Assembly: GCA_965215885.1 (NCBI GenBank) | Contig: CBDCEW010000101.1 | Span: 96,001 to 160,000 of the forward strand | Source: Candidatus Moanibacter sp. | GTDB taxonomy: Bacteria > Verrucomicrobiota > Verrucomicrobiia > Opitutales > UBA2987 | Reading direction: 5' to 3' | DNA: 64,000 bases | In this document: piece by piece, positions 1 to 64,000 of the stretch | Numbering within the stretch: position 1 is the stretch's first letter | How the letters are laid out: each line of letters starts with the position of its first letter | Translations under genes and position numbers: made by a program | Notes under the pieces: model-generated | What the model was told of the DNA's origin: nothing | Seen by the model: the letters and a program-made list of their open reading frames with translations, nothing else | Database searches by the model: none

Positions 1-817
1 TGAAAAAAGCAGAGGTGGTTCTGTGCGACCGCGGTTATTGCTCTTATGCCAATCTGGGGCTGCTTCTAAACCATCAAATGGACGCGGTCATGCGCCTGCA
101 CCAAAGGCGCAAATGCGACTTCCGTAGCGGCCAAACACTGGGCCGATACGATCGGCTGGTGACCTGGAAAAAACCGCAGAGACAGCACGGGTTCAGCCCG
201 GAAGAATGGGCTCAATTACCGGCCGAACTGACTCTGCGAATGGTGCGTTTCTTCGTTCAGATCAAAGGATTCCGTACCCGAAAGATCGATCTTGTGACCA
301 CCTTTACCGACCCCCTCCAATACACCGTAGAGGATCTGGCCGATCTCTACTTCCGCCGCTGGTCAGTGGAACTGTTTTTTCGCGACATTAAAACGACTAT
401 GAAGATGGAAACGGTACGCTGCCTTACTCCCGAAATGGTGCGTAAGGAAATCCAGCTGTTCTTTATCGCCTATAATCTCATCCGCGCCCTCATGCAACAC
501 GCCGCCACCCTCTATCAGCGTGACCTGCATCGGCTCAGCTTCAAGAGCACGGTCGACACCGTTCGGCAGTACTGCACCGCTCTGAACGCCACCCGCAAGC
601 AACCTCGAAAGCAACAACGCATCATTGACGAGATGGTTCTGATTATTGCCGAGGAGACTGTTCCACTACGAGAACACCGCAGCGAACCACGAGCGGTCAA
701 ACGAAGACCGAAACCTTACCAATTACTAACGAAGCCGCGAGGGAAAATGAAAGTCTCGCGCTCGCGCAGAAACAAAGGCAAAAATCGTCGTTAATCGGGC
801 TTATCTTAGCGCCATTC
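1..817 (+). mobile_element. IS4-family element, 3' part; transposase C-terminus (ORF 15..794), 5' end outside window
   Basis: DRGY motif and IS4 signature Y-x2-R-W-x2-E-x2-F-R-x2-K (LYFRRWSVELFFRDIK); EPRAVKRRPK tail; probable right end TTAGCGCCATTC at 806-817. Confidence 0.85.
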
Positions 818-841
818 GGGTCAGACATGGTATGGCGCTAA

Positions 842-2758
842 GACCCCATTCGAAAAGCCTTTCGAGCGGGCGGTTTAAGGTTCTCCGCCACGGGCGGACC
901 AGCCTATGGCTGGCAGGTTTCGGGTTTTAGGCTGCCGGCGCTGCCGATGAGCAGGTATTGAGCGGCCATCGGCGTGGCTTGCTGCACAATACGTATATTT
1001 GCCGCTGTCTGGAGGCATACTCATCCCGTGGTGCTTTTTTCTCTGAGCTTCAAAGCGGTCAGATTCAGGCTGCCTGTTCCAGTTCCTCCCCTCGGCGTTT
1101 CTTCATCAGTATGATGCGGCAGAAGTTGTAGGCCAGAACCTTCTCGAGCAGTTCATCGCCTACCGCATCGATGCCGCGGCGGCCGAGTTCGCCAAAGGCA
1201 AATCCATCTTTAATCGTGAACATCAGCGACTCCACTGCGGAGCGATCGCGGCGTGCCTCGCGATACGCCTCGCTCTCCCAGTCCTCGGGGGTGGTCAACT
1301 TCTTGCCCTTCGCCCCACTGATACTGATCTGCTTTACCCCCATGCTCAGCACCTCCTTGCGTCCCTTCGCCGAAGCATATCCGTCATCGGTGCTGACCAG
1401 TTCAGCAATGACACCGGTGCGCTTGATCGAATCGCCGATGGCCGGCGCCAGCTCAATGGAGTCTGCCGCGTTGCCTTGCGGTACGATCAGGCTGGTGACA
1501 AAACCGTTTTCGCTGCGAACCAGTTGTGGCTTGTACCCGATCACTGGATTGCGGCTGCCCTTCTTGATGTAGGCCGCCGATCCGTCCGAGAGGCTCAGGA
1601 CCTTCTGTGTGGACGGTAGCTTCTTTTCGTGAAACACCCGATCATGAGCATACTCAACAACCCGCTTGGCGTCGGCAATATCGCCCCTGATCTGGCTCAA
1701 TGCCCGCTCCAGAAGCTCCCGGCGAGTGGGAGGCAGTGAATCCATCGACAGGCCCTCTTCAAGATGGCTCAGTTCCCCCGTTAGTGAGTCGGCCGCCTTG
1801 CGGCCCCGCTTGAGCAACCGCCGGTAGTGTTTCTTCAGCTTGCCCTTCGACTTCGGTTTGCCCGCGGCCAGACAAATCTGAAACTCCAGCTTGTCCATTT
1901 CCTCCAGCCAACGCCCAACCCATCCCTTGCGAAAATCCTCCAGCCCGAAGACATGCAACTTCTGACCCAAACGATTGGCCCGCATCAAAAGACCGCTCAG
2001 AATCTTCCCATCGGTGGGCCAGCAGCTGTTTGCTTTCACCGAGGTGCTGTCGATCGTCAGCTTCCCGAAATCGTCCCATTGCTCCTGGAGGATAAACCCA
2101 ATCTGTTTATCAAAGATCAACTCGCGGGTCGTATGGCTGACCAGGTTCACGTTCTCCAGAATCGTCGTCACCGCCGGCATTCTTAGTCCCCCGCTCTGCA
2201 AAAATCCGTACAAGCTCATCGACTCGCGCACAAACCGCCGTGCCGGTTTCGTGGTCAACGAACCCAGAAACCCTCGAATCATCACGAACACGTATACCGC
2301 ATAAGCCGGCATCCGCGGCCGGCCTGCCCCAAGATTCAATTCAGCAGCCAGAATATTCTCCTCCTCGATGTCCAGCTCCGGCAGCTCCGCTGTGCGCCCT
2401 TCAAAGAACCTGCGATCTTCCAATCGAAGTTTCTTCTTCTCACGCGCATGGGCGTCCAGATCCTTCTCGATCGCCTCGATGATTTGCGCCGCGAACCCGG
2501 CCAATTCTTCAACTTCATCCAGAAAATCACGGAAATCCGTGTCTGGAACCGGCAGAATGAGGTTGCTAAGGGGCGTCTTATCGCTTTTGTTCTCCTCTGT
2601 CGCACATGTTGGCATGTTTAACTCCTTTATTAATCTTAAGTTGTTAAACACTAGCATGTTGCGACACTTTTTATCAAGCAACAAAATGATTTTTCTCAAG
2701 TTTTTCTTGCGCCTTTTGCGCCTCTTTGCGGCCAATCAGTAGCTTTTCGGATAAGGTC
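842..2758 (-). mobile_element. IS5-like/ISNCY insertion sequence, copy 1 (1917 bp)
   Basis: Imperfect 17-bp terminal inverted repeats GACCCCATTCGAAAAGC / GACCTTATCCGAAAAGC; near-identical to 10397..12313; flanks do not form a target duplication. Confidence 0.9.
1065..2615 (-). CDS. DDE transposase (IS5-like/ISNCY)
   Basis: IDSTSVKANSCWPTD, DDGY and RSAVES motifs; likely start MPTCAT after a GGAG RBS (the ORF track extends to 2735). Confidence 0.85.
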   Translation of the reverse strand: MPTCATEENKSDKTPLSNLILPVPDTDFRDFLDEVEELAGFAAQIIEAIEKDLDAHAREKKKLRLEDRRFFEGRTAELPELDIEEENILAAELNLGAGRPRMPAYAVYVFVMIRGFLGSLTTKPARRFVRESMSLYGFLQSGGLRMPAVTTILENVNLVSHTTRELIFDKQIGFILQEQWDDFGKLTIDSTSVKANSCWPTDGKILSGLLMRANRLGQKLHVFGLEDFRKGWVGRWLEEMDKLEFQICLAAGKPKSKGKLKKHYRRLLKRGRKAADSLTGELSHLEEGLSMDSLPPTRRELLERALSQIRGDIADAKRVVEYAHDRVFHEKKLPSTQKVLSLSDGSAAYIKKGSRNPVIGYKPQLVRSENGFVTSLIVPQGNAADSIELAPAIGDSIKRTGVIAELVSTDDGYASAKGRKEVLSMGVKQISISGAKGKKLTTPEDWESEAYREARRDRSAVESLMFTIKDGFAFGELGRRGIDAVGDELLEKVLAYNFCRIILMKKRRGEELEQAA

Positions 2759-3076
2759 TAGGTATCAGATGTGGCCTCCGCTGAATGTTTTTTCTCTTTT
2801 ACTTCCTATTCGGCGCTCACCACTTAGGGCTGGACTGTAGCAAGCCCTTGACCTCCATAGCAAGCAAAGCTTAGGACGATCCGCGCGCTGGCGCGCACGG
2901 ATTGCGGCGCTCTCTTCGTTCCGCGGCCTTGCCCCGCCGTTGCGCGCAGCTCGACGAGAGATCAAGGCCCCTGCTCTTCGAGGGAATCTTGACATCAACC
3001 TAATTCGGACATTAGAAAATCATGGATGCTTGAGTTCGTTTGCAGACGAATAGGCAATTACTTCGGATTGATGTAC

Positions 3077-3094
3077 TAAGTACTCGAGTACTAA
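3077..3094. repeat. Collapsed MITE remnant TAA-GTACTCGAGTAC-TAA
   Basis: Matches the two outer ends and TAA flanks of the MITE at 9797..10075, fused at the CTCGAG palindrome. Confidence 0.65.
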
Positions 3095-3124
3095 GGCTGC
3101 TTCTTTCAATAATTCCCACGACCG

Positions 3125-3856
3125 ATGTCTGCTTTGCCGCGACAAAAGCCGGCCTTCTCGACGACCCGCTGGAGCCTCGTGCTGGCGTTGCGCGAAGAAT
3201 CGTCGAAGGAAGCAGACGAAGCTTTGGCTGAGCTTTGCCGCTGCTACTGGTTTCCTCTCTACGCTTACGTGCGCAGGCGGGGTTGTTCTCCTGAAGATGC
3301 CGAAGACGATGTGCAGGGGTTCATTGCCGAGTTTCTGACCAAGAGATACTTTGCCCGTGCCGACCCGCAACGCGGCCGCTTTCGCACCTTTCTCCTTTCT
3401 TCCATGAGCCATTACCTGAGCAAAGGGACGAGGAACTCGAGGAGGTTAAAACGTGGCGGGGGCCTCACAGCGATTTCATGGGATCGGCAAACGGCGGAAG
3501 ACCGCTATCAGCTCGAGCCGGTGGATGAGGATACGCCGGAGTCTGTATACGACCGGCAATGCGCCCGTTTGCTCATGGATGGGGTCCTCAAGAAACTGCA
3601 AACGGAATTCCAGGCACAGGGCAAATCGGAAACTTTCGAAGCCCTCTCCCAATTCTTATGGGGAGAATCAAGCCGAACGGCGTATAAGGACATCGCAAGT
3701 CAGATGAAGATGAGCGTGGGTGCCGTTACGGTGGCGGTTCATCGCCTGCGTCACAGATTTCGAAATCTGCTGCGTAACGAACTGGCAGAGACGGTCGCCG
3801 ATCCCAACGAAGTGGACGACGAGCTCCGGCACTTGATCTCAGTGGTGCGCCAATAA
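3125..3856 (+). CDS. ECF-type sigma-70 factor (kinase-associated)
   Basis: FSTTRWSLV N-terminus, region 2 YWFPLYAYVRRRG..DAED, GRFRTFL, region 4 YKDIASQMKMSVGAVTVAVHRLR. Confidence 0.9.
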   Translation: MSALPRQKPAFSTTRWSLVLALREESSKEADEALAELCRCYWFPLYAYVRRRGCSPEDAEDDVQGFIAEFLTKRYFARADPQRGRFRTFLLSSMSHYLSKGTRNSRRLKRGGGLTAISWDRQTAEDRYQLEPVDEDTPESVYDRQCARLLMDGVLKKLQTEFQAQGKSETFEALSQFLWGESSRTAYKDIASQMKMSVGAVTVAVHRLRHRFRNLLRNELAETVADPNEVDDELRHLISVVRQ

Positions 3857-3877
3857 CCGAATTCCATCGAACATCCT

Positions 3878-6265
3878 ATGACGATGTGCCCACAATGCGG
3901 CAGCGCGATGATTCGTTCTGTAACGGCGGCTCCGCTTTGCCCGAGTTGTGTGCTCGAGGAGGGTCTGGCCGAATCGGTTGATAGCGTGCTCCCCGGTACC
4001 GTGATTGAGCATTTTGAGGTGAAAGGGAGGATCGGCCGGGGAGGGATGGGCGAAGTCTACCTCGCCCGCGATACCAGGCTCGATCGCCTCGTAGCGCTCA
4101 AGTTTCTTCCCCTTGAGCTCCAGACCGACTCAAAAGCGCGAGCGCGCTTCCTCCGCGAAGCCAAAACGGCGGCGAACCTGAATCACTCGTTTATCTGCAA
4201 GATCCACGACATCGGAGAGGTCGGCGGTGCGAGCTTTATCAGCATGGAGTATGTCGAGGGCGAGACGCTTGAGGCCCGCATTGCCAGGGGAGCCATACCG
4301 GTTGACGAAACGGTTCACATTGCCACCGAAATCGCGGATGCGCTATCGGAAGCCCATGAACGCGGTATCGTTCATCGTGACATCAAGCCCGCCAATATCA
4401 TGCTCACCCGCGTCGGGCACGTGAAGGTAATGGATCTGGGGCTGGCCAAGTCGACTATCGGAAGGGGTCCATCAGGCCCAGAGGGAACGACCATCAGCGC
4501 GCTCACGGCCACCCATACCGTTGTCGGTTCGCTCCCCTATCTCTCGCCGGAACAGGCGCGGGGCGAGGAAGTCGATCCACGTTCCGATATTTTTTCACTG
4601 GGATGCGTCCTCTATGAGATGTTTACCGGGAGGCGTCCGTTCGACGGAACAACCCCCGGTTTGCTCTTCGATCAGATCCTGAATCGCGACCCGGTTCCTC
4701 TCTGGGAACACAATGCCGCTATCCCTGAAGATCTCCACACCATAACTTCGAAGGCGTTGGAGAAGGATCGCGAGCTTCGCTATCAGAGCTTTGACGAACT
4801 TAGGAGCGATCTGGGCGCTTTAGACCTGGAAGGATCCGATTACATGGGAAACGCTCGTTGGCGAACCCTGCCAAAGCGGTTGCAATCTCTAACAAGGCCT
4901 CGCATTGCCGCCGCAGCCGCCATCGTATTAGCGCTCGCCGCGGCTTTTGTCTATTGGAATGTCCTGGCTCCACGGCAGGAATCCGGAGAGGCAAGAGAAC
5001 AAGACAAATCGGATAATTCCACTATCGCGGAGGAAGCTTTGGAAGTGGCGAGTGCACCCACGCAGAATGCCGAAGCCTATGACTTCTTCCGCCGCGGGCG
5101 CATCTACGAACAGCGCGCCGGTTGGAAGCCTGAAGATCGCAAAAACGCGCAGCGCATGTTTGAAAAGGCTCTTACCCTCGATCCGCGGTTCGCTCAAGCA
5201 AGAGCCAGGCTGGCCATAGTGGCGCGGGATCCCGAGGAGGCGAAACACGCGCTCAGGCTGGATCCGAATTTACCCGAGGGCCACCTCGCTTTGGCGGTGT
5301 GCCATATTCTCTATAAGGACTTTGAAAGTGCCCTGCGCGAGCTGGATCTGGCCGAAAAGGGTCTTCCCGATAGCGGTGAGATCGCATTCCGGCGAGCTGA
5401 AGTAGCAATGAGGCAGGCCGACTGGGAAGCGCAGCTACGTCACTCAGAAAAGGCGGTTGAACTGGAACCGAGAAACCCGGTATACCTCTACCGTTTAGGC
5501 AAGTCTTTGCGAAGGTTTAATCGTTACCGGGAGGCGATCGCGTATTACGACCGCGCCCTTGAACTCGCTCCGGAGTTCGAAGAAGCTAGGTTTCACCGGG
5601 CCTATGTCCACCTGCTGGGATTTGGCGATCCGCAGCCACTCAGAAAGTATCTTTCGGAACTCCCTCCGCACAAGACACGAGCCGGCGGACTTTCCCCAAA
5701 CGAGATCCTCTTTCTCAAATGGTCTGTTGAGTACAATAGTGGTGATTATCCAGCCGCTCTGACCGTACTCGCTGAAACCGATGAGGAAACGTTCACTATG
5801 AGCCGGTACAAACACAATCGGTGGCACCTGGAAGGAATGACTTTATACAGAATGAGTGGAATCGACTCGGCCCGCACAGCCCTGGAAACAGCCCGTTCTG
5901 AGTACCAAAAGCGATTGAAAAGCCGTCCCAACGACATTACGGTCACGGCACTTCTCGGAGTCGTCGTGGCGGCGCTCGGTGAAAAGGATCGGGCCATTGA
6001 AATCGGTAACCGCGTCATGGAACTGTGCCGAGGCCCTGAACGGGAAAGAGCTTTGATGGAGGGTGCTCTGAGACATCTAGCGCGCATCTACACCCTGATC
6101 GGGGAGTACGAGCAGGCCTTCGATTACCTCGATCGATTGCTAGATTTTGGAACTGTTACCTCCCTGGGCAATTTTCGCAACAACCCCGCCTTTGAGGAGC
6201 TCCGTCGCCACCCCAGATGGAACGATTTTGAAAAGAAACATGCCTTCGGAGAGCTGGCTCGGTGA
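3878..6265 (+). CDS. Ser/Thr protein kinase with N-terminal CxxC..CxxC motif, TM helix and C-terminal TPR repeats
   Basis: GRGGMGEVY, VALK, HRDIKPAN, DLGLAK and SPEQ motifs; hydrophobic IAAAAAIVLALAAAFVYW; TPR-like helices. Confidence 0.95.
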   Translation: MTMCPQCGSAMIRSVTAAPLCPSCVLEEGLAESVDSVLPGTVIEHFEVKGRIGRGGMGEVYLARDTRLDRLVALKFLPLELQTDSKARARFLREAKTAANLNHSFICKIHDIGEVGGASFISMEYVEGETLEARIARGAIPVDETVHIATEIADALSEAHERGIVHRDIKPANIMLTRVGHVKVMDLGLAKSTIGRGPSGPEGTTISALTATHTVVGSLPYLSPEQARGEEVDPRSDIFSLGCVLYEMFTGRRPFDGTTPGLLFDQILNRDPVPLWEHNAAIPEDLHTITSKALEKDRELRYQSFDELRSDLGALDLEGSDYMGNARWRTLPKRLQSLTRPRIAAAAAIVLALAAAFVYWNVLAPRQESGEAREQDKSDNSTIAEEALEVASAPTQNAEAYDFFRRGRIYEQRAGWKPEDRKNAQRMFEKALTLDPRFAQARARLAIVARDPEEAKHALRLDPNLPEGHLALAVCHILYKDFESALRELDLAEKGLPDSGEIAFRRAEVAMRQADWEAQLRHSEKAVELEPRNPVYLYRLGKSLRRFNRYREAIAYYDRALELAPEFEEARFHRAYVHLLGFGDPQPLRKYLSELPPHKTRAGGLSPNEILFLKWSVEYNSGDYPAALTVLAETDEETFTMSRYKHNRWHLEGMTLYRMSGIDSARTALETARSEYQKRLKSRPNDITVTALLGVVVAALGEKDRAIEIGNRVMELCRGPERERALMEGALRHLARIYTLIGEYEQAFDYLDRLLDFGTVTSLGNFRNNPAFEELRRHPRWNDFEKKHAFGELAR

Positions 6266-6395
6266 TGAATTGCGGAATCTTGTCGTGTGAGATACGTGAT
6301 GCCCTTCGACAGGCTCAGGGTCTGCGCTACGCTCCGACGGGATGCCCTTCGACTTGGTCAGGACTTTCGGCGGGATATTCGAAGGAGAGCATGGT

Positions 6396-6476
6396 GTAGC
6401 CGCGGCCGCTAAGGACGCGGACCGACGGGCCCGCAACACTGTTCCGATCCACCGCGTCCTTGGCGGCCGCGGCTAC
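6396..6476. repeat. GTAG-type REP doublet hairpin
   Basis: GTAGCCGCGGCCGCTAAGGACGCGG and its reverse complement (1 mismatch over 25 bp). Confidence 0.75.
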
Positions 6477-6549
6477 GCTATCGGCTGATACACCCTTTCA
6501 ATTAGAAACCCTAGTCGGGCTGCTGCGTGGACATCGGTTGCTACCCTCA

Positions 6550-6830
6550 CTAGATCTTGATCGTAGTCATGATCGCGAACTAAAATCGGAAGAAGGGAAG
6601 ATCGACTGGAGATCACGATTGAGAGGCACGATGGGAGTGAGGAGAACACGTTAGATCTTCCCTTCGTGATCCTTGGAGCGCAGCGATCTTTATCGAACCA
6701 TCTATCCGAGAAATCACTCCTACCACTCTCTGATTCACTTTGATCGAGCGTCAACTTTGTATTTTGGCCTGTTTAGAGGACGATTACGAGGACGAGAACG
6801 ATTGGATCGCTGGGTCGCGCGAGAACGCAG
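6550..6830. repeat. 6-bp-periodic TCG/CGA palindromic repeat family (AGATCACGAT core)
   Basis: CTAAAATCGGAAGAAGGGAAGATCGACTGGAGATCACGAT resembles 22960-23130 and the reverse complement of 52280-52360. Confidence 0.65.
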
Positions 6831-6977
6831 CAAGTTTCATTCCGCCGTACGGCAGAGTTTGATCCGGCAAGGGTCAACGCGCCGGAGCCCGGACTGACCT
6901 GAACTATCAAACCCCGGATACAGGCTTGGCTGATTTCCAGTGTTGACACAAGAGGATGGTATTAATTTAATACCACT

Positions 6978-7208
6978 ATGAAAGCGATACACGTCCGTAA
7001 CGTTGATCCCGGAACTCTGGCTAGTCTGAAACGTCTGGCACGGAGCCACAACCGTTCACTACAGGGCGAACTGCACGCCATTCTGGAAAGGGCTGCTCGG
7101 ATGGCGGCGCCGGCAGGCCGAAGCAGGCAATTGAGACTGATTACGGTGAACACAGGCGGCAAGTCGAGGTGGCGGCGAGAGGAGATCTATGGATCTGAAG
7201 GCCGGTGA
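6978..7208 (+). CDS. FitA-like ribbon-helix-helix antitoxin
   Basis: MKAIHVRNVD..LKRLARSHNRSLQGELHAIL; overlaps the downstream PIN gene. Confidence 0.8.
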   Translation: MKAIHVRNVDPGTLASLKRLARSHNRSLQGELHAILERAARMAAPAGRSRQLRLITVNTGGKSRWRREEIYGSEGR

Positions 7209-7674
7209 CATTCTGTTTCTGGATACGAATATCCTTCTCACGGCAACGGACGAGAGCCGGGCGCAGCATTCAGAGGCGCAATTAGTGATAAGCACGGCCT
7301 CGGAGAACGGCATTCACCTTGCTCTGAACGGTCAAATTGTGCGCGAGTATCTCGTCGTGGCCACCCGTAGGCTGGACGTCAATGGACTTGGGTTGAGCAC
7401 CGCCGACGCTCTTGGGAATGTCGAGGAATTCCTGGGACACACCGTGTTTTATGAGGAAACAGAGGAAGTCGCTCTCAGGCTACGCGAATTGGTTCAAGAG
7501 GTTGAATTGACGGGGAAACGCATTCATGACGCCAATATTGCAGCGACCATGTTGTCGTACGGCGTGGCGGAAATCCTTACGCAGAATCGGGAAGATTTCG
7601 AAGGCATCCCGGGCATACGACCGGTAAGTCTCTCCGAGGTCTCTCGCGCGTTCGCCGACAGCGAGGAAAACTAA
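7189..7674 (+). CDS. PIN-domain (VapC-like) toxin
   Basis: FLDTNIL, E, IHDANIAATM and TQNREDF PIN motifs. Confidence 0.9.
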   Translation: MDLKAGDILFLDTNILLTATDESRAQHSEAQLVISTASENGIHLALNGQIVREYLVVATRRLDVNGLGLSTADALGNVEEFLGHTVFYEETEEVALRLRELVQEVELTGKRIHDANIAATMLSYGVAEILTQNREDFEGIPGIRPVSLSEVSRAFADSEEN

Positions 7675-7800
7675 GACAGTATCGCGGCACGAGCAGGTAC
7701 AACATATATCTGCCCCCTTTCTTAATCCCTAGGATGGACCTCTTGAGTTGAAGATTGGGAATTTCGGGTTTCGGGGGGATCGGGTTTCCCAGGTGACGTC

Positions 7801-8483
7801 TTTGTCGTAAGCTTCGTCGTAAACTTTGTCGAACCTCCCTAAGCCCGAGTGAAGCTCTTTCCAGCGGCCAAGGAAACACGTGGTGGCGAGTAGAATCGAC
7901 GAAGTTCACGACTAAGCTTACGATTAAGTTTGGGGAGGCTTTTAACCCGTGAGGGAATCTTCGTCGTAAACTTTGTCGAATCTCCCCTAAGCCGGAGTGA
8001 AGCTCTTTCCGGCGGCCCAGGAAACACGTGGTGGCGAGTAGAATCGACGAAGTTCACGACTAAGCTTACGACGAAGTTTTGGAGAAACTTTTCACCCGTG
8101 AGGGAACCTTTGTCGCGAGCTTTGTCGCCGTATTAGGTCCCACTCTCGATCAAGTTCACGACGAAGCTTACGATTAAGTTTTGGAAGGGCTCTTCTCCCC
8201 GTGAGGGATCCTTTGTCGCGAGCTTCGTCGTAAGCTTTGTCGCCGTATTCCGTCCTCTCTCGACCAAGCTTACGACGAAGTTTTGGAGGAGCTTTTCACC
8301 CCGTGAGGGAACCATAGTCGCGAGCTTCGTCGTCAACTTTGTCGAATCTCCCCTCAGCCGGAGTGAAACTCTTTCCGGCGCCAAAGGAGCAAGTAGGAGG
8401 CACGAAGAATCGTCCAAGCTCACGACTAAGCTTACGACAAAGTTTTGGGAAGCTTTTAACCCGTGAGGGAACCTCTGTCGCGA
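7801..8483. repeat. Array of about 5 hairpin units with 12-bp-periodic arms, separated by CCCGTGAGGGA
   Basis: Arms TCGTAAGCTTCGTCGTAAACTTTGTCG / CGACGAAGTTCACGACTAAGCTTACGA; CCCGTGAGGGA recurs near 7946, 8095, 8198, 8300 and 8460. Confidence 0.9.
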
Positions 8484-8700
8484 GTCCCGCTGAGCGGTAC
8501 GTCAACTCTGGCGAACCTCGTACTCTCATCACCCCCTCCCCCCGGCGCGTCGAAGACGCGCCTTTATTTTTCCGGCGAATCTGCCGGTTAAATCTCGCCG
8601 GAAAAAATCCCGTAAGGGTAGCCGCAAAACGGGTTAGAAACCTTGAAAGCCCATCGTCCGGGCTTAACGCGAATCCGATTGAAGAAAACCCAGGAAGCGA

Positions 8701-9435
8701 ATGTCTCAATTCGACCGAGAAATGAAAGCGATGCGGAGCTCGTGGAAGAGCTATGCAGGATCCATGTTGCTTACCTTCCTGATCTTCTTCCTCATTGCAT
8801 CGGCCCAACTCGGATTAGTTCTCGATCGCCCGGAAGCGAAAACGGAATTGATGGATCTCTATCAACCTCCACCACCTCCAGCACCACCACCACCTCCACC
8901 GCCCGCCGTGACCAGACCGGCGCGCTCCCTCGTTTCGAAAAATCCGGCCACATTCGATCTCCAATTCCCGGATGAGATGGACTCCGTGGAAAAGGATCCG
9001 ATCGAGCATTTGCCCTTGGAATTTCTCGATCTAACCTTCGGATCGGAAATGGAGCCCGAGATCTACATTGACTTTGATCTCCGATCGCAACTCCGAGCTG
9101 TTAAACCCAACCTAATGGACAGGCTGATCGTCTACGACCCCGATCAGGTCGATGAGAATCCTGTCCGGCTGCATGCTCCGAACTTATATATCTCTCCGAA
9201 ATTACTGAAAGAAAGAGCCGAACTCCTCGTCCTCTATCGTGTTACGAAAAAAGGACGAACGGAGGACATTCACGTCCTTGAATCAACCAACGAGGAGATC
9301 AACAAGCTCGCTCTTAATATCATCAGCGGTTCCCGATTTCGACCCGCTCGCAAAAATGGAAATCCAGTCAACATATGGGTCCAACAGGAGATGATTTTTA
9401 AGAAAAAAAGGCGCACCGATCCATTTGGGATCTAG
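8701..9435 (+). CDS. TonB-family energy transducer
   Basis: N-terminal TM helix, poly-Pro linker, C-terminal VTKKG..FRPARKNGNPV. Confidence 0.8.
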   Translation: MSQFDREMKAMRSSWKSYAGSMLLTFLIFFLIASAQLGLVLDRPEAKTELMDLYQPPPPPAPPPPPPPAVTRPARSLVSKNPATFDLQFPDEMDSVEKDPIEHLPLEFLDLTFGSEMEPEIYIDFDLRSQLRAVKPNLMDRLIVYDPDQVDENPVRLHAPNLYISPKLLKERAELLVLYRVTKKGRTEDIHVLESTNEEINKLALNIISGSRFRPARKNGNPVNIWVQQEMIFKKKRRTDPFGI

Positions 9436-9497
9436 TCCCGGCGAGCCGGGATCGGACTTATTCGAACTGTTTTCATTCCCGGCTTGCCGGGACTAGA
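9431..9497. repeat. Inverted-repeat element/possible terminator overlapping the TonB stop codon
   Basis: TCTAGTCCCGGCGAGCCGGGA ... TCCCGGCTTGCCGGGACTAGA. Confidence 0.6.
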
Positions 9498-9796
9498 AAC
9501 AAGAAAATGAAACTGAGATTTGTGGGAAAGTGGACGAATTGTTGCACAGTGTTTTCGTTATGGGCCATTTTGACACGATCAACCCGAGAGCCACAATCGT
9601 TCATCATCAGATTCGTAGTCGAGGATGGAATAGATATGACAATATGCCTCAAATCTCAGGTTCATTTTCTTCAAAGGAATCTGTCGGTCTCATCTGGATC
9701 GAAACATCGATCTGTCATCATGAAATCTGCACCAAAAGGGTGTTAGAAATTCTAAGTCCGACAGATTCCCAGGAAAACGCAGACTTCTCAGACTAA

Positions 9797-10075
9797 GTAC
9801 TCGAGTTCGTAAATACGGTGATGTATGTCCCGGCATGCCGGGACTGGGGGGGTAGTGCAAGGCGCGCCCACGATGGACAGCCGGGAAGCGCTTTCCTCGT
9901 CGGCGCAACGCTGCAATACCCCCGGTGCCGCCCCATCCCTATGGGACCGGGCGCTTTTGGCGCTGGGCAGCGTTGGTCGAGTCGAGCAAGGGCTCCTGCC
10001 TGGAACGACTCGACCGCCTCCCCCAGCATCCAAAATCGCCTCGGCATACATCACCGTATTTACGAACTCGAGTAC
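9797..10075. mobile_element. MITE, 279 bp, 31-bp perfect TIRs, TAA direct repeats
   Basis: GTACTCGAGTTCGTAAATACGGTGATGTATG (9797-9827) and its exact reverse complement (10045-10075); TAA on both sides; no credible ORF. Confidence 0.9.
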
Positions 10076-10396
10076 TAAGGGTAGATCGACCGATCCGCAC
10101 CATCAAGGAAGCGGCGATTCCCTGGATTTCTGCTCGAATCTCTCCCTCAGCTCGGCTCTCTCGGATAGATGCTGGGGCAGGATCTTGAGAGCGATTTCCT
10201 ATCAGTCTTGCCGTGCCCGCGAATCTTCCCGCAGATCGAGAAAGTTGGCTCTAATATCCAGGTAACCGAGATTAGTTAATTCGGATAATGCACTGATATC
10301 ACTGATCTGGTTGTTGCCGAGGTATAGCTCCATCAGGCTGGTGAGCCCGCTGAGGGCGCTGATATGGCTGATCTGGTTGGTGGCGAGCCTTAGCTT

Positions 10397-12313
10397 GACC
10401 TTATCCGAAAAGCTACTGATTGGCCGCAAAGAGGCGCAAAAGGCGCAAGAAAAACTTGAGAAAAATCATTTTTTGGCTTGATAAAAAGTGTCGCAACATG
10501 CTAGTGTTTAACAACCTAAGATTAAGAAAGGAGTTAAACATGCCAACATGTGCGACAGAGGAGAACAAAAGCGATAAGACGCCCCTTAGCAACCTCATTC
10601 TGCCGGTTCCAGACACGGATTTCCGTGATTTTCTGGATGAAGTTGAAGAATTGGCCGGGTTCGCGGCGCAAATCATCGAGGCGATCGAGAAGGATCTGGA
10701 CGCCCATGCGCGTGAGAAGAAGAAACTTCGATTGGAAGATCGCAGGTTCTTTGAAGGGCGCACAGCGGAGCTGCCGGAGCTGGACATCGAGGAGGAGAAT
10801 ATTCTGGCTGCTGAATTGAATCTTGGGGCAGGCCGGCCGCGGATGCCGGCTTATGCGGTATACGTGTTCGTGATGATTCGAGGGTTTCTGGGTTCGTTGA
10901 CCACGAAACCGGCACGGCGGTTTGTGCGCGAGTCGATGAGCTTGTACGGATTTTTGCAGAGCGGGGGACTGAGAATGCCGGCGGTGACGACGATTCTGGA
11001 GAACGTGAACCTGGTCAGCCATACGACCCGCGAGTTGATCTTTGATAAACAGATTGGGTTTATCCTCCAGGAGCAATGGGACGATTTCGGGAAGCTGACG
11101 ATCGACAGCACCTCGGTGAAAGCAAACAGCTGCTGGCCCACCGATGGGAAGATTCTGAGCGGTCTTTTGATGCGGGCCAATCGTTTGGGTCAGAAGTTGC
11201 ATGTCTTCGGGCTGGAGGATTTTCGCAAGGGATGGGTTGGGCGTTGGCTGGAGGAAATGGACAAGCTGGAGTTTCAGATTTGTCTGGCCGCGGGCAAACC
11301 GAAGTCGAAGGGCAAGCTGAAGAAACACTACCGGCGGTTGCTCAAGCGGGGCCGCAAGGCGGCCGACTCACTAACGGGGGAACTGAGCCATCTTGAAGAG
11401 GGCCTGTCGATGGATTCACTGCCTCCCACTCGCCGGGAGCTTCTGGAGCGGGCATTGAGCCAGATCAGGGGCGATATTGCCGACGCCAAGCGGGTTGTTG
11501 AGTATGCTCATGATCGGGTGTTTCACGAAAAGAAGCTACCGTCCACACAGAAGGTCCTGAGCCTCTCGGACGGATCGGCGGCCTACATCAAGAAGGGCAG
11601 CCGCAATCCAGTGATCGGGTACAAGCCACAACTGGTTCGCAGCGAAAACGGTTTTGTCACCAGCCTGATCGTACCGCAAGGCAACGCGGCAGACTCCATT
11701 GAGCTGGCGCCGGCCATCGGCGATTCGATCAAGCGCACCGGTGTCATTGCTGAACTGGTCAGCACCGATGACGGATATGCTTCGGCGAAGGGACGCAAGG
11801 AGGTGCTGAGCATGGGGGTAAAGCAGATCAGTATCAGTGGGGCGAAGGGCAAGAAGTTGACCACCCCCGAGGACTGGGAGAGCGAGGCGTATCGCGAGGC
11901 ACGCCGCGATCGCTCCGCAGTGGAGTCGCTGATGTTCACGATTAAAGATGGATTTGCCTTTGGCGAACTCGGCCGCCGCGGCATCGATGCGGTAGGCGAT
12001 GAACTGCTCGAGAAGGTTCTGGCCTACAACTTCTGCCGCATCATACTGATGAAGAAACGCCGAGGGGAGGAACTGGAACAGGCAGCCTGAATCTGACCGC
12101 TTTGAAGCTCAGAGAAAAAAGCACCACGGGATGAGTATGCCTCCAGACAGCGGCAAATATACGTATTGTGCAGCAAGCCACGCCGATGGCCGCTCAATAC
12201 CTGCTCATCGGCAGCGCCGGCAGCCTAAAACCCGAAACCTGCCAGCCATAGGCTGGTCCGCCCGTGGCGGAGAACCTTAAACCGCCCGCTCGAAAGGCTT
12301 TTCGAATGGGGTC
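10397..12313 (+). mobile_element. IS5-like/ISNCY insertion sequence, copy 2, 6-bp target duplication TAGCTT
   Basis: Same TIRs as copy 1; TAGCTT at 10391-10396 and 12314-12319. Confidence 0.95.
10540..12090 (+). CDS. DDE transposase (IS5-like/ISNCY)
   Basis: Same protein as 1065..2615 from MPTCAT onward. Confidence 0.85.
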   Translation: MPTCATEENKSDKTPLSNLILPVPDTDFRDFLDEVEELAGFAAQIIEAIEKDLDAHAREKKKLRLEDRRFFEGRTAELPELDIEEENILAAELNLGAGRPRMPAYAVYVFVMIRGFLGSLTTKPARRFVRESMSLYGFLQSGGLRMPAVTTILENVNLVSHTTRELIFDKQIGFILQEQWDDFGKLTIDSTSVKANSCWPTDGKILSGLLMRANRLGQKLHVFGLEDFRKGWVGRWLEEMDKLEFQICLAAGKPKSKGKLKKHYRRLLKRGRKAADSLTGELSHLEEGLSMDSLPPTRRELLERALSQIRGDIADAKRVVEYAHDRVFHEKKLPSTQKVLSLSDGSAAYIKKGSRNPVIGYKPQLVRSENGFVTSLIVPQGNAADSIELAPAIGDSIKRTGVIAELVSTDDGYASAKGRKEVLSMGVKQISISGAKGKKLTTPEDWESEAYREARRDRSAVESLMFTIKDGFAFGELGRRGIDAVGDELLEKVLAYNFCRIILMKKRRGEELEQAA

Positions 12314-13140
12314 TAGCTTAGTCAGGCTGGTGAGCCCGCTCAGGGCGCTGATATCGCTGATCCGATTGGTGGCGAGGTTAAGAAATGTCAGGCTGTTCAG
12401 CCCGCGGAGGGCGCTGATATCACTGATCCGGTTGTTGTAGAGGGATAACCTTCTCAGGATGGTGAGCCCGCTCAGGGCGCTGATATCACTGATCTGGTTG
12501 TTCCAGAGGTTTACCTCTAACAGGCTGGTGAGTCCGCTCAGGGCGCTGATATCGCTGATCGGATTGTTGTAGAGGGATACCCTTCTCAGGCTGGTGAACC
12601 CGCTCAAGGCGCTGATATCGCTGATCTGGTTGTTGTAGAGGTTAAGAAATCTCAGGCTGGTGAGCCCGCTAAGGGCGCTGATATCGCTGATCCGGTTGGT
12701 GGCGAGCCATAGCTCTGTGAGGCTGGTGAGCCCGCTCAAGGCGCTGATATCACTGATCTGGTTGTTGTAGAGGTTAAGAAATCTCAGGCTGGTGAGCCCG
12801 CTCAAGGCGCCGGTATCGCTTATCTCGTTGTTCCAGAGATTTAGCTCTAGCAGGCTGGTGAGCCCGCTCAGGGCACTGATATCACTGAGCTGGTTGTTGG
12901 AGAGGTTTAGCGAGGTCAGGTTCACGGCAGCCTCCAGGCCGGTCAGGTCGGCGATGCCACTTAGGTGGGCCGAAAGGCTGGTTAGCGATTCCATGTCAGT
13001 GGCGGTTATATCGCCGGTGGGTTTTCCCAAAGCGTCTCGGATGGCCGACTCTAGACCGCTGTCCGGGATAGGCGTCTGCGCGTTGGCGATGTGCCCGAAA
13101 GGGGCGAAGACTGCCATGAATGCAATTGTTATGCGCCGAA

Positions 13141-13347
13141 TTACCATAATGCTTCTTTTGGAGAAATTGCCTTAAGCTCTTTTTTCAGGGTTTTGATTTG
13201 AATCCTTAATTCGTCCTTCTTGATTGGCGGAGCGGCTTTAAGATCCCGTTTCAAAGACTTCAATTCTAGCTTCTTATTCTTGATCTTTTCTTGAACTTCC
13301 GGCGACGCATGGTGTCGCATGGCTCCATCTGGTAGGAATTTTGTCAT
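13141..13347 (-). CDS. Small Lys-rich coiled-coil hypothetical protein
   Basis: 68-aa ORF whose stop overlaps the LRR gene start; no family recognised. Confidence 0.35.
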   Translation of the reverse strand: MTKFLPDGAMRHHASPEVQEKIKNKKLELKSLKRDLKAAPPIKKDELRIQIKTLKKELKAISPKEALW

Positions 13348-13381
13348 ACTGATTTAAGTTGGTTAACAGGCTACATGCCAT

Positions 13382-14134
13382 TCACTCAACGAACCTTTTC
13401 CGGAAACGCATCACATTGACTTGGGGTTTGTATCCTAGGATTTCTTTGGCAACGGAAAGATCAAGAAAACCGGTGTGTCCTTCATGCACATTCTCGGAGG
13501 CTCCATAGGTGAGGAGGAATTTCTCCGGGCCCCCGTAGTCGACCGCCAGCGTGAAGAGTTGCACGGCGTCAATGGGGGCCAGCAAGGTGCTGCAATGACG
13601 CAAATCCCGAGGCTCTGTAGTGCCGTTATAGGTACCGATGCGGATTCCTATGAAGCGCCGGCCGCAGACATTAACGAGGTACTTACCGGCCGCCTCGGCC
13701 ATGCATTTCATAGCTCCGTACCAGCCGTCCGGATTGATCTGGTCGACGGTGGAGAAAGTGGGGGGATCGCTGATCTTTTCATTCCAGCCGCTGGTGTGGT
13801 TGGAGCTGGCGTAAACGATTTTGCCCACGTCCGCTCGATGGGCGATTTCGAACAGTTGCATCTGCATCCCTATGTCGGTCATGCCACAGTCCGGTTCTCC
13901 GATTTTTGGGGCGCGCAGGTAGGCGAGAGAGATCAGGACATCCTGATCGGCACAGACTCGAGCGGCGAACTCCGGATCCCGCAGGTCCCCCACTTCGACG
14001 CGAGAGCGTGCGCCCTCAATCTCGCACTGATCGACGAGGGTCAGTTCGTAACGGTCCTCCGCCTCCCAGGCCGGCCAGAGGCCCGATCCGACCCTACCGG
14101 AAGCGCCGGTTAAAAGTACTCTCTTCTTACTCAA
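13382..14134 (-). CDS. NAD-dependent epimerase/dehydratase (uronate dehydrogenase-like)
   Basis: VLLTGASGRVG, YASSNH, YGAMK (YxxxK), IRIG; probable TTG start at 14134. Confidence 0.85.
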   Translation of the reverse strand: MSKKRVLLTGASGRVGSGLWPAWEAEDRYELTLVDQCEIEGARSRVEVGDLRDPEFAARVCADQDVLISLAYLRAPKIGEPDCGMTDIGMQMQLFEIAHRADVGKIVYASSNHTSGWNEKISDPPTFSTVDQINPDGWYGAMKCMAEAAGKYLVNVCGRRFIGIRIGTYNGTTEPRDLRHCSTLLAPIDAVQLFTLAVDYGGPEKFLLTYGASENVHEGHTGFLDLSVAKEILGYKPQVNVMRFRKRFVE

Positions 14135-14169
14135 GTATATCCCTTTCGTTTCTGTGTGTTCTGCTTTGA

Positions 14170-14388
14170 TCAAGAAGCCCATTTCATGGAGGGCTTCTTC
14201 TGATTTACTACGCAGTCTCTCAGATATGAGTTAATAAGGTTCTGGTAGGGGATGCCGGTTTCTTGAGCCAGCGCTTTGAAATAATCGAGGACGTCTACCC
14301 CCATGCGAATCGTAATTTGCTTTTTCAAACGCTTCGCATAAGGATTCCTTCTGAACTTTATTTTGCTTAGGTCGTATTCCTTTTTCAT
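14170..14388 (-). CDS. BrnA-family antitoxin
   Basis: MKKEYDLSK..NPYAKRLKKQITIR..GIPYQNLINSYL. Confidence 0.85.
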   Translation of the reverse strand: MKKEYDLSKIKFRRNPYAKRLKKQITIRMGVDVLDYFKALAQETGIPYQNLINSYLRDCVVNQKKPSMKWAS

Positions 14389-14678
14389 CACTTGTTCTCT
14401 TGGTAGATTTTTCTTTCCTTCGCGGTCGCCTTGCGAGCCGAAATAATTCGGATGATATCTTCCGGCTCTCGATAGCAGTGACACGTCATCAGTGTGCGAA
14501 ATCGAAAGCTCTGACCGAGCATGAGAATCCGATCCTCGGTCTTATCATGATCGACGTCATAGAATTCGAGAGCATCCTCATCGAAGAACACGGTTTGAGC
14601 TTCTTCAAAGGAGATGCCGTGCTTTCGCTGGTTGGCGTGATTCTTCGCCTCATCCCATTCGAAATGAAGCTCGCTCAT
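14388..14678 (-). CDS. BrnT-family toxin
   Basis: FEWDEAKNHANQRKHGISFEEA and IRIISARKAT motifs. Confidence 0.9.
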   Translation of the reverse strand: MSELHFEWDEAKNHANQRKHGISFEEAQTVFFDEDALEFYDVDHDKTEDRILMLGQSFRFRTLMTCHCYREPEDIIRIISARKATAKERKIYQENK

Positions 14679-14828
14679 AACTACAATGTAATTAAGACAT
14701 GGACCGAAAGCAAGTCCCAAAATCCTTCAAGTTCAGAAAAGGAGATTTTAGGAGAATGCGGCACTCAACAACGTTCTGCCAGATTTTGGTAGACTCTTGA
14801 CATCCATGGCAAGCGAAGGTTGGTAGGT

Positions 14829-15240
14829 GTTTTGCATTTCTGAGGCTGCCCCGGGCTTGCACGCCTCGGCGAAGACGGGTGCCCGGGTGGGGCACGCTAA
14901 ACAGATACAAAGATTACGACGGAGTTTGGGAAGGAACCCTGCCCTTTAGCGGAGTCCTACAAGACTCATCGACAAGGTTCGCGCCAGGGTTTCGCGACGA
15001 GGTTTGAACAAAGGTGATTCGAGCTCCTCCTCTGAGTTTTCTCTTCCCTTTAGGCCGGAATACCCGAAAGGGAAACCTCGTCGCGAACCTTGTCGAATCC
15101 CTTTCGATTTTAGATCACGATTACGGATCGAATGGATATCCACCTGAATGTCTTCTCTGCCGTACGGCAGAGTAGTCGATTGTCGATTTCTGTTTCTCGA
15201 TTTTAGATTGCGATTATGAGGCGTTCGACGTTTTCGCGAA
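14829..15240. repeat. Cluster of repeat modules: GTTT..ACGCTAAAC MITE-like unit, 12-bp-periodic arms, 6-bp-periodic arms
   Basis: 14829-14902 resembles 45688-45785 and 24966-25015; TCGACAAGGTTCGCG / CGCGAACCTTGTCGA inverted pair; TTTAGATCACGATTACG. Confidence 0.65.
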
Positions 15241-15325
15241 CACGGCTCCATATAACAACGATTTACGGAGCACTGTAGCCGCCCCGCCCAGCGGAATAAC
15301 AACGTGGTGGTTTTTCAGCAGAATC

Positions 15326-17167
15326 ATGACTATAACCGAATCCATGAACACAACAACAGATCAAGTAATGAAGCGAAAGGACGTAGAATCTGCGCACACC
15401 TGGGACCTCGAGAGTGTGTTCCCTACAGCCGAAGACTGGGAGAAAGAGCGGCGGGCGGTGATGGCAACGCTGCCCACGCTCGCCGGGTTCAAGGGAAAGC
15501 TGGGAGAATCCCCACTTGTTCTGGCAGACTACCTGGAGGCTGCAGGGTCCATGGCGGTGCGCACCGTCAGGCTTATGACCTATGCCAATATGGAAATTAT
15601 TGTCGACACGACCAACCCCAAGGCGCTGGCGCTGAAGGGACAGGCTACCGGGCTCTTTGGGCAGTGCTGCGCCACCGTCTCCTTTTCTCAACCTGAACTT
15701 CAGGATCTGGGAGATATTCTCTTCGAGTGGGCAGAGAAGGAACCGCGACTTTCGATCTACCGGCACTATTTCGAAGACCTGATTCGTCAGAAGGACCATC
15801 TGCGCTCCGCGGAAGTTGAGCAGGTTCTGGGTCTTTTGATCGATCCCTTTTCAGGGCCCCAGGCTACCGCCAGTGCCCTTACGGATTCGGACCTGCAGTT
15901 CGCTGATGCCGTTGGGGGCAACGGAGAGGCGTTTCGCGTCGGCCAGACAACCATTCCGCCGACCGGCATCCAGAGTCCGGACCGGGAGCGCCGTCGCACT
16001 GCGTGGGAGAGCTTCAGCGACGGTTATCTCGGCGTGAAGAACACACTGGCCAGTAACTACCTGACCTGCGTCAAACAGCGAGTATTCAACATTCGGGTGC
16101 GCTCCTATGAGTCGGTCCTGCAGAGCATGCTTTCACCGGGCAACGTGCCGACTGCTGTATTCCAAAACCTGATCGATACGTTCACTGCCAATCTTCCTAC
16201 ATGGCACCGTTACTGGGACGTCCGCCTCCGTTTGCTGCGAGTCGATACGTTGCATCCATACGATCAGTGGGCTCCCCTGCAGGATAACGAAATCCGGATC
16301 CCTTATGAAGAGGCGGTCGACTGGTGCTGCGCATCCATGGAACCTCTGGGTGATGAATATGTCGCTGCGATGCGTTCCGGCTGCACCGAGGAGCGCTGGG
16401 TCGACTACGAGCCAAACATCGAAAAGCGGCAGGGCGCAGCTGCGGTGGGCGGCGGTCTCGGCAGCACGAGGAACTTCCTCTACACCTCCTACGACAGCAC
16501 CCTTCAGGCGGTCAGCGTGCTCGCCCACGAGCTTGGGCATGCCATGCACGGATACCTTATCAATCAAACGCAGCCCATCGTCTACCGCAGCATGGGGATG
16601 TCGATGGTGGCCGAAACCGCGTCGAATTTCAATCAGGCTCTGCTGCGTTCCTACCTGATGCGCGAAAAGGTTGACGATGACTCCTTCCAACTCGCTCTGT
16701 TGGACGAAGCGATGTTCAACTTCCATCGCTATTTCTTCATAATGCCAACCCTGGCGCGCTTTGAGTTCGAAGTCTTCAGTCGAGCCGAGAAAGGACAGCC
16801 CCTCAATGCCGACATCCTTAACGGAATAATGGGAGAGCTTTTCGCGGAAGGCTACGGGTCGACCCTTTCCGATGATCCGGATCGCACCGCAATAACATGG
16901 GCCCAGTTTCAGCATATTTACATGCCCTTCTATACCTTCCAGTACGCCATCGGAATCAGCGCCGCCCACGCCATGGCCGAAGGCGTTATCGCAGGCGATG
17001 GAGAGGCGCGGCAGCGTTACCTTAGTTTCCTGAAAGCGGGCGGCTCCCTCTACCCGCTTGAAGTTTTCCGGCTCGGTGGCGTCGACATGACGACACCTGA
17101 ACCGGTGGAGCAGGCCTTCGCTGTGCTCGACGACATCGTTACTCGCCTGGACGCGCTGGCTCCGTGA
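15326..17167 (+). CDS. pepF: Oligoendopeptidase F (M3B family)
   Basis: TWDLESVF N-terminus, HELGHAMH zinc motif, AETAS, HIYMPFYTFQYA. Confidence 0.9.
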   Translation: MTITESMNTTTDQVMKRKDVESAHTWDLESVFPTAEDWEKERRAVMATLPTLAGFKGKLGESPLVLADYLEAAGSMAVRTVRLMTYANMEIIVDTTNPKALALKGQATGLFGQCCATVSFSQPELQDLGDILFEWAEKEPRLSIYRHYFEDLIRQKDHLRSAEVEQVLGLLIDPFSGPQATASALTDSDLQFADAVGGNGEAFRVGQTTIPPTGIQSPDRERRRTAWESFSDGYLGVKNTLASNYLTCVKQRVFNIRVRSYESVLQSMLSPGNVPTAVFQNLIDTFTANLPTWHRYWDVRLRLLRVDTLHPYDQWAPLQDNEIRIPYEEAVDWCCASMEPLGDEYVAAMRSGCTEERWVDYEPNIEKRQGAAAVGGGLGSTRNFLYTSYDSTLQAVSVLAHELGHAMHGYLINQTQPIVYRSMGMSMVAETASNFNQALLRSYLMREKVDDDSFQLALLDEAMFNFHRYFFIMPTLARFEFEVFSRAEKGQPLNADILNGIMGELFAEGYGSTLSDDPDRTAITWAQFQHIYMPFYTFQYAIGISAAHAMAEGVIAGDGEARQRYLSFLKAGGSLYPLEVFRLGGVDMTTPEPVEQAFAVLDDIVTRLDALAP

Positions 17168-17186
17168 GCCGGGTGCTTGCTGGATT

Positions 17187-17453
17187 TCATCCGAAGAGAT
17201 CGCAATGACTGCCGGTCCGTTCCAACCTGAGTTCGGTATCGCACAATCGATAGATGAGCACCCAATCGGGCTCCAAATGACAGTCTCTCCGACCCTTCCA
17301 GTCCCCTCTTAACGGATGGTCCTGGTAGCGTTCCGGTAGCGGTTCTCCCGCCATGAGAATATCAACAGCCCGCCTGAGCTTGCTTGAATCCTTTCCTCTC
17401 CTAATTTGCTTTCTGATGTCTCTCTTAAACTGCCCGGTTTGAGAGAGCCTCAT
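17187..17453 (-). CDS. yafQ: YafQ-family mRNA interferase toxin
   Basis: DHPLRGDWKGRRDCHLEPDWVLIY..RTGSHCDLF. Confidence 0.9.
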   Translation of the reverse strand: MRLSQTGQFKRDIRKQIRRGKDSSKLRRAVDILMAGEPLPERYQDHPLRGDWKGRRDCHLEPDWVLIYRLCDTELRLERTGSHCDLFG

Positions 17454-17713
17454 CTGTCCTTCCAACTGGCGGCCAACTCCTCTACGGAGTCGAAATACTC
17501 CACTTCTTCATCGCGATCACTCTTCGCAAGGGTCTCCGCGGTGAGCTTATTCGGGACACGGAGCTCCAATGGGAATCCCTTTCTCAGAGCGATCTGACGG
17601 TAAAGCAAGCGTACCGCTTCGGTTGCTGTCATACCAATTCGGCGAAGAACACGTTCAGATTCCTCTTTCGTCTTTCGGTCTATTCGAGCATGTACAGTTG
17701 CAGTTTGACTCAT
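17450..17713 (-). CDS. RelB/DinJ-family antitoxin
   Basis: ARID..K.E.E.VL..IG....EAVRL...QI....GFPLEL.VPN; upstream of and overlapping yafQ. Confidence 0.85.
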   Translation of the reverse strand: MSQTATVHARIDRKTKEESERVLRRIGMTATEAVRLLYRQIALRKGFPLELRVPNKLTAETLAKSDRDEEVEYFDSVEELAASWKDR

Positions 17714-17852
17714 GGGTCTAATGTAGCACATGTACTACACAAGTCAATTCCGGTGTTCAGGATACACCAGTTCTCACTCACAAGGCTTTGCCGAATTGTA
17801 TAAAGGGCATGGTTCTAGAGTTGCCATCTATTTTTGTGCAACCTCCTTTCGA

Positions 17853-19124
17853 TTAGCCCTCCTCGACCTCGCGCAATCTCCCTTCAAGAAAAGCCCGCTC
17901 CGGCGCGTTTCCGGCCAGTTCGAGCGCACGCTGATAGGCCGCCACGGCTTCCTTTCCCTTTCCTACCCGTCGTAAAAAATCCGCCTCGGTGGCATGAAAC
18001 GGCAGGTAGTTCTGGAGTTGCGGTTCATCGCGGATTTCCGCGAGTGCGTCCAACGCCGCATCCGGTCCGCCCGCATAGGAGAGAGAAACGAGAGCATTGA
18101 GTCGGACGACCGGGTCGGGTTGGAGTCGGAGGAGCGCCTGGTAAAGGAGGTAGATCTGTTGCCAATCGGTCGATGCGTGATTTGCGGCCTCGGCATGGAG
18201 GGCGCTGATCGCAGCCTGTAGTTGGTAGGGCCCCGGTGTTTGATGGGCGAGTCCCTCCTCGAGAATAATGACGCCCTGTCCAATGAGTTCACGGTTCCAC
18301 AGCCCCCGATCCTGGTCCTCCAGGATGATCAGATTTCCGTCGGAGTCGATGCGCGCTGCAGAGCGCGAGTGATGAAGCAACATCAGAGCAAGCAGACCTT
18401 TGGCCTCCGCGTGCTCGGGCGCCACCGTGACGAGGATCCGCCCCAGCCGAATCGCCTCTTCACAAAGATCAGAACGCACGGAATCATCGCCCGACGATGC
18501 GGAGTAACCCTCATTGAAGATCAAATAGATTGTCGCGAGCACGGACGATAGCCGCTCCGGTAGATCCTCGGCCTCCGGGATCTCGTAGGGGATACGCGCG
18601 ACTTTGATCTTTCGTTTCGCCCTGACGAGACGTTGCGCCATCGTAGCTTCCGGAATGAGGAACGATTTCGCGATCTCTGGCGTCTTGAGTCCACCCAGAG
18701 TCTGCAGCGTCAGGCCAACGCGTGCCTCTTCCGAGAGGGCCGGGTGGCAGCAGGTGAATATCAGACGGAGCCGCTCGTCGGGAATGGCGAACTCCTCGTC
18801 GGCTCCCGAAGGATCTGGTGGAAGCTGGAAATTGGATTCGATAGCGGCCACAATCTCGTCCTGTTTCCGGCGTATGTTTTCCCTTCGGCGGACCTGATCG
18901 ATCATCTTGCGCCTGGCGACCTTGAGGAGCCAGGCGCTTGGGTCTTCCGGAATGCCCGTTGCCGCCTCGCCCCACTGTTCCAGGGCGACAATCAAGGCGT
19001 CCTGCAGAGAATCCTCGGCGAGTTCGAAATCTCGGATCTGTCCGACGAGGACCGAGAGCACGCGGCCCCATTCTTCCCGGATGACGTCTTCGATGATTAC
19101 ATGAGGATGCTCTCCGGACACCAT
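17853..19124 (-). CDS. ECF42-type sigma factor with C-terminal TPR extension
   Basis: AEDSLQDA, DERLRLIFTCCHPAL, IYLIFNEGY, GPYQLQAAI; adjacent to a DGPF gene. Confidence 0.9.
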   Translation of the reverse strand: MVSGEHPHVIIEDVIREEWGRVLSVLVGQIRDFELAEDSLQDALIVALEQWGEAATGIPEDPSAWLLKVARRKMIDQVRRRENIRRKQDEIVAAIESNFQLPPDPSGADEEFAIPDERLRLIFTCCHPALSEEARVGLTLQTLGGLKTPEIAKSFLIPEATMAQRLVRAKRKIKVARIPYEIPEAEDLPERLSSVLATIYLIFNEGYSASSGDDSVRSDLCEEAIRLGRILVTVAPEHAEAKGLLALMLLHHSRSAARIDSDGNLIILEDQDRGLWNRELIGQGVIILEEGLAHQTPGPYQLQAAISALHAEAANHASTDWQQIYLLYQALLRLQPDPVVRLNALVSLSYAGGPDAALDALAEIRDEPQLQNYLPFHATEADFLRRVGKGKEAVAAYQRALELAGNAPERAFLEGRLREVEEG

Positions 19125-19149
19125 GATCGTTCGGGGCGCAAGTGGCCCC

Positions 19150-19512
19150 TTATTCGCCGCTCCCTGGGATATTCATGATGGGTCGCACCTCCACCCGACC
19201 GCTCTTCGCGCCAGGGATTTTCTCGGCGTATCGGAGCGCCACGTCCAGGTCCTGGCAGTCGAGGATGTAGAAGCCCCCGAGCTGCTCCTTCGTCTCGGCA
19301 AAGGGCCCGTCGGTGACGATGCGCTTGCCGTCCCGGACAGCCACGGTTGATGCGCTTGTCACAGACTCGAGCGGTTCTCCGGCGACGAAGACTCCGTCAT
19401 CTTGGATCTGCTTACTGAAGGCGCCGTAACCTGCCATGGTTTCTCCAAATTCCGGGGTGCCGGGACTGGGATTCTGTGCCTCTTCCGTGTAGATAAGGAA
19501 TATGTATTTCAT
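19150..19512 (-). CDS. YciI/DGPF-family protein
   Basis: TDGPFAETKEQLGGFY and VEVRP motifs. Confidence 0.92.
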   Translation of the reverse strand: MKYIFLIYTEEAQNPSPGTPEFGETMAGYGAFSKQIQDDGVFVAGEPLESVTSASTVAVRDGKRIVTDGPFAETKEQLGGFYILDCQDLDVALRYAEKIPGAKSGRVEVRPIMNIPGSGE

Positions 19513-20831
19513 CACTACTGTCCGGTTGTTTTTCTAGGAACGCAGGTTAATCGATTGATAACCAACATTTTACATATGATTTCTGCTGTCTTCGACTTGA
19601 AATTGCAAAAAGCCTTGTGGACTCTCAAAAATTTCGAGGGTCCAAATCATGTATACAGGCCGATTCGTTTTTTCTCAAATCATAGATTATCTTCCGCGCC
19701 ATCAGTTCCATCGTTGCGTCCAATGCTACGGAGGCGACTACAAAGTTCAAAAGTTCAGTTGCTTCGAACAATTTCTCTGCATGGGTTTTGCCGAGTTGAC
19801 CTACCGGGAGAGTCTGCGCGACATCGAAACCTGCCTGCGGGCAGTACAACCAAAACTATACCACGCAGGGATTCGAAGCGGAGTATCCAAAAGCACGCTC
19901 GCCGATGCCAACGAGAAACGAGACTGGCGCAGCTACGCCGACTTTGCACAGGTCCTCATCGCAATGGCTCGTCCTTTGTATTCAAACGAGGATCTGGGCA
20001 TCGACCTGGACAATACGCTCTACGCTCTGGACTCCACCACGATCGATCTATGTCTATCACTCTTCCCGTGGGCACGTTTCCGCAAGCACAAGGGGGCGGT
20101 GAAGGTCCATACGCTTCTCGATCTCAGAGGCTCTATCCCTTATTTTATCGAGATTACCGATGGAAAAGTTCACGACGTAAACATTCTGGATCTCATCATC
20201 CCCGAGGCCGGTGCTTACTATGTAATGGACCGAGCCTATCTGCATTACGAGCGCCTCTATCGGATCGCACAATGCGGTTCTTTCTTCGTCACACGCGCCC
20301 GCCGCGGCTTTCAGTTTCGCCGCCTCTACTCTCAAAAGGTCGACAAATCAACCGGTCTGCGTTCGGACCAGACCGTTGCCCTGGTCAGCTTCTATCCTGC
20401 CAAGGCCTACCCCGAAAGACTCCGGCGTATCACTTACCTCGACCCCGACAGTTCCGAGCGCTTCGTGTTTCTCACCAACCAGTTTGCCCTCCCAGCCATA
20501 ATCATCACCCAGATTTACCGTTTACGCTGGCAGATCGAATTGTTCTTCAAATGGATCAAACAGCACTTGCGCATCAAGAGCTTTTTCGGCACCTCCGAGA
20601 ATGCTGTGAAGACTCAAATCTGGATTGCCGTCAGCGTCTATGTGCTCATCGCCATCATCCGCAAACGCCTTCGCCTGGAGATCAGTTTGCACAAAATCCT
20701 ACAGATTCTCAGCTTCACCCTATTTGAGAAAACTCCTATGACTGAACTACTTACAGAAACCGATTACACTTTCAATGAACACCGCATTCCTAAACAGTTG
20801 GAGTTGTTTGACTTATAACCGGACAGTACTG
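19513..20831 (+). mobile_element. IS4-family element with 9-bp target duplication GTATTTCAT
   Basis: TIRs CACTACTGTCCGGTT / CAGTACTGTCCGGTT (14/15); GTATTTCAT at 19504-19512 and 20832-20840. Confidence 0.95.
19649..20818 (+). CDS. IS4-family transposase (DUF4372-type N-terminus)
   Basis: LDSTTIDL, MDRAY, YRLRWQIELFFKWIKQHL. Confidence 0.95.
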   Translation: MYTGRFVFSQIIDYLPRHQFHRCVQCYGGDYKVQKFSCFEQFLCMGFAELTYRESLRDIETCLRAVQPKLYHAGIRSGVSKSTLADANEKRDWRSYADFAQVLIAMARPLYSNEDLGIDLDNTLYALDSTTIDLCLSLFPWARFRKHKGAVKVHTLLDLRGSIPYFIEITDGKVHDVNILDLIIPEAGAYYVMDRAYLHYERLYRIAQCGSFFVTRARRGFQFRRLYSQKVDKSTGLRSDQTVALVSFYPAKAYPERLRRITYLDPDSSERFVFLTNQFALPAIIITQIYRLRWQIELFFKWIKQHLRIKSFFGTSENAVKTQIWIAVSVYVLIAIIRKRLRLEISLHKILQILSFTLFEKTPMTELLTETDYTFNEHRIPKQLELFDL

Positions 20832-20905
20832 GTATTTCATCAGTTCTTAGCGTTGTATCCTTTTTTGAGTTGTGGGCAGCCGTTGATGGCTCCCTTTCAC
20901 ACCAG

Positions 20906-20932
20906 GTCGAACCGCGATCAACGAAATCGACA
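20906..20932 (-). promoter_or_regulatory. Putative ECF42-type promoter TGTCGA-N17-CGAC
   Basis: Minus strand TGTCGAtttcgttgatcgcggttCGAC upstream of the original DGPF start codon; fits the ECF42 consensus as I recall it (-35 TGTCGA, -10 CG(A/T)C). Confidence 0.6.
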
Positions 20933-21140
20933 CCTCACAGACGATTTCTTCGATTTTTTCCCGTGAGTATCATTATTCCGCTGTCTGCATTAACTCCCTC
21001 TTTCCGATCTTCCCGAACTTTCTGTGAAAATCTCTTAATCACTTGTCCAAACATCGACTGCCAAACGTCCCTCATCGTCTCAAAAGTCGCCGGAAAGGAG
21101 CAAACCACCAGGCCGAAAAGAGCGAGTTCATGATCTGTTC

Positions 21141-22496
21141 TCATTTCTCCTGTTCGTGATCGAGGTCGAACAGCTCTTCACGGAGAGGCGTGAGTCGTGT
21201 ACTGAGGTATTCTTCGATCCAGATCGGTTCCACAAGCCCGGCAAAACTCATTTTCACTTCTTCGGCAACCTCGTCCGCTTCTCCGAGGATGTCACGTAAC
21301 TTGCTCAGGCTCTTACTCGCCATACGTGAACCGCTTCGACGCGCGTCCTTACGGCAAAATACAACCTGTTCGCGTAACGATTGGATGGATTGCCAGCCTC
21401 GTTGGCGAATGGCTGCTAGATTTTCCATGGCTGTTTTGCAGGATTCGAAGCGATCCCTTTCGCCGAGTTCTTCCAGGGCAGATATGCAAGCATCAATGCC
21501 GCCTTCAGGTGGCCGGCCATCGTGCATGATTACTCCAATGTTGACTAACGAGTCGAGTGAGGCATCAATGGTCTCACACTGCACACGATCGGTGGAGTAA
21601 CGGCTCCATCCGGTGGCAATGACACCCACATATCCATAGCGCTGCGCAATTTCCATCCAGGCGAGAGCATTGCGCTCCCGCTCTTGGATATCCGGGCGAT
21701 CGATATTGTGGCCATCGGCTCCCTTATATGCCGTGCCGCCCCACAGAGTGATATTGTGGTCGTGAAAGCGTTTGATGTATTTGGTGCTGAAATGAAGGTC
21801 CGTTGTGTCTGGATGGCCTGAATATCCCCACGTCAGAAGATCACTCTTGGCGGCAAGAACTCTCAATGCGTCAGTTTCCCAGTTGATCATCATATCGTGC
21901 CACAGAATTGGCCGGATACCTCGGGCATTGAGACTGTCCAAGATTGGCTCCACGTGCTGTAGGTAAAGCGCCCCCTTTCCGTGTTCATCTATGTAGACCT
22001 TGGTTTGTGGGTGTTTTCCCATACTCCAGGCTTCATCACCCCCGAGATGGAAATAGCGGACCTCCGGCAGGAGATTAAGAACGTCATCCACCATCCTCTG
22101 GACCAGGTCGCGGGCGCCAGTAGCCAACGGATTAAGCACAGAGGAGTCATCAGGCTCCTCACGAAAGTGTTCGTAACCGGGAACACTGAGAGGCGTTTCC
22201 ATGTGTCCCAGACACTGCACCAGAGGAATGATTTCGAGACCGAGAGTCCGCGCCGCCTCTTGAAAATGACGGATATCCTCAGCCGTGTATGCTGTGGGAC
22301 TGCGAAACCGTTCGTCCACAGTCCAGGGAAAAGTGTCTTCCCACTCGACCGAGACGGCATTGTAGTGTGCGGCTGCAAACAGTTTCAGAAGCTCCCGAAA
22401 CCGGTTGGCCGTCGGAGGCATCCCCTTCAGGTCCAGATGAACGCCACGCGTAGGGATGATTGGTTGTGCCGCTCTGAATAATTCACTACCCGTCAT
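21141..22496 (-). CDS. Glycoside hydrolase family 20 (hexosaminidase D-like)
   Basis: HLDLKG, EWEDTFP, IPLVQCLGHME, HLGGDEA. Confidence 0.88.
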   Translation of the reverse strand: MTGSELFRAAQPIIPTRGVHLDLKGMPPTANRFRELLKLFAAAHYNAVSVEWEDTFPWTVDERFRSPTAYTAEDIRHFQEAARTLGLEIIPLVQCLGHMETPLSVPGYEHFREEPDDSSVLNPLATGARDLVQRMVDDVLNLLPEVRYFHLGGDEAWSMGKHPQTKVYIDEHGKGALYLQHVEPILDSLNARGIRPILWHDMMINWETDALRVLAAKSDLLTWGYSGHPDTTDLHFSTKYIKRFHDHNITLWGGTAYKGADGHNIDRPDIQERERNALAWMEIAQRYGYVGVIATGWSRYSTDRVQCETIDASLDSLVNIGVIMHDGRPPEGGIDACISALEELGERDRFESCKTAMENLAAIRQRGWQSIQSLREQVVFCRKDARRSGSRMASKSLSKLRDILGEADEVAEEVKMSFAGLVEPIWIEEYLSTRLTPLREELFDLDHEQEK

Positions 22497-22653
22497 CTTT
22501 TCCCCTTCTCCGTTGTTCTTATCAAACGTTTAGTATTGTATCCGGCGTATCGGCGAAGCGGGATGCCGGAAACAATCTGTTAGCGATCATGTTTCGACAA
22601 GCTTGTATTCTTTTTTCACTTCACGCTTTTGACTAGGAATCATGTGATGCGAA

Positions 22654-22822
22654 TCATGGTATGATCCAGGATTCCGGGATATCCAGTCCGAAGCCGGGAG
22701 CATCGCTGGGTGTCAGCCGGCCATTTTTTGGAATGGGTGTTCCCGGTAGGCGGGGAAGCTCTTCGAGCGGGACTCCGGGCTCTGAGCCCACGAAATATTC
22801 TGCCCACGGTAGGGACGGCGTA
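22654..22822 (-). pseudogene. Orphan 3' fragment of an enolase-family dehydratase (paralog of the 37924..39090 C-terminus)
   Basis: IATPSLPWAEYFVGSEPGVPLEELPRLPGTP..SDAPGFGLDIP closely matches IATPAVPWAEYFVGSAPGVPIEELPRLPGTP..SDAPGFGLEIP. Confidence 0.85.
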
Positions 22823-22944
22823 GCGATCGTTCTCCTCCTCGAAGTCTTGGCTAAAACTTGGCAGGAACCCACCCCTAACCCCTCCTGGGAGGGGAACGCT
22901 GATCAGATAACGGTGTAGGGATGGTATTAGTAATATTGATCTCT

Positions 22945-23145
22945 CCGTCGTAATCATAATCGTAATCTAAATTCGAAAGAAGAAAGCTCGACGGGAGATC
23001 ACGATTTAGAGTCACGATGGGAAGAGGGGAGCCGATTGGATCTTTCGTCGTGAATCGTAATCGTGATCTAAAATCGAAAGAGGACAAGATCGACTTGAGA
23101 TCACGATTTAGAGTCACGACGGAAGAGGAGGGTCGCAATACGAGG
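22945..23145. repeat. 6-bp-periodic hairpin repeat doublet
   Basis: GAGATCACGATTTAGAGTCACGA occurs twice; inverted arms TCGTAATC..CTAAA. Confidence 0.75.
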
Positions 23146-23160
23146 AAGCCTGCATCAATA

Positions 23161-24804
23161 CTACCGCCATTCGTCAACAGAGATACTTTTCCTGTATTTG
23201 CAACCCATGATTCGCCAGTAGCCGTTCGTTTCTCCGCCTACCACGACGACTTCTATTTGATCCTTCGGGAATATCCGGATGTGTTCGGTGTCCGCGGCTT
23301 TGAGCATCGTGGCATAGGGCTCGACTCCCTTGAGAGCCCTTGGGTAAATGTAATTCTGGACGAGTTGATAATCCCAATAAATGCCGGCTGGCATTGTGGC
23401 GTTTTCGTGCACCCAATCGATCAGCTTTTCTTTGGTGTCAAGCCCGCCGCGGTCGACAAATTGTCGCGCGGTGATGGGATCGAGGACGAGAGTCGGGGGA
23501 CTGTGCGGGTTCATGCCGACGAGCAGGTTACGCACGTGCTCGCGCCAGAATTTTTCCCGCAGCCCCAAATGAAATGACGTGGACCGACAGCCCGAGAAGG
23601 CGCTGACGACGCTATCATCTTTCTTAAAACCATGTTGTTCGTGAAACGGCACCCAGGGACTTCCGTCCTCATTCTCCGCGAACGTTATGCTATTGTAAGC
23701 GTAGTTATTGCCTTGAGATCCAAGGTAGGTCACCTCCGGCAGGGAACCCCCTTGAAGATTCTGAGAGAGGAGACCGTAGGAGCGACCGATGGTGGCGTTG
23801 GCGTGGTTGTACGGCCCCATGGCTCCGATACCCCAATTCATGCCGATCTCATGGCGGATAGGGCCGTTGACGACAGCCATGCCCGCCGCTGAACTCGTGG
23901 TGCTGGCTCGCGCCGTGGCCTCGGTAGCGGCAAGAGCGAGGATCACCGGGAAGTACTCCGGTTTCGCGCCGGCCATGACGGCGTTTACGGCCACTTTCTC
24001 AACGGTGTATTCCCAGGCCTCGCGCCCGGCAGTCGGCCGCATGCGACCCACCACTTGGTCCGGACTCCGGCTCGTTCCCTTCAGCATATCCGCGACCCGT
24101 TCCTCGGTAGGGAGGATGATGGGCAGTTTGTCGGTCCAGTTCTTTTCCAGGAAGAGCTGATGCAGGTTTTCTTCCGTGTCCGGGTCGACGAACCGAGGTG
24201 TTGATCGATCGAAGCGCACTTGCCTGGTCTCCGCATCCGAGAGTGGAGTTGCAAGAGCGTCCAACACTACCTGCATAAATGGCTGCCCGGTGATGGCGTC
24301 TGCGCCGTCGACATAAGCGCGCAGCTCGGTGGGCGACTTCCCCATAACCGGTTGGGGCACAAAGGCGAATCGCTGTTTGGGCATGCCCCGTTGCATGGAC
24401 GAGGCCCGCACCAGGGGTTCAAAGATGTTCGTTTGGACGGAGGCCGTTGGGACCCCGTATTCAGTCTCGAGAATGAAGCATTGGTCGGCGACCGCCGGCG
24501 CACAGGTGCTTCAGTGGCCGACTCCGACTATCGCGGCAGCCCCTCGGGATTGAATCTCCTCGTAAAGTTTCGGATCCCGCTCAGTGTAGACACCCTCCTT
24601 GCTCCGCAGCTCAGTCTTCACCGAAGGCATGTGCTCCGAAAACCAGCCCTGCATCTGCTCCATGAGGATGTCGCCGTCATCGAAGCGGCAGTCGACGAGA
24701 TAAACCGTTTTACCCTCCAGACTTTCCATTCTCGGCGCCATTCCCATCTGCGTGATTTGGGGCGGATACCCCATCGGATTCATTACTTCAATTTCGTTGC
24801 CCAT
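23161..24804 (-). CDS. Putative selenoprotein, UGSC-type (U-S-T-C redox motif); Sec codon at 24511-24513
   Basis: ORFs 24511..24804 and 23161..24411 share a frame; GGC CAC TGA AGC ACC TGT reads G-H-U-S-T-C and the frame stays open into the downstream ORF; PIILPTEERV, AVNAVMAG and NHANATIGR motifs. Confidence 0.8.
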
Positions 24805-24965
24805 GACTGACCTCTTTTATGTTCTTACCGATTCTTTTTAGGACGGCTGTAGATTGAAAGGATCTACGAGTTTTTTCAATCTTTAACCCATTTATCTTTT
24901 AAGATTGTTTGGTCTAAAGTTTGCAAGATCAGCGGGTTAGGGTAGCTGAACCCCGGGTTGTGCGT

Positions 24966-25215
24966 GTTTAGCGTGATTTGAAGCTGCCCCGGTCTTGCGC
25001 CGGGGACCAGCTAACAGAATGACGTAAGTCGTCGACAAGGTTCGGGAGTGAGGTTCGCGACCCGTCGTCGCTCTGCTTTGCCGAGGCATGCAAGGTTACC
25101 CAAGGGAAGTAGGAGTTTCCTTCTGCATTCGCGTCCATCTGCGTACATCTGCGGTTCTCTTCTTCTCTTTTTTTGGTTGCGGCTACGCTGCGCCAGGTCA
25201 TCCGTGGTTGGAATT
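24966..25215. repeat. Composite repeat cluster
   Basis: About 100 bp (25100-25197) is an inverted copy of 39634-39728; CGACAAGGTTCG..CCGTCGTCGCT is shared with 56509-56570. Confidence 0.7.
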
Positions 25216-25408
25216 TTTAGTTTCCTTTTCCACTCCCTGGTTGGTCCTGCGTTCCGATCTCAGAAACGAGGAAACACTTTGGTTTTCATACAGCATGAAG
25301 AAGATTGATCTTCCTCTTTATCGGTTTTGCTTTCAGATTCCTGGCATGCGAGGATCTTTGGAATTTTCCGGATCGTTCCCGGAGCGTTAATCGAGCACAG
25401 GAGAAACA

Positions 25409-26848
25409 ATGCCTAAAGTTGTAATCGTGGGTGCGGGGAGCCTGGTGTTTTCCAGCCGGTTGACCGCTGATATTCTTTCATTCGATCAGACTCGTGAGAC
25501 GGAGTTTGCCCTCGTCGACATCGACGAGGAGCGTCTCGCATACGCGAGCAGGATCATCGAACGGATCTTTGAAGGGGGCGGATACGACAACGCCTCCTAC
25601 ACTGCCACCACTGACCGGCGAGAGGCATTGCCGGGTGCTGACTACGTGATCAGCAGCCTTCTCGTGGGAGGGTACGAAGCAATCGAGAAGGAGATCGATA
25701 TTTCCATGAGATATGGGGTGGATCAGTGCATCGGCGACACCTTGAACCCGGGCGGAATTTTGAGGTGTCTGCGCACGCTTCCCCATCAGGCGGGGATCGC
25801 ACAGGATATCATGGAACTCTGTCCCGATGCCCTCCTGCTGAATTACACCAATCCGATGTCCATGCTCTGCTGGGGGATGTACCGGCAGGCGACGGGAATC
25901 AAACTGGTGGGACTTTGTCACTCCGTTCAACACACAACGAAACAATGGGCGAAGCGCTTGGGGCTCGCTTTCGCAGACATTCAATGGAAATGCGCGGGGA
26001 TCAATCACCAGGCCTGGATTTACCAGTACAGGAAAAATGGCGAAGACCTGCTACCGAGGATCCGCGAACTGGCGGTCCAGCCCGAGATCTGGCTGGGGGA
26101 TGCCGTGCGAATGGAGTATGTCAAGCATCTGGGATACCCGGTCACCGAATCGAGCGGGCACTGCTCCGAGTACACACCGTGGTGGCGAAAGCGTCAGGAG
26201 CTGATCGATAAGTATTGTCCTGACAACGACCCGTGGAACGGGAAGAGCGGGTTTATAAAGGACCTCTACGCAAGGCCGGACTGGAAAGAGCAGATGGAAC
26301 GGATGGCCAGCGGCGAGGAACCGGTGAATCTCGAACGCAGTCACGAATACGGATCCCAGATCATCAATGCCTGTGAAGGGGGCGATCCGGTGGTGATTCA
26401 CGGAAACGTGGAGAACACCGGGTTGATCGACAACCTGCCGGAGGGCTGTTGTGTGGAAGTTCCAATCTACGTCGATCGAAACGGGCTACAGCCGATGTGC
26501 GTGGGTGAGCTACCGATGCACCTGGCGGCGATCAACCGGAACCAGGTAACGATGCAGGAGTTGGCGGTGGAGGCCGCTATCACGGCTGACCCGGAGCTTG
26601 TCTTTCAGGCCTTTTCCATGGATCCCTTGACCGCGACGGTGCTCACTCTTGACGAGATTCGCGAGATGACGCGGGAGTTACTCGAGGCCCTGGCGTTCTG
26701 TTTACCGACATTCGAAGGAAAGCAACTCTCCCTGAAACCATACATGGTGGGATCGACGGCGGAGAGTGTCGAACGGCATGAGGACGACGCGGAGAAGCGC
26801 GCGCCGATCGAGAATGAAAAGAAAAGAGGGGTCACAGAGCTTCACTGA
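25409..26848 (+). CDS. melA: Alpha-galactosidase, glycoside hydrolase family 4
   Basis: IVGAGSLVF, QCIGDT, NYTNPM, GLCHSV, GINHQ, TESSGH.SEY. Confidence 0.9.
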   Translation: MPKVVIVGAGSLVFSSRLTADILSFDQTRETEFALVDIDEERLAYASRIIERIFEGGGYDNASYTATTDRREALPGADYVISSLLVGGYEAIEKEIDISMRYGVDQCIGDTLNPGGILRCLRTLPHQAGIAQDIMELCPDALLLNYTNPMSMLCWGMYRQATGIKLVGLCHSVQHTTKQWAKRLGLAFADIQWKCAGINHQAWIYQYRKNGEDLLPRIRELAVQPEIWLGDAVRMEYVKHLGYPVTESSGHCSEYTPWWRKRQELIDKYCPDNDPWNGKSGFIKDLYARPDWKEQMERMASGEEPVNLERSHEYGSQIINACEGGDPVVIHGNVENTGLIDNLPEGCCVEVPIYVDRNGLQPMCVGELPMHLAAINRNQVTMQELAVEAAITADPELVFQAFSMDPLTATVLTLDEIREMTRELLEALAFCLPTFEGKQLSLKPYMVGSTAESVERHEDDAEKRAPIENEKKRGVTELH

Positions 26849-26978
26849 GAAGCACAGAGGACCACGGAGGTTGAAAATGGTTCTGTGGAGAAGAGGAATA
26901 AACAGAAGGCAACAGAGAGAAACGGCGACGGGGAGACGCAACGAAAACAGAGTGGGGGAAGCGGTGAAGCGACCGGAC

Positions 26979-27064
26979 CTTTGTCGTAAGCTTCGTCGTC
27001 AACTTTGTCGCTAGCTTTGTCGCGGAATTCGGTCACTTTCTTGAGGAAGCTTTCGATGAAGTTT
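26979..27064. repeat. 12-bp-periodic repeat tract
   Basis: CTTTGTCGTAAGCTTCGTCGTCAACTTTGTCGCTAGCTTTGTCG. Confidence 0.75.
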
Positions 27065-27387
27065 GGGTGTTCTGTAAAGAAGCTGATTGAATCCCGGCAA
27101 GTCTGGAGAAACTGAGGGTTACAGGGAGAAAAAAATTCTCACGCAACGGTCTTCGACCCGCAAGCGGCACTACGCCCTGTCGAGAAGCCGCAAAGTAGGG
27201 AATGGAGATTAGAATCGTATGGGAGAATATCCCAAGAGGGTGATGGCAACGGATAAGGGCAGTGCAGCGGATAGAGGGATGTAGTTTTCGGCTTGGTGCA
27301 AATCCTACTGTAGAGGAACGCGGGAGCGTTTCTCTTGAATCGATCAGCGATTATACCTTAATCTCGAAGGGAAACAAACATCGAATC

Positions 27388-28254
27388 ATGACTACCGAAA
27401 ATCATACCACGACGATAGATAAATCCGACAGCTTACCTGATACCGAGCCGGTTCCCATGACACCGGAGCAAGAGTTCTTCTTCGACCTCCGTGGATGGAT
27501 ATTGCTGCCTTCCGTATTGTCGGGGGCGGAGATTGACGAGATGAAGGCGGAGGTATACGCGGGCGCCAAGAAAGGTTACGAGGGTGCGCTGCAGCGACTC
27601 CTGGATCATCCGGCGATTGCAGGAATCCTCTCCGAGATCTTGTGCGAGGATCCGTACGTTTCGGACGAATGCTACGGTTTTCGGTGCGAGAGCTCCTTCA
27701 CGACGGTTCGGCCGCCCGGATGGAGCATGACGGAGCGGGGTGACGGCGGTCGGGCCCACGTCGTGCGTCCTCCCCAACAGGCCAATGCCATGCGCTACCA
27801 AGTGGCGGGGGGCAAGATTTTCGCCGGACTGACCCGGGTGGTATGGGAGTTGGAAGAGGTAAAAGCCGGTCAAGGCGGCACCTCCTTCCTCAGTGGCTCA
27901 CACAAGGCTCATTTCAACTACGGTGGCCCGAACCGGTACCAGCCGAATACCGACGGCTCGCCCTGGAAAGATAACATCAGGGCCATGATGGAGGACTACA
28001 GTTGCCCTGCGGGATCGGTGGTTGTCTTTACCGAGAGCCTCGTCCACGCCGCCAATAGTTGGACGAACCCGGACAATCCGCGGTGTGCCGTCTTCAACTG
28101 CTACAACTCGGTCTGGGCGCAGTGGCACCGAACCAATCTCAGTCACGACCTCATCGTGACCATGCCTCCGAAGCGAAGAACCCTCTTTCGCGGTACCTGG
28201 CAACTCGGAGAAGGCGGAAACCGTGAGTATTCGGCTGAGAACCGGGCGCTTTGA
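27388..28254 (+). CDS. Phytanoyl-CoA dioxygenase (PhyH)-family protein
   Basis: EQEFFFDLRGW, GGTSFLSGSHK, AGSVVVFTESLVH, R..VFNCY. Confidence 0.75.
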   Translation: MTTENHTTTIDKSDSLPDTEPVPMTPEQEFFFDLRGWILLPSVLSGAEIDEMKAEVYAGAKKGYEGALQRLLDHPAIAGILSEILCEDPYVSDECYGFRCESSFTTVRPPGWSMTERGDGGRAHVVRPPQQANAMRYQVAGGKIFAGLTRVVWELEEVKAGQGGTSFLSGSHKAHFNYGGPNRYQPNTDGSPWKDNIRAMMEDYSCPAGSVVVFTESLVHAANSWTNPDNPRCAVFNCYNSVWAQWHRTNLSHDLIVTMPPKRRTLFRGTWQLGEGGNREYSAENRAL

Positions 28255-28598
28255 AGTTGGTACTCCGGAGATTGAATCGTAGCACACTGTTCCCGCTCGG
28301 CGGGAACCAGGAGGCAAAGCAAGTTGCAGGTTGAATTCTATCTCTATCCTTATTCTATCAGCAGTAGAATAATTGACTGCGGTTGGGTGAACGGGTGATC
28401 GCTCAATCGGAAGATTCAAAAGGAGTCTGCTGAAATACTTTCCACGTTCTGACGAACGCGGCTACCACTGGAATTGGAATGAAGGCCGAGACCGCTTACG
28501 CGATTGGATATTACCGAATCGAGACTGTAGCTGAAAGCGGAAGTTTTTCGATTCTCGCGAATTCTCGAGAACGAGGACGATTACGAGGACGAAAGGAA

Positions 28599-28677
28599 TC
28601 GTGGGATAAACCCACTCCTACAATCTTTCATGGCAATAGGACCATCGTTTGGTGTAGGAGCGGCTTTATGCCGCGAT
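28599..28677. repeat. GTAGGAGCG-type REP doublet
   Basis: TCGTGGGATAAACCCACTCCTAC ... GTAGGAGCGGCTTTATGCCGCGA; similar to 53869 and 56602. Confidence 0.7.
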
Positions 28678-28712
28678 GGAATTTCAGAATGGAAACTCCC
28701 CCACCTGGAATC

Positions 28713-30038
28713 TCACCCCATCCTCGGACCATCAACATCACTTCTTTTCGAGCTGTCGTCGCGTTGCCTCTCGTCATCGATGAGGTCTGAGAGTTCCCTG
28801 ACGATCTGAGGGTTGTCGGAGGCCTGTTCGATTGTTTCGTAGGGATCTTCCGCGATATTGAAGAGTTCGGATTCGGTCTCGCCTTCCACCTGGCGGCGGA
28901 TTAGCTTCCAGTCGCCGCGGCGGATGCCGAGTTGAGCCGCTCCTTTAAAGTTCCAGAAAAATGCGCGTTCTGCTGGTTGTTCGGCTTCGCCGCTGATCAG
29001 GGGCCAGATATCGGCGCCGTCCCATTGCGGATCAGTCTGGGGTTCCGCACCCGTGAGTCTGGTAAATGTCGGCATCCAGTCAGCGACGTGCACGGGATGA
29101 TTCATCTTCCCGGGAGAGAGGTGACCACGCCAGTTGATTACAGTCGGCGTTCGTATGCCTCCTTCGTAGAGCTGTGCCTTCACCCCGCGGAAGGGGAGGT
29201 TTGACCCGAGACGAGGATAGGCTTCCTGCCACCCGGGATACATGTCGGTTCCGTGAAGCGGGCAATCGTTGATAGCGCCGTTATCCGAAGAGAATATCAC
29301 GATCGTGTTCTCGCGCTGTGTAGTGCGCTCGAGGGCCTCGAGAAGCTCGCCGATCCCCTGGTCCATGTGACTCGTATAGGCCGCGTACTTCTTGTAAGAG
29401 ATGTCCTTCGCGGGAACGTCGTCGAAGTTCTCAAACTGATAGCGGTCGAGCCATGACTGAACGGGTTTCACTGGGACGTGCACGGCGGTAAACGGGACGT
29501 AGCAGAACCAGGGACGATTCCGGCTTTCAATCCATTCCGCGGCTTCTCTTACGATCAAATCGGTGACGTGACCCTTCTCTTCAACCAGGGTGCCGTCCCG
29601 GTGCCAGGTGGCGGAGAATTCACCACGTTTGTAGCAGTGATTGTAGGGATCGACACCGCCCGCCAGACTTCCGTAGGCGGTGTCGAAACCGTGGTTGTTG
29701 GGGCCAAATTGCGGCGATGAACCGAGATGCCATTTGCCGAAGAGACCGGTGTCGTATCCGCGGTTGCGCATAACGGTAGCGAGAGTCTCGTATCCATCCG
29801 GAAGGACGGGGGCGTTGCTCGGGACAGTAGCGTGGGCGCCGAAACGCCCGGGATGGCGCCCTGTCAGGAGTGCGGCCCGGGTCGGGGTGCACATCGGGCA
29901 GACGTAGTGCTGCTCCAGTTCAATTCCATCGGAAGCGAGCCGATCGATGTTCGGGGTCCGGATAGGCGACCCGTGCAGACTCAAATCCGCCCATCCGAGG
30001 TCATCAGCGAGGATGAAGAGGATGTTGGGGGTGGTCAT
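28713..30038 (-). CDS. Arylsulfatase (formylglycine-dependent)
   Basis: PNILFILADDLG, CTPTRAALLTG, GKWHLG, SSDNG; start MTTPNIL at 30038. Confidence 0.95.
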   Translation of the reverse strand: MTTPNILFILADDLGWADLSLHGSPIRTPNIDRLASDGIELEQHYVCPMCTPTRAALLTGRHPGRFGAHATVPSNAPVLPDGYETLATVMRNRGYDTGLFGKWHLGSSPQFGPNNHGFDTAYGSLAGGVDPYNHCYKRGEFSATWHRDGTLVEEKGHVTDLIVREAAEWIESRNRPWFCYVPFTAVHVPVKPVQSWLDRYQFENFDDVPAKDISYKKYAAYTSHMDQGIGELLEALERTTQRENTIVIFSSDNGAINDCPLHGTDMYPGWQEAYPRLGSNLPFRGVKAQLYEGGIRTPTVINWRGHLSPGKMNHPVHVADWMPTFTRLTGAEPQTDPQWDGADIWPLISGEAEQPAERAFFWNFKGAAQLGIRRGDWKLIRRQVEGETESELFNIAEDPYETIEQASDNPQIVRELSDLIDDERQRDDSSKRSDVDGPRMG

Positions 30039-30449
30039 CGGTTGGTCCTGCTCGAGGAGAAAAGATGAAGGCATATGGCGGAAATGATGATGAAGATTTG
30101 ACAGGTGTCGATGGGGTTTCGGGTGACGAGTGGTTTCAGGGGCTTCTTTGTCGAACTCCAGGTCTACTGAAACGGCGGCAATTTCCCGGAACCTGTTTTT
30201 CAAATCGCTTCTGCTCAGATACCGGATCCCGTCTCCTTTATCGTCAATCGACGATAAACGATTCTGTGCGATTGGTTTGTTCAGGATGGGATCCGAACGA
30301 CGAAGTTGTCCGGCTACTGTCGAGTCCCGACACCCGAAACCCTTGAATCCATGGCATCTTCTTATCCGGACTCGACATCGGCGCCGTGATCTGAAACCTG
30401 AATCCGGAAATCCTTTTCGAATAGGTTCCATATTGAATGTTCAGCTAAA

Positions 30450-33041
30450 ATGACCGGTAACCTTCACAACAGCTGGCCGGTTCTGAAGTCCTACGATCAG
30501 GAGCATCTTGATCGCATTGCGATGCCGATCGGAGGGATCGGAACCGGGACGATAAGCCTGGGCGGGCGGGGCGACTTGCGTGACTGGGAGATCATGAACC
30601 GTCCGGCGAAGGGATTTATTCCGTGTTGGCCGTTGAGTCACGGGAACCGGGCGCGGATTGGGCCTTTCTTCGCCCTCTATGCGAAGCCAAGCACCGGCGA
30701 TGCGGTTGCACGGTTGCTCGAAGGCCCGTTGCCGATTGAGGCCTACGAGGGCCAGATGGGCGCGACAGGTCCCAACCACGGCCTGCCGCGGTTTCGGAAT
30801 TGCCGGTTTTCGGCGGCCTATCCTCTCGCCCAGGTATCCCTGGACGATCCGGCTGTTCCCCTTGTTGCGAGGATGGAAGCGTTTAATCCGATGGTCCCGG
30901 GCGATGCCGAGGCGAGTGGTTTACCGGTCGCGGTCCTCCGTATTGTCCTGACCAACAAGACGAAGCTTCCGGTTCAGACCTCAGTTTGCGGATCGCTCCC
31001 GAACTTTATCGGTTTTGAGTCTGGTAGTGAGATGGAAGAAGCTCCGGGAAAGGAGCGCCGCGTACGTTTTCGTGTCGGTAAATCGGTCCGTGGTCTTTTC
31101 TACGATGCCCCGGGTGTGGAGGGCAGAAGAGAATCCTTGGGCACGATGGCGTTGGCGACGACGGCACGAATCGGCATTTCGCACCGCACTTCTTGGATCG
31201 AAGCGCACTGGAGCCGGGCATCACTTGATTTTTGGGATGATTTCAGCACTGACGGCAAACTCGAGCCACGTAAGGGGTCCGGCCAGACGGAGCCGATGGG
31301 ATCTCTCGGGGTCTCTCTCCGCGTGCCACCGGGAGCGGCGCGTGCCGTGACGTTTTTGATCACCTGGCATTTTCCCAATCGATTCGCGTGGGCGCCGCAG
31401 ACCGAGAAACCCTGCTGCGGCGATTCGGGCTCCCGAGGCCGCGGCACGGTTGAAGAGGCCGGGGAGGGAAACTGGTATTGCACCCGCTACAAGGACGCCT
31501 GGAACGCCGCGGCTGAGATCGCACCCCGTTTGCCGCAGCTGGAACGGGCCACGGTAGCGTTTGTGAAAGCCTTTTGTAGCTCTGATTTGCCTGAACCGGT
31601 GAAAGAGGCCGCCCTTTTCAACACTTCGACGCTCCGCACGGAGACCTGCTTTCGCACACGTGAAGGACATTTCCTGGCGTGGGAAGGTTGCCGGGACGAA
31701 GAGGGTTGCTGCCATGGCTCTTGCACGCACGTTTGGAATTATGAGCACGCGACGGCGCATCTATTCGGCGACTTGAGCCGGTCCATGCGCGAAACCGAGT
31801 TTCTGCACGCTACTGACGAAGAGGGCAAGATGGCTTTCCGGGTCGACTTGCCTCTGCCGGAGCGCCAGACCGAAGGGCCCGCCGCGGCGGATGGACAGAT
31901 GGGCTGTTTGCTCAAACTCTACCGGGACTGGCAACTGTCCGGGGACGACGAATTTCTGCGCGCCCTCTGGCCGCATGCGCGCCGGGCGCTCGAGTTCTGC
32001 TGGGTCAAAGGGGGATGGGATGCCGATCGCGACGGCGTCATGGAAGGCTGCCAGCACAACACCATGGACGTGGAGTACTTCGGGCCGAATCCGCAGATGA
32101 CGGGATGGTACCTGGGCGCTTTGCGGGCGGCTGAGGAAATGGCCTGCTTCCTCGGCGAAGACGCGTTCGCCGACACCTGCCGATCTCTCTTTGAACGCGG
32201 AAGCGAGTGGATGGATGAGTATCTCTTCAACGGTGACTACTACGAGCACCAGGTGCGGGTGCTGCGGCGATGGAGCGACGTCCACCCCGCACTGCGGCTG
32301 AATATGGGTTCGAGTAAGCTGAAGAATCCCGATCTTCAACTCGGCCCGGGTTGCCTCGTCGATCAGCTGGTGGGACAATACACCGCACACCTTTGCGGCC
32401 TCGGCTACCTGCACGAAAAAGCAAAGGTGAGGAAAACCCTTCGCAGCGTTCTGCGCTTCAACCGGTGCACGAATTTTGGCTCACATTTTAACAACATGCG
32501 CAGCTACGTGCTCGGCGTTGAGACGGGGTTGCTGATGGCGGCTTATCCCCCAGGGAAACGTCCCAGGTTTCCGTTTCCCTACTTTTCCGAGGTGATGACC
32601 GGGTTCGAATATACCGCAGCGGTCGGCATGATCTACGAAGGACTGAAGGGGCTCGGACTCAAGGTGATCGGAGACATCAGGGACCGCTATGACGGGAGAA
32701 AACGCAATCCGTTCGACGAGGCGGAGTGCGGTCACCACTACGGCCGGGCCATGGCTTCGTGGTCGGCTGTCCTCGCATTTACCGGTTTCCACTACAGCGC
32801 CGTTCAGGGAACGATGACCTTCGCGCCATCGGAGAAACCTGTCACCTGGTTCTGGTCGAACGGGTACGCCTGGGGAACCTTCTCCCAAGAAAAGAAGCGC
32901 GGGGGCGTCGCCGTGGAATTACTGGTGCTTTACGGAAGGCTGGAACTGGCGAGATTAGCGCTCACCGGCATCGGTCAGATCGAATTTCCGAGGCGCCGGG
33001 TATTCCGCAAAGGACGAGGCTTGAAATGTGTCATTTCGTGA
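30450..33041 (+). CDS. Glycoside hydrolase family 116 (non-lysosomal glucosylceramidase-like)
   Basis: MPIGGIGTG, GSCTHVWNY, AADGQMG, QHNTMDVE, EVMTGFEY, NPFDEAECGHHY.RAM. Confidence 0.9.
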   Translation: MTGNLHNSWPVLKSYDQEHLDRIAMPIGGIGTGTISLGGRGDLRDWEIMNRPAKGFIPCWPLSHGNRARIGPFFALYAKPSTGDAVARLLEGPLPIEAYEGQMGATGPNHGLPRFRNCRFSAAYPLAQVSLDDPAVPLVARMEAFNPMVPGDAEASGLPVAVLRIVLTNKTKLPVQTSVCGSLPNFIGFESGSEMEEAPGKERRVRFRVGKSVRGLFYDAPGVEGRRESLGTMALATTARIGISHRTSWIEAHWSRASLDFWDDFSTDGKLEPRKGSGQTEPMGSLGVSLRVPPGAARAVTFLITWHFPNRFAWAPQTEKPCCGDSGSRGRGTVEEAGEGNWYCTRYKDAWNAAAEIAPRLPQLERATVAFVKAFCSSDLPEPVKEAALFNTSTLRTETCFRTREGHFLAWEGCRDEEGCCHGSCTHVWNYEHATAHLFGDLSRSMRETEFLHATDEEGKMAFRVDLPLPERQTEGPAAADGQMGCLLKLYRDWQLSGDDEFLRALWPHARRALEFCWVKGGWDADRDGVMEGCQHNTMDVEYFGPNPQMTGWYLGALRAAEEMACFLGEDAFADTCRSLFERGSEWMDEYLFNGDYYEHQVRVLRRWSDVHPALRLNMGSSKLKNPDLQLGPGCLVDQLVGQYTAHLCGLGYLHEKAKVRKTLRSVLRFNRCTNFGSHFNNMRSYVLGVETGLLMAAYPPGKRPRFPFPYFSEVMTGFEYTAAVGMIYEGLKGLGLKVIGDIRDRYDGRKRNPFDEAECGHHYGRAMASWSAVLAFTGFHYSAVQGTMTFAPSEKPVTWFWSNGYAWGTFSQEKKRGGVAVELLVLYGRLELARLALTGIGQIEFPRRRVFRKGRGLKCVIS

Positions 33042-33198
33042 TGGCGCAGCAGGGTGCGCGACTGATGTAAAATTTTGGTGTCCATGCGGGTTTATGAGCC
33101 ATATGTAGGACAAGCGTCCCGCTTGTCTGTGTTTTCGGGGCAAGGGAAAGACCTATATAGCCTCGAGTCTCCTCTCCCCTGCGGGGTGATATATTCTC

Positions 33199-33380
33199 TC
33201 GAAACTTGATCGTAAGCTTCGTCGTAAGCTTACTCGAAAGATCAACCTGAAACGTCGACGGACTTGACCCTCCCTGCCGAAACTTAATCGTAAGCCTCGT
33301 CGTAAGCTTTGTCGAGAGATCGGGCGAAAACATCGACGAAGTTGACGATTAAGCTTGCGAGGAAATTTCCCTGGGGGGAG
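33199..33380. repeat. 12-bp-periodic hairpin repeats, left flank of the four-helix-bundle gene
   Basis: AAACTTAATCGTAAGCCTCGTCGTAAGCTTTGTCG ... CGACGAAGTTGACGATTAAGCTTGCGA. Confidence 0.85.
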
Positions 33381-33433
33381 GAACCTCCTTCTGCTCGCCA
33401 TCGCCCAATACTCCGTCCTAATCTTCCCGACCA

Positions 33434-34198
33434 GTGAGCGCTACCTTCAATCACGAGAAACTGCTTGTCTATCAGAAGACGTTGGCATTCTATGGAATAG
33501 CAGACACTTTGGTGCAAGATTGGGATTCCAAACGTGCAATCACCGATCATCTCCCAAGAGCAGCACAGAGCAGCGTTGAAAACCTTGCAAACGCGAGTTC
33601 TGCAATCTCTAAGGGATCGAAGTTAAAATCGCTCGACTACAGCTTGGGGTCTACACTCGAGTGCGCAGCCTGTCTCGACATCGCCGAAGTAAAGCGACTT
33701 CTCAACGGAGAAATTGTGGCGCAATACAAAGCGAATCTCGCAGAAATTGTCAGAATGACGATGGGCCTTCAAGATTCCTGGTCCCAACACATACTACGAG
33801 AAGATGGAGTCACGTATGGCGGGGATACAACCTCACGACCGCAGCGGTCGGGGTTTCACCACGAGGAACTCGACGTCTACATAGTTGCTCTTGAAGTGAT
33901 TCGATGGTTCTGCGAATCGGAGTTATCGGCGGGACTCTCGGTCCGCTTATTGCGCAAATTGGATGCGTTCGCCACCAGCATCGTGCTGAATATAGCGGAA
34001 GGTAACGGTCGTTACTCAGAAAGGGATAAGCGAAGTTTTCTCCAGACTGCTCACCAGTCAACGGTCAAACTGGCGACTCAGCTGGATCTTTGTATCCTAA
34101 AGGGGCTGCTATGTTCAAAGGATGCCGACGTCGGAAAGAACCTGATTGTCAGAGTTGCGAGTATGACCGCAGCCATGATCAGGAGTAAACGAACCTAA
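33434..34198 (+). CDS. Tandem four-helix-bundle protein (23S-IVS/Avd-like fold, two domains)
   Basis: FNHEKLLVYQ..RAAQSSVENLA..GSTLECAACLD and FHHEELDVY..SIVLNIAEGNGR; linker LREDGVTYG. Confidence 0.85.
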   Translation: MSATFNHEKLLVYQKTLAFYGIADTLVQDWDSKRAITDHLPRAAQSSVENLANASSAISKGSKLKSLDYSLGSTLECAACLDIAEVKRLLNGEIVAQYKANLAEIVRMTMGLQDSWSQHILREDGVTYGGDTTSRPQRSGFHHEELDVYIVALEVIRWFCESELSAGLSVRLLRKLDAFATSIVLNIAEGNGRYSERDKRSFLQTAHQSTVKLATQLDLCILKGLLCSKDADVGKNLIVRVASMTAAMIRSKRT

Positions 34199-34220
34199 TA
34201 GAGAATTGACGGAAAACCGC

Positions 34221-34424
34221 GTCGAAGCTTACGACGAAGGTGCCCTGACGGGGGTAGTAGGGCTCCCTATCAAAACTTAATCGTAAGCTGCGTCGTAAGC
34301 TTAGTCGAAGACCCAGCCGGAAACATCGATGAAGTTGACGATCAAGCTTACGACGAAGATGCCCAGCCGGGCGGAAGAGGATCCTCCAAACCTAATCGTA
34401 ATCTTCGTCGCAAGCTTAGTCGAA
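34221..34424. repeat. 12-bp-periodic hairpin repeats, right flank of the four-helix-bundle gene
   Basis: AAACTTAATCGTAAGCTGCGTCGTAAGCTTAGTCG ... CGATGAAGTTGACGATCAAGCTTACGACGAAG. Confidence 0.85.
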
Positions 34425-34518
34425 CGATCGCGTGATATTGAATCGAGTGGGGAGAGCGGAAGAAAAAAGAATTGCAAAGTTTGTGCCTGGACGGGCAGAA
34501 TCTGTGTAACATTCATCC

Positions 34519-35358
34519 ATGAACCGATTATCACCGGAAGAAATCACCTTTTTTAAACGCGAGGGCTACCTGATCAAAAAGGGTGTTCTTGACCCGGATC
34601 TGATGGCGCGAGCCCGGGAACGAAAATGGGTGGGCGCACCTGATCGCATGAAGCGGGATGATCCCTCCACCTGGTTTGGGCCGTGGAGCACCGAGGAAGA
34701 AACCAGCGAAGCGGAGGCTGACTGTAAGCTGGGATACACTTGGAAATATCGCGAACCGGCTGAGGAGGAATGGCTTGTCCGCATGATGGCGGCAAATCCC
34801 GTAATTGTCGGCTGGGTCGAGCAGCTCCTCGGTGAGGGGACTTTCGACGTGAAGGAACGTGTTCGCGGCATCTATTGCCGTCTACCGATGGGAGATGCAC
34901 CGGAAAAGCCTCTCGTCTGCCACTGCGATGTTGGACCCGACCGACTGCACGAGACGCTGTTCACGCAACTCCTAAACCCCGGCGTCGGCGCCGTGGGACT
35001 GATCGCGCCCATCCCACCGAACGGAGGAGCTTTCACCGTCTGGCCGGGAACGCACAGGATAATCTATGACCTCATGATAAACACGGAAGGCCTTGCACGG
35101 AACGAGGCCTATAAGCAAAGGATTATCGACTTTAACGACGATTATCACGTGGAGGGCTGCGGCGAAGCGGGCGACGTTCTATTATGGCATCGCCTTCTGG
35201 CCCACGCCGCCGGGTGGAACCGATCCGAGGTACTGCAGTTGCGCGAAGCTGTTCTCTGTGATTACCCGCACCGTGAGAATCCCGACGCGGAAGCGAAGTC
35301 CTCTTACGAAGACATGTGGGAGGCATGGTCGGGGGAGGTGCGGAGGGCTGCTGTTTGA
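34519..35358 (+). CDS. PhyH-family dioxygenase
   Basis: FFKREGYLI, HCD (HxD), GAFTVWPGTH, AGDVLLWHRLLAH. Confidence 0.85.
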   Translation: MNRLSPEEITFFKREGYLIKKGVLDPDLMARARERKWVGAPDRMKRDDPSTWFGPWSTEEETSEAEADCKLGYTWKYREPAEEEWLVRMMAANPVIVGWVEQLLGEGTFDVKERVRGIYCRLPMGDAPEKPLVCHCDVGPDRLHETLFTQLLNPGVGAVGLIAPIPPNGGAFTVWPGTHRIIYDLMINTEGLARNEAYKQRIIDFNDDYHVEGCGEAGDVLLWHRLLAHAAGWNRSEVLQLREAVLCDYPHRENPDAEAKSSYEDMWEAWSGEVRRAAV

Positions 35359-36065
35359 TCGCAGTGAGCAAATCGATTTGAGGAAAGCTTCCTCGTTCTT
35401 GGAGCAAGGTGTTCGATCGCTGTCTTATCTGGCGTATTCTGGACCAGGAACGCAGATCCGTCCTCCCCCCGGTGGCTTCGGCGGGACACGTTTGATGGCG
35501 CCCTCCACCGTAGCTCTCCAAATTTCGCGCGCTTTATGCCTTACGGGCTCCTCGCCACCTCGATGAATAACTTGGACAACTGATAAGCTATGTCGAAGAA
35601 GCTGGGCGTGGCAACCTGTCTCGGCATCTTTTGTCTCGCCGTAGTCTTGACGAAGGCGGAAGTCCCAAGGACGGCGGCGCATCCAGAGTAAGGCAGGTAG
35701 AGCCTTCCCGACTCCTGGATCGCCGCGTCTCCCTTCGGTCGGCTCGCGATGACAGTGTGCTGTCTTTCAATTGTCGGAGGAACACGGGCCTCTTTCCCCT
35801 CGGCCGCGAGTTCGGGGCCGAACGGCACAGGGCTAACGGCGAAACCGATTTGTAGCCCGCTTATTGTGTGAAATAGGTGGGCTAGCATTGAGCAAGCTTC
35901 TCACTCCTCGCGTCGAAACAGAAGCCGCAACATATTGCGACTTTAGTGGATTGCCAGCAACCGCGTTAGCTGTATGTAATTAATCTAGGCTAAAGTGTTG
36001 ACCGGAAGTGGGTCGGCGTGTCCCAAAAGAGGCCCGCGAGGTAGAGAAGAGGATGGGGTTTTGAT

Positions 36066-36390
36066 ATGAGTAGAACTGCGAAGATATCGCTTGTGAGTTA
36101 CCCGACGCTTCCGTCTGACCTGCCGGACAGACTCTCGAAAACTCTAGAGCGAATGGGAGAGCACGTCGACCATGCGGCGGCGCTCGAGAGCGATCTCGTG
36201 GCGTTCCCTGAAATCTGCAATACACTCGGGGCTTCCGACGCCTGGCAGTTCGAACCGCTCGACGGGCCGACGATCACTACCATAGGAAAAAAGGCGAAGG
36301 CTCACGGCATCTATATCGTTTGTCCAATGGGCACTTTCGATTCGGAGGGCAGAAAACGAAATAGCTCCGTTCTTATCGGGCGGGATGGCG
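36066..36390 (+). pseudogene. Carbon-nitrogen hydrolase (nitrilase family), 5' fragment
   Basis: DLVAFPE and RNSSVLIGRDG, then loses similarity before the catalytic K and C. Confidence 0.75.
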
Positions 36391-36469
36391 GGCATTTCTT
36401 TCGCTACTGGCTTCCGGACCTGGCGTTGTTTGACGCATTGGAGATGCTCAAGGATCCCCAACCGCCGCT

Positions 36470-37927
36470 TTAGCCCGCGTTGTCGATGAGATGTTCGACT
36501 CTCGACCTTGAAAAGACTTTCTTCTCGTCGGCATATCGGCCGCAAATCCCGAGTTGTCCCGAACCTGTAACCACTTCATTGAAGCCATCCCGGGTCGGGT
36601 CGACGTAGCGAGAAAACCATTTTATCAAGCGCTGATGCATCTCGTTTTCCATCGTCTGCCACTCGGGATTCCCGGCGAGATTGATTTGCTCTGCAGGGTC
36701 ATTCTTGAGGTCATACAATTCGTTCGGACCGTACGAGCGCCGATGGACATACTTCCATTCCCTGGTTCGTGCCATTCGAACGAGGCCGTATTCGTCAAAC
36801 ACAGCGATCTGATCGTGGCTGTCATTTGAATCACCCCGCCATACGCCAGCAAAACTCTTTCCCGGGAGGGCGTCATCTTGTGGGGTATCGATACCAAGAT
36901 AGTCGAGGAGCGTTGGCATGAAGTCATACTGACTCATCAAATCACCGTTTACCATTCCTTGTGGAATGCTTCCGGGCCGCGAGACGATAAACGGAACCTT
37001 GATTGACTCCTCAAACATATTCAAAGGGAACGTGGCATTGCCTTTCCCATATACACCATGGTGTCCCATATTCATTCCGTTATCGCTGGTAAAGATGATC
37101 ATGGTGTCCTTACGCAGATTGTTTGCCTCAAGCCAATCGATCAACCTGCCAATGTTGCGATCCATTTCCGCTACCGCTGCGTAATAGCCGCTCAGGTGGC
37201 CGCGACGCTTTTCAGCACTCCGGACCGGAATGCTCACATATTGGATCCATTCGGGCGGCGTTTGCTTGTCGGGAACCGACTCAAAAGAGCAATCATTGTA
37301 ATAACGGTCATACAAGTCGGGTGGATGGTTCTCACGCGACCATGGCGAATGAGGTGCAGTATAGTGAACACTCATGTAGAAAGGAAATTCATTAGTTTTC
37401 TGTGTCTCCAGCCAGCGAAGCGCATTGTCGGTAATCACGTCAGTAACGTAATCGGGCTCTTCATACACTGCACCATTTCTTATCATGGGAGCATTATAAT
37501 AGGGACCCCCGCCTTTGGCGTGGACTTCCCAAAATTCGAATCCTTTCTGTGGATGGTGAGAATCCCCCAGATGCCATTTCCCGCTAATTCCGCAGCAATA
37601 GCCGGAATCAGAGAGAATTTCTGTGTAACAGGTTTGATCTTTTAGATACTCAATTAATTCACCATTCCGCGACGGTTCATATTTGGCGATTGTGTCACCC
37701 GCTGCGATCCAGTCGTGGACACCGTGTTGCGAGGGAATTTTCCCCGTAAGCAATGAGGCCCGTGCAGGTGAGCATACAGGGGATGTGCAGAAGAAATTCT
37801 CGAACCTCAGCCCCGTCTCAGCAAGGCGATCAAGGTTCGGAGTTTCGATTTCATCATTGCCGGCACATCGCATAGCCCAGGGACCTTGATCATCAGACAG
37901 GAGGAAGAGAATGTTTGGGCGCTTCAC
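36470..37927 (-). CDS. Sulfatase
   Basis: RPNILFLLSDD, CSPARASLLTG, GKWHLG, TSDNG; GTG start overlaps the dehydratase stop codon. Confidence 0.92.
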   Translation of the reverse strand: MKRPNILFLLSDDQGPWAMRCAGNDEIETPNLDRLAETGLRFENFFCTSPVCSPARASLLTGKIPSQHGVHDWIAAGDTIAKYEPSRNGELIEYLKDQTCYTEILSDSGYCCGISGKWHLGDSHHPQKGFEFWEVHAKGGGPYYNAPMIRNGAVYEEPDYVTDVITDNALRWLETQKTNEFPFYMSVHYTAPHSPWSRENHPPDLYDRYYNDCSFESVPDKQTPPEWIQYVSIPVRSAEKRRGHLSGYYAAVAEMDRNIGRLIDWLEANNLRKDTMIIFTSDNGMNMGHHGVYGKGNATFPLNMFEESIKVPFIVSRPGSIPQGMVNGDLMSQYDFMPTLLDYLGIDTPQDDALPGKSFAGVWRGDSNDSHDQIAVFDEYGLVRMARTREWKYVHRRSYGPNELYDLKNDPAEQINLAGNPEWQTMENEMHQRLIKWFSRYVDPTRDGFNEVVTGSGQLGICGRYADEKKVFSRSRVEHLIDNAG

Positions 37928-39090
37928 TCGAAAAACGGTTCGATCCACTCCTTCGGGATCTCCAGACCGAACCCCGGGGCATCGCTGGGGCTGACGCGGC
38001 CGTTTTTCGGAAAGGGCGTTCCCGGAAGGCGCGGCAGCTCCTCGATGGGAACGCCCGGCGCAGAGCCGACGAAATATTCCGCCCACGGCACGGCCGGTGT
38101 GGCGATGGAGAAATGCTGGCCGTAGGGATCTTTTGCGCCCGTGTGAAGGATCACTGAAAGCCCTGCGGCGTCCGCGATATGTGCGATCTTGCGAGCCGTC
38201 GAGATACCGCCACACCAATGGAGATCGGGTTGGAATATGTCTACAGCCCGATGATTCGCGGCCCATTGAAAGGGGACATGGGTGTACCAGTGCTCGCCGG
38301 TGGCGAGGGTCTGCCATGGCAGGCGCTCCCGTAGAGCCACGTGGGCGTCCAGATCTTCGGAAATGAGACACTCCTCCATCCACTTGAGCCGGTAGGGCCG
38401 CAGTGTCTCCGCCAGCCGCACCGTGTACTCCACGTCGAACGCCATCCAGCAATCGAGCATCAGTTCGCAATCGTCGCCGATCGTCTCACGGGCTTTGGCG
38501 ACAAGCTCTTCGTTCCGGCGGATGCCGTCGATTCCGTCCACCGGGCCGCAGGGGCAGGCCAGTTTGAAGGCCTTAAATCCCAATTCCTTGTACCAGTCGA
38601 AATCGTTACCCGTCGCGTAGCAAAAGAGATCATCTTTCTGCTTGCCACCGAGGAGCGTGTAGACCGGTTGCTGCAAGACTCTTGCGCGCGCGTCCCACAG
38701 CGCGAGGTCAACCGCGCTGATCGCGTTGGAGGCCAACCCCGGGGTGCCGTAGGGCTTGGTGAGCCGGAACATCATGTCGGCCAAACGCTCGGTGGCGAGT
38801 CCGTCTTCGCCGACCAATTGCGGAGCCAGATGATCCTCGATGATTGCCGCCGTGACGCGCCCGCCCCCGGTGCTGCCGAGACCCCAAGTGCCGTCCTCAA
38901 GGGTCACCCGGCACCAGACCCCCTCCCATTTTCTTGGCATCCAGAGTCCGCGGTGTCGCTTGACTTTCGGGTAGCGGGACATCGGGTTGGCCACTTCGGC
39001 GGTTTCGGCCCAACCGGATCGCCGGGCCGGAGTCTTCGGTTCAGAGTGCGGAGCGTTTACGCGCACGGTGCTGATTTCGGTGATTCTCAT
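37924..39090 (-). CDS. Mandelate racemase/enolase-family sugar-acid dehydratase (L-rhamnonate dehydratase-like)
   Basis: VANPMSRYP, AISAVDLALWD, LMLDCWM, WMEE, TGEH, QPD..WCGG. Confidence 0.88.
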   Translation of the reverse strand: MRITEISTVRVNAPHSEPKTPARRSGWAETAEVANPMSRYPKVKRHRGLWMPRKWEGVWCRVTLEDGTWGLGSTGGGRVTAAIIEDHLAPQLVGEDGLATERLADMMFRLTKPYGTPGLASNAISAVDLALWDARARVLQQPVYTLLGGKQKDDLFCYATGNDFDWYKELGFKAFKLACPCGPVDGIDGIRRNEELVAKARETIGDDCELMLDCWMAFDVEYTVRLAETLRPYRLKWMEECLISEDLDAHVALRERLPWQTLATGEHWYTHVPFQWAANHRAVDIFQPDLHWCGGISTARKIAHIADAAGLSVILHTGAKDPYGQHFSIATPAVPWAEYFVGSAPGVPIEELPRLPGTPFPKNGRVSPSDAPGFGLEIPKEWIEPFFE

Positions 39091-39312
39091 GTTCTCGCGA
39101 TAAAGAGAGTGGGCAACGAATTGAAGAATAGCAATGAATAGAGCAATACCATGGCGTTTGGACTCGAGGACGAGAACGAGACTTCTACTCGATCCACCCC
39201 GGTTCTGCCCGGCGCATGCGCGTAAACCAAAGAGTTAGCCCGCTGATGCAGTAGCCATACCACTGTTCCTTGCGGTGATCGAGCGATTGAGGACGAAAGC
39301 TCAATCCATTCT

Positions 39313-39510
39313 TTATTCGATTAGCGTGGCGACGGTCACTGACGAGCACAGTGGGATGGGGCAAAGCCCGCGCAAGCCTCCGTTCACCAGCAGCTCCGCC
39401 AACTGGAAGGCATGGTCTTCCCTTAGGCCTGCCGTTTTTAAGCAATCTTCCGCGAAGTGAGTGAGGTTTTCGCAACGGATGCGTTTGAAATCCTTTGGTG
39501 GAAGGTTCAT
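39313..39510 (-). pseudogene. Ldh_2-family oxidoreductase, 5' fragment
   Basis: AGL...HA..LAELLV...LRG N-terminal pattern, then truncated. Confidence 0.5.
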
Positions 39511-39609
39511 CAGCTTGAGATGTGATGTCAGTCTTTGGTTTTCGACGGTTTCTGTGTAGATGAATCACGCAGGAAAGTTATTAGCAAATAGTTAAGTAGT
39601 AGCTGAATC

Positions 39610-39850
39610 ATGGTCACAAAGGACACTGAGAAGCCTGGCGCAGCGAAGCCGCAACCAAAAAAGAAGAAGAGAACCGCAGATGCACGCAGATGGACGCGAA
39701 TGAGGAAGAAAACTCCTACTTCCCTTGGAAACCTCGTCGCGAACCTTGTCGACTGCATTTCCTTTTCGTTTTCCTTTGTTTCTATCGACGCGCGGGATTC
39801 AACTCTCCGTGGTCCTCTGTGCTTCTCGGTGATCTCTGTGGCCCCTCTTC
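39610..39850. repeat. Composite of 9-bp-periodic and 12-bp-periodic repeat modules
   Basis: AACCGCAGATGCACGCAGATGGACGCG (inverse of 25128-25155); CTCCGTGGTCCTCTGTGCTTCTC (inverse of 26848-26870); AACCTCGTCGCGAACCTTGTCGA. Confidence 0.75.
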
Positions 39851-40329
39851 AGTCGGTCGAAGTTTCAGTTTGGGACGCGGGATTGACGTCAAGCAGGATA
39901 AGACCTACGACAATCAGCCAGTGAAGACGCTGGACGAGCACAAGGAGGAATTCAAAACACAGGCGTCTCCCATGGCTTCTCGGCATTGATGATCTTATGT
40001 TTCGTCGGGCCAATTACGGATATTACCGGACCGATGAGGAGATGTGGCATCAGTGGGCCAACACTTTGCGTATCCTTTCCTCCCGGTGGCTTCCTAATCT
40101 TACAATCGCCTGCACCTTAGTATTCGAGTTCGGTAAATACTGTGGTGTATGTCAGAGCGCCATTGGGGGTAGTGTAAGGCGCGCCAACGAGTTGACAGGC
40201 TCCCAATTAAACTTTGGGGATATTCTTGACCTTCTCTGTTGACCAGGTCGGGTGTATGAAGATTATAATAGGGTGAAAATACTCATTCACATATATTTTG
40301 ATACCCATTAACCCCGCATAAAGGTTGAT

Positions 40330-41703
40330 ATGTTTCGGACAAGTATTCGTGATTTGAAGAGCTGGCAGTCCAAGCCAAGGCGAAAGCCGTTGGTGATGCG
40401 TGGGGCTCGACAGGTGGGAAAGACCACCCTTATTCGGCAGTTTGCGAGTGAGCGATTTAACAATCTCGTAGAGCTGAATTTCGAGAAGCAACCTGAACTC
40501 GCACAGCTTTTTGTCTCGAAAGATCCGAAACAGATTCTTCCGTTAATCGAGTTGCAGCAGAACACCGTGATCAGATCCGGGGAGACCCTTCTATTTCTTG
40601 ACGAAATCCAAGCTGCTCCGAGAGTGTTTGAGGCACTTCGGTATTTCTTTGAAGAACGGCCCGATGTCCATGTAGTGGCGGCGGGGTCATTGCTCGAATT
40701 CGCCCTTGAAGAGCCGTCTCTCTCAGTCCCTGTTGGCCGAGTCGAATACATGTATCTCGGTCCCATGACGTTCGAGGAGTTCCTGCTCGCTCAGGGCAAA
40801 GACCGTTTGGTCTCCTTCATTAACTCCTTTGAGTTCCCTGCCTCCATCCCTGGCCCGCTGCACAGCCAGATGCTGGACGCCGTAAAGCAATTCCTGGTAG
40901 TGGGGGGCATGCCGGCGAGTGTGTCTGCCTACACCAGGTCCGATTCACTTTCAGATACGGAATCCGAGAAACAATCAATACTCGAAACGTTTATCGATGA
41001 CTTCGGGAAATACGCTTCCAGAGTCGACCCCAACCGGCTCAGAAAGGTATTTACCCGTCTTCCTCTGTTGATCGGACAAAGGTTGAAATATGCCAACATT
41101 GACCGTGACGATCAGGCTAGGAACCTGGCTCATGCCCTGTCGCTTTTGTGCAAGGCGCTTGTCGCTTACCGCGTGCATCACAGCGCCTGCAACGGCATCC
41201 CTCTTCGCGCGGAAATGAAAGAATCGGTATTCAAACCGTTGTTCCTCGACGTCGGCTTAATGGCAAGCGCCTGTGGTCTCAGTCTTTTGGATTTTGCAAA
41301 TGCAACGGACGTGCTTCAAGTGAATCAGGGAAGCGTCTGCGAGCAGTTTGTCGGGCAGCATTTGCTCTACTCCCAACCGTCCTTCGTCAGGCCCGAGCTG
41401 TTTTGCTGGATGAGGCAGAAGCGGTCTTCCAATGCGGAAGTTGACTACGTTATCAGCACAGGGCCTCGGATCATTCCAATCGAGGTTAAAGCGGGAAAGA
41501 CCGGTACGCTCAAGTCGTTACAGGTTTTCCTCAAGATCAAGGGGCAGAAGACCGGAGTGCGATTGGGCAGCGCTTCCCCTTCTCGGCATCGGGCCAACTA
41601 TGCGTTGCCGGGAATATCCGACCAATCCTTCGAATTGGTCTCGATTCCCTTCTATCTGGTGGGGCAACTACGCCGGTTGCTTGGAGAGTCTGCAGGCTCA
41701 TGA
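40330..41703 (+). CDS. AAA+ ATPase with DUF4143-type C-terminal domain
   Basis: GARQVGKT Walker A, LFLDEIQ Walker B, VGGMP, EVDYV..PIEVK. Confidence 0.9.
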   Translation: MFRTSIRDLKSWQSKPRRKPLVMRGARQVGKTTLIRQFASERFNNLVELNFEKQPELAQLFVSKDPKQILPLIELQQNTVIRSGETLLFLDEIQAAPRVFEALRYFFEERPDVHVVAAGSLLEFALEEPSLSVPVGRVEYMYLGPMTFEEFLLAQGKDRLVSFINSFEFPASIPGPLHSQMLDAVKQFLVVGGMPASVSAYTRSDSLSDTESEKQSILETFIDDFGKYASRVDPNRLRKVFTRLPLLIGQRLKYANIDRDDQARNLAHALSLLCKALVAYRVHHSACNGIPLRAEMKESVFKPLFLDVGLMASACGLSLLDFANATDVLQVNQGSVCEQFVGQHLLYSQPSFVRPELFCWMRQKRSSNAEVDYVISTGPRIIPIEVKAGKTGTLKSLQVFLKIKGQKTGVRLGSASPSRHRANYALPGISDQSFELVSIPFYLVGQLRRLLGESAGS

Positions 41704-41756
41704 ATTTGCGGCGCCAATCCCTGAGAGCCCGGTCCAAACTTTTCTGAAGTGAGTGC

Positions 41757-42764
41757 TCAGTCCCGCCACACTTCCTCGAAAATTCGCATCCAGTTTCCTC
41801 CCAGGATCTTGACGATGTCCGTGGATGAGTAGCCGCGCTTCATCAGCGCCTCGGCGAGGTTGGGAAATTCTGCAGGCGTATCCAGGCCTTTGGGCTGGAA
41901 GGACAGCTCTTCGTATCGCAGGGAGAGGTCCGCAAAAGTGGACGGGTATCTGGTGCCCTGTTGCGAAGCGATATAGTGCCAGAACGATAAAGGCTGGTCG
42001 TGGGTGGAGTCCGTGCCCACCGCGACGTGGTCGATGCCGATACGCTCCACCATGTCGTCGACGGCGTCGATGTAGTCCTCCAGAGTGGACTCGAAGAGGG
42101 TGGGCAGGAAGTTACAGAAGGGCGTGGTGCCGACCACTCCCCCCTTTTCGGCGAGCAACCTGAGGGCCTCGTCCTCTTTGTTACGCCGGTGGTCGTAGAA
42201 GGCGCGGGCGTTGGCATGGCTGATAGTTACGGGTCTTTCGGATACCTCGATGGCCTCCAGGGTAGTGCGGTCTCCCACGTGGGAGAGGTCAATGAGGATG
42301 CCCAGCTCGTTCATCTCACCGATGGCGTCGACGCCGAAATTGCTCAGACCCTCGTCGCGGCGCTCGAAGCAGCCGTTGCCCAGCAGGTTACGCTCGTGAT
42401 AAGTGAGCTGTATCATGCGCACGCCGAGGGCGTGGAAGAGGCCGAGGCGGTCCAGGTCGTTCTCGATGGGCGAGGCGTTCTGGAAGCTGAGGATAATGCC
42501 GGTTTTGTCACTTTTTTTGGCGGTGTGGATGTCGGCTATGCTCTTCACCGGCAGGATGTCGGCGCGCTGGCGGAAACGGCGCAGCCAGGCGGCGATGTGG
42601 TCCATGGTCTGCGGGAAGTTTTCCCATGTGGCCACGGTGGCGCTGATGGCGGTCAGGTTGCCCGCGCGCAGGCCGGCGTAGACGTTGGGGCTGTCCCAGT
42701 TGCTGATGTTCAGGCCGTCGATGACGATGGCTTCGTCGTAGAGTTTTCTGGCTTTGGATTGCAT
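41757..42764 (-). CDS. Membrane dipeptidase (M19 family)
   Basis: QLTY, IDLSH, SHAN, GIDHVAVGTD, KILGGNW. Confidence 0.9.
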   Translation of the reverse strand: MQSKARKLYDEAIVIDGLNISNWDSPNVYAGLRAGNLTAISATVATWENFPQTMDHIAAWLRRFRQRADILPVKSIADIHTAKKSDKTGIILSFQNASPIENDLDRLGLFHALGVRMIQLTYHERNLLGNGCFERRDEGLSNFGVDAIGEMNELGILIDLSHVGDRTTLEAIEVSERPVTISHANARAFYDHRRNKEDEALRLLAEKGGVVGTTPFCNFLPTLFESTLEDYIDAVDDMVERIGIDHVAVGTDSTHDQPLSFWHYIASQQGTRYPSTFADLSLRYEELSFQPKGLDTPAEFPNLAEALMKRGYSSTDIVKILGGNWMRIFEEVWRD

Positions 42765-42846
42765 GTGTGTTGCTCCTCGATATCTGTGAACGGCCGACAG
42801 TGGTTTCTACCGGCCTTAAGGTTCCATGTTTGCGTTTTGATGTGCG

Positions 42847-44001
42847 CTAACTTCGTCGTTTGGAATTTGTGTGTTGTCGGACGTCCTCTGGGAAACGCGT
42901 GCCGATGCGGAAGAGGTCGCCCAAGGGGTTGTGTTTATCCTCTAGAGCGTCGGCGATGACCGGGCCGATGGAGCCGCCGAATTTGAAAGCATGGCCGCAG
43001 CCGGCGATGAGCAGGCGCTGAGAGTCGGGGACCCAGTCAATGACGAAGTGGTCGTCGGGCGCGTTGGTGTAGAGGCACGAGCGGCCGCCGGCCAGTTCTG
43101 CCTTGGCCAGGGAGGGGATGCGGTCGGCGACGAATTGCAGCGCGGCTTCCATAAAGTCTTCGGTGGGTTCGCGGTCCACGTCGGGATGGGCTTCCTCCAA
43201 TTTGAGGTCGTCGGCGATTTTGACGTAGCCCTCCTGCAGCAGAGGGAAACCGTACCAGGCTTCATGAGAGGAAAGACAGGCCCAGACAGGAAAGGCGGCC
43301 TGAGCAAATTGCTCGGGTTTCTCGGGGATGAAAAATGCCATCTGGTTGCGGGTGATACGCAGGTGGTGGGCGAGTTGCGGTAGCAGATGGACTACCCACG
43401 GTCCGGCGGCAATCACCGCCCGGTCGCAGTTGAGAGCGTCGTCGTCACAAACGATGCGGACCCGGTCGGTGGTCTCTTCTACCTTCCGTACAGGCGTCTC
43501 CTCGAGAATCTGTACGCCTTCGGCTCGTGCCAGGGCGGCCAAGTCGGCCACTGCCTGGCCGCTGCGTAGATAGCCGGTCCACGAATCGTAAACCAGGGTA
43601 TCCCCTTCGCTAAGGGTGAATTGTGGGAAGCGCTCCCTCGCCTCCTTCAATGACATAAACCGGAAGCCGTCTTCCCGCTCGGCAAGGCTTTCCCAGCTTC
43701 GGTAGATGCGGCTGTCGCTGGCAAGATCGCGCACGAACATGAGCATGCCGGTTTGGAAATAGATGGCCCGGCTGAGCTGCTCGTGCCAGATGCGCCATTG
43801 ATGTGCCGATTTTTCCACCAATTCGACGTATGTTTCTTCGAGGTAGTTGGTGCGGCGGATGATTTTCGATACGTCGGTGGAACTTGCCCGCTCGCAGGGG
43901 ACCTGCTCCTGTTCGCAGACGGTGACCTGGTGACCACGGCGGCGGAGTTCAAGGGCCGCGGCCAGACCGAAGATTCCGGCACCTATGATTGTTACTTGCA
44001 T
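42847..44001 (-). CDS. FAD-dependent oxidoreductase (sarcosine/fructosyl-amine oxidase-like)
   Basis: IIGAGIFG, SSTDVSKIIR, CLYTNAPDDHFVID, GHAFKF. Confidence 0.88.
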   Translation of the reverse strand: MQVTIIGAGIFGLAAALELRRRGHQVTVCEQEQVPCERASSTDVSKIIRRTNYLEETYVELVEKSAHQWRIWHEQLSRAIYFQTGMLMFVRDLASDSRIYRSWESLAEREDGFRFMSLKEARERFPQFTLSEGDTLVYDSWTGYLRSGQAVADLAALARAEGVQILEETPVRKVEETTDRVRIVCDDDALNCDRAVIAAGPWVVHLLPQLAHHLRITRNQMAFFIPEKPEQFAQAAFPVWACLSSHEAWYGFPLLQEGYVKIADDLKLEEAHPDVDREPTEDFMEAALQFVADRIPSLAKAELAGGRSCLYTNAPDDHFVIDWVPDSQRLLIAGCGHAFKFGGSIGPVIADALEDKHNPLGDLFRIGTRFPEDVRQHTNSKRRS

Positions 44002-44408
44002 CGCTCGTCCTCCGTCAGTGCGGCGTCGTCATCGCCGCTGATGTCGGTCGTTTCGACTTCGAGAATAGCATAGGCAATTAAGTTCCAAATGGCGAAAGCC
44101 GTTGGTAATTCGTGGGATTCGACATGCGGGTTAGGATTCTCCGCTCAGAATTTGGGTCTTCGCGACATTCGGCACGACAAGGCGCAATGAGGAAAAAGCG
44201 TTCCGTTTCCCCGATGGCGTTGTCGGTTACATCGAGCAAAGCTTCGAGCTGGATGCGTGCACTGTTACCCAGAGCGGTATTGTGCCTTGCGTAGGGACGA
44301 GGATCGTTTGGATTGGGCGGCTTGTCCCACGTCATGAAGGAGGCCTGAAAATTACATACTCCTGGCGTCATGATTCGTCCTCCTATTTCAGGGCCTTTTC
44401 GAACAGAC

Positions 44409-45461
44409 TTATTTCAGTGGCAGATCGACCCGGACATTGCCGAGCTCGTGGGATTTCAGGATGGCCAACATGAGCTCCACCGTTTTGCGGGCTTCATGGG
44501 CCGGCGACACGAGCTCGCCGCCATTTTCAAGGGCACGAATCAATTCCTCCACAGCACCGAGAATGCCGTTCACCATGTACTGGTCGATTTCGAGAGGTGT
44601 TTTTGAGCGCGTCCATTCTGAAAGGTTGCGAATGACGAAGGCTTCCACATCTGAGATCTCGATCGTACCGTCGTCGCAGATGAGCTGCATACCGGGTCCA
44701 CCGATCGAGACTTTGAGGCCGTTGTAGAAAGCCCGAACGCCATTCGCGAAGTGAATGTATGCCGATGCGGCAGGATCCGTCGATGGATCATGTCCGCCGT
44801 CACCCTTATACTCGGTGAAATGGTCAAACCCTTCCTCCAGTTGGGCGAAGACCCACTGCGGATCCGACTCGGCGAAGAAACAGGTCATATCGAGCATGTG
44901 GGTGCCGTTGCGGAAGAGCATGGATCGGCGGGCGAGCAGGTTGACGACGATGCCCCGAAGTGGTCCGATTTCACCACTCCTTATCCGTTCGCGGGCGGCG
45001 TGGTAGCTGGGGTACCAGCGCCGCGTGTGTTCGACTGAGAGGATCACCTCGTTTGCCTCGACCGCGGCAATCATGCGATCGGCATCTTCGAGCGATGTGG
45101 CGATCGGTTTTTCGCACAGGATCGCTTTTGCTCCGCTGTTGGCGGCGTCAACAGTGATGTCGGCATGGAGATGATCCGGCGTGACGACGCTGACCAGATC
45201 GGGTTTCGCTTTCTCCAGCATCTCCCGGTAATCGGTGTAGTAGTGCATGTCGGGCCAGACGTCCCGCCAGTTCCTCTTGAAATCGTCGAGGGCCTCCTGT
45301 CGAATATCACACACGCCGACCACTTCGGTCTGTGGATGGTGGTGATAGGCGGCGGCGTGAGAGCCGGGAATGGGCCGGTAGAGGGGAAGATGAGCCTGCT
45401 CCACGGGTCTGCGAGCTCCGATTCCGGTAAGTCCGACGATGGCGGCGCGATAGGGTAACAT
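44409..45461 (-). CDS. Gfo/Idh/MocA oxidoreductase
   Basis: VSVVTPDHLH, CEKP, GTHMLD. Confidence 0.88.
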   Translation of the reverse strand: MLPYRAAIVGLTGIGARRPVEQAHLPLYRPIPGSHAAAYHHHPQTEVVGVCDIRQEALDDFKRNWRDVWPDMHYYTDYREMLEKAKPDLVSVVTPDHLHADITVDAANSGAKAILCEKPIATSLEDADRMIAAVEANEVILSVEHTRRWYPSYHAARERIRSGEIGPLRGIVVNLLARRSMLFRNGTHMLDMTCFFAESDPQWVFAQLEEGFDHFTEYKGDGGHDPSTDPAASAYIHFANGVRAFYNGLKVSIGGPGMQLICDDGTIEISDVEAFVIRNLSEWTRSKTPLEIDQYMVNGILGAVEELIRALENGGELVSPAHEARKTVELMLAILKSHELGNVRVDLPLK

Positions 45462-45687
45462 GGATTCTTCTCCTTCTTCGCCCGATGATACTGAGCTACT
45501 TCGATCTTCTCCCGACGTGGAGTAAACGAGTGCGTCTTACGGTAGTCATGTCTCTAGCTCGATAGTGACAATACTGATCAAAATCGTTACCAGCACGATA
45601 CCGAGAATCTTTGAAATTTCCGGACTAATCGAAGAGGCTACGGCGCACAAAGTCAATTTCGGGTAGAGTTAAAAGGAGCTATTCGAA

Positions 45688-45785
45688 GTTTAGCGTTTCT
45701 TAGGCTGCCCCGGCACCCGTCTTCGCGCGAGGCTTCGCCGTGGCGAGCAAGACCGGGGCTGCCAGCGATAAAAGGCACGCTAAAC
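45688..45785. repeat. Short MITE-like element GTTTAGCGT..ACGCTAAAC
   Basis: 9-bp terminal inverted repeat, internal GCCCCGG..CCGGGGC hairpin; relatives at 14829 and 24966. Confidence 0.6.
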
Positions 45786-46289
45786 GTGCACAAGTCCGAC
45801 TGATTCCTAGGACCAGACAAAGACCTCGTCATCGTCGTCCGACAAGGCGATAAAAGCCGCCAGCACGACCCGCGGCGTTTCTCCAACTACGGCAGGCACT
45901 TCGTGAATATTCCCCGAGTAGAATTCAGCGCCCATGGAAGACTTGAAGAACCAGTTAGCAGCAGCAAGAATTCTCTCCCGTTATGTTACGGAGCTCGAAG
46001 AACTCGTGGGGTAATCGATCGCGCAATGGTTGCGAATTTTCGAGAGGAATCGGCGGGATCGATTTTCGGAAGGTTCAGCTTCATTTGGATAATCGCGAAT
46101 CTATGGAAGCGTGTTGCTATTTGCCTGTCAGGCCATGCTTTCCAACTGAGCGTATTCTTTCGCTGAATCCTGCCTTGTTTCTTTTTGATTAATGGCGTCA
46201 CGGCCTGGCCGTGATCTGTCCTCGGCCTCCTGCCTTTGAGGGTCTTGCCGTTCTGAATGCACATCACGCCGGCAAACTGAATTCCAGGA

Positions 46290-47146
46290 GCGTAGGTCGT
46301 GCCGAGCACAATCATGCTCAGGACCGTGGCGAGCCGATATCTAAGGCCCGCTTTACGACGGAAGTCTTCTATCTGATTGAAGCGTTCCCACAGGCTGCTC
46401 ATCTGTTCCACTTTGAGGCAGACCGCATGGGAGTTATCGGTTTCATTGAGCGCCTGGCTCTGTGCCGCGGGCAATGGCCCTGAAGCGCGCAAAAGCTCAA
46501 GGGCATTAGCCTTGAGGGGTTTGACCCAGATCTGCTTGGGACGCTCATGGCGTTGATAGAAATCTTCGCGTTGGCGGCCATATCCCGCGCTCAAGCCCAA
46601 GGGCGTCCACCCGCTCGCTTCGTAGCAAGTGCCCCGGTGAATCTGTGGGTCCACGAACGTTTCCGCTACTAAGGGACGATAGCCAAAAGCCTCCTGCCAG
46701 TGATCGGCTAAGACTCTCAGGCACATACCCAACGTCTTGGAGGCCAAATTTGCAAGATCCACCCAGGGCAAAATCAGACGCCGGTTCTGAGTTTCAATCG
46801 TGCATGCCGTTGCGCCCCGTCCCACCCGATCCATTCGTCTCGATCCTTCAGCCGGTAGGATGCGGCCCCCCACAAGAGCGCCCATCCATTGCCCGTCGAT
46901 CTGCGCCACATAGCGCAGGGTCTCTCCTGCGCTGCCCGCACTGTGTAAATAATGATGTTGTTTCAATAGATCATTGAATCGCTCCTGCTCTTCGGGCAGG
47001 ACCAGACGCAGAGTTAAACGATCTATCGAAGGATTCAGTTGGTAAGATTTTTTGTCTTTCAATCTTAACATGACTGATTCCCTCGGGTTTGTTTAGCTCT
47101 TTTTTTAGCTTATCAGCTAGTTGCTTCCTGGAATCCTTTTACCCTG
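46290..47146 (-). mobile_element. ISAs1-like element remnant (DUF4338-type N-terminal domain plus H-repeat-associated domain), frameshifted and truncated
   Basis: Begins CAGGG at 47146; HHYL, NLAS..L, ETFVD...HRGTCY..SGW, D.RRK.GLRYRLATVL. Confidence 0.75.
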
Positions 47147-47867
47147 AGAAGAAGTAGAGGTCTCCCGGGTGGAGCTCGACTCGTATGCGTTCAAATTTTC
47201 GATCATTCGCGAATCTATGGAAGGTGCCGCCTGTCAGGTGCTTTCCAACCTCTTTCGAGAATCCTGCCTTGTACAACACGGCCTGGCCGCTGTCCTCGGC
47301 CTCCTGACTGTTCTGAATGCACATCACGCCGGCAAACTGGTGGTCGAAACGAGACACCGCATACTCGAAAAGCCGCGACCGTTTGGCCACGGAGTCGTAA
47401 TGGGGGTTGTGACCCTGGCCGTCATGGTAACTGCGAAAGATGGCGGGGCCGTAGCGACGCCCGTCCGGCTCTCGCGCAGTCATCACACGCTTTTCGGGAA
47501 GAAGACCACTGAGCGCGTTGTAGATCGTCTGAACCGGGTCCCGGTATCCATTGAAAAGAGTCTCGAACAATCGGTGGGTCCCGATGGCGTGCTCGAAGAA
47601 ACGTTCGGGTTGTTTGCTGTGGACACCCAGGCTGGTGCCGATATCGACCCGTGGAGGTTTGACGGACTCGTTTCGTTCAGGATCGTGGAGCAGTCCCCGC
47701 TCATAAAATCTCTGAACGAGGCCCGCGCAGTCGGCGGCGGGGAAAATCTCCGGCAGAATCACGGCCGGGACCTGTCCCTTCCGCAGTGCATCAAAAGGCC
47801 GCGCGTCTTTCCGCAGAATCGATTCGACAGTCCCTTCAACGGGATTCCAATTTCCGGAGGGCGACAT
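47147..47867 (-). pseudogene. 2OG-Fe(II)/PhyH-like oxygenase, 3' end cut by the ISAs1-like element
   Basis: HYD motif and PGDLYFF immediately followed by the IS end; distal His missing. Confidence 0.65.
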
Positions 47868-48036
47868 ATTGTTCAATTTGAGTTCGCTCGGTGAAGGGAG
47901 TTTCCGCAATTTCCACCAACCGTCGGTAAACCGTCAACCTTCAATCCGTTTTCCGTTGATTTTTCATTCGCGTAGATTCGCGGAATTCGTAGTTTCCTCT
48001 CCCAGTTTTGAAATTTAGCGAACAAGGAGGCAGTAG

Positions 48037-49050
48037 ATGGTGGGTGTAGCGATTGTTGGATTGGGTATGGGCCGCAACCGGGCGATGCAGGTTAAGGAAA
48101 CTGAGGGCGCTGAGTTGAAAGTGGTTGTCGACCTAAATACGGAACTGGCGGAAAAGATCGGCAACGAGATGGGTTGTGACTGGACGCCAAACCTCGCGGA
48201 CGCACTCGGAAGGAGCGACGTTGACGTGGTCTTTATTCTTACACCGAGCGGATTGCACGCAAAATTGGGTGTCGAAGCCGCGCGTGCCGGAAAGCATGTT
48301 ATTACGACGAAACCGATGGATGTTTCTACCGTAGCGTGCGACAAACTCATCGCTGCGGGCGAGGAGGAAGGAGTTCTCGTCGGCGTCGATTACCAGAGCC
48401 GGTATGTGGACAACAATTTCCGGGTGGCGGAGGCGCTTCGGCAGGGGTGGCTGGGCAAGCCGATACTCGGCGAAGCTCGCTTCAAATGGTTTCGCTCGCA
48501 GGAATATTTCGAGGTCGGCAACGGCTGGCGCGGCACCTGGGCCATGGACGGCGGAGGTTCGCTGGCCAACCAGGGGTCCCACCTGATTGACTTGCTCCTC
48601 TGGTTTATGGGTGAACCGGTGAGAGTCTACGGGGAAACCGCGATCATGAATCACGAGATCGAAACCGAGGACATCGGTCTCGCTATCATCAATTTCGCCA
48701 GTGGCGCGAAAGGTACGGTGCTCGGCACCACCACCTTCCCTGAAAGCGTTTATTTTGGAGCCGAAGTCCACGGGACCGATGGCGGCGTGCTTATTGAGGC
48801 TGCCCTGGGCGGAACCATGCGTGTGTTTGGCGACGGCTTGGAGGATAAGCTCATGGGCATTGAGAATCCGTTAGGAAATGTCGTCCAGGACGTCGTCTCC
48901 GCTTTGGAAAACGGAACCCAGTTGCGGGTCGACGGCCGGGAGGGGCGCCGTACGGTGGCCCTGCTGGAACAGATTTATGCCTCGGCGCAAAAAGAGGAAG
49001 CGGTCTCAGCGCCATTCCGGTCCGACTCTAATGGTTCACGGCATGGTTGA
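48037..49050 (+). CDS. Gfo/Idh/MocA oxidoreductase
   Basis: VGLGMG, TPSGLH, TKP, WRGTWAMDGGGSLANQGSH. Confidence 0.9.
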   Translation: MVGVAIVGLGMGRNRAMQVKETEGAELKVVVDLNTELAEKIGNEMGCDWTPNLADALGRSDVDVVFILTPSGLHAKLGVEAARAGKHVITTKPMDVSTVACDKLIAAGEEEGVLVGVDYQSRYVDNNFRVAEALRQGWLGKPILGEARFKWFRSQEYFEVGNGWRGTWAMDGGGSLANQGSHLIDLLLWFMGEPVRVYGETAIMNHEIETEDIGLAIINFASGAKGTVLGTTTFPESVYFGAEVHGTDGGVLIEAALGGTMRVFGDGLEDKLMGIENPLGNVVQDVVSALENGTQLRVDGREGRRTVALLEQIYASAQKEEAVSAPFRSDSNGSRHG

Positions 49051-49350
49051 TAACGCGTTTCAACGGATCGAAGAGGACGGGTATCTGATCGTCGACAATG
49101 TCCTCGGCCCCGATGAACTCGAGTCCTGCCGGGCGGAGGTGCAAAGGCTTCACGAGTTATACCTTGAATTGGATAAAGCCGGAGACCCGGCGGCGCGCAA
49201 CTTCCAGATCGAGCCCTTTTCCGAACAGCAGGTGAGAGAGGGTCTGCCGGTGTTACGGAAGATCGAGAGTACCGATAAGTTCTCAAGGACTTTCGCGGAT
49301 CTCGCGACCCATCCGAACTTAGTAGCCGTGCTTAAGGAGATTCTCGGCCC
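49043..49350 (+). pseudogene. PhyH-family dioxygenase, 5' fragment
   Basis: EEDGYLIVDNVL..LATHPNLVAVLKEILGP, then truncated before HxD. Confidence 0.7.
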
Positions 49351-50022
49351 TGCCCAACCTGACCGACGACCGCATGCGCCTCTCCCTCGATAACCGCTAC
49401 CAGGGTGTAAGCATGCCCGTTAACCTGAAGAATCTGCATCTGCACTATAATATCTGAGTCTCGGACGGGCGTGTCGCCCGTCTGCTGAGCCGGGGGACGA
49501 CCCGGCTCATCGTTTCGAACAGACCGGAAACTGAAGGATCCCGGCCCTCACGGGCAGAGCAACAGTCTGCATTATGTAGCTCTGGGCGTGAGCGCAGGGC
49601 GTAGCGGCATTCTGTAGCGCTCTTTAGACGATGGATACCGTTACTATTCAATTGCCGTTCTGATGAGTTGCCAATCGAGCTCGTAGGCGGTCGGCGATCC
49701 CGTTTGATTTTCTCCCAAAATCGGTTTGCACCACCCGCGCCCCCTCTCCATCTCTTACCCACGATGTCCGACGATTGGGAACTCGGCGGTGAAATAGTCA
49801 AGGAGCACTTCCTGCTCACGGAACGGCTGAAGGGATCCCATTTGCCGAATACGCGATCTCTTACGCCGTGGATTGGATCGATCCGGATACCGGAATCATC
49901 GCCGAACCTGGCCGCGACTGGGGAGAATACGCCTCGCTCGAACCAACTTTGAAGACCTACGGGAGCTTTCGTTGATGAGTCTTGCTATGAGTAGCGAAAG
50001 CTCCAAGTTAGGGTTCTAAAAG

Positions 50023-50901
50023 ATGCCCGGCTCATCACAAACTGCTTCCAGCACTTCCTCTTCTCCGAAACCGTTAACCGCAGAGGAGCTGGGGTTTTTC
50101 AAGCGTGAGGGCTACCTCATCAAACGTGGGGTTCTTGACCCCGACCTGATGGAGCGGGCTCGGGAGCGTAAATGGAAGAGTGCTCCGCCTCGCATGAAGC
50201 GGAATGATCCTAACACCTGGTTCGGCCCCTTTCGAGAGGACGAGGAAATCGAGGACGGGCCGAACCGGCGCTCAGGGTACACCTGGAAATACTGTGAACC
50301 GGGAGCGGAGGAATGGATCATCGGGATGCTTGCGACCGATGCCACGATATGGGGCTGGGTCGAGCAGCTGCTGGGTGAAGGAGAGGTGAAGCAACCGGAG
50401 AAAATTCGTGGCATCTACTGCCGGTTGCCGATGGGCGACGCGCCGGAGGAACCAACCATTTGCCACTGTGATGTCACGCCTGATAATTTGGATATGGACC
50501 TTAGGGAAACCGCCCTGCAGCCCGGAATGGGTCTGGTCGGGTTGATCGCCCCGATTCCCCCGAACGGCGGATCCTTTACCGTGTGGCCGGGCACCCATCG
50601 GATTATTTACGACCTGCTCGCAACTACTGAAGGTCAGGAGCGCATCGATTCCTATAAGGCGCGAATTATAAAGTTTAACGATGATCGCCGCGTAGAGGGC
50701 TGCGGTGAGGCGGGCGACATTCTTTTCTGGCATCGGCTCCTTGCGCATACGGCCGGTTGGAACCGATCCGAGAAGATCCAACTCCGCGAAGCCGTTCTCT
50801 GCGACTACAATAAAGTGCCAAACGAAGAGTTGGCGGCACAACGCCCCCATGATGACATGTGGCGCGAATGGTCGGAGGAGTTGCGCAATCCACGGATGTA
50901 A
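50023..50901 (+). CDS. PhyH-family dioxygenase (close paralog of 34519..35358)
   Basis: FFKREGYLIKRGVLDPDLM, HCD, FTVWPGTH, AGDILFWHRLLAH. Confidence 0.85.
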   Translation: MPGSSQTASSTSSSPKPLTAEELGFFKREGYLIKRGVLDPDLMERARERKWKSAPPRMKRNDPNTWFGPFREDEEIEDGPNRRSGYTWKYCEPGAEEWIIGMLATDATIWGWVEQLLGEGEVKQPEKIRGIYCRLPMGDAPEEPTICHCDVTPDNLDMDLRETALQPGMGLVGLIAPIPPNGGSFTVWPGTHRIIYDLLATTEGQERIDSYKARIIKFNDDRRVEGCGEAGDILFWHRLLAHTAGWNRSEKIQLREAVLCDYNKVPNEELAAQRPHDDMWREWSEELRNPRM

Positions 50902-50933
50902 TTGAGGAAGTCTAATCTTCCTCAGAATCTTAA

Positions 50934-51115
50934 CTAGCCCGAACATTTCACAAATCTTCTGCTACGACCGCGGATGTCACTGCGTCTCAAAGCCTTCCCT
51001 TGCCCGGCGACCTCAGAGGGTTCCGACACGCTGTCGCCCGCCGTGCTGCGGATAGTCACTGATACGCAGCAACCTACGCAGTCTCGCTACGAAGTGTGTG
51101 AAATGTCCGGGCTAG
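50934..51115. mobile_element. MITE bounded by CTAG
   Basis: CTAGCCCGAACATTTCACA ... TGTGAAATGTCCGGGCTAG (18/19 inverted match). Confidence 0.75.
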
Positions 51116-51273
51116 AGCGTGTGTGACACTCATGTTAACTCTTGGCCTGCCCGCTTCTGAGGGAGCGGATCGTTCGTCGAGTTGCGCAGCATCCCTGATA
51201 AACATGGCCACATTCCTTTGTAAATGGCTTGACCTCACTTTTTATATCTAGCTAATCTAGCCAAAAACTGAGT

Positions 51274-51516
51274 ATGGACTGGAAACTGGCAGACGCAAAA
51301 AACAAGTTTAGTGAAGTTGTAAGCTTGGCACTCTCCAAGGGACCTCAACGTGTCCTGCGGCGTAATGAGGCTGTAGTGATATTGGCCCAGAATGACTATG
51401 AGAAACTGACAGGTAAACGGCCAGACTTTAAGCAGTTCCTCATGAAGGGGGGACCAGATTTTGAAAGCCTGGACTTGGTTCGTGAACGGAGCCGGATGCG
51501 AGATGTAGAACTGTGA
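51274..51516 (+). CDS. Phd/YefM-family antitoxin
   Basis: WKLADAKNKFSEVV..A...GPQ. Confidence 0.9.
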   Translation: MDWKLADAKNKFSEVVSLALSKGPQRVLRRNEAVVILAQNDYEKLTGKRPDFKQFLMKGGPDFESLDLVRERSRMRDVEL

Positions 51517-52270
51517 GGATTCTGCTCGATACATGCGTGTTGTCTGAGTTACGTAAACCAGGAGGAAACAGAAGTGTTCATGCTGCGGTTACTGAGGTAG
51601 CCAGTGAAAATCTCTTCGTCAGTGTCATTTCGGTAGGAGAAATCATAAAGGGCATCGCCCTTCTGAATGAGGGCAAAAAGAAGCGTGAACTGCAAAGCTG
51701 GGCGCAGCATCCCTTGAACGCTATTATTCGGATCGCCTATTAGATGTAGACCTTGAGACAACGCGCATCTGGGGTGAGATAACCGCAACTGCCCAAAAAG
51801 GCGGGAGAGTTATCCATGCCAGTGACGGCTTGATCGCCGCGACTGCGGATGACTGGCGATGAGCACATAGACGATTGGACGGCAATCCAGATTTGACCGT
51901 CTTCAGAAGCATTCCCATCGGAGGTGCCGAAAAAGCTCTTGATGCTTTCACCGAGGTGCTGTTTGATCGTCAGCTTCCCGAAATCGAACAATTCGATCCT
52001 GCCAGCGATAAACGGTAAATCTGGGTGATCAAAGATTATGGCTGGGAGGGCAAACTGATATGGCTGAGAAACACGAAGCGCTCGGAACTGTTCGGGGTCG
52101 AGGTAATCGTCGATCACCGCCGGCAGTCTTTCGGGGTCCCCCGCTCTGGCAGGATAGAAGCTGTACCAGGGCAACGGTCTGCCCTGCGTAACGGTATGCA
52201 TCTGATGACTCGCAATATTGCTGATTTCGAACCTTCCGGGGCTCTGCTGATCAATCCCTGGGAAAGGTAA
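51513..52270 (+). pseudogene. VapC/PIN toxin, frameshifted near 51710 and interrupted at 51845..52180
   Basis: LLDTCVLSE N-terminus; DGLIAAT before the insert and ALRNGMHLMTRNIADF..INPW after it. Confidence 0.85.
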
Positions 52271-52371
52271 AGGGACGCGGGAGTCAGTCGATCTTCTCTT
52301 CTTTCGAATCTCAATTACGATTACGAAGGGAAGATTGAACCGGTTCCCCACTCCCATCGCTTATTAGCAAC

Positions 52372-53517
52372 TTACAGACTCAACTCGACGGCATACACCT
52401 GTGTCGTACCTGTAATATCACTGTCGTAGATACACCACTTTTCATCGGCGCTCCAGGACGGATGCGGATGTGACCATTGCGGGCCGTAAACGGTATCCAC
52501 TTTCATCTCCATCCACGATAACGCCCCCTTTTCCTTTCCAGCCCGTTCGAAGTCCTCTTTGAGCGCGTACCTGCTGGTGCGCCACTGGCTACCTCCACAG
52601 GTCGCTCGGGGATGACATATGGTGGTCCGTTCTCCGCTGCGAAGATCCACCATCCGAAGACCGATATCGGGATCGCAGGTGTCGCAGGCAATCTTTGTTC
52701 CAGCGCGATTGGGTGCGATGTGCCACGAATTAAACTCGCTGATGGTCGAAAATGCAGATTCTGGAGGTGGGGAATCAGCCCGTTGCTCAGATAGATCCAG
52801 ACGCTTGAGGGCAAAGGGCCAGTGGACCGTTACCAGATCTCCGGTGGTCCCCAGCCAGGTTTCGTGGACGATGAATTCGTCGTTCTCGTGCTCGTAAAGG
52901 CAGACGTTTTTGCTTCCATCGCGTTGGATCAACCATATGCGGGGGGCCGGGTCCTGGGCATATTCGATGAGGTTGTCATCCGTCGGGTGAAACTGGGGAT
53001 GGATGATGGTGCGGTCGCACTTGAGTATCAGCTCGGACTCTGATCCGTCCGTTTGAACCACGGCAAGGTAGTTCTTATCTTTCCATTTCATCGCGGTGAC
53101 AAGGAACCGGCCGCACGAACTCAGGCTGACCTCTCCCAGGGAGGCTCCACCCCAGTGCGCTAACGACCGCTCATTCAGGTCTTCCAGGTCCACGGCTCGC
53201 ACCTCGCCCATGGTGGTGAAGATCAATTCACTACCATTGGGGGTGAGATGCCCGGAATACCCGTGCACACCGCCTTCGCAATCCGTGAGTTGCACAATAT
53301 CACCCTTTGTAAATCTCGCTTTGTAATATTGAAATTCCCCGCTGCGGTTGGAGGTGAAGACAAGCCATCGCATGTCGGGTGTGGTAGAGCAGGTGAGAGG
53401 ATAGAGGTGGTGATTGATGCTGTCGTGAGAGGTCAATTGTAGGATGGAAGCACCCGTCCGGTCGTCTTTCAGCGCCCTCGTCTCGGTTGAATAGGTGCTT
53501 CCTTTTGTGTAGCTCAT
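52372..53517 (-). CDS. Oligogalacturonate lyase-family beta-propeller protein
   Basis: D..TG....QLT, HPQFHP, HETW, HPHPSWS. Confidence 0.75.
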   Translation of the reverse strand: MSYTKGSTYSTETRALKDDRTGASILQLTSHDSINHHLYPLTCSTTPDMRWLVFTSNRSGEFQYYKARFTKGDIVQLTDCEGGVHGYSGHLTPNGSELIFTTMGEVRAVDLEDLNERSLAHWGGASLGEVSLSSCGRFLVTAMKWKDKNYLAVVQTDGSESELILKCDRTIIHPQFHPTDDNLIEYAQDPAPRIWLIQRDGSKNVCLYEHENDEFIVHETWLGTTGDLVTVHWPFALKRLDLSEQRADSPPPESAFSTISEFNSWHIAPNRAGTKIACDTCDPDIGLRMVDLRSGERTTICHPRATCGGSQWRTSRYALKEDFERAGKEKGALSWMEMKVDTVYGPQWSHPHPSWSADEKWCIYDSDITGTTQVYAVELSL

Positions 53518-53868
53518 GTCAGTTCGCCTCGTGAATCGTTAGCTGCCGGATGAAAAACTGAGCGTGTAGTATGCATGATTCGAAAATATTAGAAAGCGAT
53601 TTTCATTGGATGCGATACCTGATCGTGCGGCGGAGCGCCCGATCCACCACTACACGGTTGCTCGTGGTGGACCGGGCCCTCCGGGTACGGTGATCGTGAT
53701 GTTTGTAGGAGAAATGATCTTGCCGCCACGGCTGAGCGAAGTCCTAATTAGAGGCATGGCGCAGTGTGGCAAGTGGAAGAACCATGATCGTCAATTTCTG
53801 CCTGAAGGATGGAAGAATCCCATTGGAATGTGGGAGAGGCTTTATGCCTCGATGCGGGCTCGTTCCAT

Positions 53869-53945
53869 CGCGGGATAAACTCGCTCCTACAGTTGAGACT
53901 TCCAATCGAATGCCCGCCAGGGATGTAGGAGCGTCCCGCTGAGCG
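53869..53945. repeat. GTAGGAGCG-type REP doublet; its second REP is split by the IS and continues at 55552
   Basis: CGCTCCTAC..GTAGGAGCGTCCCGCTGAGCG; intact relative at 56602-56690. Confidence 0.8.
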
Positions 53946-55551
53946 CATACGCGTAAACCTTATTTTCGCAACTTAGTCAGATTCAAAGACTTGCGAGGTA
54001 TTTTGCGGCGGAGTATGAGGGTGTCTCTATCCTCGAGGGTCCACTCCATTTGTTCGCCCTTTTCTATTTGCTTCGTTTCGACCACAGCGGTGAGGAAATT
54101 CGCAGTTGAGCGAGTGCATTTTGGCCGGGTTATCTTCTCTACTTTTACCGTCTACCCCATTTTTTTTCACTTTGGCAGCATTTTATGCTGTACATTCGTT
54201 CATATATAGGATTTATCCTTCGGATGCAAAGTATAAAAAAAGCTGATTGTATCCGTCAAACCTTCCGTAAGTTGAACCTCACAGCCCTCGCTAAACAGAG
54301 TGGTTTTAGAGAGAGGAAATCGCGCAAGATCTCCCCTCTGAACTTTGTTTTGGCTTTGCTGGCGATGGCTTCTAAGGGGGCCTTGTCCCTTGGCAAAGAA
54401 GCCGAGCTTATTGGATTCTTAGCCAACCGCACCATTTCCAGACAAGCGGTCCAAAAGTGCGCCAAAAAAGCCACCGCTTTTATGACCTTAGTGCTCCTGA
54501 GGCTTTTAGAACTTAAAGCTTATGGGCCTGTGGGCAGAGCTGTTCCAAATTGCATGAGGAGCTTTGAACGGGTTCTCATTGCCGACAGCACTTCGATTGG
54601 CTTGCCTAAGGTCCTGGCCCCCTTCTTCCCCGGAGCGTCCAATCAGACAGGCTCCAAACAGGCTCAACTGAAGATTCAGGCCTATTACGATCTGCGCAAT
54701 GAATCCTTCGTTGACTTCAGCCTCAGTAGCTTCCGAAAAAACGATCAGGCTGCTTCCAAAGACATTCTCGCTCTCGCTCAACCCAACGACTTGATCCTGC
54801 GCGACTTAGGCTATTTTGTCCTCGATGTCTTTAAGCAACTCGATCAGCGCGGCTGCTTCTTTGTGAGTCGTTTGAAAACCGGCACTTGCCTTTTAGCCAA
54901 CGAAGGCGATGAAGAGCTCGATCTACGCAAACTTTTACGTGGCCAAAAGCTTCTCGATATGCCCGTTCGGGTGGGTAAAAAAGCCAAGCTTCCGGTTCGT
55001 CTGATCGCCGTCAAACTCCCTCAGAAGGTGGCCCATAAACGCCGCCGCGAGCATAGACAAAACCGCGACAATAGACTTCGATATACCAGCCGCACCAGCT
55101 TCCTTCTCGGTTTCCAAATCTTTATTACAAACCTCCATCAGAAAGACTTTAGCCCTAAGCAGATTCTGAGCTTTTACGGGCTTCGCTGGCGCATCGAAAT
55201 TTTCTTTAAGGCCTTTAAGCAACATCTTAATCTCGGTCAGGTCAAAGAGACTACTCCCTACCAGGTTGAGCTTCTTATCTACGCCCGTCTCATCCTCATT
55301 ACCCACTTACTCAACTTCGTCTATGGTCCCCTTAGACACTATTCGAATACCAGTTTGTCCTCTCCTCTGAGTATCCTTAAATTCTCCTACTGGTTTGGCT
55401 TCTTTGCTCCCTACTTCTTCATCCTCTCTCACATTCCCAAAGATCAGATCATCCCCCGATGGCTCAAACAAATCCCCAAACACTGCACCTATGAAAAGCG
55501 TTCTCGTCTTGATTTCCTCTCTTGTTTCTTCTCCTTAGGTTAACGCAAATG
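53946..55551 (+). mobile_element. IS4-family (IS231-like CAT..ATG ends) element
   Basis: TIRs CATACGCGTAAACCT / CATTTGCGTTAACCT; flanks CGCTGAGCG and CGCTCAGCG. Confidence 0.9.
54185..55543 (+). CDS. IS4-family transposase
   Basis: IADST, RDLGYF, YGLRWRIEIFFK; start could be at 54224. Confidence 0.92.
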   Translation: MLYIRSYIGFILRMQSIKKADCIRQTFRKLNLTALAKQSGFRERKSRKISPLNFVLALLAMASKGALSLGKEAELIGFLANRTISRQAVQKCAKKATAFMTLVLLRLLELKAYGPVGRAVPNCMRSFERVLIADSTSIGLPKVLAPFFPGASNQTGSKQAQLKIQAYYDLRNESFVDFSLSSFRKNDQAASKDILALAQPNDLILRDLGYFVLDVFKQLDQRGCFFVSRLKTGTCLLANEGDEELDLRKLLRGQKLLDMPVRVGKKAKLPVRLIAVKLPQKVAHKRRREHRQNRDNRLRYTSRTSFLLGFQIFITNLHQKDFSPKQILSFYGLRWRIEIFFKAFKQHLNLGQVKETTPYQVELLIYARLILITHLLNFVYGPLRHYSNTSLSSPLSILKFSYWFGFFAPYFFILSHIPKDQIIPRWLKQIPKHCTYEKRSRLDFLSCFFSLG

Positions 55552-55638
55552 CGCTCAGCGGGACCGCGATCGAACTTTCCTGTTTCGAATTTAGATCACG
55601 ATAAAGATCCACGACTGAGATATTGATCGGCTGTCTCG

Positions 55639-56466
55639 TCAATCCGCAGTTCCGCGCACTTCCTCGGACCAGTCGCGCCACATGTCCTTCTGCGGAGGCT
55701 CGTCTGCTGTTTGCTCAATATCCTTCTTGCGAAAGTCGTAGAGGACCGCTTTGCGGATCTGTGGGGAGCGATTGTGACCGGAGGAGTGGGCGAGGCGGTG
55801 GTGCCAGAAGACTATGTCGCCTGGCCCTCCGTGGCAGTCGACTGGGGTTTGCCGGTTGAAGTGCTCGATATGCGCATCGTAACCCTCGGCGCGCTCGTGC
55901 CGGTATTGCGAAGTGAAGGCGTGGTAGAGGGTGCGATGGCTTGTTGGCCATACCGTAAAGGCTCCTCCCCGTGGCGGCACATGGTCGATGAGACCGACGA
56001 TGCCCAGGTGGAAGAACCCGGCGTCGGCGTGGCAAGTGGTAGGCCTTTCCGGGAGATCGCCTTCGGGTAGGATACCGTATATTCCGCGGATTTGGTCGGG
56101 ATCGGGGGCACCCTGTCCAGGTTCTGAATGGTGCGGGTGAACGACCTCGCCCACTCCCAGGAGTTGCTCGGCCCAACCCCAGATGGGCGCATTGGTGACC
56201 AGCATCTTGATAATCCAGTCTTCGTTGCCTGGTTCGCGATATTTCCAACTGAAGCCCCCTCTGAGATTGTTACTGTCGGTCGTCTTTTCGTCTTCGCTGA
56301 AAGGACCGATCCAGGTATCGGGGTCGTCCCTCATAAAGCGTGGCGGTGCTCCGGCCCACATGCGCTCGCGGGCGCGTACCGTTAGGGAAGGGTCCATAAC
56401 GCCGCGTTTTATGAGGTAGCCCTCGCGCTTGAATAAGCGGATCTCCTGCTGCGTTAGTTTGCTCAT
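55639..56466 (-). CDS. PhyH-family dioxygenase
   Basis: FKREGYLIKRGV, HAD, GAFTVWPTSH, PGDIVFWHHRLAH. Confidence 0.85.
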   Translation of the reverse strand: MSKLTQQEIRLFKREGYLIKRGVMDPSLTVRARERMWAGAPPRFMRDDPDTWIGPFSEDEKTTDSNNLRGGFSWKYREPGNEDWIIKMLVTNAPIWGWAEQLLGVGEVVHPHHSEPGQGAPDPDQIRGIYGILPEGDLPERPTTCHADAGFFHLGIVGLIDHVPPRGGAFTVWPTSHRTLYHAFTSQYRHERAEGYDAHIEHFNRQTPVDCHGGPGDIVFWHHRLAHSSGHNRSPQIRKAVLYDFRKKDIEQTADEPPQKDMWRDWSEEVRGTAD

Positions 56467-56601
56467 ACTTCAACTTCGACTGCAGTTTGAATTGATGTTC
56501 TACACAATGTCGACAAGGTTCGCGAGTGAGGTTCGCGACCCGTCGTCGCTCCGCTTTGCCGAGGCAGGCAAGACGACCTATGATCTGCCAAACAGAAAAG
56601 A

Positions 56602-56690
56602 TCGCGGGGTAAACCCGCTCCTACAGTTGCGATGTCCAATCGAACACCCGCCAGGGATGTAGGAGCGTCCTGCTGAGGGGGACCGCGATC
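56602..56690. repeat. GTAGGAGCG-type REP doublet
   Basis: TCGCGGGGTAAACCCGCTCCTAC ... GTAGGAGCGTCCTGCTGAGGGGGACCGCGA. Confidence 0.8.
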
Positions 56691-56696
56691 GAACTT

Positions 56697-59070
56697 CAGA
56701 ACTCGCTATCATGCGGGTTGGCGGGCAGGGGGCAATCGCAGATACAATTCCCGGCTTTTAAGAGCTAAAGAAAACGGTAGGCTTCATCTTCGAACCATCA
56801 AATTCGAAGAAAAATGGAGAAACCTACCGTCAAAGAAGAGACCTTCTTACAGTGCATCCTTGGAGTGGACAAGGGTAATCCCTCGATCACGGTCTATCGG
56901 GATCTGAGCGAAGGCAAACTGCACGTCTATTACGGGCATGAGCTTTTTGAAGTCGTAGAGGACGATCGGGAGCAAGTTGAATTCAAGCTATTGGTGGGGC
57001 GCCTCTACAATGCGGGGTTGAAGAAAGGGCGCTTAGAGAAGCAATTTGAGGTTGACCCCAAAACGATGAAGCGGTGGGGGGAGGCGCTTCAAAGCGGAGA
57101 TGCCGAGACCTTAGCGCGAGTGCTGGCGGGACGCAGCGCTCATCGCAAATTGACGAGGGAAATCCGGAGTTTTGGGCGGGTGCGCTTCGGGCAGATCTAT
57201 GGGGAGAGTCGGTATGGCTACAGCAAGAAGATACGGGGGGAGATCGAGGAGGTGTTCGGAGTTAACCTCAGTGGGGAAACTTTGCGCCCTGTCTTTAAGG
57301 AGCTTAAAGAGGCCCGGGCAAAGGAGGCCGAAGCCGAGAGGGCGCAAAATCGGGAGACTCCCTGGGATTGCCCGGAGGACTCGGGGAGGGACGAACAGGA
57401 GCAAGAAGCAGAAAATAGCCCCGAAAGCGAAGGGGACAATCGCAAGGAGTCTCCCGATTTTTCGAGGGAGAGCTCCGAAGCGGTGCAATGGTATCGGCAC
57501 CTGGGAGTACTTCTGTTCAGTGCCGCGCTCAGAGAAGTCGCTCAGATTGATCGCGAAGAGGGCTGGCTTTTGAAACAATGGGTGGCTTGCGGGTTGTTGG
57601 CCGCGGTCAATATCGAGCAGAGCAAACTGCTCGATCTCGAAGACCTGCAAAAACTCATCGGGCGAGTCCTGTATACCCCCTATCTGCAACGCCAAAGCCT
57701 TAGCGCCCTGGCCGATGAAGGGCTTTTAAGAGAGATCCTCAGAGTGAACGCGAGGGGCCTGAATGCTTCGGATGAAGAGAGCTTTTATTATGATCCGCAC
57801 ACCAAACATTACACCGGAATGAGCAAGGTGCTGGCGGGATGGTGTCCGGGTATCCGTCTGGCCGACAAAGCGCTCCACAGCGATTTTATTCATACCCTCA
57901 AGGGCTATCCGATCTATTTTGCGAGTACCGACAACTATGAGGATATAAGGGAACGGTTTATCCCCAACTGCGAAGCGATGCTCGAGCTGGTGCAGTTGCC
58001 GGCTGATAAGAAGGTGAGCATTTACGTGGACCGGGCGATCGCCGCGGAGTGGTTTTACGAAGCCATCGTGGAGCATCCTCAACTCGAAATCATTACCTGG
58101 GAAAAAGGTTACAAGGCCAGCGCCCAGCCCCTCCAACGGATCGACGGGCAGTTGCGCCTGCAGCGCGCGCGCAACCATGCCGAAGATCTCCAGGAGTATC
58201 ATCTTCGCTATCAGCGGGGCCCCTGGAAGAAAAATCCTCAACTGGTGCAGTGGATCGTGGAGGCGACCAATCCAAAAAATCGAACCATTACCGTGAGCAT
58301 CCTGGCGACCGATCAGCAGGCCCGAAATGAAGAGGTAATCAAAGGGATGTTCAGTCGCTGGATTCAGGAGAATGACTTCAAATACCTCGATAAGCACTTT
58401 GGGATTAATCAGATCACCTCTTATCGCACCGTCCACTACAAGCGATTAGCCCAACACCTTGAGGACAAGCAGGAGAAAAGCGGTGCCGCCAAAGCCCTCC
58501 TGAAGCAAAAACAGCAATGCACCGAAGAATTGAAAAGACTGCTCCTGGCCGAGCATGCCCACCCGGGCAAAAGCGCCTCAAGGGGCGAAAAGATCCGTCG
58601 ACTCGATCAGGCCCTCAAAGCCCTCCAACTCGAACTGGAGCAAATCGACACCGAATGCTCGAGGCTGCAGCGCCTCATTGATGAAAACTATGTCCGCCTG
58701 GACACCGCTAACAAGTCCCTCATGGATGCCTTGAAAATCTTCGCCCGTAACAGCTTCTACAAGCAGCTCGAACCCTTTAAAGCTCGCTACAACAACTATC
58801 GTGACGACCACGATCTGTTTCGCAATTTGACTCACAGTGACGGCGTTCTTATAGAGAGGGGCTGTGCGGTCGAAGCGCATTTATTCCCCACCGCAACTTA
58901 TCCCCCTCGGGTGCAGGCGGTGGTGCTTGAGTATCTGCAAACTCTCAATGAGAAGCCCTTACTGATGCCCGACGGTTCAGGCCGAAGAATCATCTTCCGA
59001 CTGGGCAAAAAATCGGGATTTAAACTTGCGATTGCATAGTGCCTTTAGAGGGGCAATATAGTGAGGTCTG
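56697..59070 (+). mobile_element. Unclassified IS-like element with 5-bp target duplication AACTT
   Basis: TIRs CAGAACTCGCTATCATGC / CAGACCTCACTATATTGC (14/18); AACTT at 56692-56696 and 59071-59075. Confidence 0.85.
56814..59039 (+). CDS. Putative large DDE transposase (741 aa)
   Basis: HTH-like FEVDPKTMKRW; candidate triad YYDPH / YVDRA / RWIQENDFK; fills the TIR-bounded element. Confidence 0.75.
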   Translation: MEKPTVKEETFLQCILGVDKGNPSITVYRDLSEGKLHVYYGHELFEVVEDDREQVEFKLLVGRLYNAGLKKGRLEKQFEVDPKTMKRWGEALQSGDAETLARVLAGRSAHRKLTREIRSFGRVRFGQIYGESRYGYSKKIRGEIEEVFGVNLSGETLRPVFKELKEARAKEAEAERAQNRETPWDCPEDSGRDEQEQEAENSPESEGDNRKESPDFSRESSEAVQWYRHLGVLLFSAALREVAQIDREEGWLLKQWVACGLLAAVNIEQSKLLDLEDLQKLIGRVLYTPYLQRQSLSALADEGLLREILRVNARGLNASDEESFYYDPHTKHYTGMSKVLAGWCPGIRLADKALHSDFIHTLKGYPIYFASTDNYEDIRERFIPNCEAMLELVQLPADKKVSIYVDRAIAAEWFYEAIVEHPQLEIITWEKGYKASAQPLQRIDGQLRLQRARNHAEDLQEYHLRYQRGPWKKNPQLVQWIVEATNPKNRTITVSILATDQQARNEEVIKGMFSRWIQENDFKYLDKHFGINQITSYRTVHYKRLAQHLEDKQEKSGAAKALLKQKQQCTEELKRLLLAEHAHPGKSASRGEKIRRLDQALKALQLELEQIDTECSRLQRLIDENYVRLDTANKSLMDALKIFARNSFYKQLEPFKARYNNYRDDHDLFRNLTHSDGVLIERGCAVEAHLFPTATYPPRVQAVVLEYLQTLNEKPLLMPDGSGRRIIFRLGKKSGFKLAIA

Positions 59071-59192
59071 AACTTACCTATTTTGCTCGTAGTCGCGTTC
59101 TTGTGTCGATCTCTCCTGTTTCGAATTTAGATCACGGCCTGCCATAAGCAGGCCAACCTGAAGCTCGAACCCCGTCTTACTCAGTTCCCAGA

Positions 59193-60218
59193 TTACACTT
59201 CGCGATTTCGAATGAGCCTCCCCATAACGGCTCGATCAAAATTATCGGCCAGAACTTCAATGCCGTCGGCATCGGGATGACATTGGTCTTCAGCATAGCG
59301 GCCGATCAAATCCAGATCAAAAACCTCGAGCCCGTCGACGTAGATCAGGTTCTTGTCTCCCATCGCGACGAGCCTTCGGTGCACCTCCTCCATATCCTGA
59401 CGCATAGCGGCGATAGTGTAGCCGACTGCATTGGGCTCGGTCTCGTGGGGCGGATAACCCATCGGGGAGACGAGCGCCATTGGAGTATCCGGATGCTTCT
59501 CGCGGATAATCTGCACCAGCGCGACGACTGCCGCCGGGTAGGTACGTGCGTCGAGAGTGCCGCGGATTGTATTGATTCCCAGTTTAAGGGTAATGAAATC
59601 GGCCGGCACATCCCGAATTACCATTCCCACCATGGCGTCGAGGTGACACTGGCCGCCGAACCCCAGACTGGTCAAGTGCAGGCCCCGGCGCCGGGCCACG
59701 ATCGCCGGCCAGATGCGCGCGGGACTGTGGGCTCGCTTACAGTGGGTAAGCGAGCTGCCGTAGGTCACCCATCTGGGGCTGCTGTCATTCGCGGGCCGAC
59801 AGGGAGAATCGGCATCGAGCCCCAACAAAATAACCGGCGTCTCGGGCAAGAGCCAGATCTCCACCACCTTATCGCCGGCCGGCAGATCCTTGAATACCGC
59901 CCCTTCGGCGCCGGGAGCGGCTGGGGCGCTGGTAACCAATTCCCCGGCCATGGTCAGATCGAAGTGGAAGACCTCACGCCTGCATGCGGGCGGTACCTCG
60001 GGTAAGGGCAGAAAGCGCAAACGGATGCGGCGGGCAACGGTAGCAAAGCGCAGGCGCACTCCGCTGGCGGATTCGGCGCCGGCCAGGAGGCCCTCATTCG
60101 GAGAGGGAAAGAGATCCCGCCGGGAGTAGGGCAGGCGCCAGGGCTTGACCCACCCATCACCTCTTTCCAGTGAGATATGGCCCTGGAAAAATTCGTCGTC
60201 CGGTAGATAGCTTGGCAT
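59193..60218 (-). CDS. SGNH/GDSL hydrolase (SsfX3-like)
   Basis: YGSSLTH, LGFGGQC, LGIN, D..HP. Confidence 0.85.
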   Translation of the reverse strand: MPSYLPDDEFFQGHISLERGDGWVKPWRLPYSRRDLFPSPNEGLLAGAESASGVRLRFATVARRIRLRFLPLPEVPPACRREVFHFDLTMAGELVTSAPAAPGAEGAVFKDLPAGDKVVEIWLLPETPVILLGLDADSPCRPANDSSPRWVTYGSSLTHCKRAHSPARIWPAIVARRRGLHLTSLGFGGQCHLDAMVGMVIRDVPADFITLKLGINTIRGTLDARTYPAAVVALVQIIREKHPDTPMALVSPMGYPPHETEPNAVGYTIAAMRQDMEEVHRRLVAMGDKNLIYVDGLEVFDLDLIGRYAEDQCHPDADGIEVLADNFDRAVMGRLIRNREV

Positions 60219-60330
60219 TTAAGATAGTCGCAGTTGGTCCGCTGAATGGATGTAGCCTTTTCCAGGGGCGCGGATCAAACATTTTCACATACCCGATTCA
60301 AGCTTCAACGCTGCGCGGTTCCGACGGACG

Positions 60331-61338
60331 TTATCGTGGCCGGAAGCGTGCGATCGCATCGTCGGCGCGGGCGTGGTTCGCATCGATCGTTCGACCCGCA
60401 TTGTGCGGGGTGTGGACGACGTTGTGCCGGCCGAGGAGCGGCGAGTCGAGGGGCACCGGCTCCTTATCGAAGACATCGGCAGCCAGGAACAGCTCGTCGT
60501 TGAGGACACGGCGGTAGAGGGCTTCAGTGTCGCAGACCCTGGCACGCGTCACCTGAACGACCAGGCTCCGGTTGGGAAGGGCGTTGATGTGCTCAGCCGT
60601 GACCAGTCCCCGCGTGCTGTCCGTGAGCGGAACCATGGGTGCGAAAATATTCGCGTCCTTGACAAGTTCCGACAGGTGAAAGCACCGCTGGACTCCGGCG
60701 ATGTCAAATGAGGCGTCAGGCGCGAAGGGATCCCATACCTCCACTTGTGCCCCCATCATTGCACACCACTTAGCGTATCGTCCACCAATATTGCCGATCC
60801 CGATGATGCGCACACGTTTGCCTCCGATCGTACCGTTGACGAAATTGACGTCGTCACCGAACTGTGAGCCACGCTGTCCCGGTTTTCCGATCTTTGGAGT
60901 GTAATTCCAGGTTTCGTGGCTTTGAATCATGGCTGTAGAGGTGTGGGGGATGCGTCGAAGCGCGCAGATGGTCAGGCCGAGGGCGTACTCCGCTACGGTC
61001 TGGCCCCACTGAACGTCGCCGCGCGGGTGAAAAACCGTAACGCCTCTGGCCTTCGCCTCCTCGATGCCTTTCCCTGAACTATCGCCATAGCTGCCGGATG
61101 CATAGCACTCCTCCAGTGCAGTGAACGGCTCGAGATCCTGGCTTTCCGCGGGAAAGCCGAGGAGCACCAGACGCTCTACGGTGCCGGGGTTCGGGACCAA
61201 TTCCGGGGCGCGGGTGTCGGGATCTTCGGTCCGGTAGAGCTCGGAGCCGCCCTCTTCTTGCCAACGCTCGTGCCAGTGGTCGGCCGTGAAAGGCCAGTGT
61301 GCGTCGTAACTCTCGTGAACACAGATTACAGATCTCAT
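60331..61338 (-). CDS. D-isomer-specific 2-hydroxyacid dehydrogenase-like protein
   Basis: GIGNIG, PLTDSTRGL, DVFDKEP, TPHNAG; start MRSVIC at 61338. Confidence 0.85.
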   Translation of the reverse strand: MRSVICVHESYDAHWPFTADHWHERWQEEGGSELYRTEDPDTRAPELVPNPGTVERLVLLGFPAESQDLEPFTALEECYASGSYGDSSGKGIEEAKARGVTVFHPRGDVQWGQTVAEYALGLTICALRRIPHTSTAMIQSHETWNYTPKIGKPGQRGSQFGDDVNFVNGTIGGKRVRIIGIGNIGGRYAKWCAMMGAQVEVWDPFAPDASFDIAGVQRCFHLSELVKDANIFAPMVPLTDSTRGLVTAEHINALPNRSLVVQVTRARVCDTEALYRRVLNDELFLAADVFDKEPVPLDSPLLGRHNVVHTPHNAGRTIDANHARADDAIARFRPR

Positions 61339-61355
61339 GTCTTTGTGCCTCCGTT

Positions 61356-62207
61356 TCAAGCTTGTCCGGATTTTTCGGAGTAGATTTCCCAGTGTTTTTG
61401 AATTTCGACTGGCGCCAACGGACCGTTGTGCAGAATCATACGATATCGGTGGCGAAGAGCTTCTCCGGCTGTCAAATCGATGGGACCCGGGATGCAAGGT
61501 GCAGGATTGATACCTCTCTGGCCATCGACGCGCCAGTGCGCCGGATGGCGGGGATTGTCCCGATGATCGAGCAGGGAGATGCCGGCGCTCACATCACCTC
61601 TGTTCACAGGCATGAACAGATCGACCCAGGCAGCGGGCTGCTGTTCGGTGGCGTCGTCGTGCAGTCCCGTCGAACTGACAACGTTTGCCCCGCGCTCATC
61701 GCGATAGGGCATCCGGATGAAGAGCCCGCCGTAGGTACCCTGATCGATGTGCAAGTCTTGAATTGCCTGCAAGGTCCAGTCCAGGTCTAAGTAGAGCAGG
61801 TCGTCCGCAGGATGAAGTGACCAGGTCTGCTGCTCCCTTAGAAGATCGGTCCCTTTGTCGTGGCGCCATATCGCTTCAATTGTCCAGCAAGGTGTGTTGT
61901 TACTCGCTATGCGGGGCACCTTCGGATCGATAGTTCCGATGATGGCATTAGCGCGCTGCCCCGGATCGAACCAGAAGTCGCATCCGTTAACACCGTGGAA
62001 CCCCGTCTGGATGCCGTGCTGCCAGGGGTGGTGCCATGGGCTGTCTTCCGTGAGGCATGTTTGGCCGTCCGGACCACGCAGGGGATGAATGTAAGGGCGA
62101 AGTCCGTGGCGGGCGTTGTGTTGAAGGACAATTCGGCCCGATTCCGCTTCATCGATGAAAAGGCAGCCGTTGTCGATGCGTATGTTCCAGCGAGTGGTAG
62201 TTGACAT
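61356..62207 (-). CDS. DUF6807/PmoA-like family protein
   Basis: RPYIHPL, HPWQHG, YGGLFIR, DH..NPRHP..W. Confidence 0.7.
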   Translation of the reverse strand: MSTTTRWNIRIDNGCLFIDEAESGRIVLQHNARHGLRPYIHPLRGPDGQTCLTEDSPWHHPWQHGIQTGFHGVNGCDFWFDPGQRANAIIGTIDPKVPRIASNNTPCWTIEAIWRHDKGTDLLREQQTWSLHPADDLLYLDLDWTLQAIQDLHIDQGTYGGLFIRMPYRDERGANVVSSTGLHDDATEQQPAAWVDLFMPVNRGDVSAGISLLDHRDNPRHPAHWRVDGQRGINPAPCIPGPIDLTAGEALRHRYRMILHNGPLAPVEIQKHWEIYSEKSGQA

Positions 62208-62239
62208 GGTTAATGGAACGATTTGGTCGATGGAAGCGG

Positions 62240-63606
62240 TCAGCTATCGGCAGAATGGCATTGTCTCGTATCGATGGAAGGAAAGGTGTCACTGGCTTTT
62301 GAACAATACTCCTGCAGATAGGCCCGGTGCTGTTTCAGGATATTGAAATAGTCCGTGTTTCTCGCCAGGTTTAGGGTCTCGCCGGGGTCATGTTCCATGT
62401 CTACAAGGGATTCGCGATGACCACCCCTGTTGTAGATGCAATACTTGAATCTCTCGCTACGGACCATTCGGCCATCGACATGCGGAATCATTCCGTCGAT
62501 TGCCGCCCCCTGGACAAACTGGGTCTCGCACACAATCCAATCCCGTTCAGCAGTTCTTCCGCGTCCCAGGGTGACATCGAGTGCGCTAATTCCCGGTAAT
62601 TCAGAGGGGATACCGATCCCAGCTATGTCACACAGCGTGGGGATCAGGTCAATGCCGGTTTGCACAATTTGACTGGATAGACTCGATCCTGCTCTCTCGG
62701 GATGGGATACAATGAAGGGTACACGAGAGGATTCATCGTAGAAAACGGTCTTCTGATTCCAGCAATGTGCACCCTGAGCGTCACCGTGGTCGGAGAGAAA
62801 AAGAATCACAGTATTTCCCTTCTGACCGGCCGTCTCCAGACTGCTCAACAATCGCCCAATTTTCTCATCGACGATCTCGACCATTCTGTAATAGGCCCAC
62901 AGATACTCTCTCCATTCTCTCTCCCCGAAATCACCAACCGGGAAGGTGGTGCTCGCTTGGTAGGAGCGACGCAACAGAGTTATCGCCTCCGTCTCGTCGT
63001 TTTCCGGGAGATGATTGTGTTTAAGAGGGGGACACTTCTCAATAGGCGGCGGTGAGTCGAGTTTTCCGTCCGGAAGCGCCCCTCTCTCGCCGCGACCCCA
63101 CTCACAGATGTTGTGTGGGTTGTTGTAGGAGGCGACGAGAAAGAATGGCGCATCTCGCGGCATTTTCAGAAAGCGAATGGCCTCATGGCCTCATCCAAAT
63201 TGTGGAGATCCGCCCCGTTGTTGCGGATGTTGGCACAATATCGGAAGCCGTGTGTTTCAGGGTCTTCAATGGGATACGGCACGTGCCATTTTCCAACGTA
63301 ACCTGTGTCGTATCCCGCATCCCTGAAGATTCTGCCCAGGCCAGGGAACGCCGATAGATCCTTCGATCGGTCGGCGTTTGACAGCACACCGGTCTCATGC
63401 GGGTAGCGTCCTGTAAGCATCGAAGTGCGGGAGGGGACGCAAAGAGGGTGAGGACAATAAGCCCGGGTAAAGAGCATCCCATTCGCTGCCAAACTGTCCA
63501 TTGCCGGTGTCGTGATGTAGTCGCTTCCAATGCGGCAACTCATCGCGTCGGAAGATTGCTGATCAGTCATGATCAAAAGTATGTTTGGACTTTTGCTGTT
63601 AGCCAT
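62240..63606 (-). pseudogene. Sulfatase frameshifted by an 8-bp tandem duplication
   Basis: PNILLIMTDQ, CVPSR and GKWH in the 5' ORF; SDHG and FYDES in the 3' ORF; GGCCTCAT occurs twice at 63179-63194. Confidence 0.88.
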
Positions 63607-63658
63607 GCGCTACATTTGATTCCGTGCCTAGAGGCCCCGATCCACCACTGACGGCGTC

Positions 63659-64000
63659 CTAACAGGTTACGTCCTTGCCTTCGCTCCCGAACACCTCCAG
63701 GCGATCGTCTGTGGAAGTCTCCTCAACCCCATCCGGGATAAAATGGAGTTGGAGCGATCGGCGGCTGCAATCTGACAGATTGGCTGGGGTGCCGTGATGA
63801 AGGAGACCGTGCCAGAACAGAATTCCCCCGGGCTTTAGAGGCACTGCGACGACCCGGGTACGCGCAATATGGGTGTCGCAGAGCTGCCAGTCTCTTCGCC
63901 GGAAGTGCACGACGGGCCCCTCTCGGTGGCTACCCGGGATAACATGCATACAACCGTTTTCTGGTGTAGCTTCATCGAGGGCGATCCACACGCTCACGAT
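63659..64000 (-). CDS. PhyH-family dioxygenase, 3' part (5' end outside window)
   Basis: WIALDEATPENGCMHVIPGSH, LKPGG.LFWHGLLHHG. Confidence 0.85.
   Translation of the reverse strand: MVSVWIALDEATPENGCMHVIPGSHREGPVVHFRRRDWQLCDTHIARTRVVAVPLKPGGILFWHGLLHHGTPANLSDCSRRSLQLHFIPDGVEETSTDDRLEVFGSEGKDVTC

Follow-up and report, generated by a model that had tools for sequence, protein, structure and literature searches.

A two-domain four-helix-bundle gene bracketed by alternating hexamer arms in Candidatus Moanibacter sp., and a repeat period that doubles with domain number

The window analysed, to which all coordinates refer, is a 64-kb stretch of the Candidatus Moanibacter sp. assembly GCA_965215885.1 (contig CBDCEW010000101.1, positions 96,001-160,000). 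An open reading frame at 33434-34198 (+ strand), starting with GTG and encoding 254 aa, lies between a GH116 glycosidase gene upstream (30450-33041, +) and a gene for a PhyH-family dioxygenase downstream (34519-35358, +), both assigned by profile match and given as context. The two four-helix-bundle domains claimed for this protein in a preliminary description of the locus were borne out: the motifs FNHEKLLVY and FHHEELDVY were both present in the translation, PF05635 (87.1 bits, cut-off 33.8) and TIGR02436 (81.2 bits, cut-off 24) each matched two stretches in profile searches, and the AlphaFold2 model (pLDDT 92) contained eight long helices. The first domain (D1) covers approximately residues 5-119 and the second (D2) residues 139-253, joined by a linker (120-138). 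The proposed kinship with S23p and Avd was supported by VIA-align, which matched the model with the S23p-family structure 2GSC (Z 18.9, rmsd 1.2 Å across 111 residues), 2RLD (Z 16.4) and Avd (Z 14.2-14.7); a Foldseek search with the model gave no match at E<=0.001. Both domains are approximately neutral (D1 12 basic and 13 acidic, D2 16 basic and 13 acidic residues), and dN/dS values of 0.18-0.34 against three homologous copies point to purifying selection. Scans for promoters and terminators remained at chance level (2 vs 1.3 and 2 vs 2.1), an Rfam scan of the locus gave no match near the gathering score, and one RNA run yielded near-identical contigs over two parts of the gene (33677-33861 and 33985-34211), which as contigs give no strand, ends or level. 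Matches to TIGR02436/S23p above the cut-off were found in 185 of the 251 genomes of the class.

Seven arms of about 30 nt flank the gene, each alternating two hexamers in the order A-B-A-B-A (GACGAA/GCTTAC-like); their sequences are given on the purine strand, and a half arm and the arms at 34221 and 34277 were identified by eye, the last two also as matrix matches. The element starts at about 33170, since its first mini-stem (CCCC-TGC-GGGG, 33176-33186), a degenerate copy of the conserved spacer between outward-facing arms, falls to the left of the start first proposed. Then follow arm L1 (33206-33235, -; GAGTAA GCTTAC GACGAA GCTTAC GATCAA), the degenerate half arm (33257-33268, +), arm L2 (33284-33313, -; GACAAA GCTTAC GACGAG GCTTAC GATTAA), arm L3 (33335-33364, +; GACGAA GTTGAC GATTAA GCTTGC GAGGAA) and a segment with a mini-stem (about 33367-33384) and the 5' leader (33365-33433, +), which recurs in the paralogous copies of C56 and C96, with blastn identities of 84-86% over 33380-33472 and 33405-33643. 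Beyond the gene lie arm R1 with three units (34221-34238, +; GTCGAA GCTTAC GACGAA), a conserved spacer (34243-34271) with a CCC-TGAC-GGG mini-stem (34243-34252), arm R2 (34277-34306, -; GACTAA GCTTAC GACGCA GCTTAC GATTAA), arm R3 (34328-34357, +; GATGAA GTTGAC GATCAA GCTTAC GACGAA), a second conserved spacer (34362-34385) with a CCC-AGCC-GGG mini-stem (34362-34371), both spacers being defined by sequence and folding, and arm R4 (34392-34421, -; GACTAA GCTTGC GACGAA GATTAC GATTAG). The CCC-n-GGG stems reported beside the arms were found at four places. The claim of near-identical hairpins built from a 12-bp unit on both sides held with two corrections: the left (33270-33383) and right (34263-34376) flanks are 78-80% identical, but the unit is a pair of different hexamers and not itself a palindrome. 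Moreover, the two arms nearest to the gene share the same orientation, so that it does not simply form a hairpin loop.

A matrix scan of the whole genome detected 487 arms in 247 clusters, compared with 4 matches in the reversed genome, and a pattern scan gave 344 hits against 0 in a Markov-4 simulation, so that the repeat is far above chance. Two other patterns gave no information, one for pure hexamer arrays (10 hits against 16 in the control) and an initial one for GACTAAGTG (184 against 195). Nearly all clusters (241/247) lay outside predicted ORFs, as called by a hexamer-based script (5073 genes, 76% coding) that is not an annotation, and 194 of 240 adjacent arm pairs were inverted. The gene-less copies noted earlier in the window were confirmed as a BIME-like array (7796-8446), in which ten arms alternate without exception and the spacers are conserved, and a seven-unit arm with a short opposite arm (26975-27060). 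Four further variants that had been listed belong to a variant B of GACAAGGTTCGC type, cognate to a different paralog clade: an arm pair at 14969-15096 and arms at 39728-39752 and 56510-56534 were matrix matches, and the one at about 25030-25060 was below the threshold but visibly of the same GACAAGGTTCGC variant. The GACAAGGTTCGC variant was also found beside a different, broken paralog (C104:66.2 kb) and beside L107; it forms at least 37 clusters, and its sole partner in this genome is a pseudogene. Another family, GATCAC/GATT (179 matches vs 0 in the control), had no partner gene that could be found in this genome, which is 90% complete. Repeats can therefore outlast, or lack, an intact gene. 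The genome is also rich in IS and other repeat families. Local GC skew indicated a replication-strand bias for single arms (73 vs 45, p 0.013) and not for multi-arm clusters (143 vs 124, p 0.27), a result confounded with gene direction and given no weight here.

The association of the repeat with its gene was tight. Arms occurred within 65 nt in 5/5 cognate-clade loci and in 0/8 other four-helix-bundle loci of the same genome, each of which has either a different repeat of its own or no repeat of the present type; arms within 300 nt were found for 284 of the 5073 predicted genes. Together with the 247 clusters, this supports the layout suggested by analogy with REP/RAYT systems, namely one cognate gene plus dispersed gene-less copies. 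The repeat was abundant in only two of 41 genomes, exactly those with a close gene: this genome (G000, 267 pattern counts) and G006 (177), against 0 in seven other family genomes and 0-2 in 32 order-level genomes. Repeat type followed protein clade, a co-variation that had been proposed as a check: the GATCGG-type pattern was present in 8/8 genomes with its clade and 3/14 others, and the GTGTG-type in 7/7 and 4/15, respectively, although the GCTCGC-type was not clade-specific (carried by 11 of 15 genomes chosen for other clades). The gene itself occupies different sites, with three copies of about 85% identity at unrelated positions in G000, and in G006 the ortholog (79%) stands behind a gene that has a counterpart in G000 without any arm in the surrounding 600 nt, a half-informative empty site. 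An empty GH116-PhyH junction, which had been suggested as a comparison, was not found in the contigs of four DNA runs nor in eight family genomes, where GH116 had no counterpart at E<=1e-50 and PhyH only distant paralogs. A joint 33259-34225, seen in all four DNA runs, was rejected as an empty site: both of its sides consist of repeat alone, with 13 other letters in between, and a further gene-less copy is the best reading.

The period of the flanking repeat doubled with the number of domains. The best period was 12 in 52/75 loci of two-domain homologs (13-14 in 14 and 6 in two), whereas it was 6 in 59/67 loci of the sister single-domain clade; identity at lag 12 exceeded that at lag 6 by more than 0.1 in 47/75 and 0/67 loci, respectively. 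After collapsing proteins more than 80% identical, period 12 was retained in 41/59 doubles and period 6 in 48/56 singles. Inverted arms spanning the gene were detected in 62/75 two-domain loci and in 1/62 control flanks, which speaks against the refuting case named earlier, orthologs without flanking repeats. The commonest arm length was five hexamers, both in single-domain loci (40/134 flanks, with six hexamers in 28) and in two-domain loci (54/150 flanks, under a pattern that admits odd counts only), and corresponds to about one oligomer; 2GSC is a homopentamer (PMC4990558). Since the unit grows from 6 to 12 bases where the domain is doubled, a 6-base word is likely what each domain reads. 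In the protein tree D1 and D2 each formed one side of a branch, so that fusion and period doubling may be one event; the domain fusion itself is a single evolutionary event. The doubling of repeat period with domain number is new here: a literature search, conducted mainly outside subscription journals, retrieved no paper linking the PF05635/TIGR02436 family to flanking repeats and none on period doubling, and within that literature the description of the system as undescribed holds.

A three-copy model of the protein scored 0.57, compared with 0.00 for the best of three controls; the mark for this score was reached by 20/30 solved homo-pairs and 1/23 single chains, and similarity to solved pentamers may account for the pass. 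Model runs agreed in at least 91% of contacts (pLDDT 81), and D2 (207-249) was placed against D1 (4-58) of the next chain, with D2 helices 3-4 packed on D1 helices 1-2. As regards a closed homopentameric ring, the model predicts an open chain of six domains with two confident head-to-tail interfaces. The invariant motif residues are split between G72/E76/C77 in D1 and N186/A188/N191 in D2, and two types of crevice are predicted: within the chain, lined by ancestral motifs, and between chains, lined by diverged ones. By the model count an arm would face five crevices against six domains, and behind the final A of an arm comes one more unit, the sixth, which is half conserved (G-x-x). One residue could be matched with a base: where column 55 of D1 is Asn, position 2 of B was adenine in 85/85 units (13 loci), against 16/111 units (28 loci) where it is not, and in single-domain loci Asn went with A in 633/647 and Thr with T in 47/61 units. 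The counts for A units and single units are limited by search patterns that restricted base 2; the match ranks second among the columns scanned, with other clade markers equally high, and among doubles it represents one change on the tree, or one independent pair. Counter-cases were 11/284 A units with G at position 2 despite Asn. Mutual-information scans of unit positions 3-6 were dominated by clade markers and gave no convincing residue.

The established features, that is, the gene and its fold, the arms, their dispersed copies, the tight association, the doubling and the different sites at which the gene occurs, are best read as a RAYT/REP- or Ssn-like gene-plus-repeat system without known catalytic domain, in which the protein is a sequence-specific, probably single-stranded, repeat-binding oligomer. 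On an A-B-A-B-A arm, which is likely single-stranded, about three molecules of the two-domain protein would line up head to tail, as the model predicts, and each domain junction would bind one word. The within-chain crevice (NIAEGNG of D2 and GSxLECAACLD of D1, both ancestral) would read the ancestral-like word A (GAYNAR), and the between-chain crevice, with both motifs diverged, the diverged word B; residue 55/191 would touch base 2, Asn going with adenine. Binding would maintain and spread the cassette of gene plus arms and the roughly 250 gene-less copies, helped by host enzymes. That the protein binds the repeats sequence-specifically has good indirect support and is quite probable, and if so a single-stranded substrate is likely; DNA is slightly favoured over RNA as the main substrate, and the chances that the protein is required for repeat spread or upkeep are a little better than even. 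Taken as a whole, this explanation is reasonably probable.

Alternatively, the protein could be a TRAP-like RNA regulator, whose oligomer wraps the purine-rich arm in transcripts and opens or blocks an arm-arm hairpin, controlling stability, termination or translation at about 250 intergenic sites and its own expression, the repeats being a regulon and not selfish DNA. Ring proteins that read one short repeat per subunit on single-stranded RNA exist (TRAP, with 11 subunits on 9-11 NAG repeats, PMC1474065), Avd binds RNA, and an inverted pair always places one purine arm in the transcript of either strand. Clusters were enriched between convergent genes (68/235 vs 623/3215 gaps) and depleted between divergent genes (34/235 vs 745/3215; chi-square p 4e-5), the first arm after a stop codon had its pyrimidine strand in the mRNA in 74/115 cases, a mild transcription-linked bias, and both neighbours were co-directional in 35/54 two-domain loci. 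However, lone arms between co-directional genes occurred on both strands (41 vs 31), bracket polarity varied by clade (39 purine-upstream and 19 pyrimidine-upstream among doubles), and the gene is patchy, mobile and often broken, unlike a host regulator. Selection for an RNA hairpin was also rejected: the sense strand showed no excess of G·U over A·C (165 vs 165, 53 vs 63, 26 vs 43 and 185 vs 165), and partner arms were no more complementary than shuffled arms. The hairpin emphasized in the preliminary description is consequently secondary, and a TRAP-like regulator is unlikely.

The absence of a pairing signature also weighs against an IVS-like self-hiding insert, in which the arms would form a long RNA stem around the gene, to be excised by RNase III from polycistronic mRNA, with the protein as passenger or RNA chaperone of the stem. 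The protein belongs to the same family as S23p of the 23S rRNA IVS, the Coxiella IVS as described in PMC4990558 offers parallels (inverted repeats at its ends, heptamers of GACAGAT in tandem ahead of S23p, and RNase III excision), inverted arms span the gene in most two-domain loci, and the flanks fold well (z -2.2 left, -3.8 right). Nevertheless, the predicted folds are local and the gene-nearest arms here are not complementary, 142/247 clusters have one detected arm, no joint skipping the gene was seen in four RNA runs (contigs only, at low cover), and a stem function needs no period that follows domain number. We regard this explanation as improbable.

Hitch-hiking without recognition is given an equally small chance. 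The arms would be MITE/REP-like elements that owe their spread to a different enzyme, such as an IS transposase, a RAYT-like protein or a nuclease of GIY-YIG or PD-(D/E)xK type, and the gene would have been captured once and co-diverged by linkage and tandem slippage. The abundance of IS and of other repeats, and the persistence of arms in cases of a broken or undetected cognate gene, fit this account, and since the fusion is one event, the period and clade matches could be co-inherited. Linkage alone, in contrast, does not predict the exact doubling, nor that motifs and words split into ancestral and diverged ones, nor that an arm has five to six units. In addition, none of the 29 checked Y1-transposase or reverse-transcriptase positions was within 500 nt of an arm cluster (measured from one match end), the 17 predicted genes with clusters on both sides included no other recurring family by size and position (unannotated), and the eight other four-helix-bundle loci do not share this repeat. 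Least probable is an unrecognised strand-cutting or strand-transfer activity of the protein itself, which would mobilise the arms like RAYT or Ssn from an active site in the conserved crevice (E76, E189, N186, N191, R42), for although the layout is identical to NTS-ssnA-NTS (PMC11893778) and REP-RAYT (PMC3116915) as described there, invariant polar residues cluster in the within-chain crevice motifs and no partner enzyme was found, the best structural matches (2GSC, 2RLD, Avd) are non-catalytic or uncharacterised, Avd sits about 40 Å from the RT active site (10.1101/2023.10.23.563531), and, as had been remarked of the protein from the start, it bears no evident nuclease or transposase motif (no profile match to HUH, GIY-YIG, DDE or PD-(D/E)xK families, PF05635 alone being found by the Pfam search).

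For the preferred reading, an arm-binding oligomer, the change from 6 to 12 bases is the most direct comparative argument for unit-by-unit reading of flanking repeats, and it names a candidate substrate (a 30-33 nt A-B-A-B-A arm), a predicted stoichiometry (about three chains) and one residue that may set specificity. We know of no function assigned to the common TIGR02436/S23p family. If binding is true, it accounts for an entire class of anonymous repeats between the genes of PVC bacteria, ties these repeats to Avd and to the intervening sequences of rRNA, and provides a small modular scaffold with which single-stranded repeats could be recognised. More tentatively, and with rather less than even confidence, PF05635/TIGR02436 proteins may be modular single-strand readers, programmable by evolution, in which each domain junction takes one short word and one residue sets one base; across bacteria they would operate a selfish, nuclease-free system of gene plus repeat. 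The two-domain clade would then be a natural experiment, gene duplication having made an alternating A/B reader out of a homo-repeat reader, and domesticated offshoots of the system would be seen in Avd and the rRNA IVS proteins.

Among known systems, the rRNA IVS proteins (Xcc0516, 2GSC; BT_0352, 2RLD) have the same domain family and fold, and in Coxiella, as described in PMC4990558, the gene lies between inverted sequences with short tandem repeats (heptamers) adjoining it. Here, in contrast, two fused, subfunctionalised domains go with a 12-base A/B period, the gene lies between ordinary genes (GH116 and PhyH) and not in rRNA, there are hundreds of gene-less copies, and a terminal stem under pairing selection was not seen, the nearest arms being co-oriented and without G-U excess. 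Avd (4DWL, 8UB7) shares the fold, and its insertion of flipped-out RNA bases in crevices between protomers (10.1101/2023.10.23.563531) resembles the mode of reading proposed here. It differs in its strongly basic barrel, against nearly neutral domains, in its identity of 10-11%, and in its target, a structured DGR RNA in place of a periodic repeat; no reverse transcriptase, template or variable repeat adjoins our gene, and the two RT genes of the genome lie on other contigs (C92 and C37), at distances of 13 and 20 kb to the closest cluster of arms. TRAP has a β-sheet fold, unrelated to the four-helix bundle. The TRAP of Bacillus (PMC1474065) is comparable only in how it works, each subunit of the oligomer taking one short repeat of a single strand, and has few regulated operons and no mobility. 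RAYT/REP/REPIN/BIME systems, as reported in PMC3116915, likewise have one cognate gene flanked by repeats, a repeat type matching the protein clade, and numerous copies outside genes, arranged as inverted pairs or as alternating arrays whose spacers are conserved. The gene flanked here, however, is not an HUH (Y1) transposase, the Y1_Tnp genes of this genome are not beside arm clusters, the units are tandem hexamer words and not short tagged palindromes, and the gene is present at several sites and often broken. Ssn with its NTS/SRM repeats (PMC11893778) is similarly described as a small gene that has its own repeat on either side, with hundreds of dispersed copies, co-evolving specificity and a proposed single-stranded recognition; the flanking cognate repeat of our gene is also clade-specific in sequence. 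The protein described here lacks a GIY-YIG domain or known nuclease motif, and its periodic, multi-unit arms would be read by an oligomer, whereas the Ssn hairpin is read by a monomer.

The open reading frame, at 33434-34198 (+), matched its earlier description, and profile searches gave it two PF05635/TIGR02436 domains (D1 and D2), both above cut-off. Its neighbours are a GH116 gene and a PhyH gene, both likewise on the + strand, and its GC3 was 0.54 vs 0.70 and 0.64 in these two; dN/dS was 0.18 against the nearest titled homolog locus (L015, labelled Candidatus Moanabacter sp., a verrucomicrobium) and 0.34 against two paralog fragments. Seven arms of ~30 nt and one half arm surround the gene, together with four CCC-n-GGG mini-stems; folding of these flanks is predicted to be local, with z -2.2 and -3.8. 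On the purine strand an arm consists of five hexamers, A-B-A-B-A, where A is GAYNAR and B is G(C/T)TTAC or GTTGAC.

A matrix derived from 276 pattern hits detected 487 arms in 247 clusters in the focal genome (6.36 Mb in 105 contigs, the window being C101:96001-160000), vs four hits in the reversed-genome control. Relative to the predicted ORFs (5073 genes), six clusters were inside ORFs and six at contig ends, the intergenic ones lying between co-directional (n = 133), convergent (n = 68) or divergent (n = 34) genes. Adjacent arm pairs were mostly inverted (194/240) around a conserved spacer of 22-25 nt containing a mini-stem, an organisation that is BIME-like. The enrichment of arms beside four-helix-bundle genes envisaged in the preliminary description was found in the cognate clade: all five loci (C101, C72, C96, C56 and C104:66 kb, of which C72 and C96 each hold half of the same gene and the C104 remnant bears arms of a differing type, variant B) had an arm within 65 nt, whereas eight other four-helix-bundle loci had none inside 1.4 kb and carried other repeats instead; as background, 284 of the 5073 genes had a cluster within 300 nt. 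The association of gene and repeat is real.

Repeat period was compared with domain number in 193 loci (22 left out, with flanks <120 nt). In the two-domain loci (n = 75, focal included) the flanks matched in inverted orientation across the gene in 62 cases, vs 1/62 control flanks, and the best period was 12 in 52 and 13-14 in 14. The single-domain sister clade (n = 67), collected by searching at shorter length and by scanning metagenomes, showed such a match in 50 loci, vs 3/40 controls, with a best period of 6 in 59 and 12 in six, and lag 12 exceeded lag 6 by 0.1 in none of the 67; among generic single-domain genes (n = 29) the best period was 7 in 19 and 14 in five. This relation persisted once near-identical proteins were collapsed. 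Word A is similar to the single-domain words GATTAA, GATTAC and GAGCAA, and word B is clade-dependent (GCTCGC, GTTTAC, GTGTGG, GATCGG, GAGCGC or GGTAAA). Five hexamers was the modal arm length in both groups, the two-domain pattern forcing odd counts. In 66 five-unit arms of other two-domain loci, the hexamer 3' of the final A kept its first three bases (0.98, 0.65, 0.64) and then decayed, and the hexamer 5' of the first A did not match B. A two-domain subclade (L054, L056, L057, L075, L082, L084-L086) has periods of 13-14 and extra bases in word B, suggesting that looped-out spacer bases are tolerated. D1 and D2 each fall on one side of a single branch of the tree, so the doubling of the period may have been one event.

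Among 41 genomes, in which kin are not independent and several negatives are small genomes, a close two-domain gene was present only in the focal genome and in G006, a relative of the same family (79% identity), and the repeat pattern gave 267 and 177 hits in these two, none in seven other family genomes and 1-2 in two others. The other 78 homolog loci are mostly titled Verrucomicrobia, Kiritimatiellae or Lentisphaerae. When three repeat patterns were crossed with 22 genomes, two types were specific (8/8 vs 3/14; 7/7 vs 4/15) and the third was not (7/7 vs 11/15). Gene location varies, with three copies in the focal genome; the G006 copy lies 3' of a gene whose focal counterpart has no arm inside 600 nt. 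The comparison proposed earlier, for an empty site at the GH116-PhyH junction, yielded no empty junction.

One paralog, 84-85% identical to the focal gene in nucleotides, is split between C96:56553-56792 and C72:9082-9645, where the assembly is broken; it is interrupted by a 471-aa DDE_Tnp_1_4 transposase element, and CTAG flanks the break on either side. Another, at C56:4071-4492 (-), has an internal deletion that fuses the start of D1 to D2 at look-alike HEKL/HEEL-VY motifs, so that what is left has one domain and lacks a clear start, yet still lies amid 12-base arms. A second intact two-domain paralog (C104:27994-28740, 38% identity) has its own GACTAAGTGT-type arms of period 12-14, present in ~11 clusters (23 hits vs 0 control). 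Seven single-domain paralogs (C90:29879, C5:11748, C94:27977, C80:2019, C70:19414, C103:182876 and C97:86587) each come with a short repeat of their own, made of 7-mers or TGAC-based units, and three of them, with flanks judged by eye, apparently lie between ABC-transporter permease genes.

AlphaFold2 predicted two four-helix bundles with a loose linker (pLDDT 92), the top structural matches being 2GSC (Z 18.9, rmsd 1.2, 111 aligned), 2RLD (16.4) and Avd (14.7, 14.2). The motifs NIAEGNG and GSALECAACLD are both present in single-domain relatives; the fusion protein retains the former in D2 and the latter in D1. A three-copy model scored 0.57, vs 0.00 for the best of three controls (agreement at least 91%, pLDDT 81), a mark reached by 20/30 solved homo-pairs and 1/23 single chains in a calibration limited to two copies, and the pass is possibly due to likeness to solved pentamers. 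In the model, residues 207-249 of D2 contact residues 4-58 of D1 in the following chain, and three chains share two of these interfaces. The pair of diverged motifs thus comes together across chains; the two ancestral motifs, we infer, would meet within one chain. An open three-chain assembly would have three crevices inside chains and two between them, ordered A-B-A-B-A as in the arm; an alternative count that also fits sets six domains on six G-anchored triplets. Flipped-out bases are placed in crevices between protomers in the excerpted Avd report (10.1101/2023.10.23.563531), and each subunit of TRAP takes up one triplet of the wrapped strand (PMC1474065, excerpt).

On balance we favour, with some reserve, an oligomer that reads the repeats and belongs to a selfish gene-plus-repeat system, its arms spread or preserved via host enzymes; the putative reader would aid these much as Avd assists a reverse transcriptase. 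Two observations speak against upkeep of the arms by the gene: the variant-B arms in the focal genome, which flank a broken paralog at C104:66.2 kb, have a remnant partner only, and for another arm family there no partner gene was found. The arms of this latter family are of the GATCAC/GATTAC/GATTTAGAG type and have conserved loops (window 6567-6637, 15101-15225, 22953-23125, 52286-52355, 55570-55618 and 59086-59136), with 179 pattern hits genome-wide vs 0 in the control.

Asn commonly reads adenine. At the GNG column (S55 in D1, N191 in D2), Asn in D1 went with adenine at position 2 of B in 85/85 units (13 loci), vs 16/111 (28 loci) for other residues; in single-domain loci Asn went with A in 633/647 units and Thr with T in 47/61, usable units coming from 41/75 two-domain and 62/67 single-domain loci, and base 2 being restricted by the search patterns for A units and single-domain units. 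This match traces to a single change on the two-domain tree and to one small single-domain group, and other columns score equally high; it is suggestive only.

The arms had been described as hairpins, but selection for such pairing was not supported. Sense-strand G-U vs A-C mismatches between arms were 165/165 in 58 two-domain loci, with further counts of 53/63 and 26/43, and 185/165 in gene-less pairs; complementarity was no higher with the true partner arm than after shuffling (29.8 vs 35.5; 31.6 vs 32.3), and at the focal locus the two arms closest to the gene face the same way. Because these tests gave no pairing signal, the arms resemble arrays of degenerate binding units placed in inverted orientation more than RNA stems under selection, although they could still form symmetric DNA cruciforms. 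For periods of 6, 7, 12, 13 and 14, a single-stranded wrap would fit better than duplex groove reading. RNA is a possible substrate, since a mild transcription-linked bias of the arms was seen; a TRAP-like RNA regulon is unlikely. An IVS-like RNase III stem is improbable, a similarly small chance is given to hitch-hiking of gene and arms, and cryptic catalysis by the protein is very improbable.

Other elements were recorded alongside. A 1.9-kb DDE_Tnp_1 insertion sequence is present twice, at window 841-2764 and 10391-12314, the two copies being nearly identical and inverted, and 12-mers at ~135 copies in the genome suggest a very high-copy element; the second copy lies directly before the 3' end of an internalin-like leucine-rich-repeat gene (12194-13147, -; 66-bp tandem repeat, ten LRR_4 stretches), whose final residues extend into IS-end sequence. 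A ~100-nt element, 93% identical and inverted (25100-25197 and 39634-39728), abuts variant-B arms and contains GCAGATG-like short repeats, possibly a separate family fused to the arms. Paralogous enolase-superfamily (22650-22827 / 37929-38106) and PhyH genes (34549-35265 / 50095-50808) were observed, with at least nine close PhyH copies in the genome, several having arm clusters in between (C94:80-83.6 kb). In G006, L238:5570-6060 holds head-to-tail, same-strand A-B-A-B-A arms with 79-nt spacing and two alternating conserved spacers, a CRISPR-like array adjoining a Mutator-family transposase.

By profile search the focal protein is a PF05635/TIGR02436 member; membership of the locus in the rRNA IVS, DGR, RAYT or Ssn systems was rejected. 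In the literature searched, no paper was found on an association of this four-helix-bundle family with flanking repeats; in Coxiella, tandem heptamers lie upstream of the IVS-encoded S23p, the excerpted text making no mention of binding (PMC4990558). The layout is like that of RAYT (PMC3116915, excerpt) and Ssn (PMC11893778, excerpt), and the two-domain, 12-base case is a new variant of gene-plus-cognate-repeat systems, which allows an unusually direct test of repeat reading.
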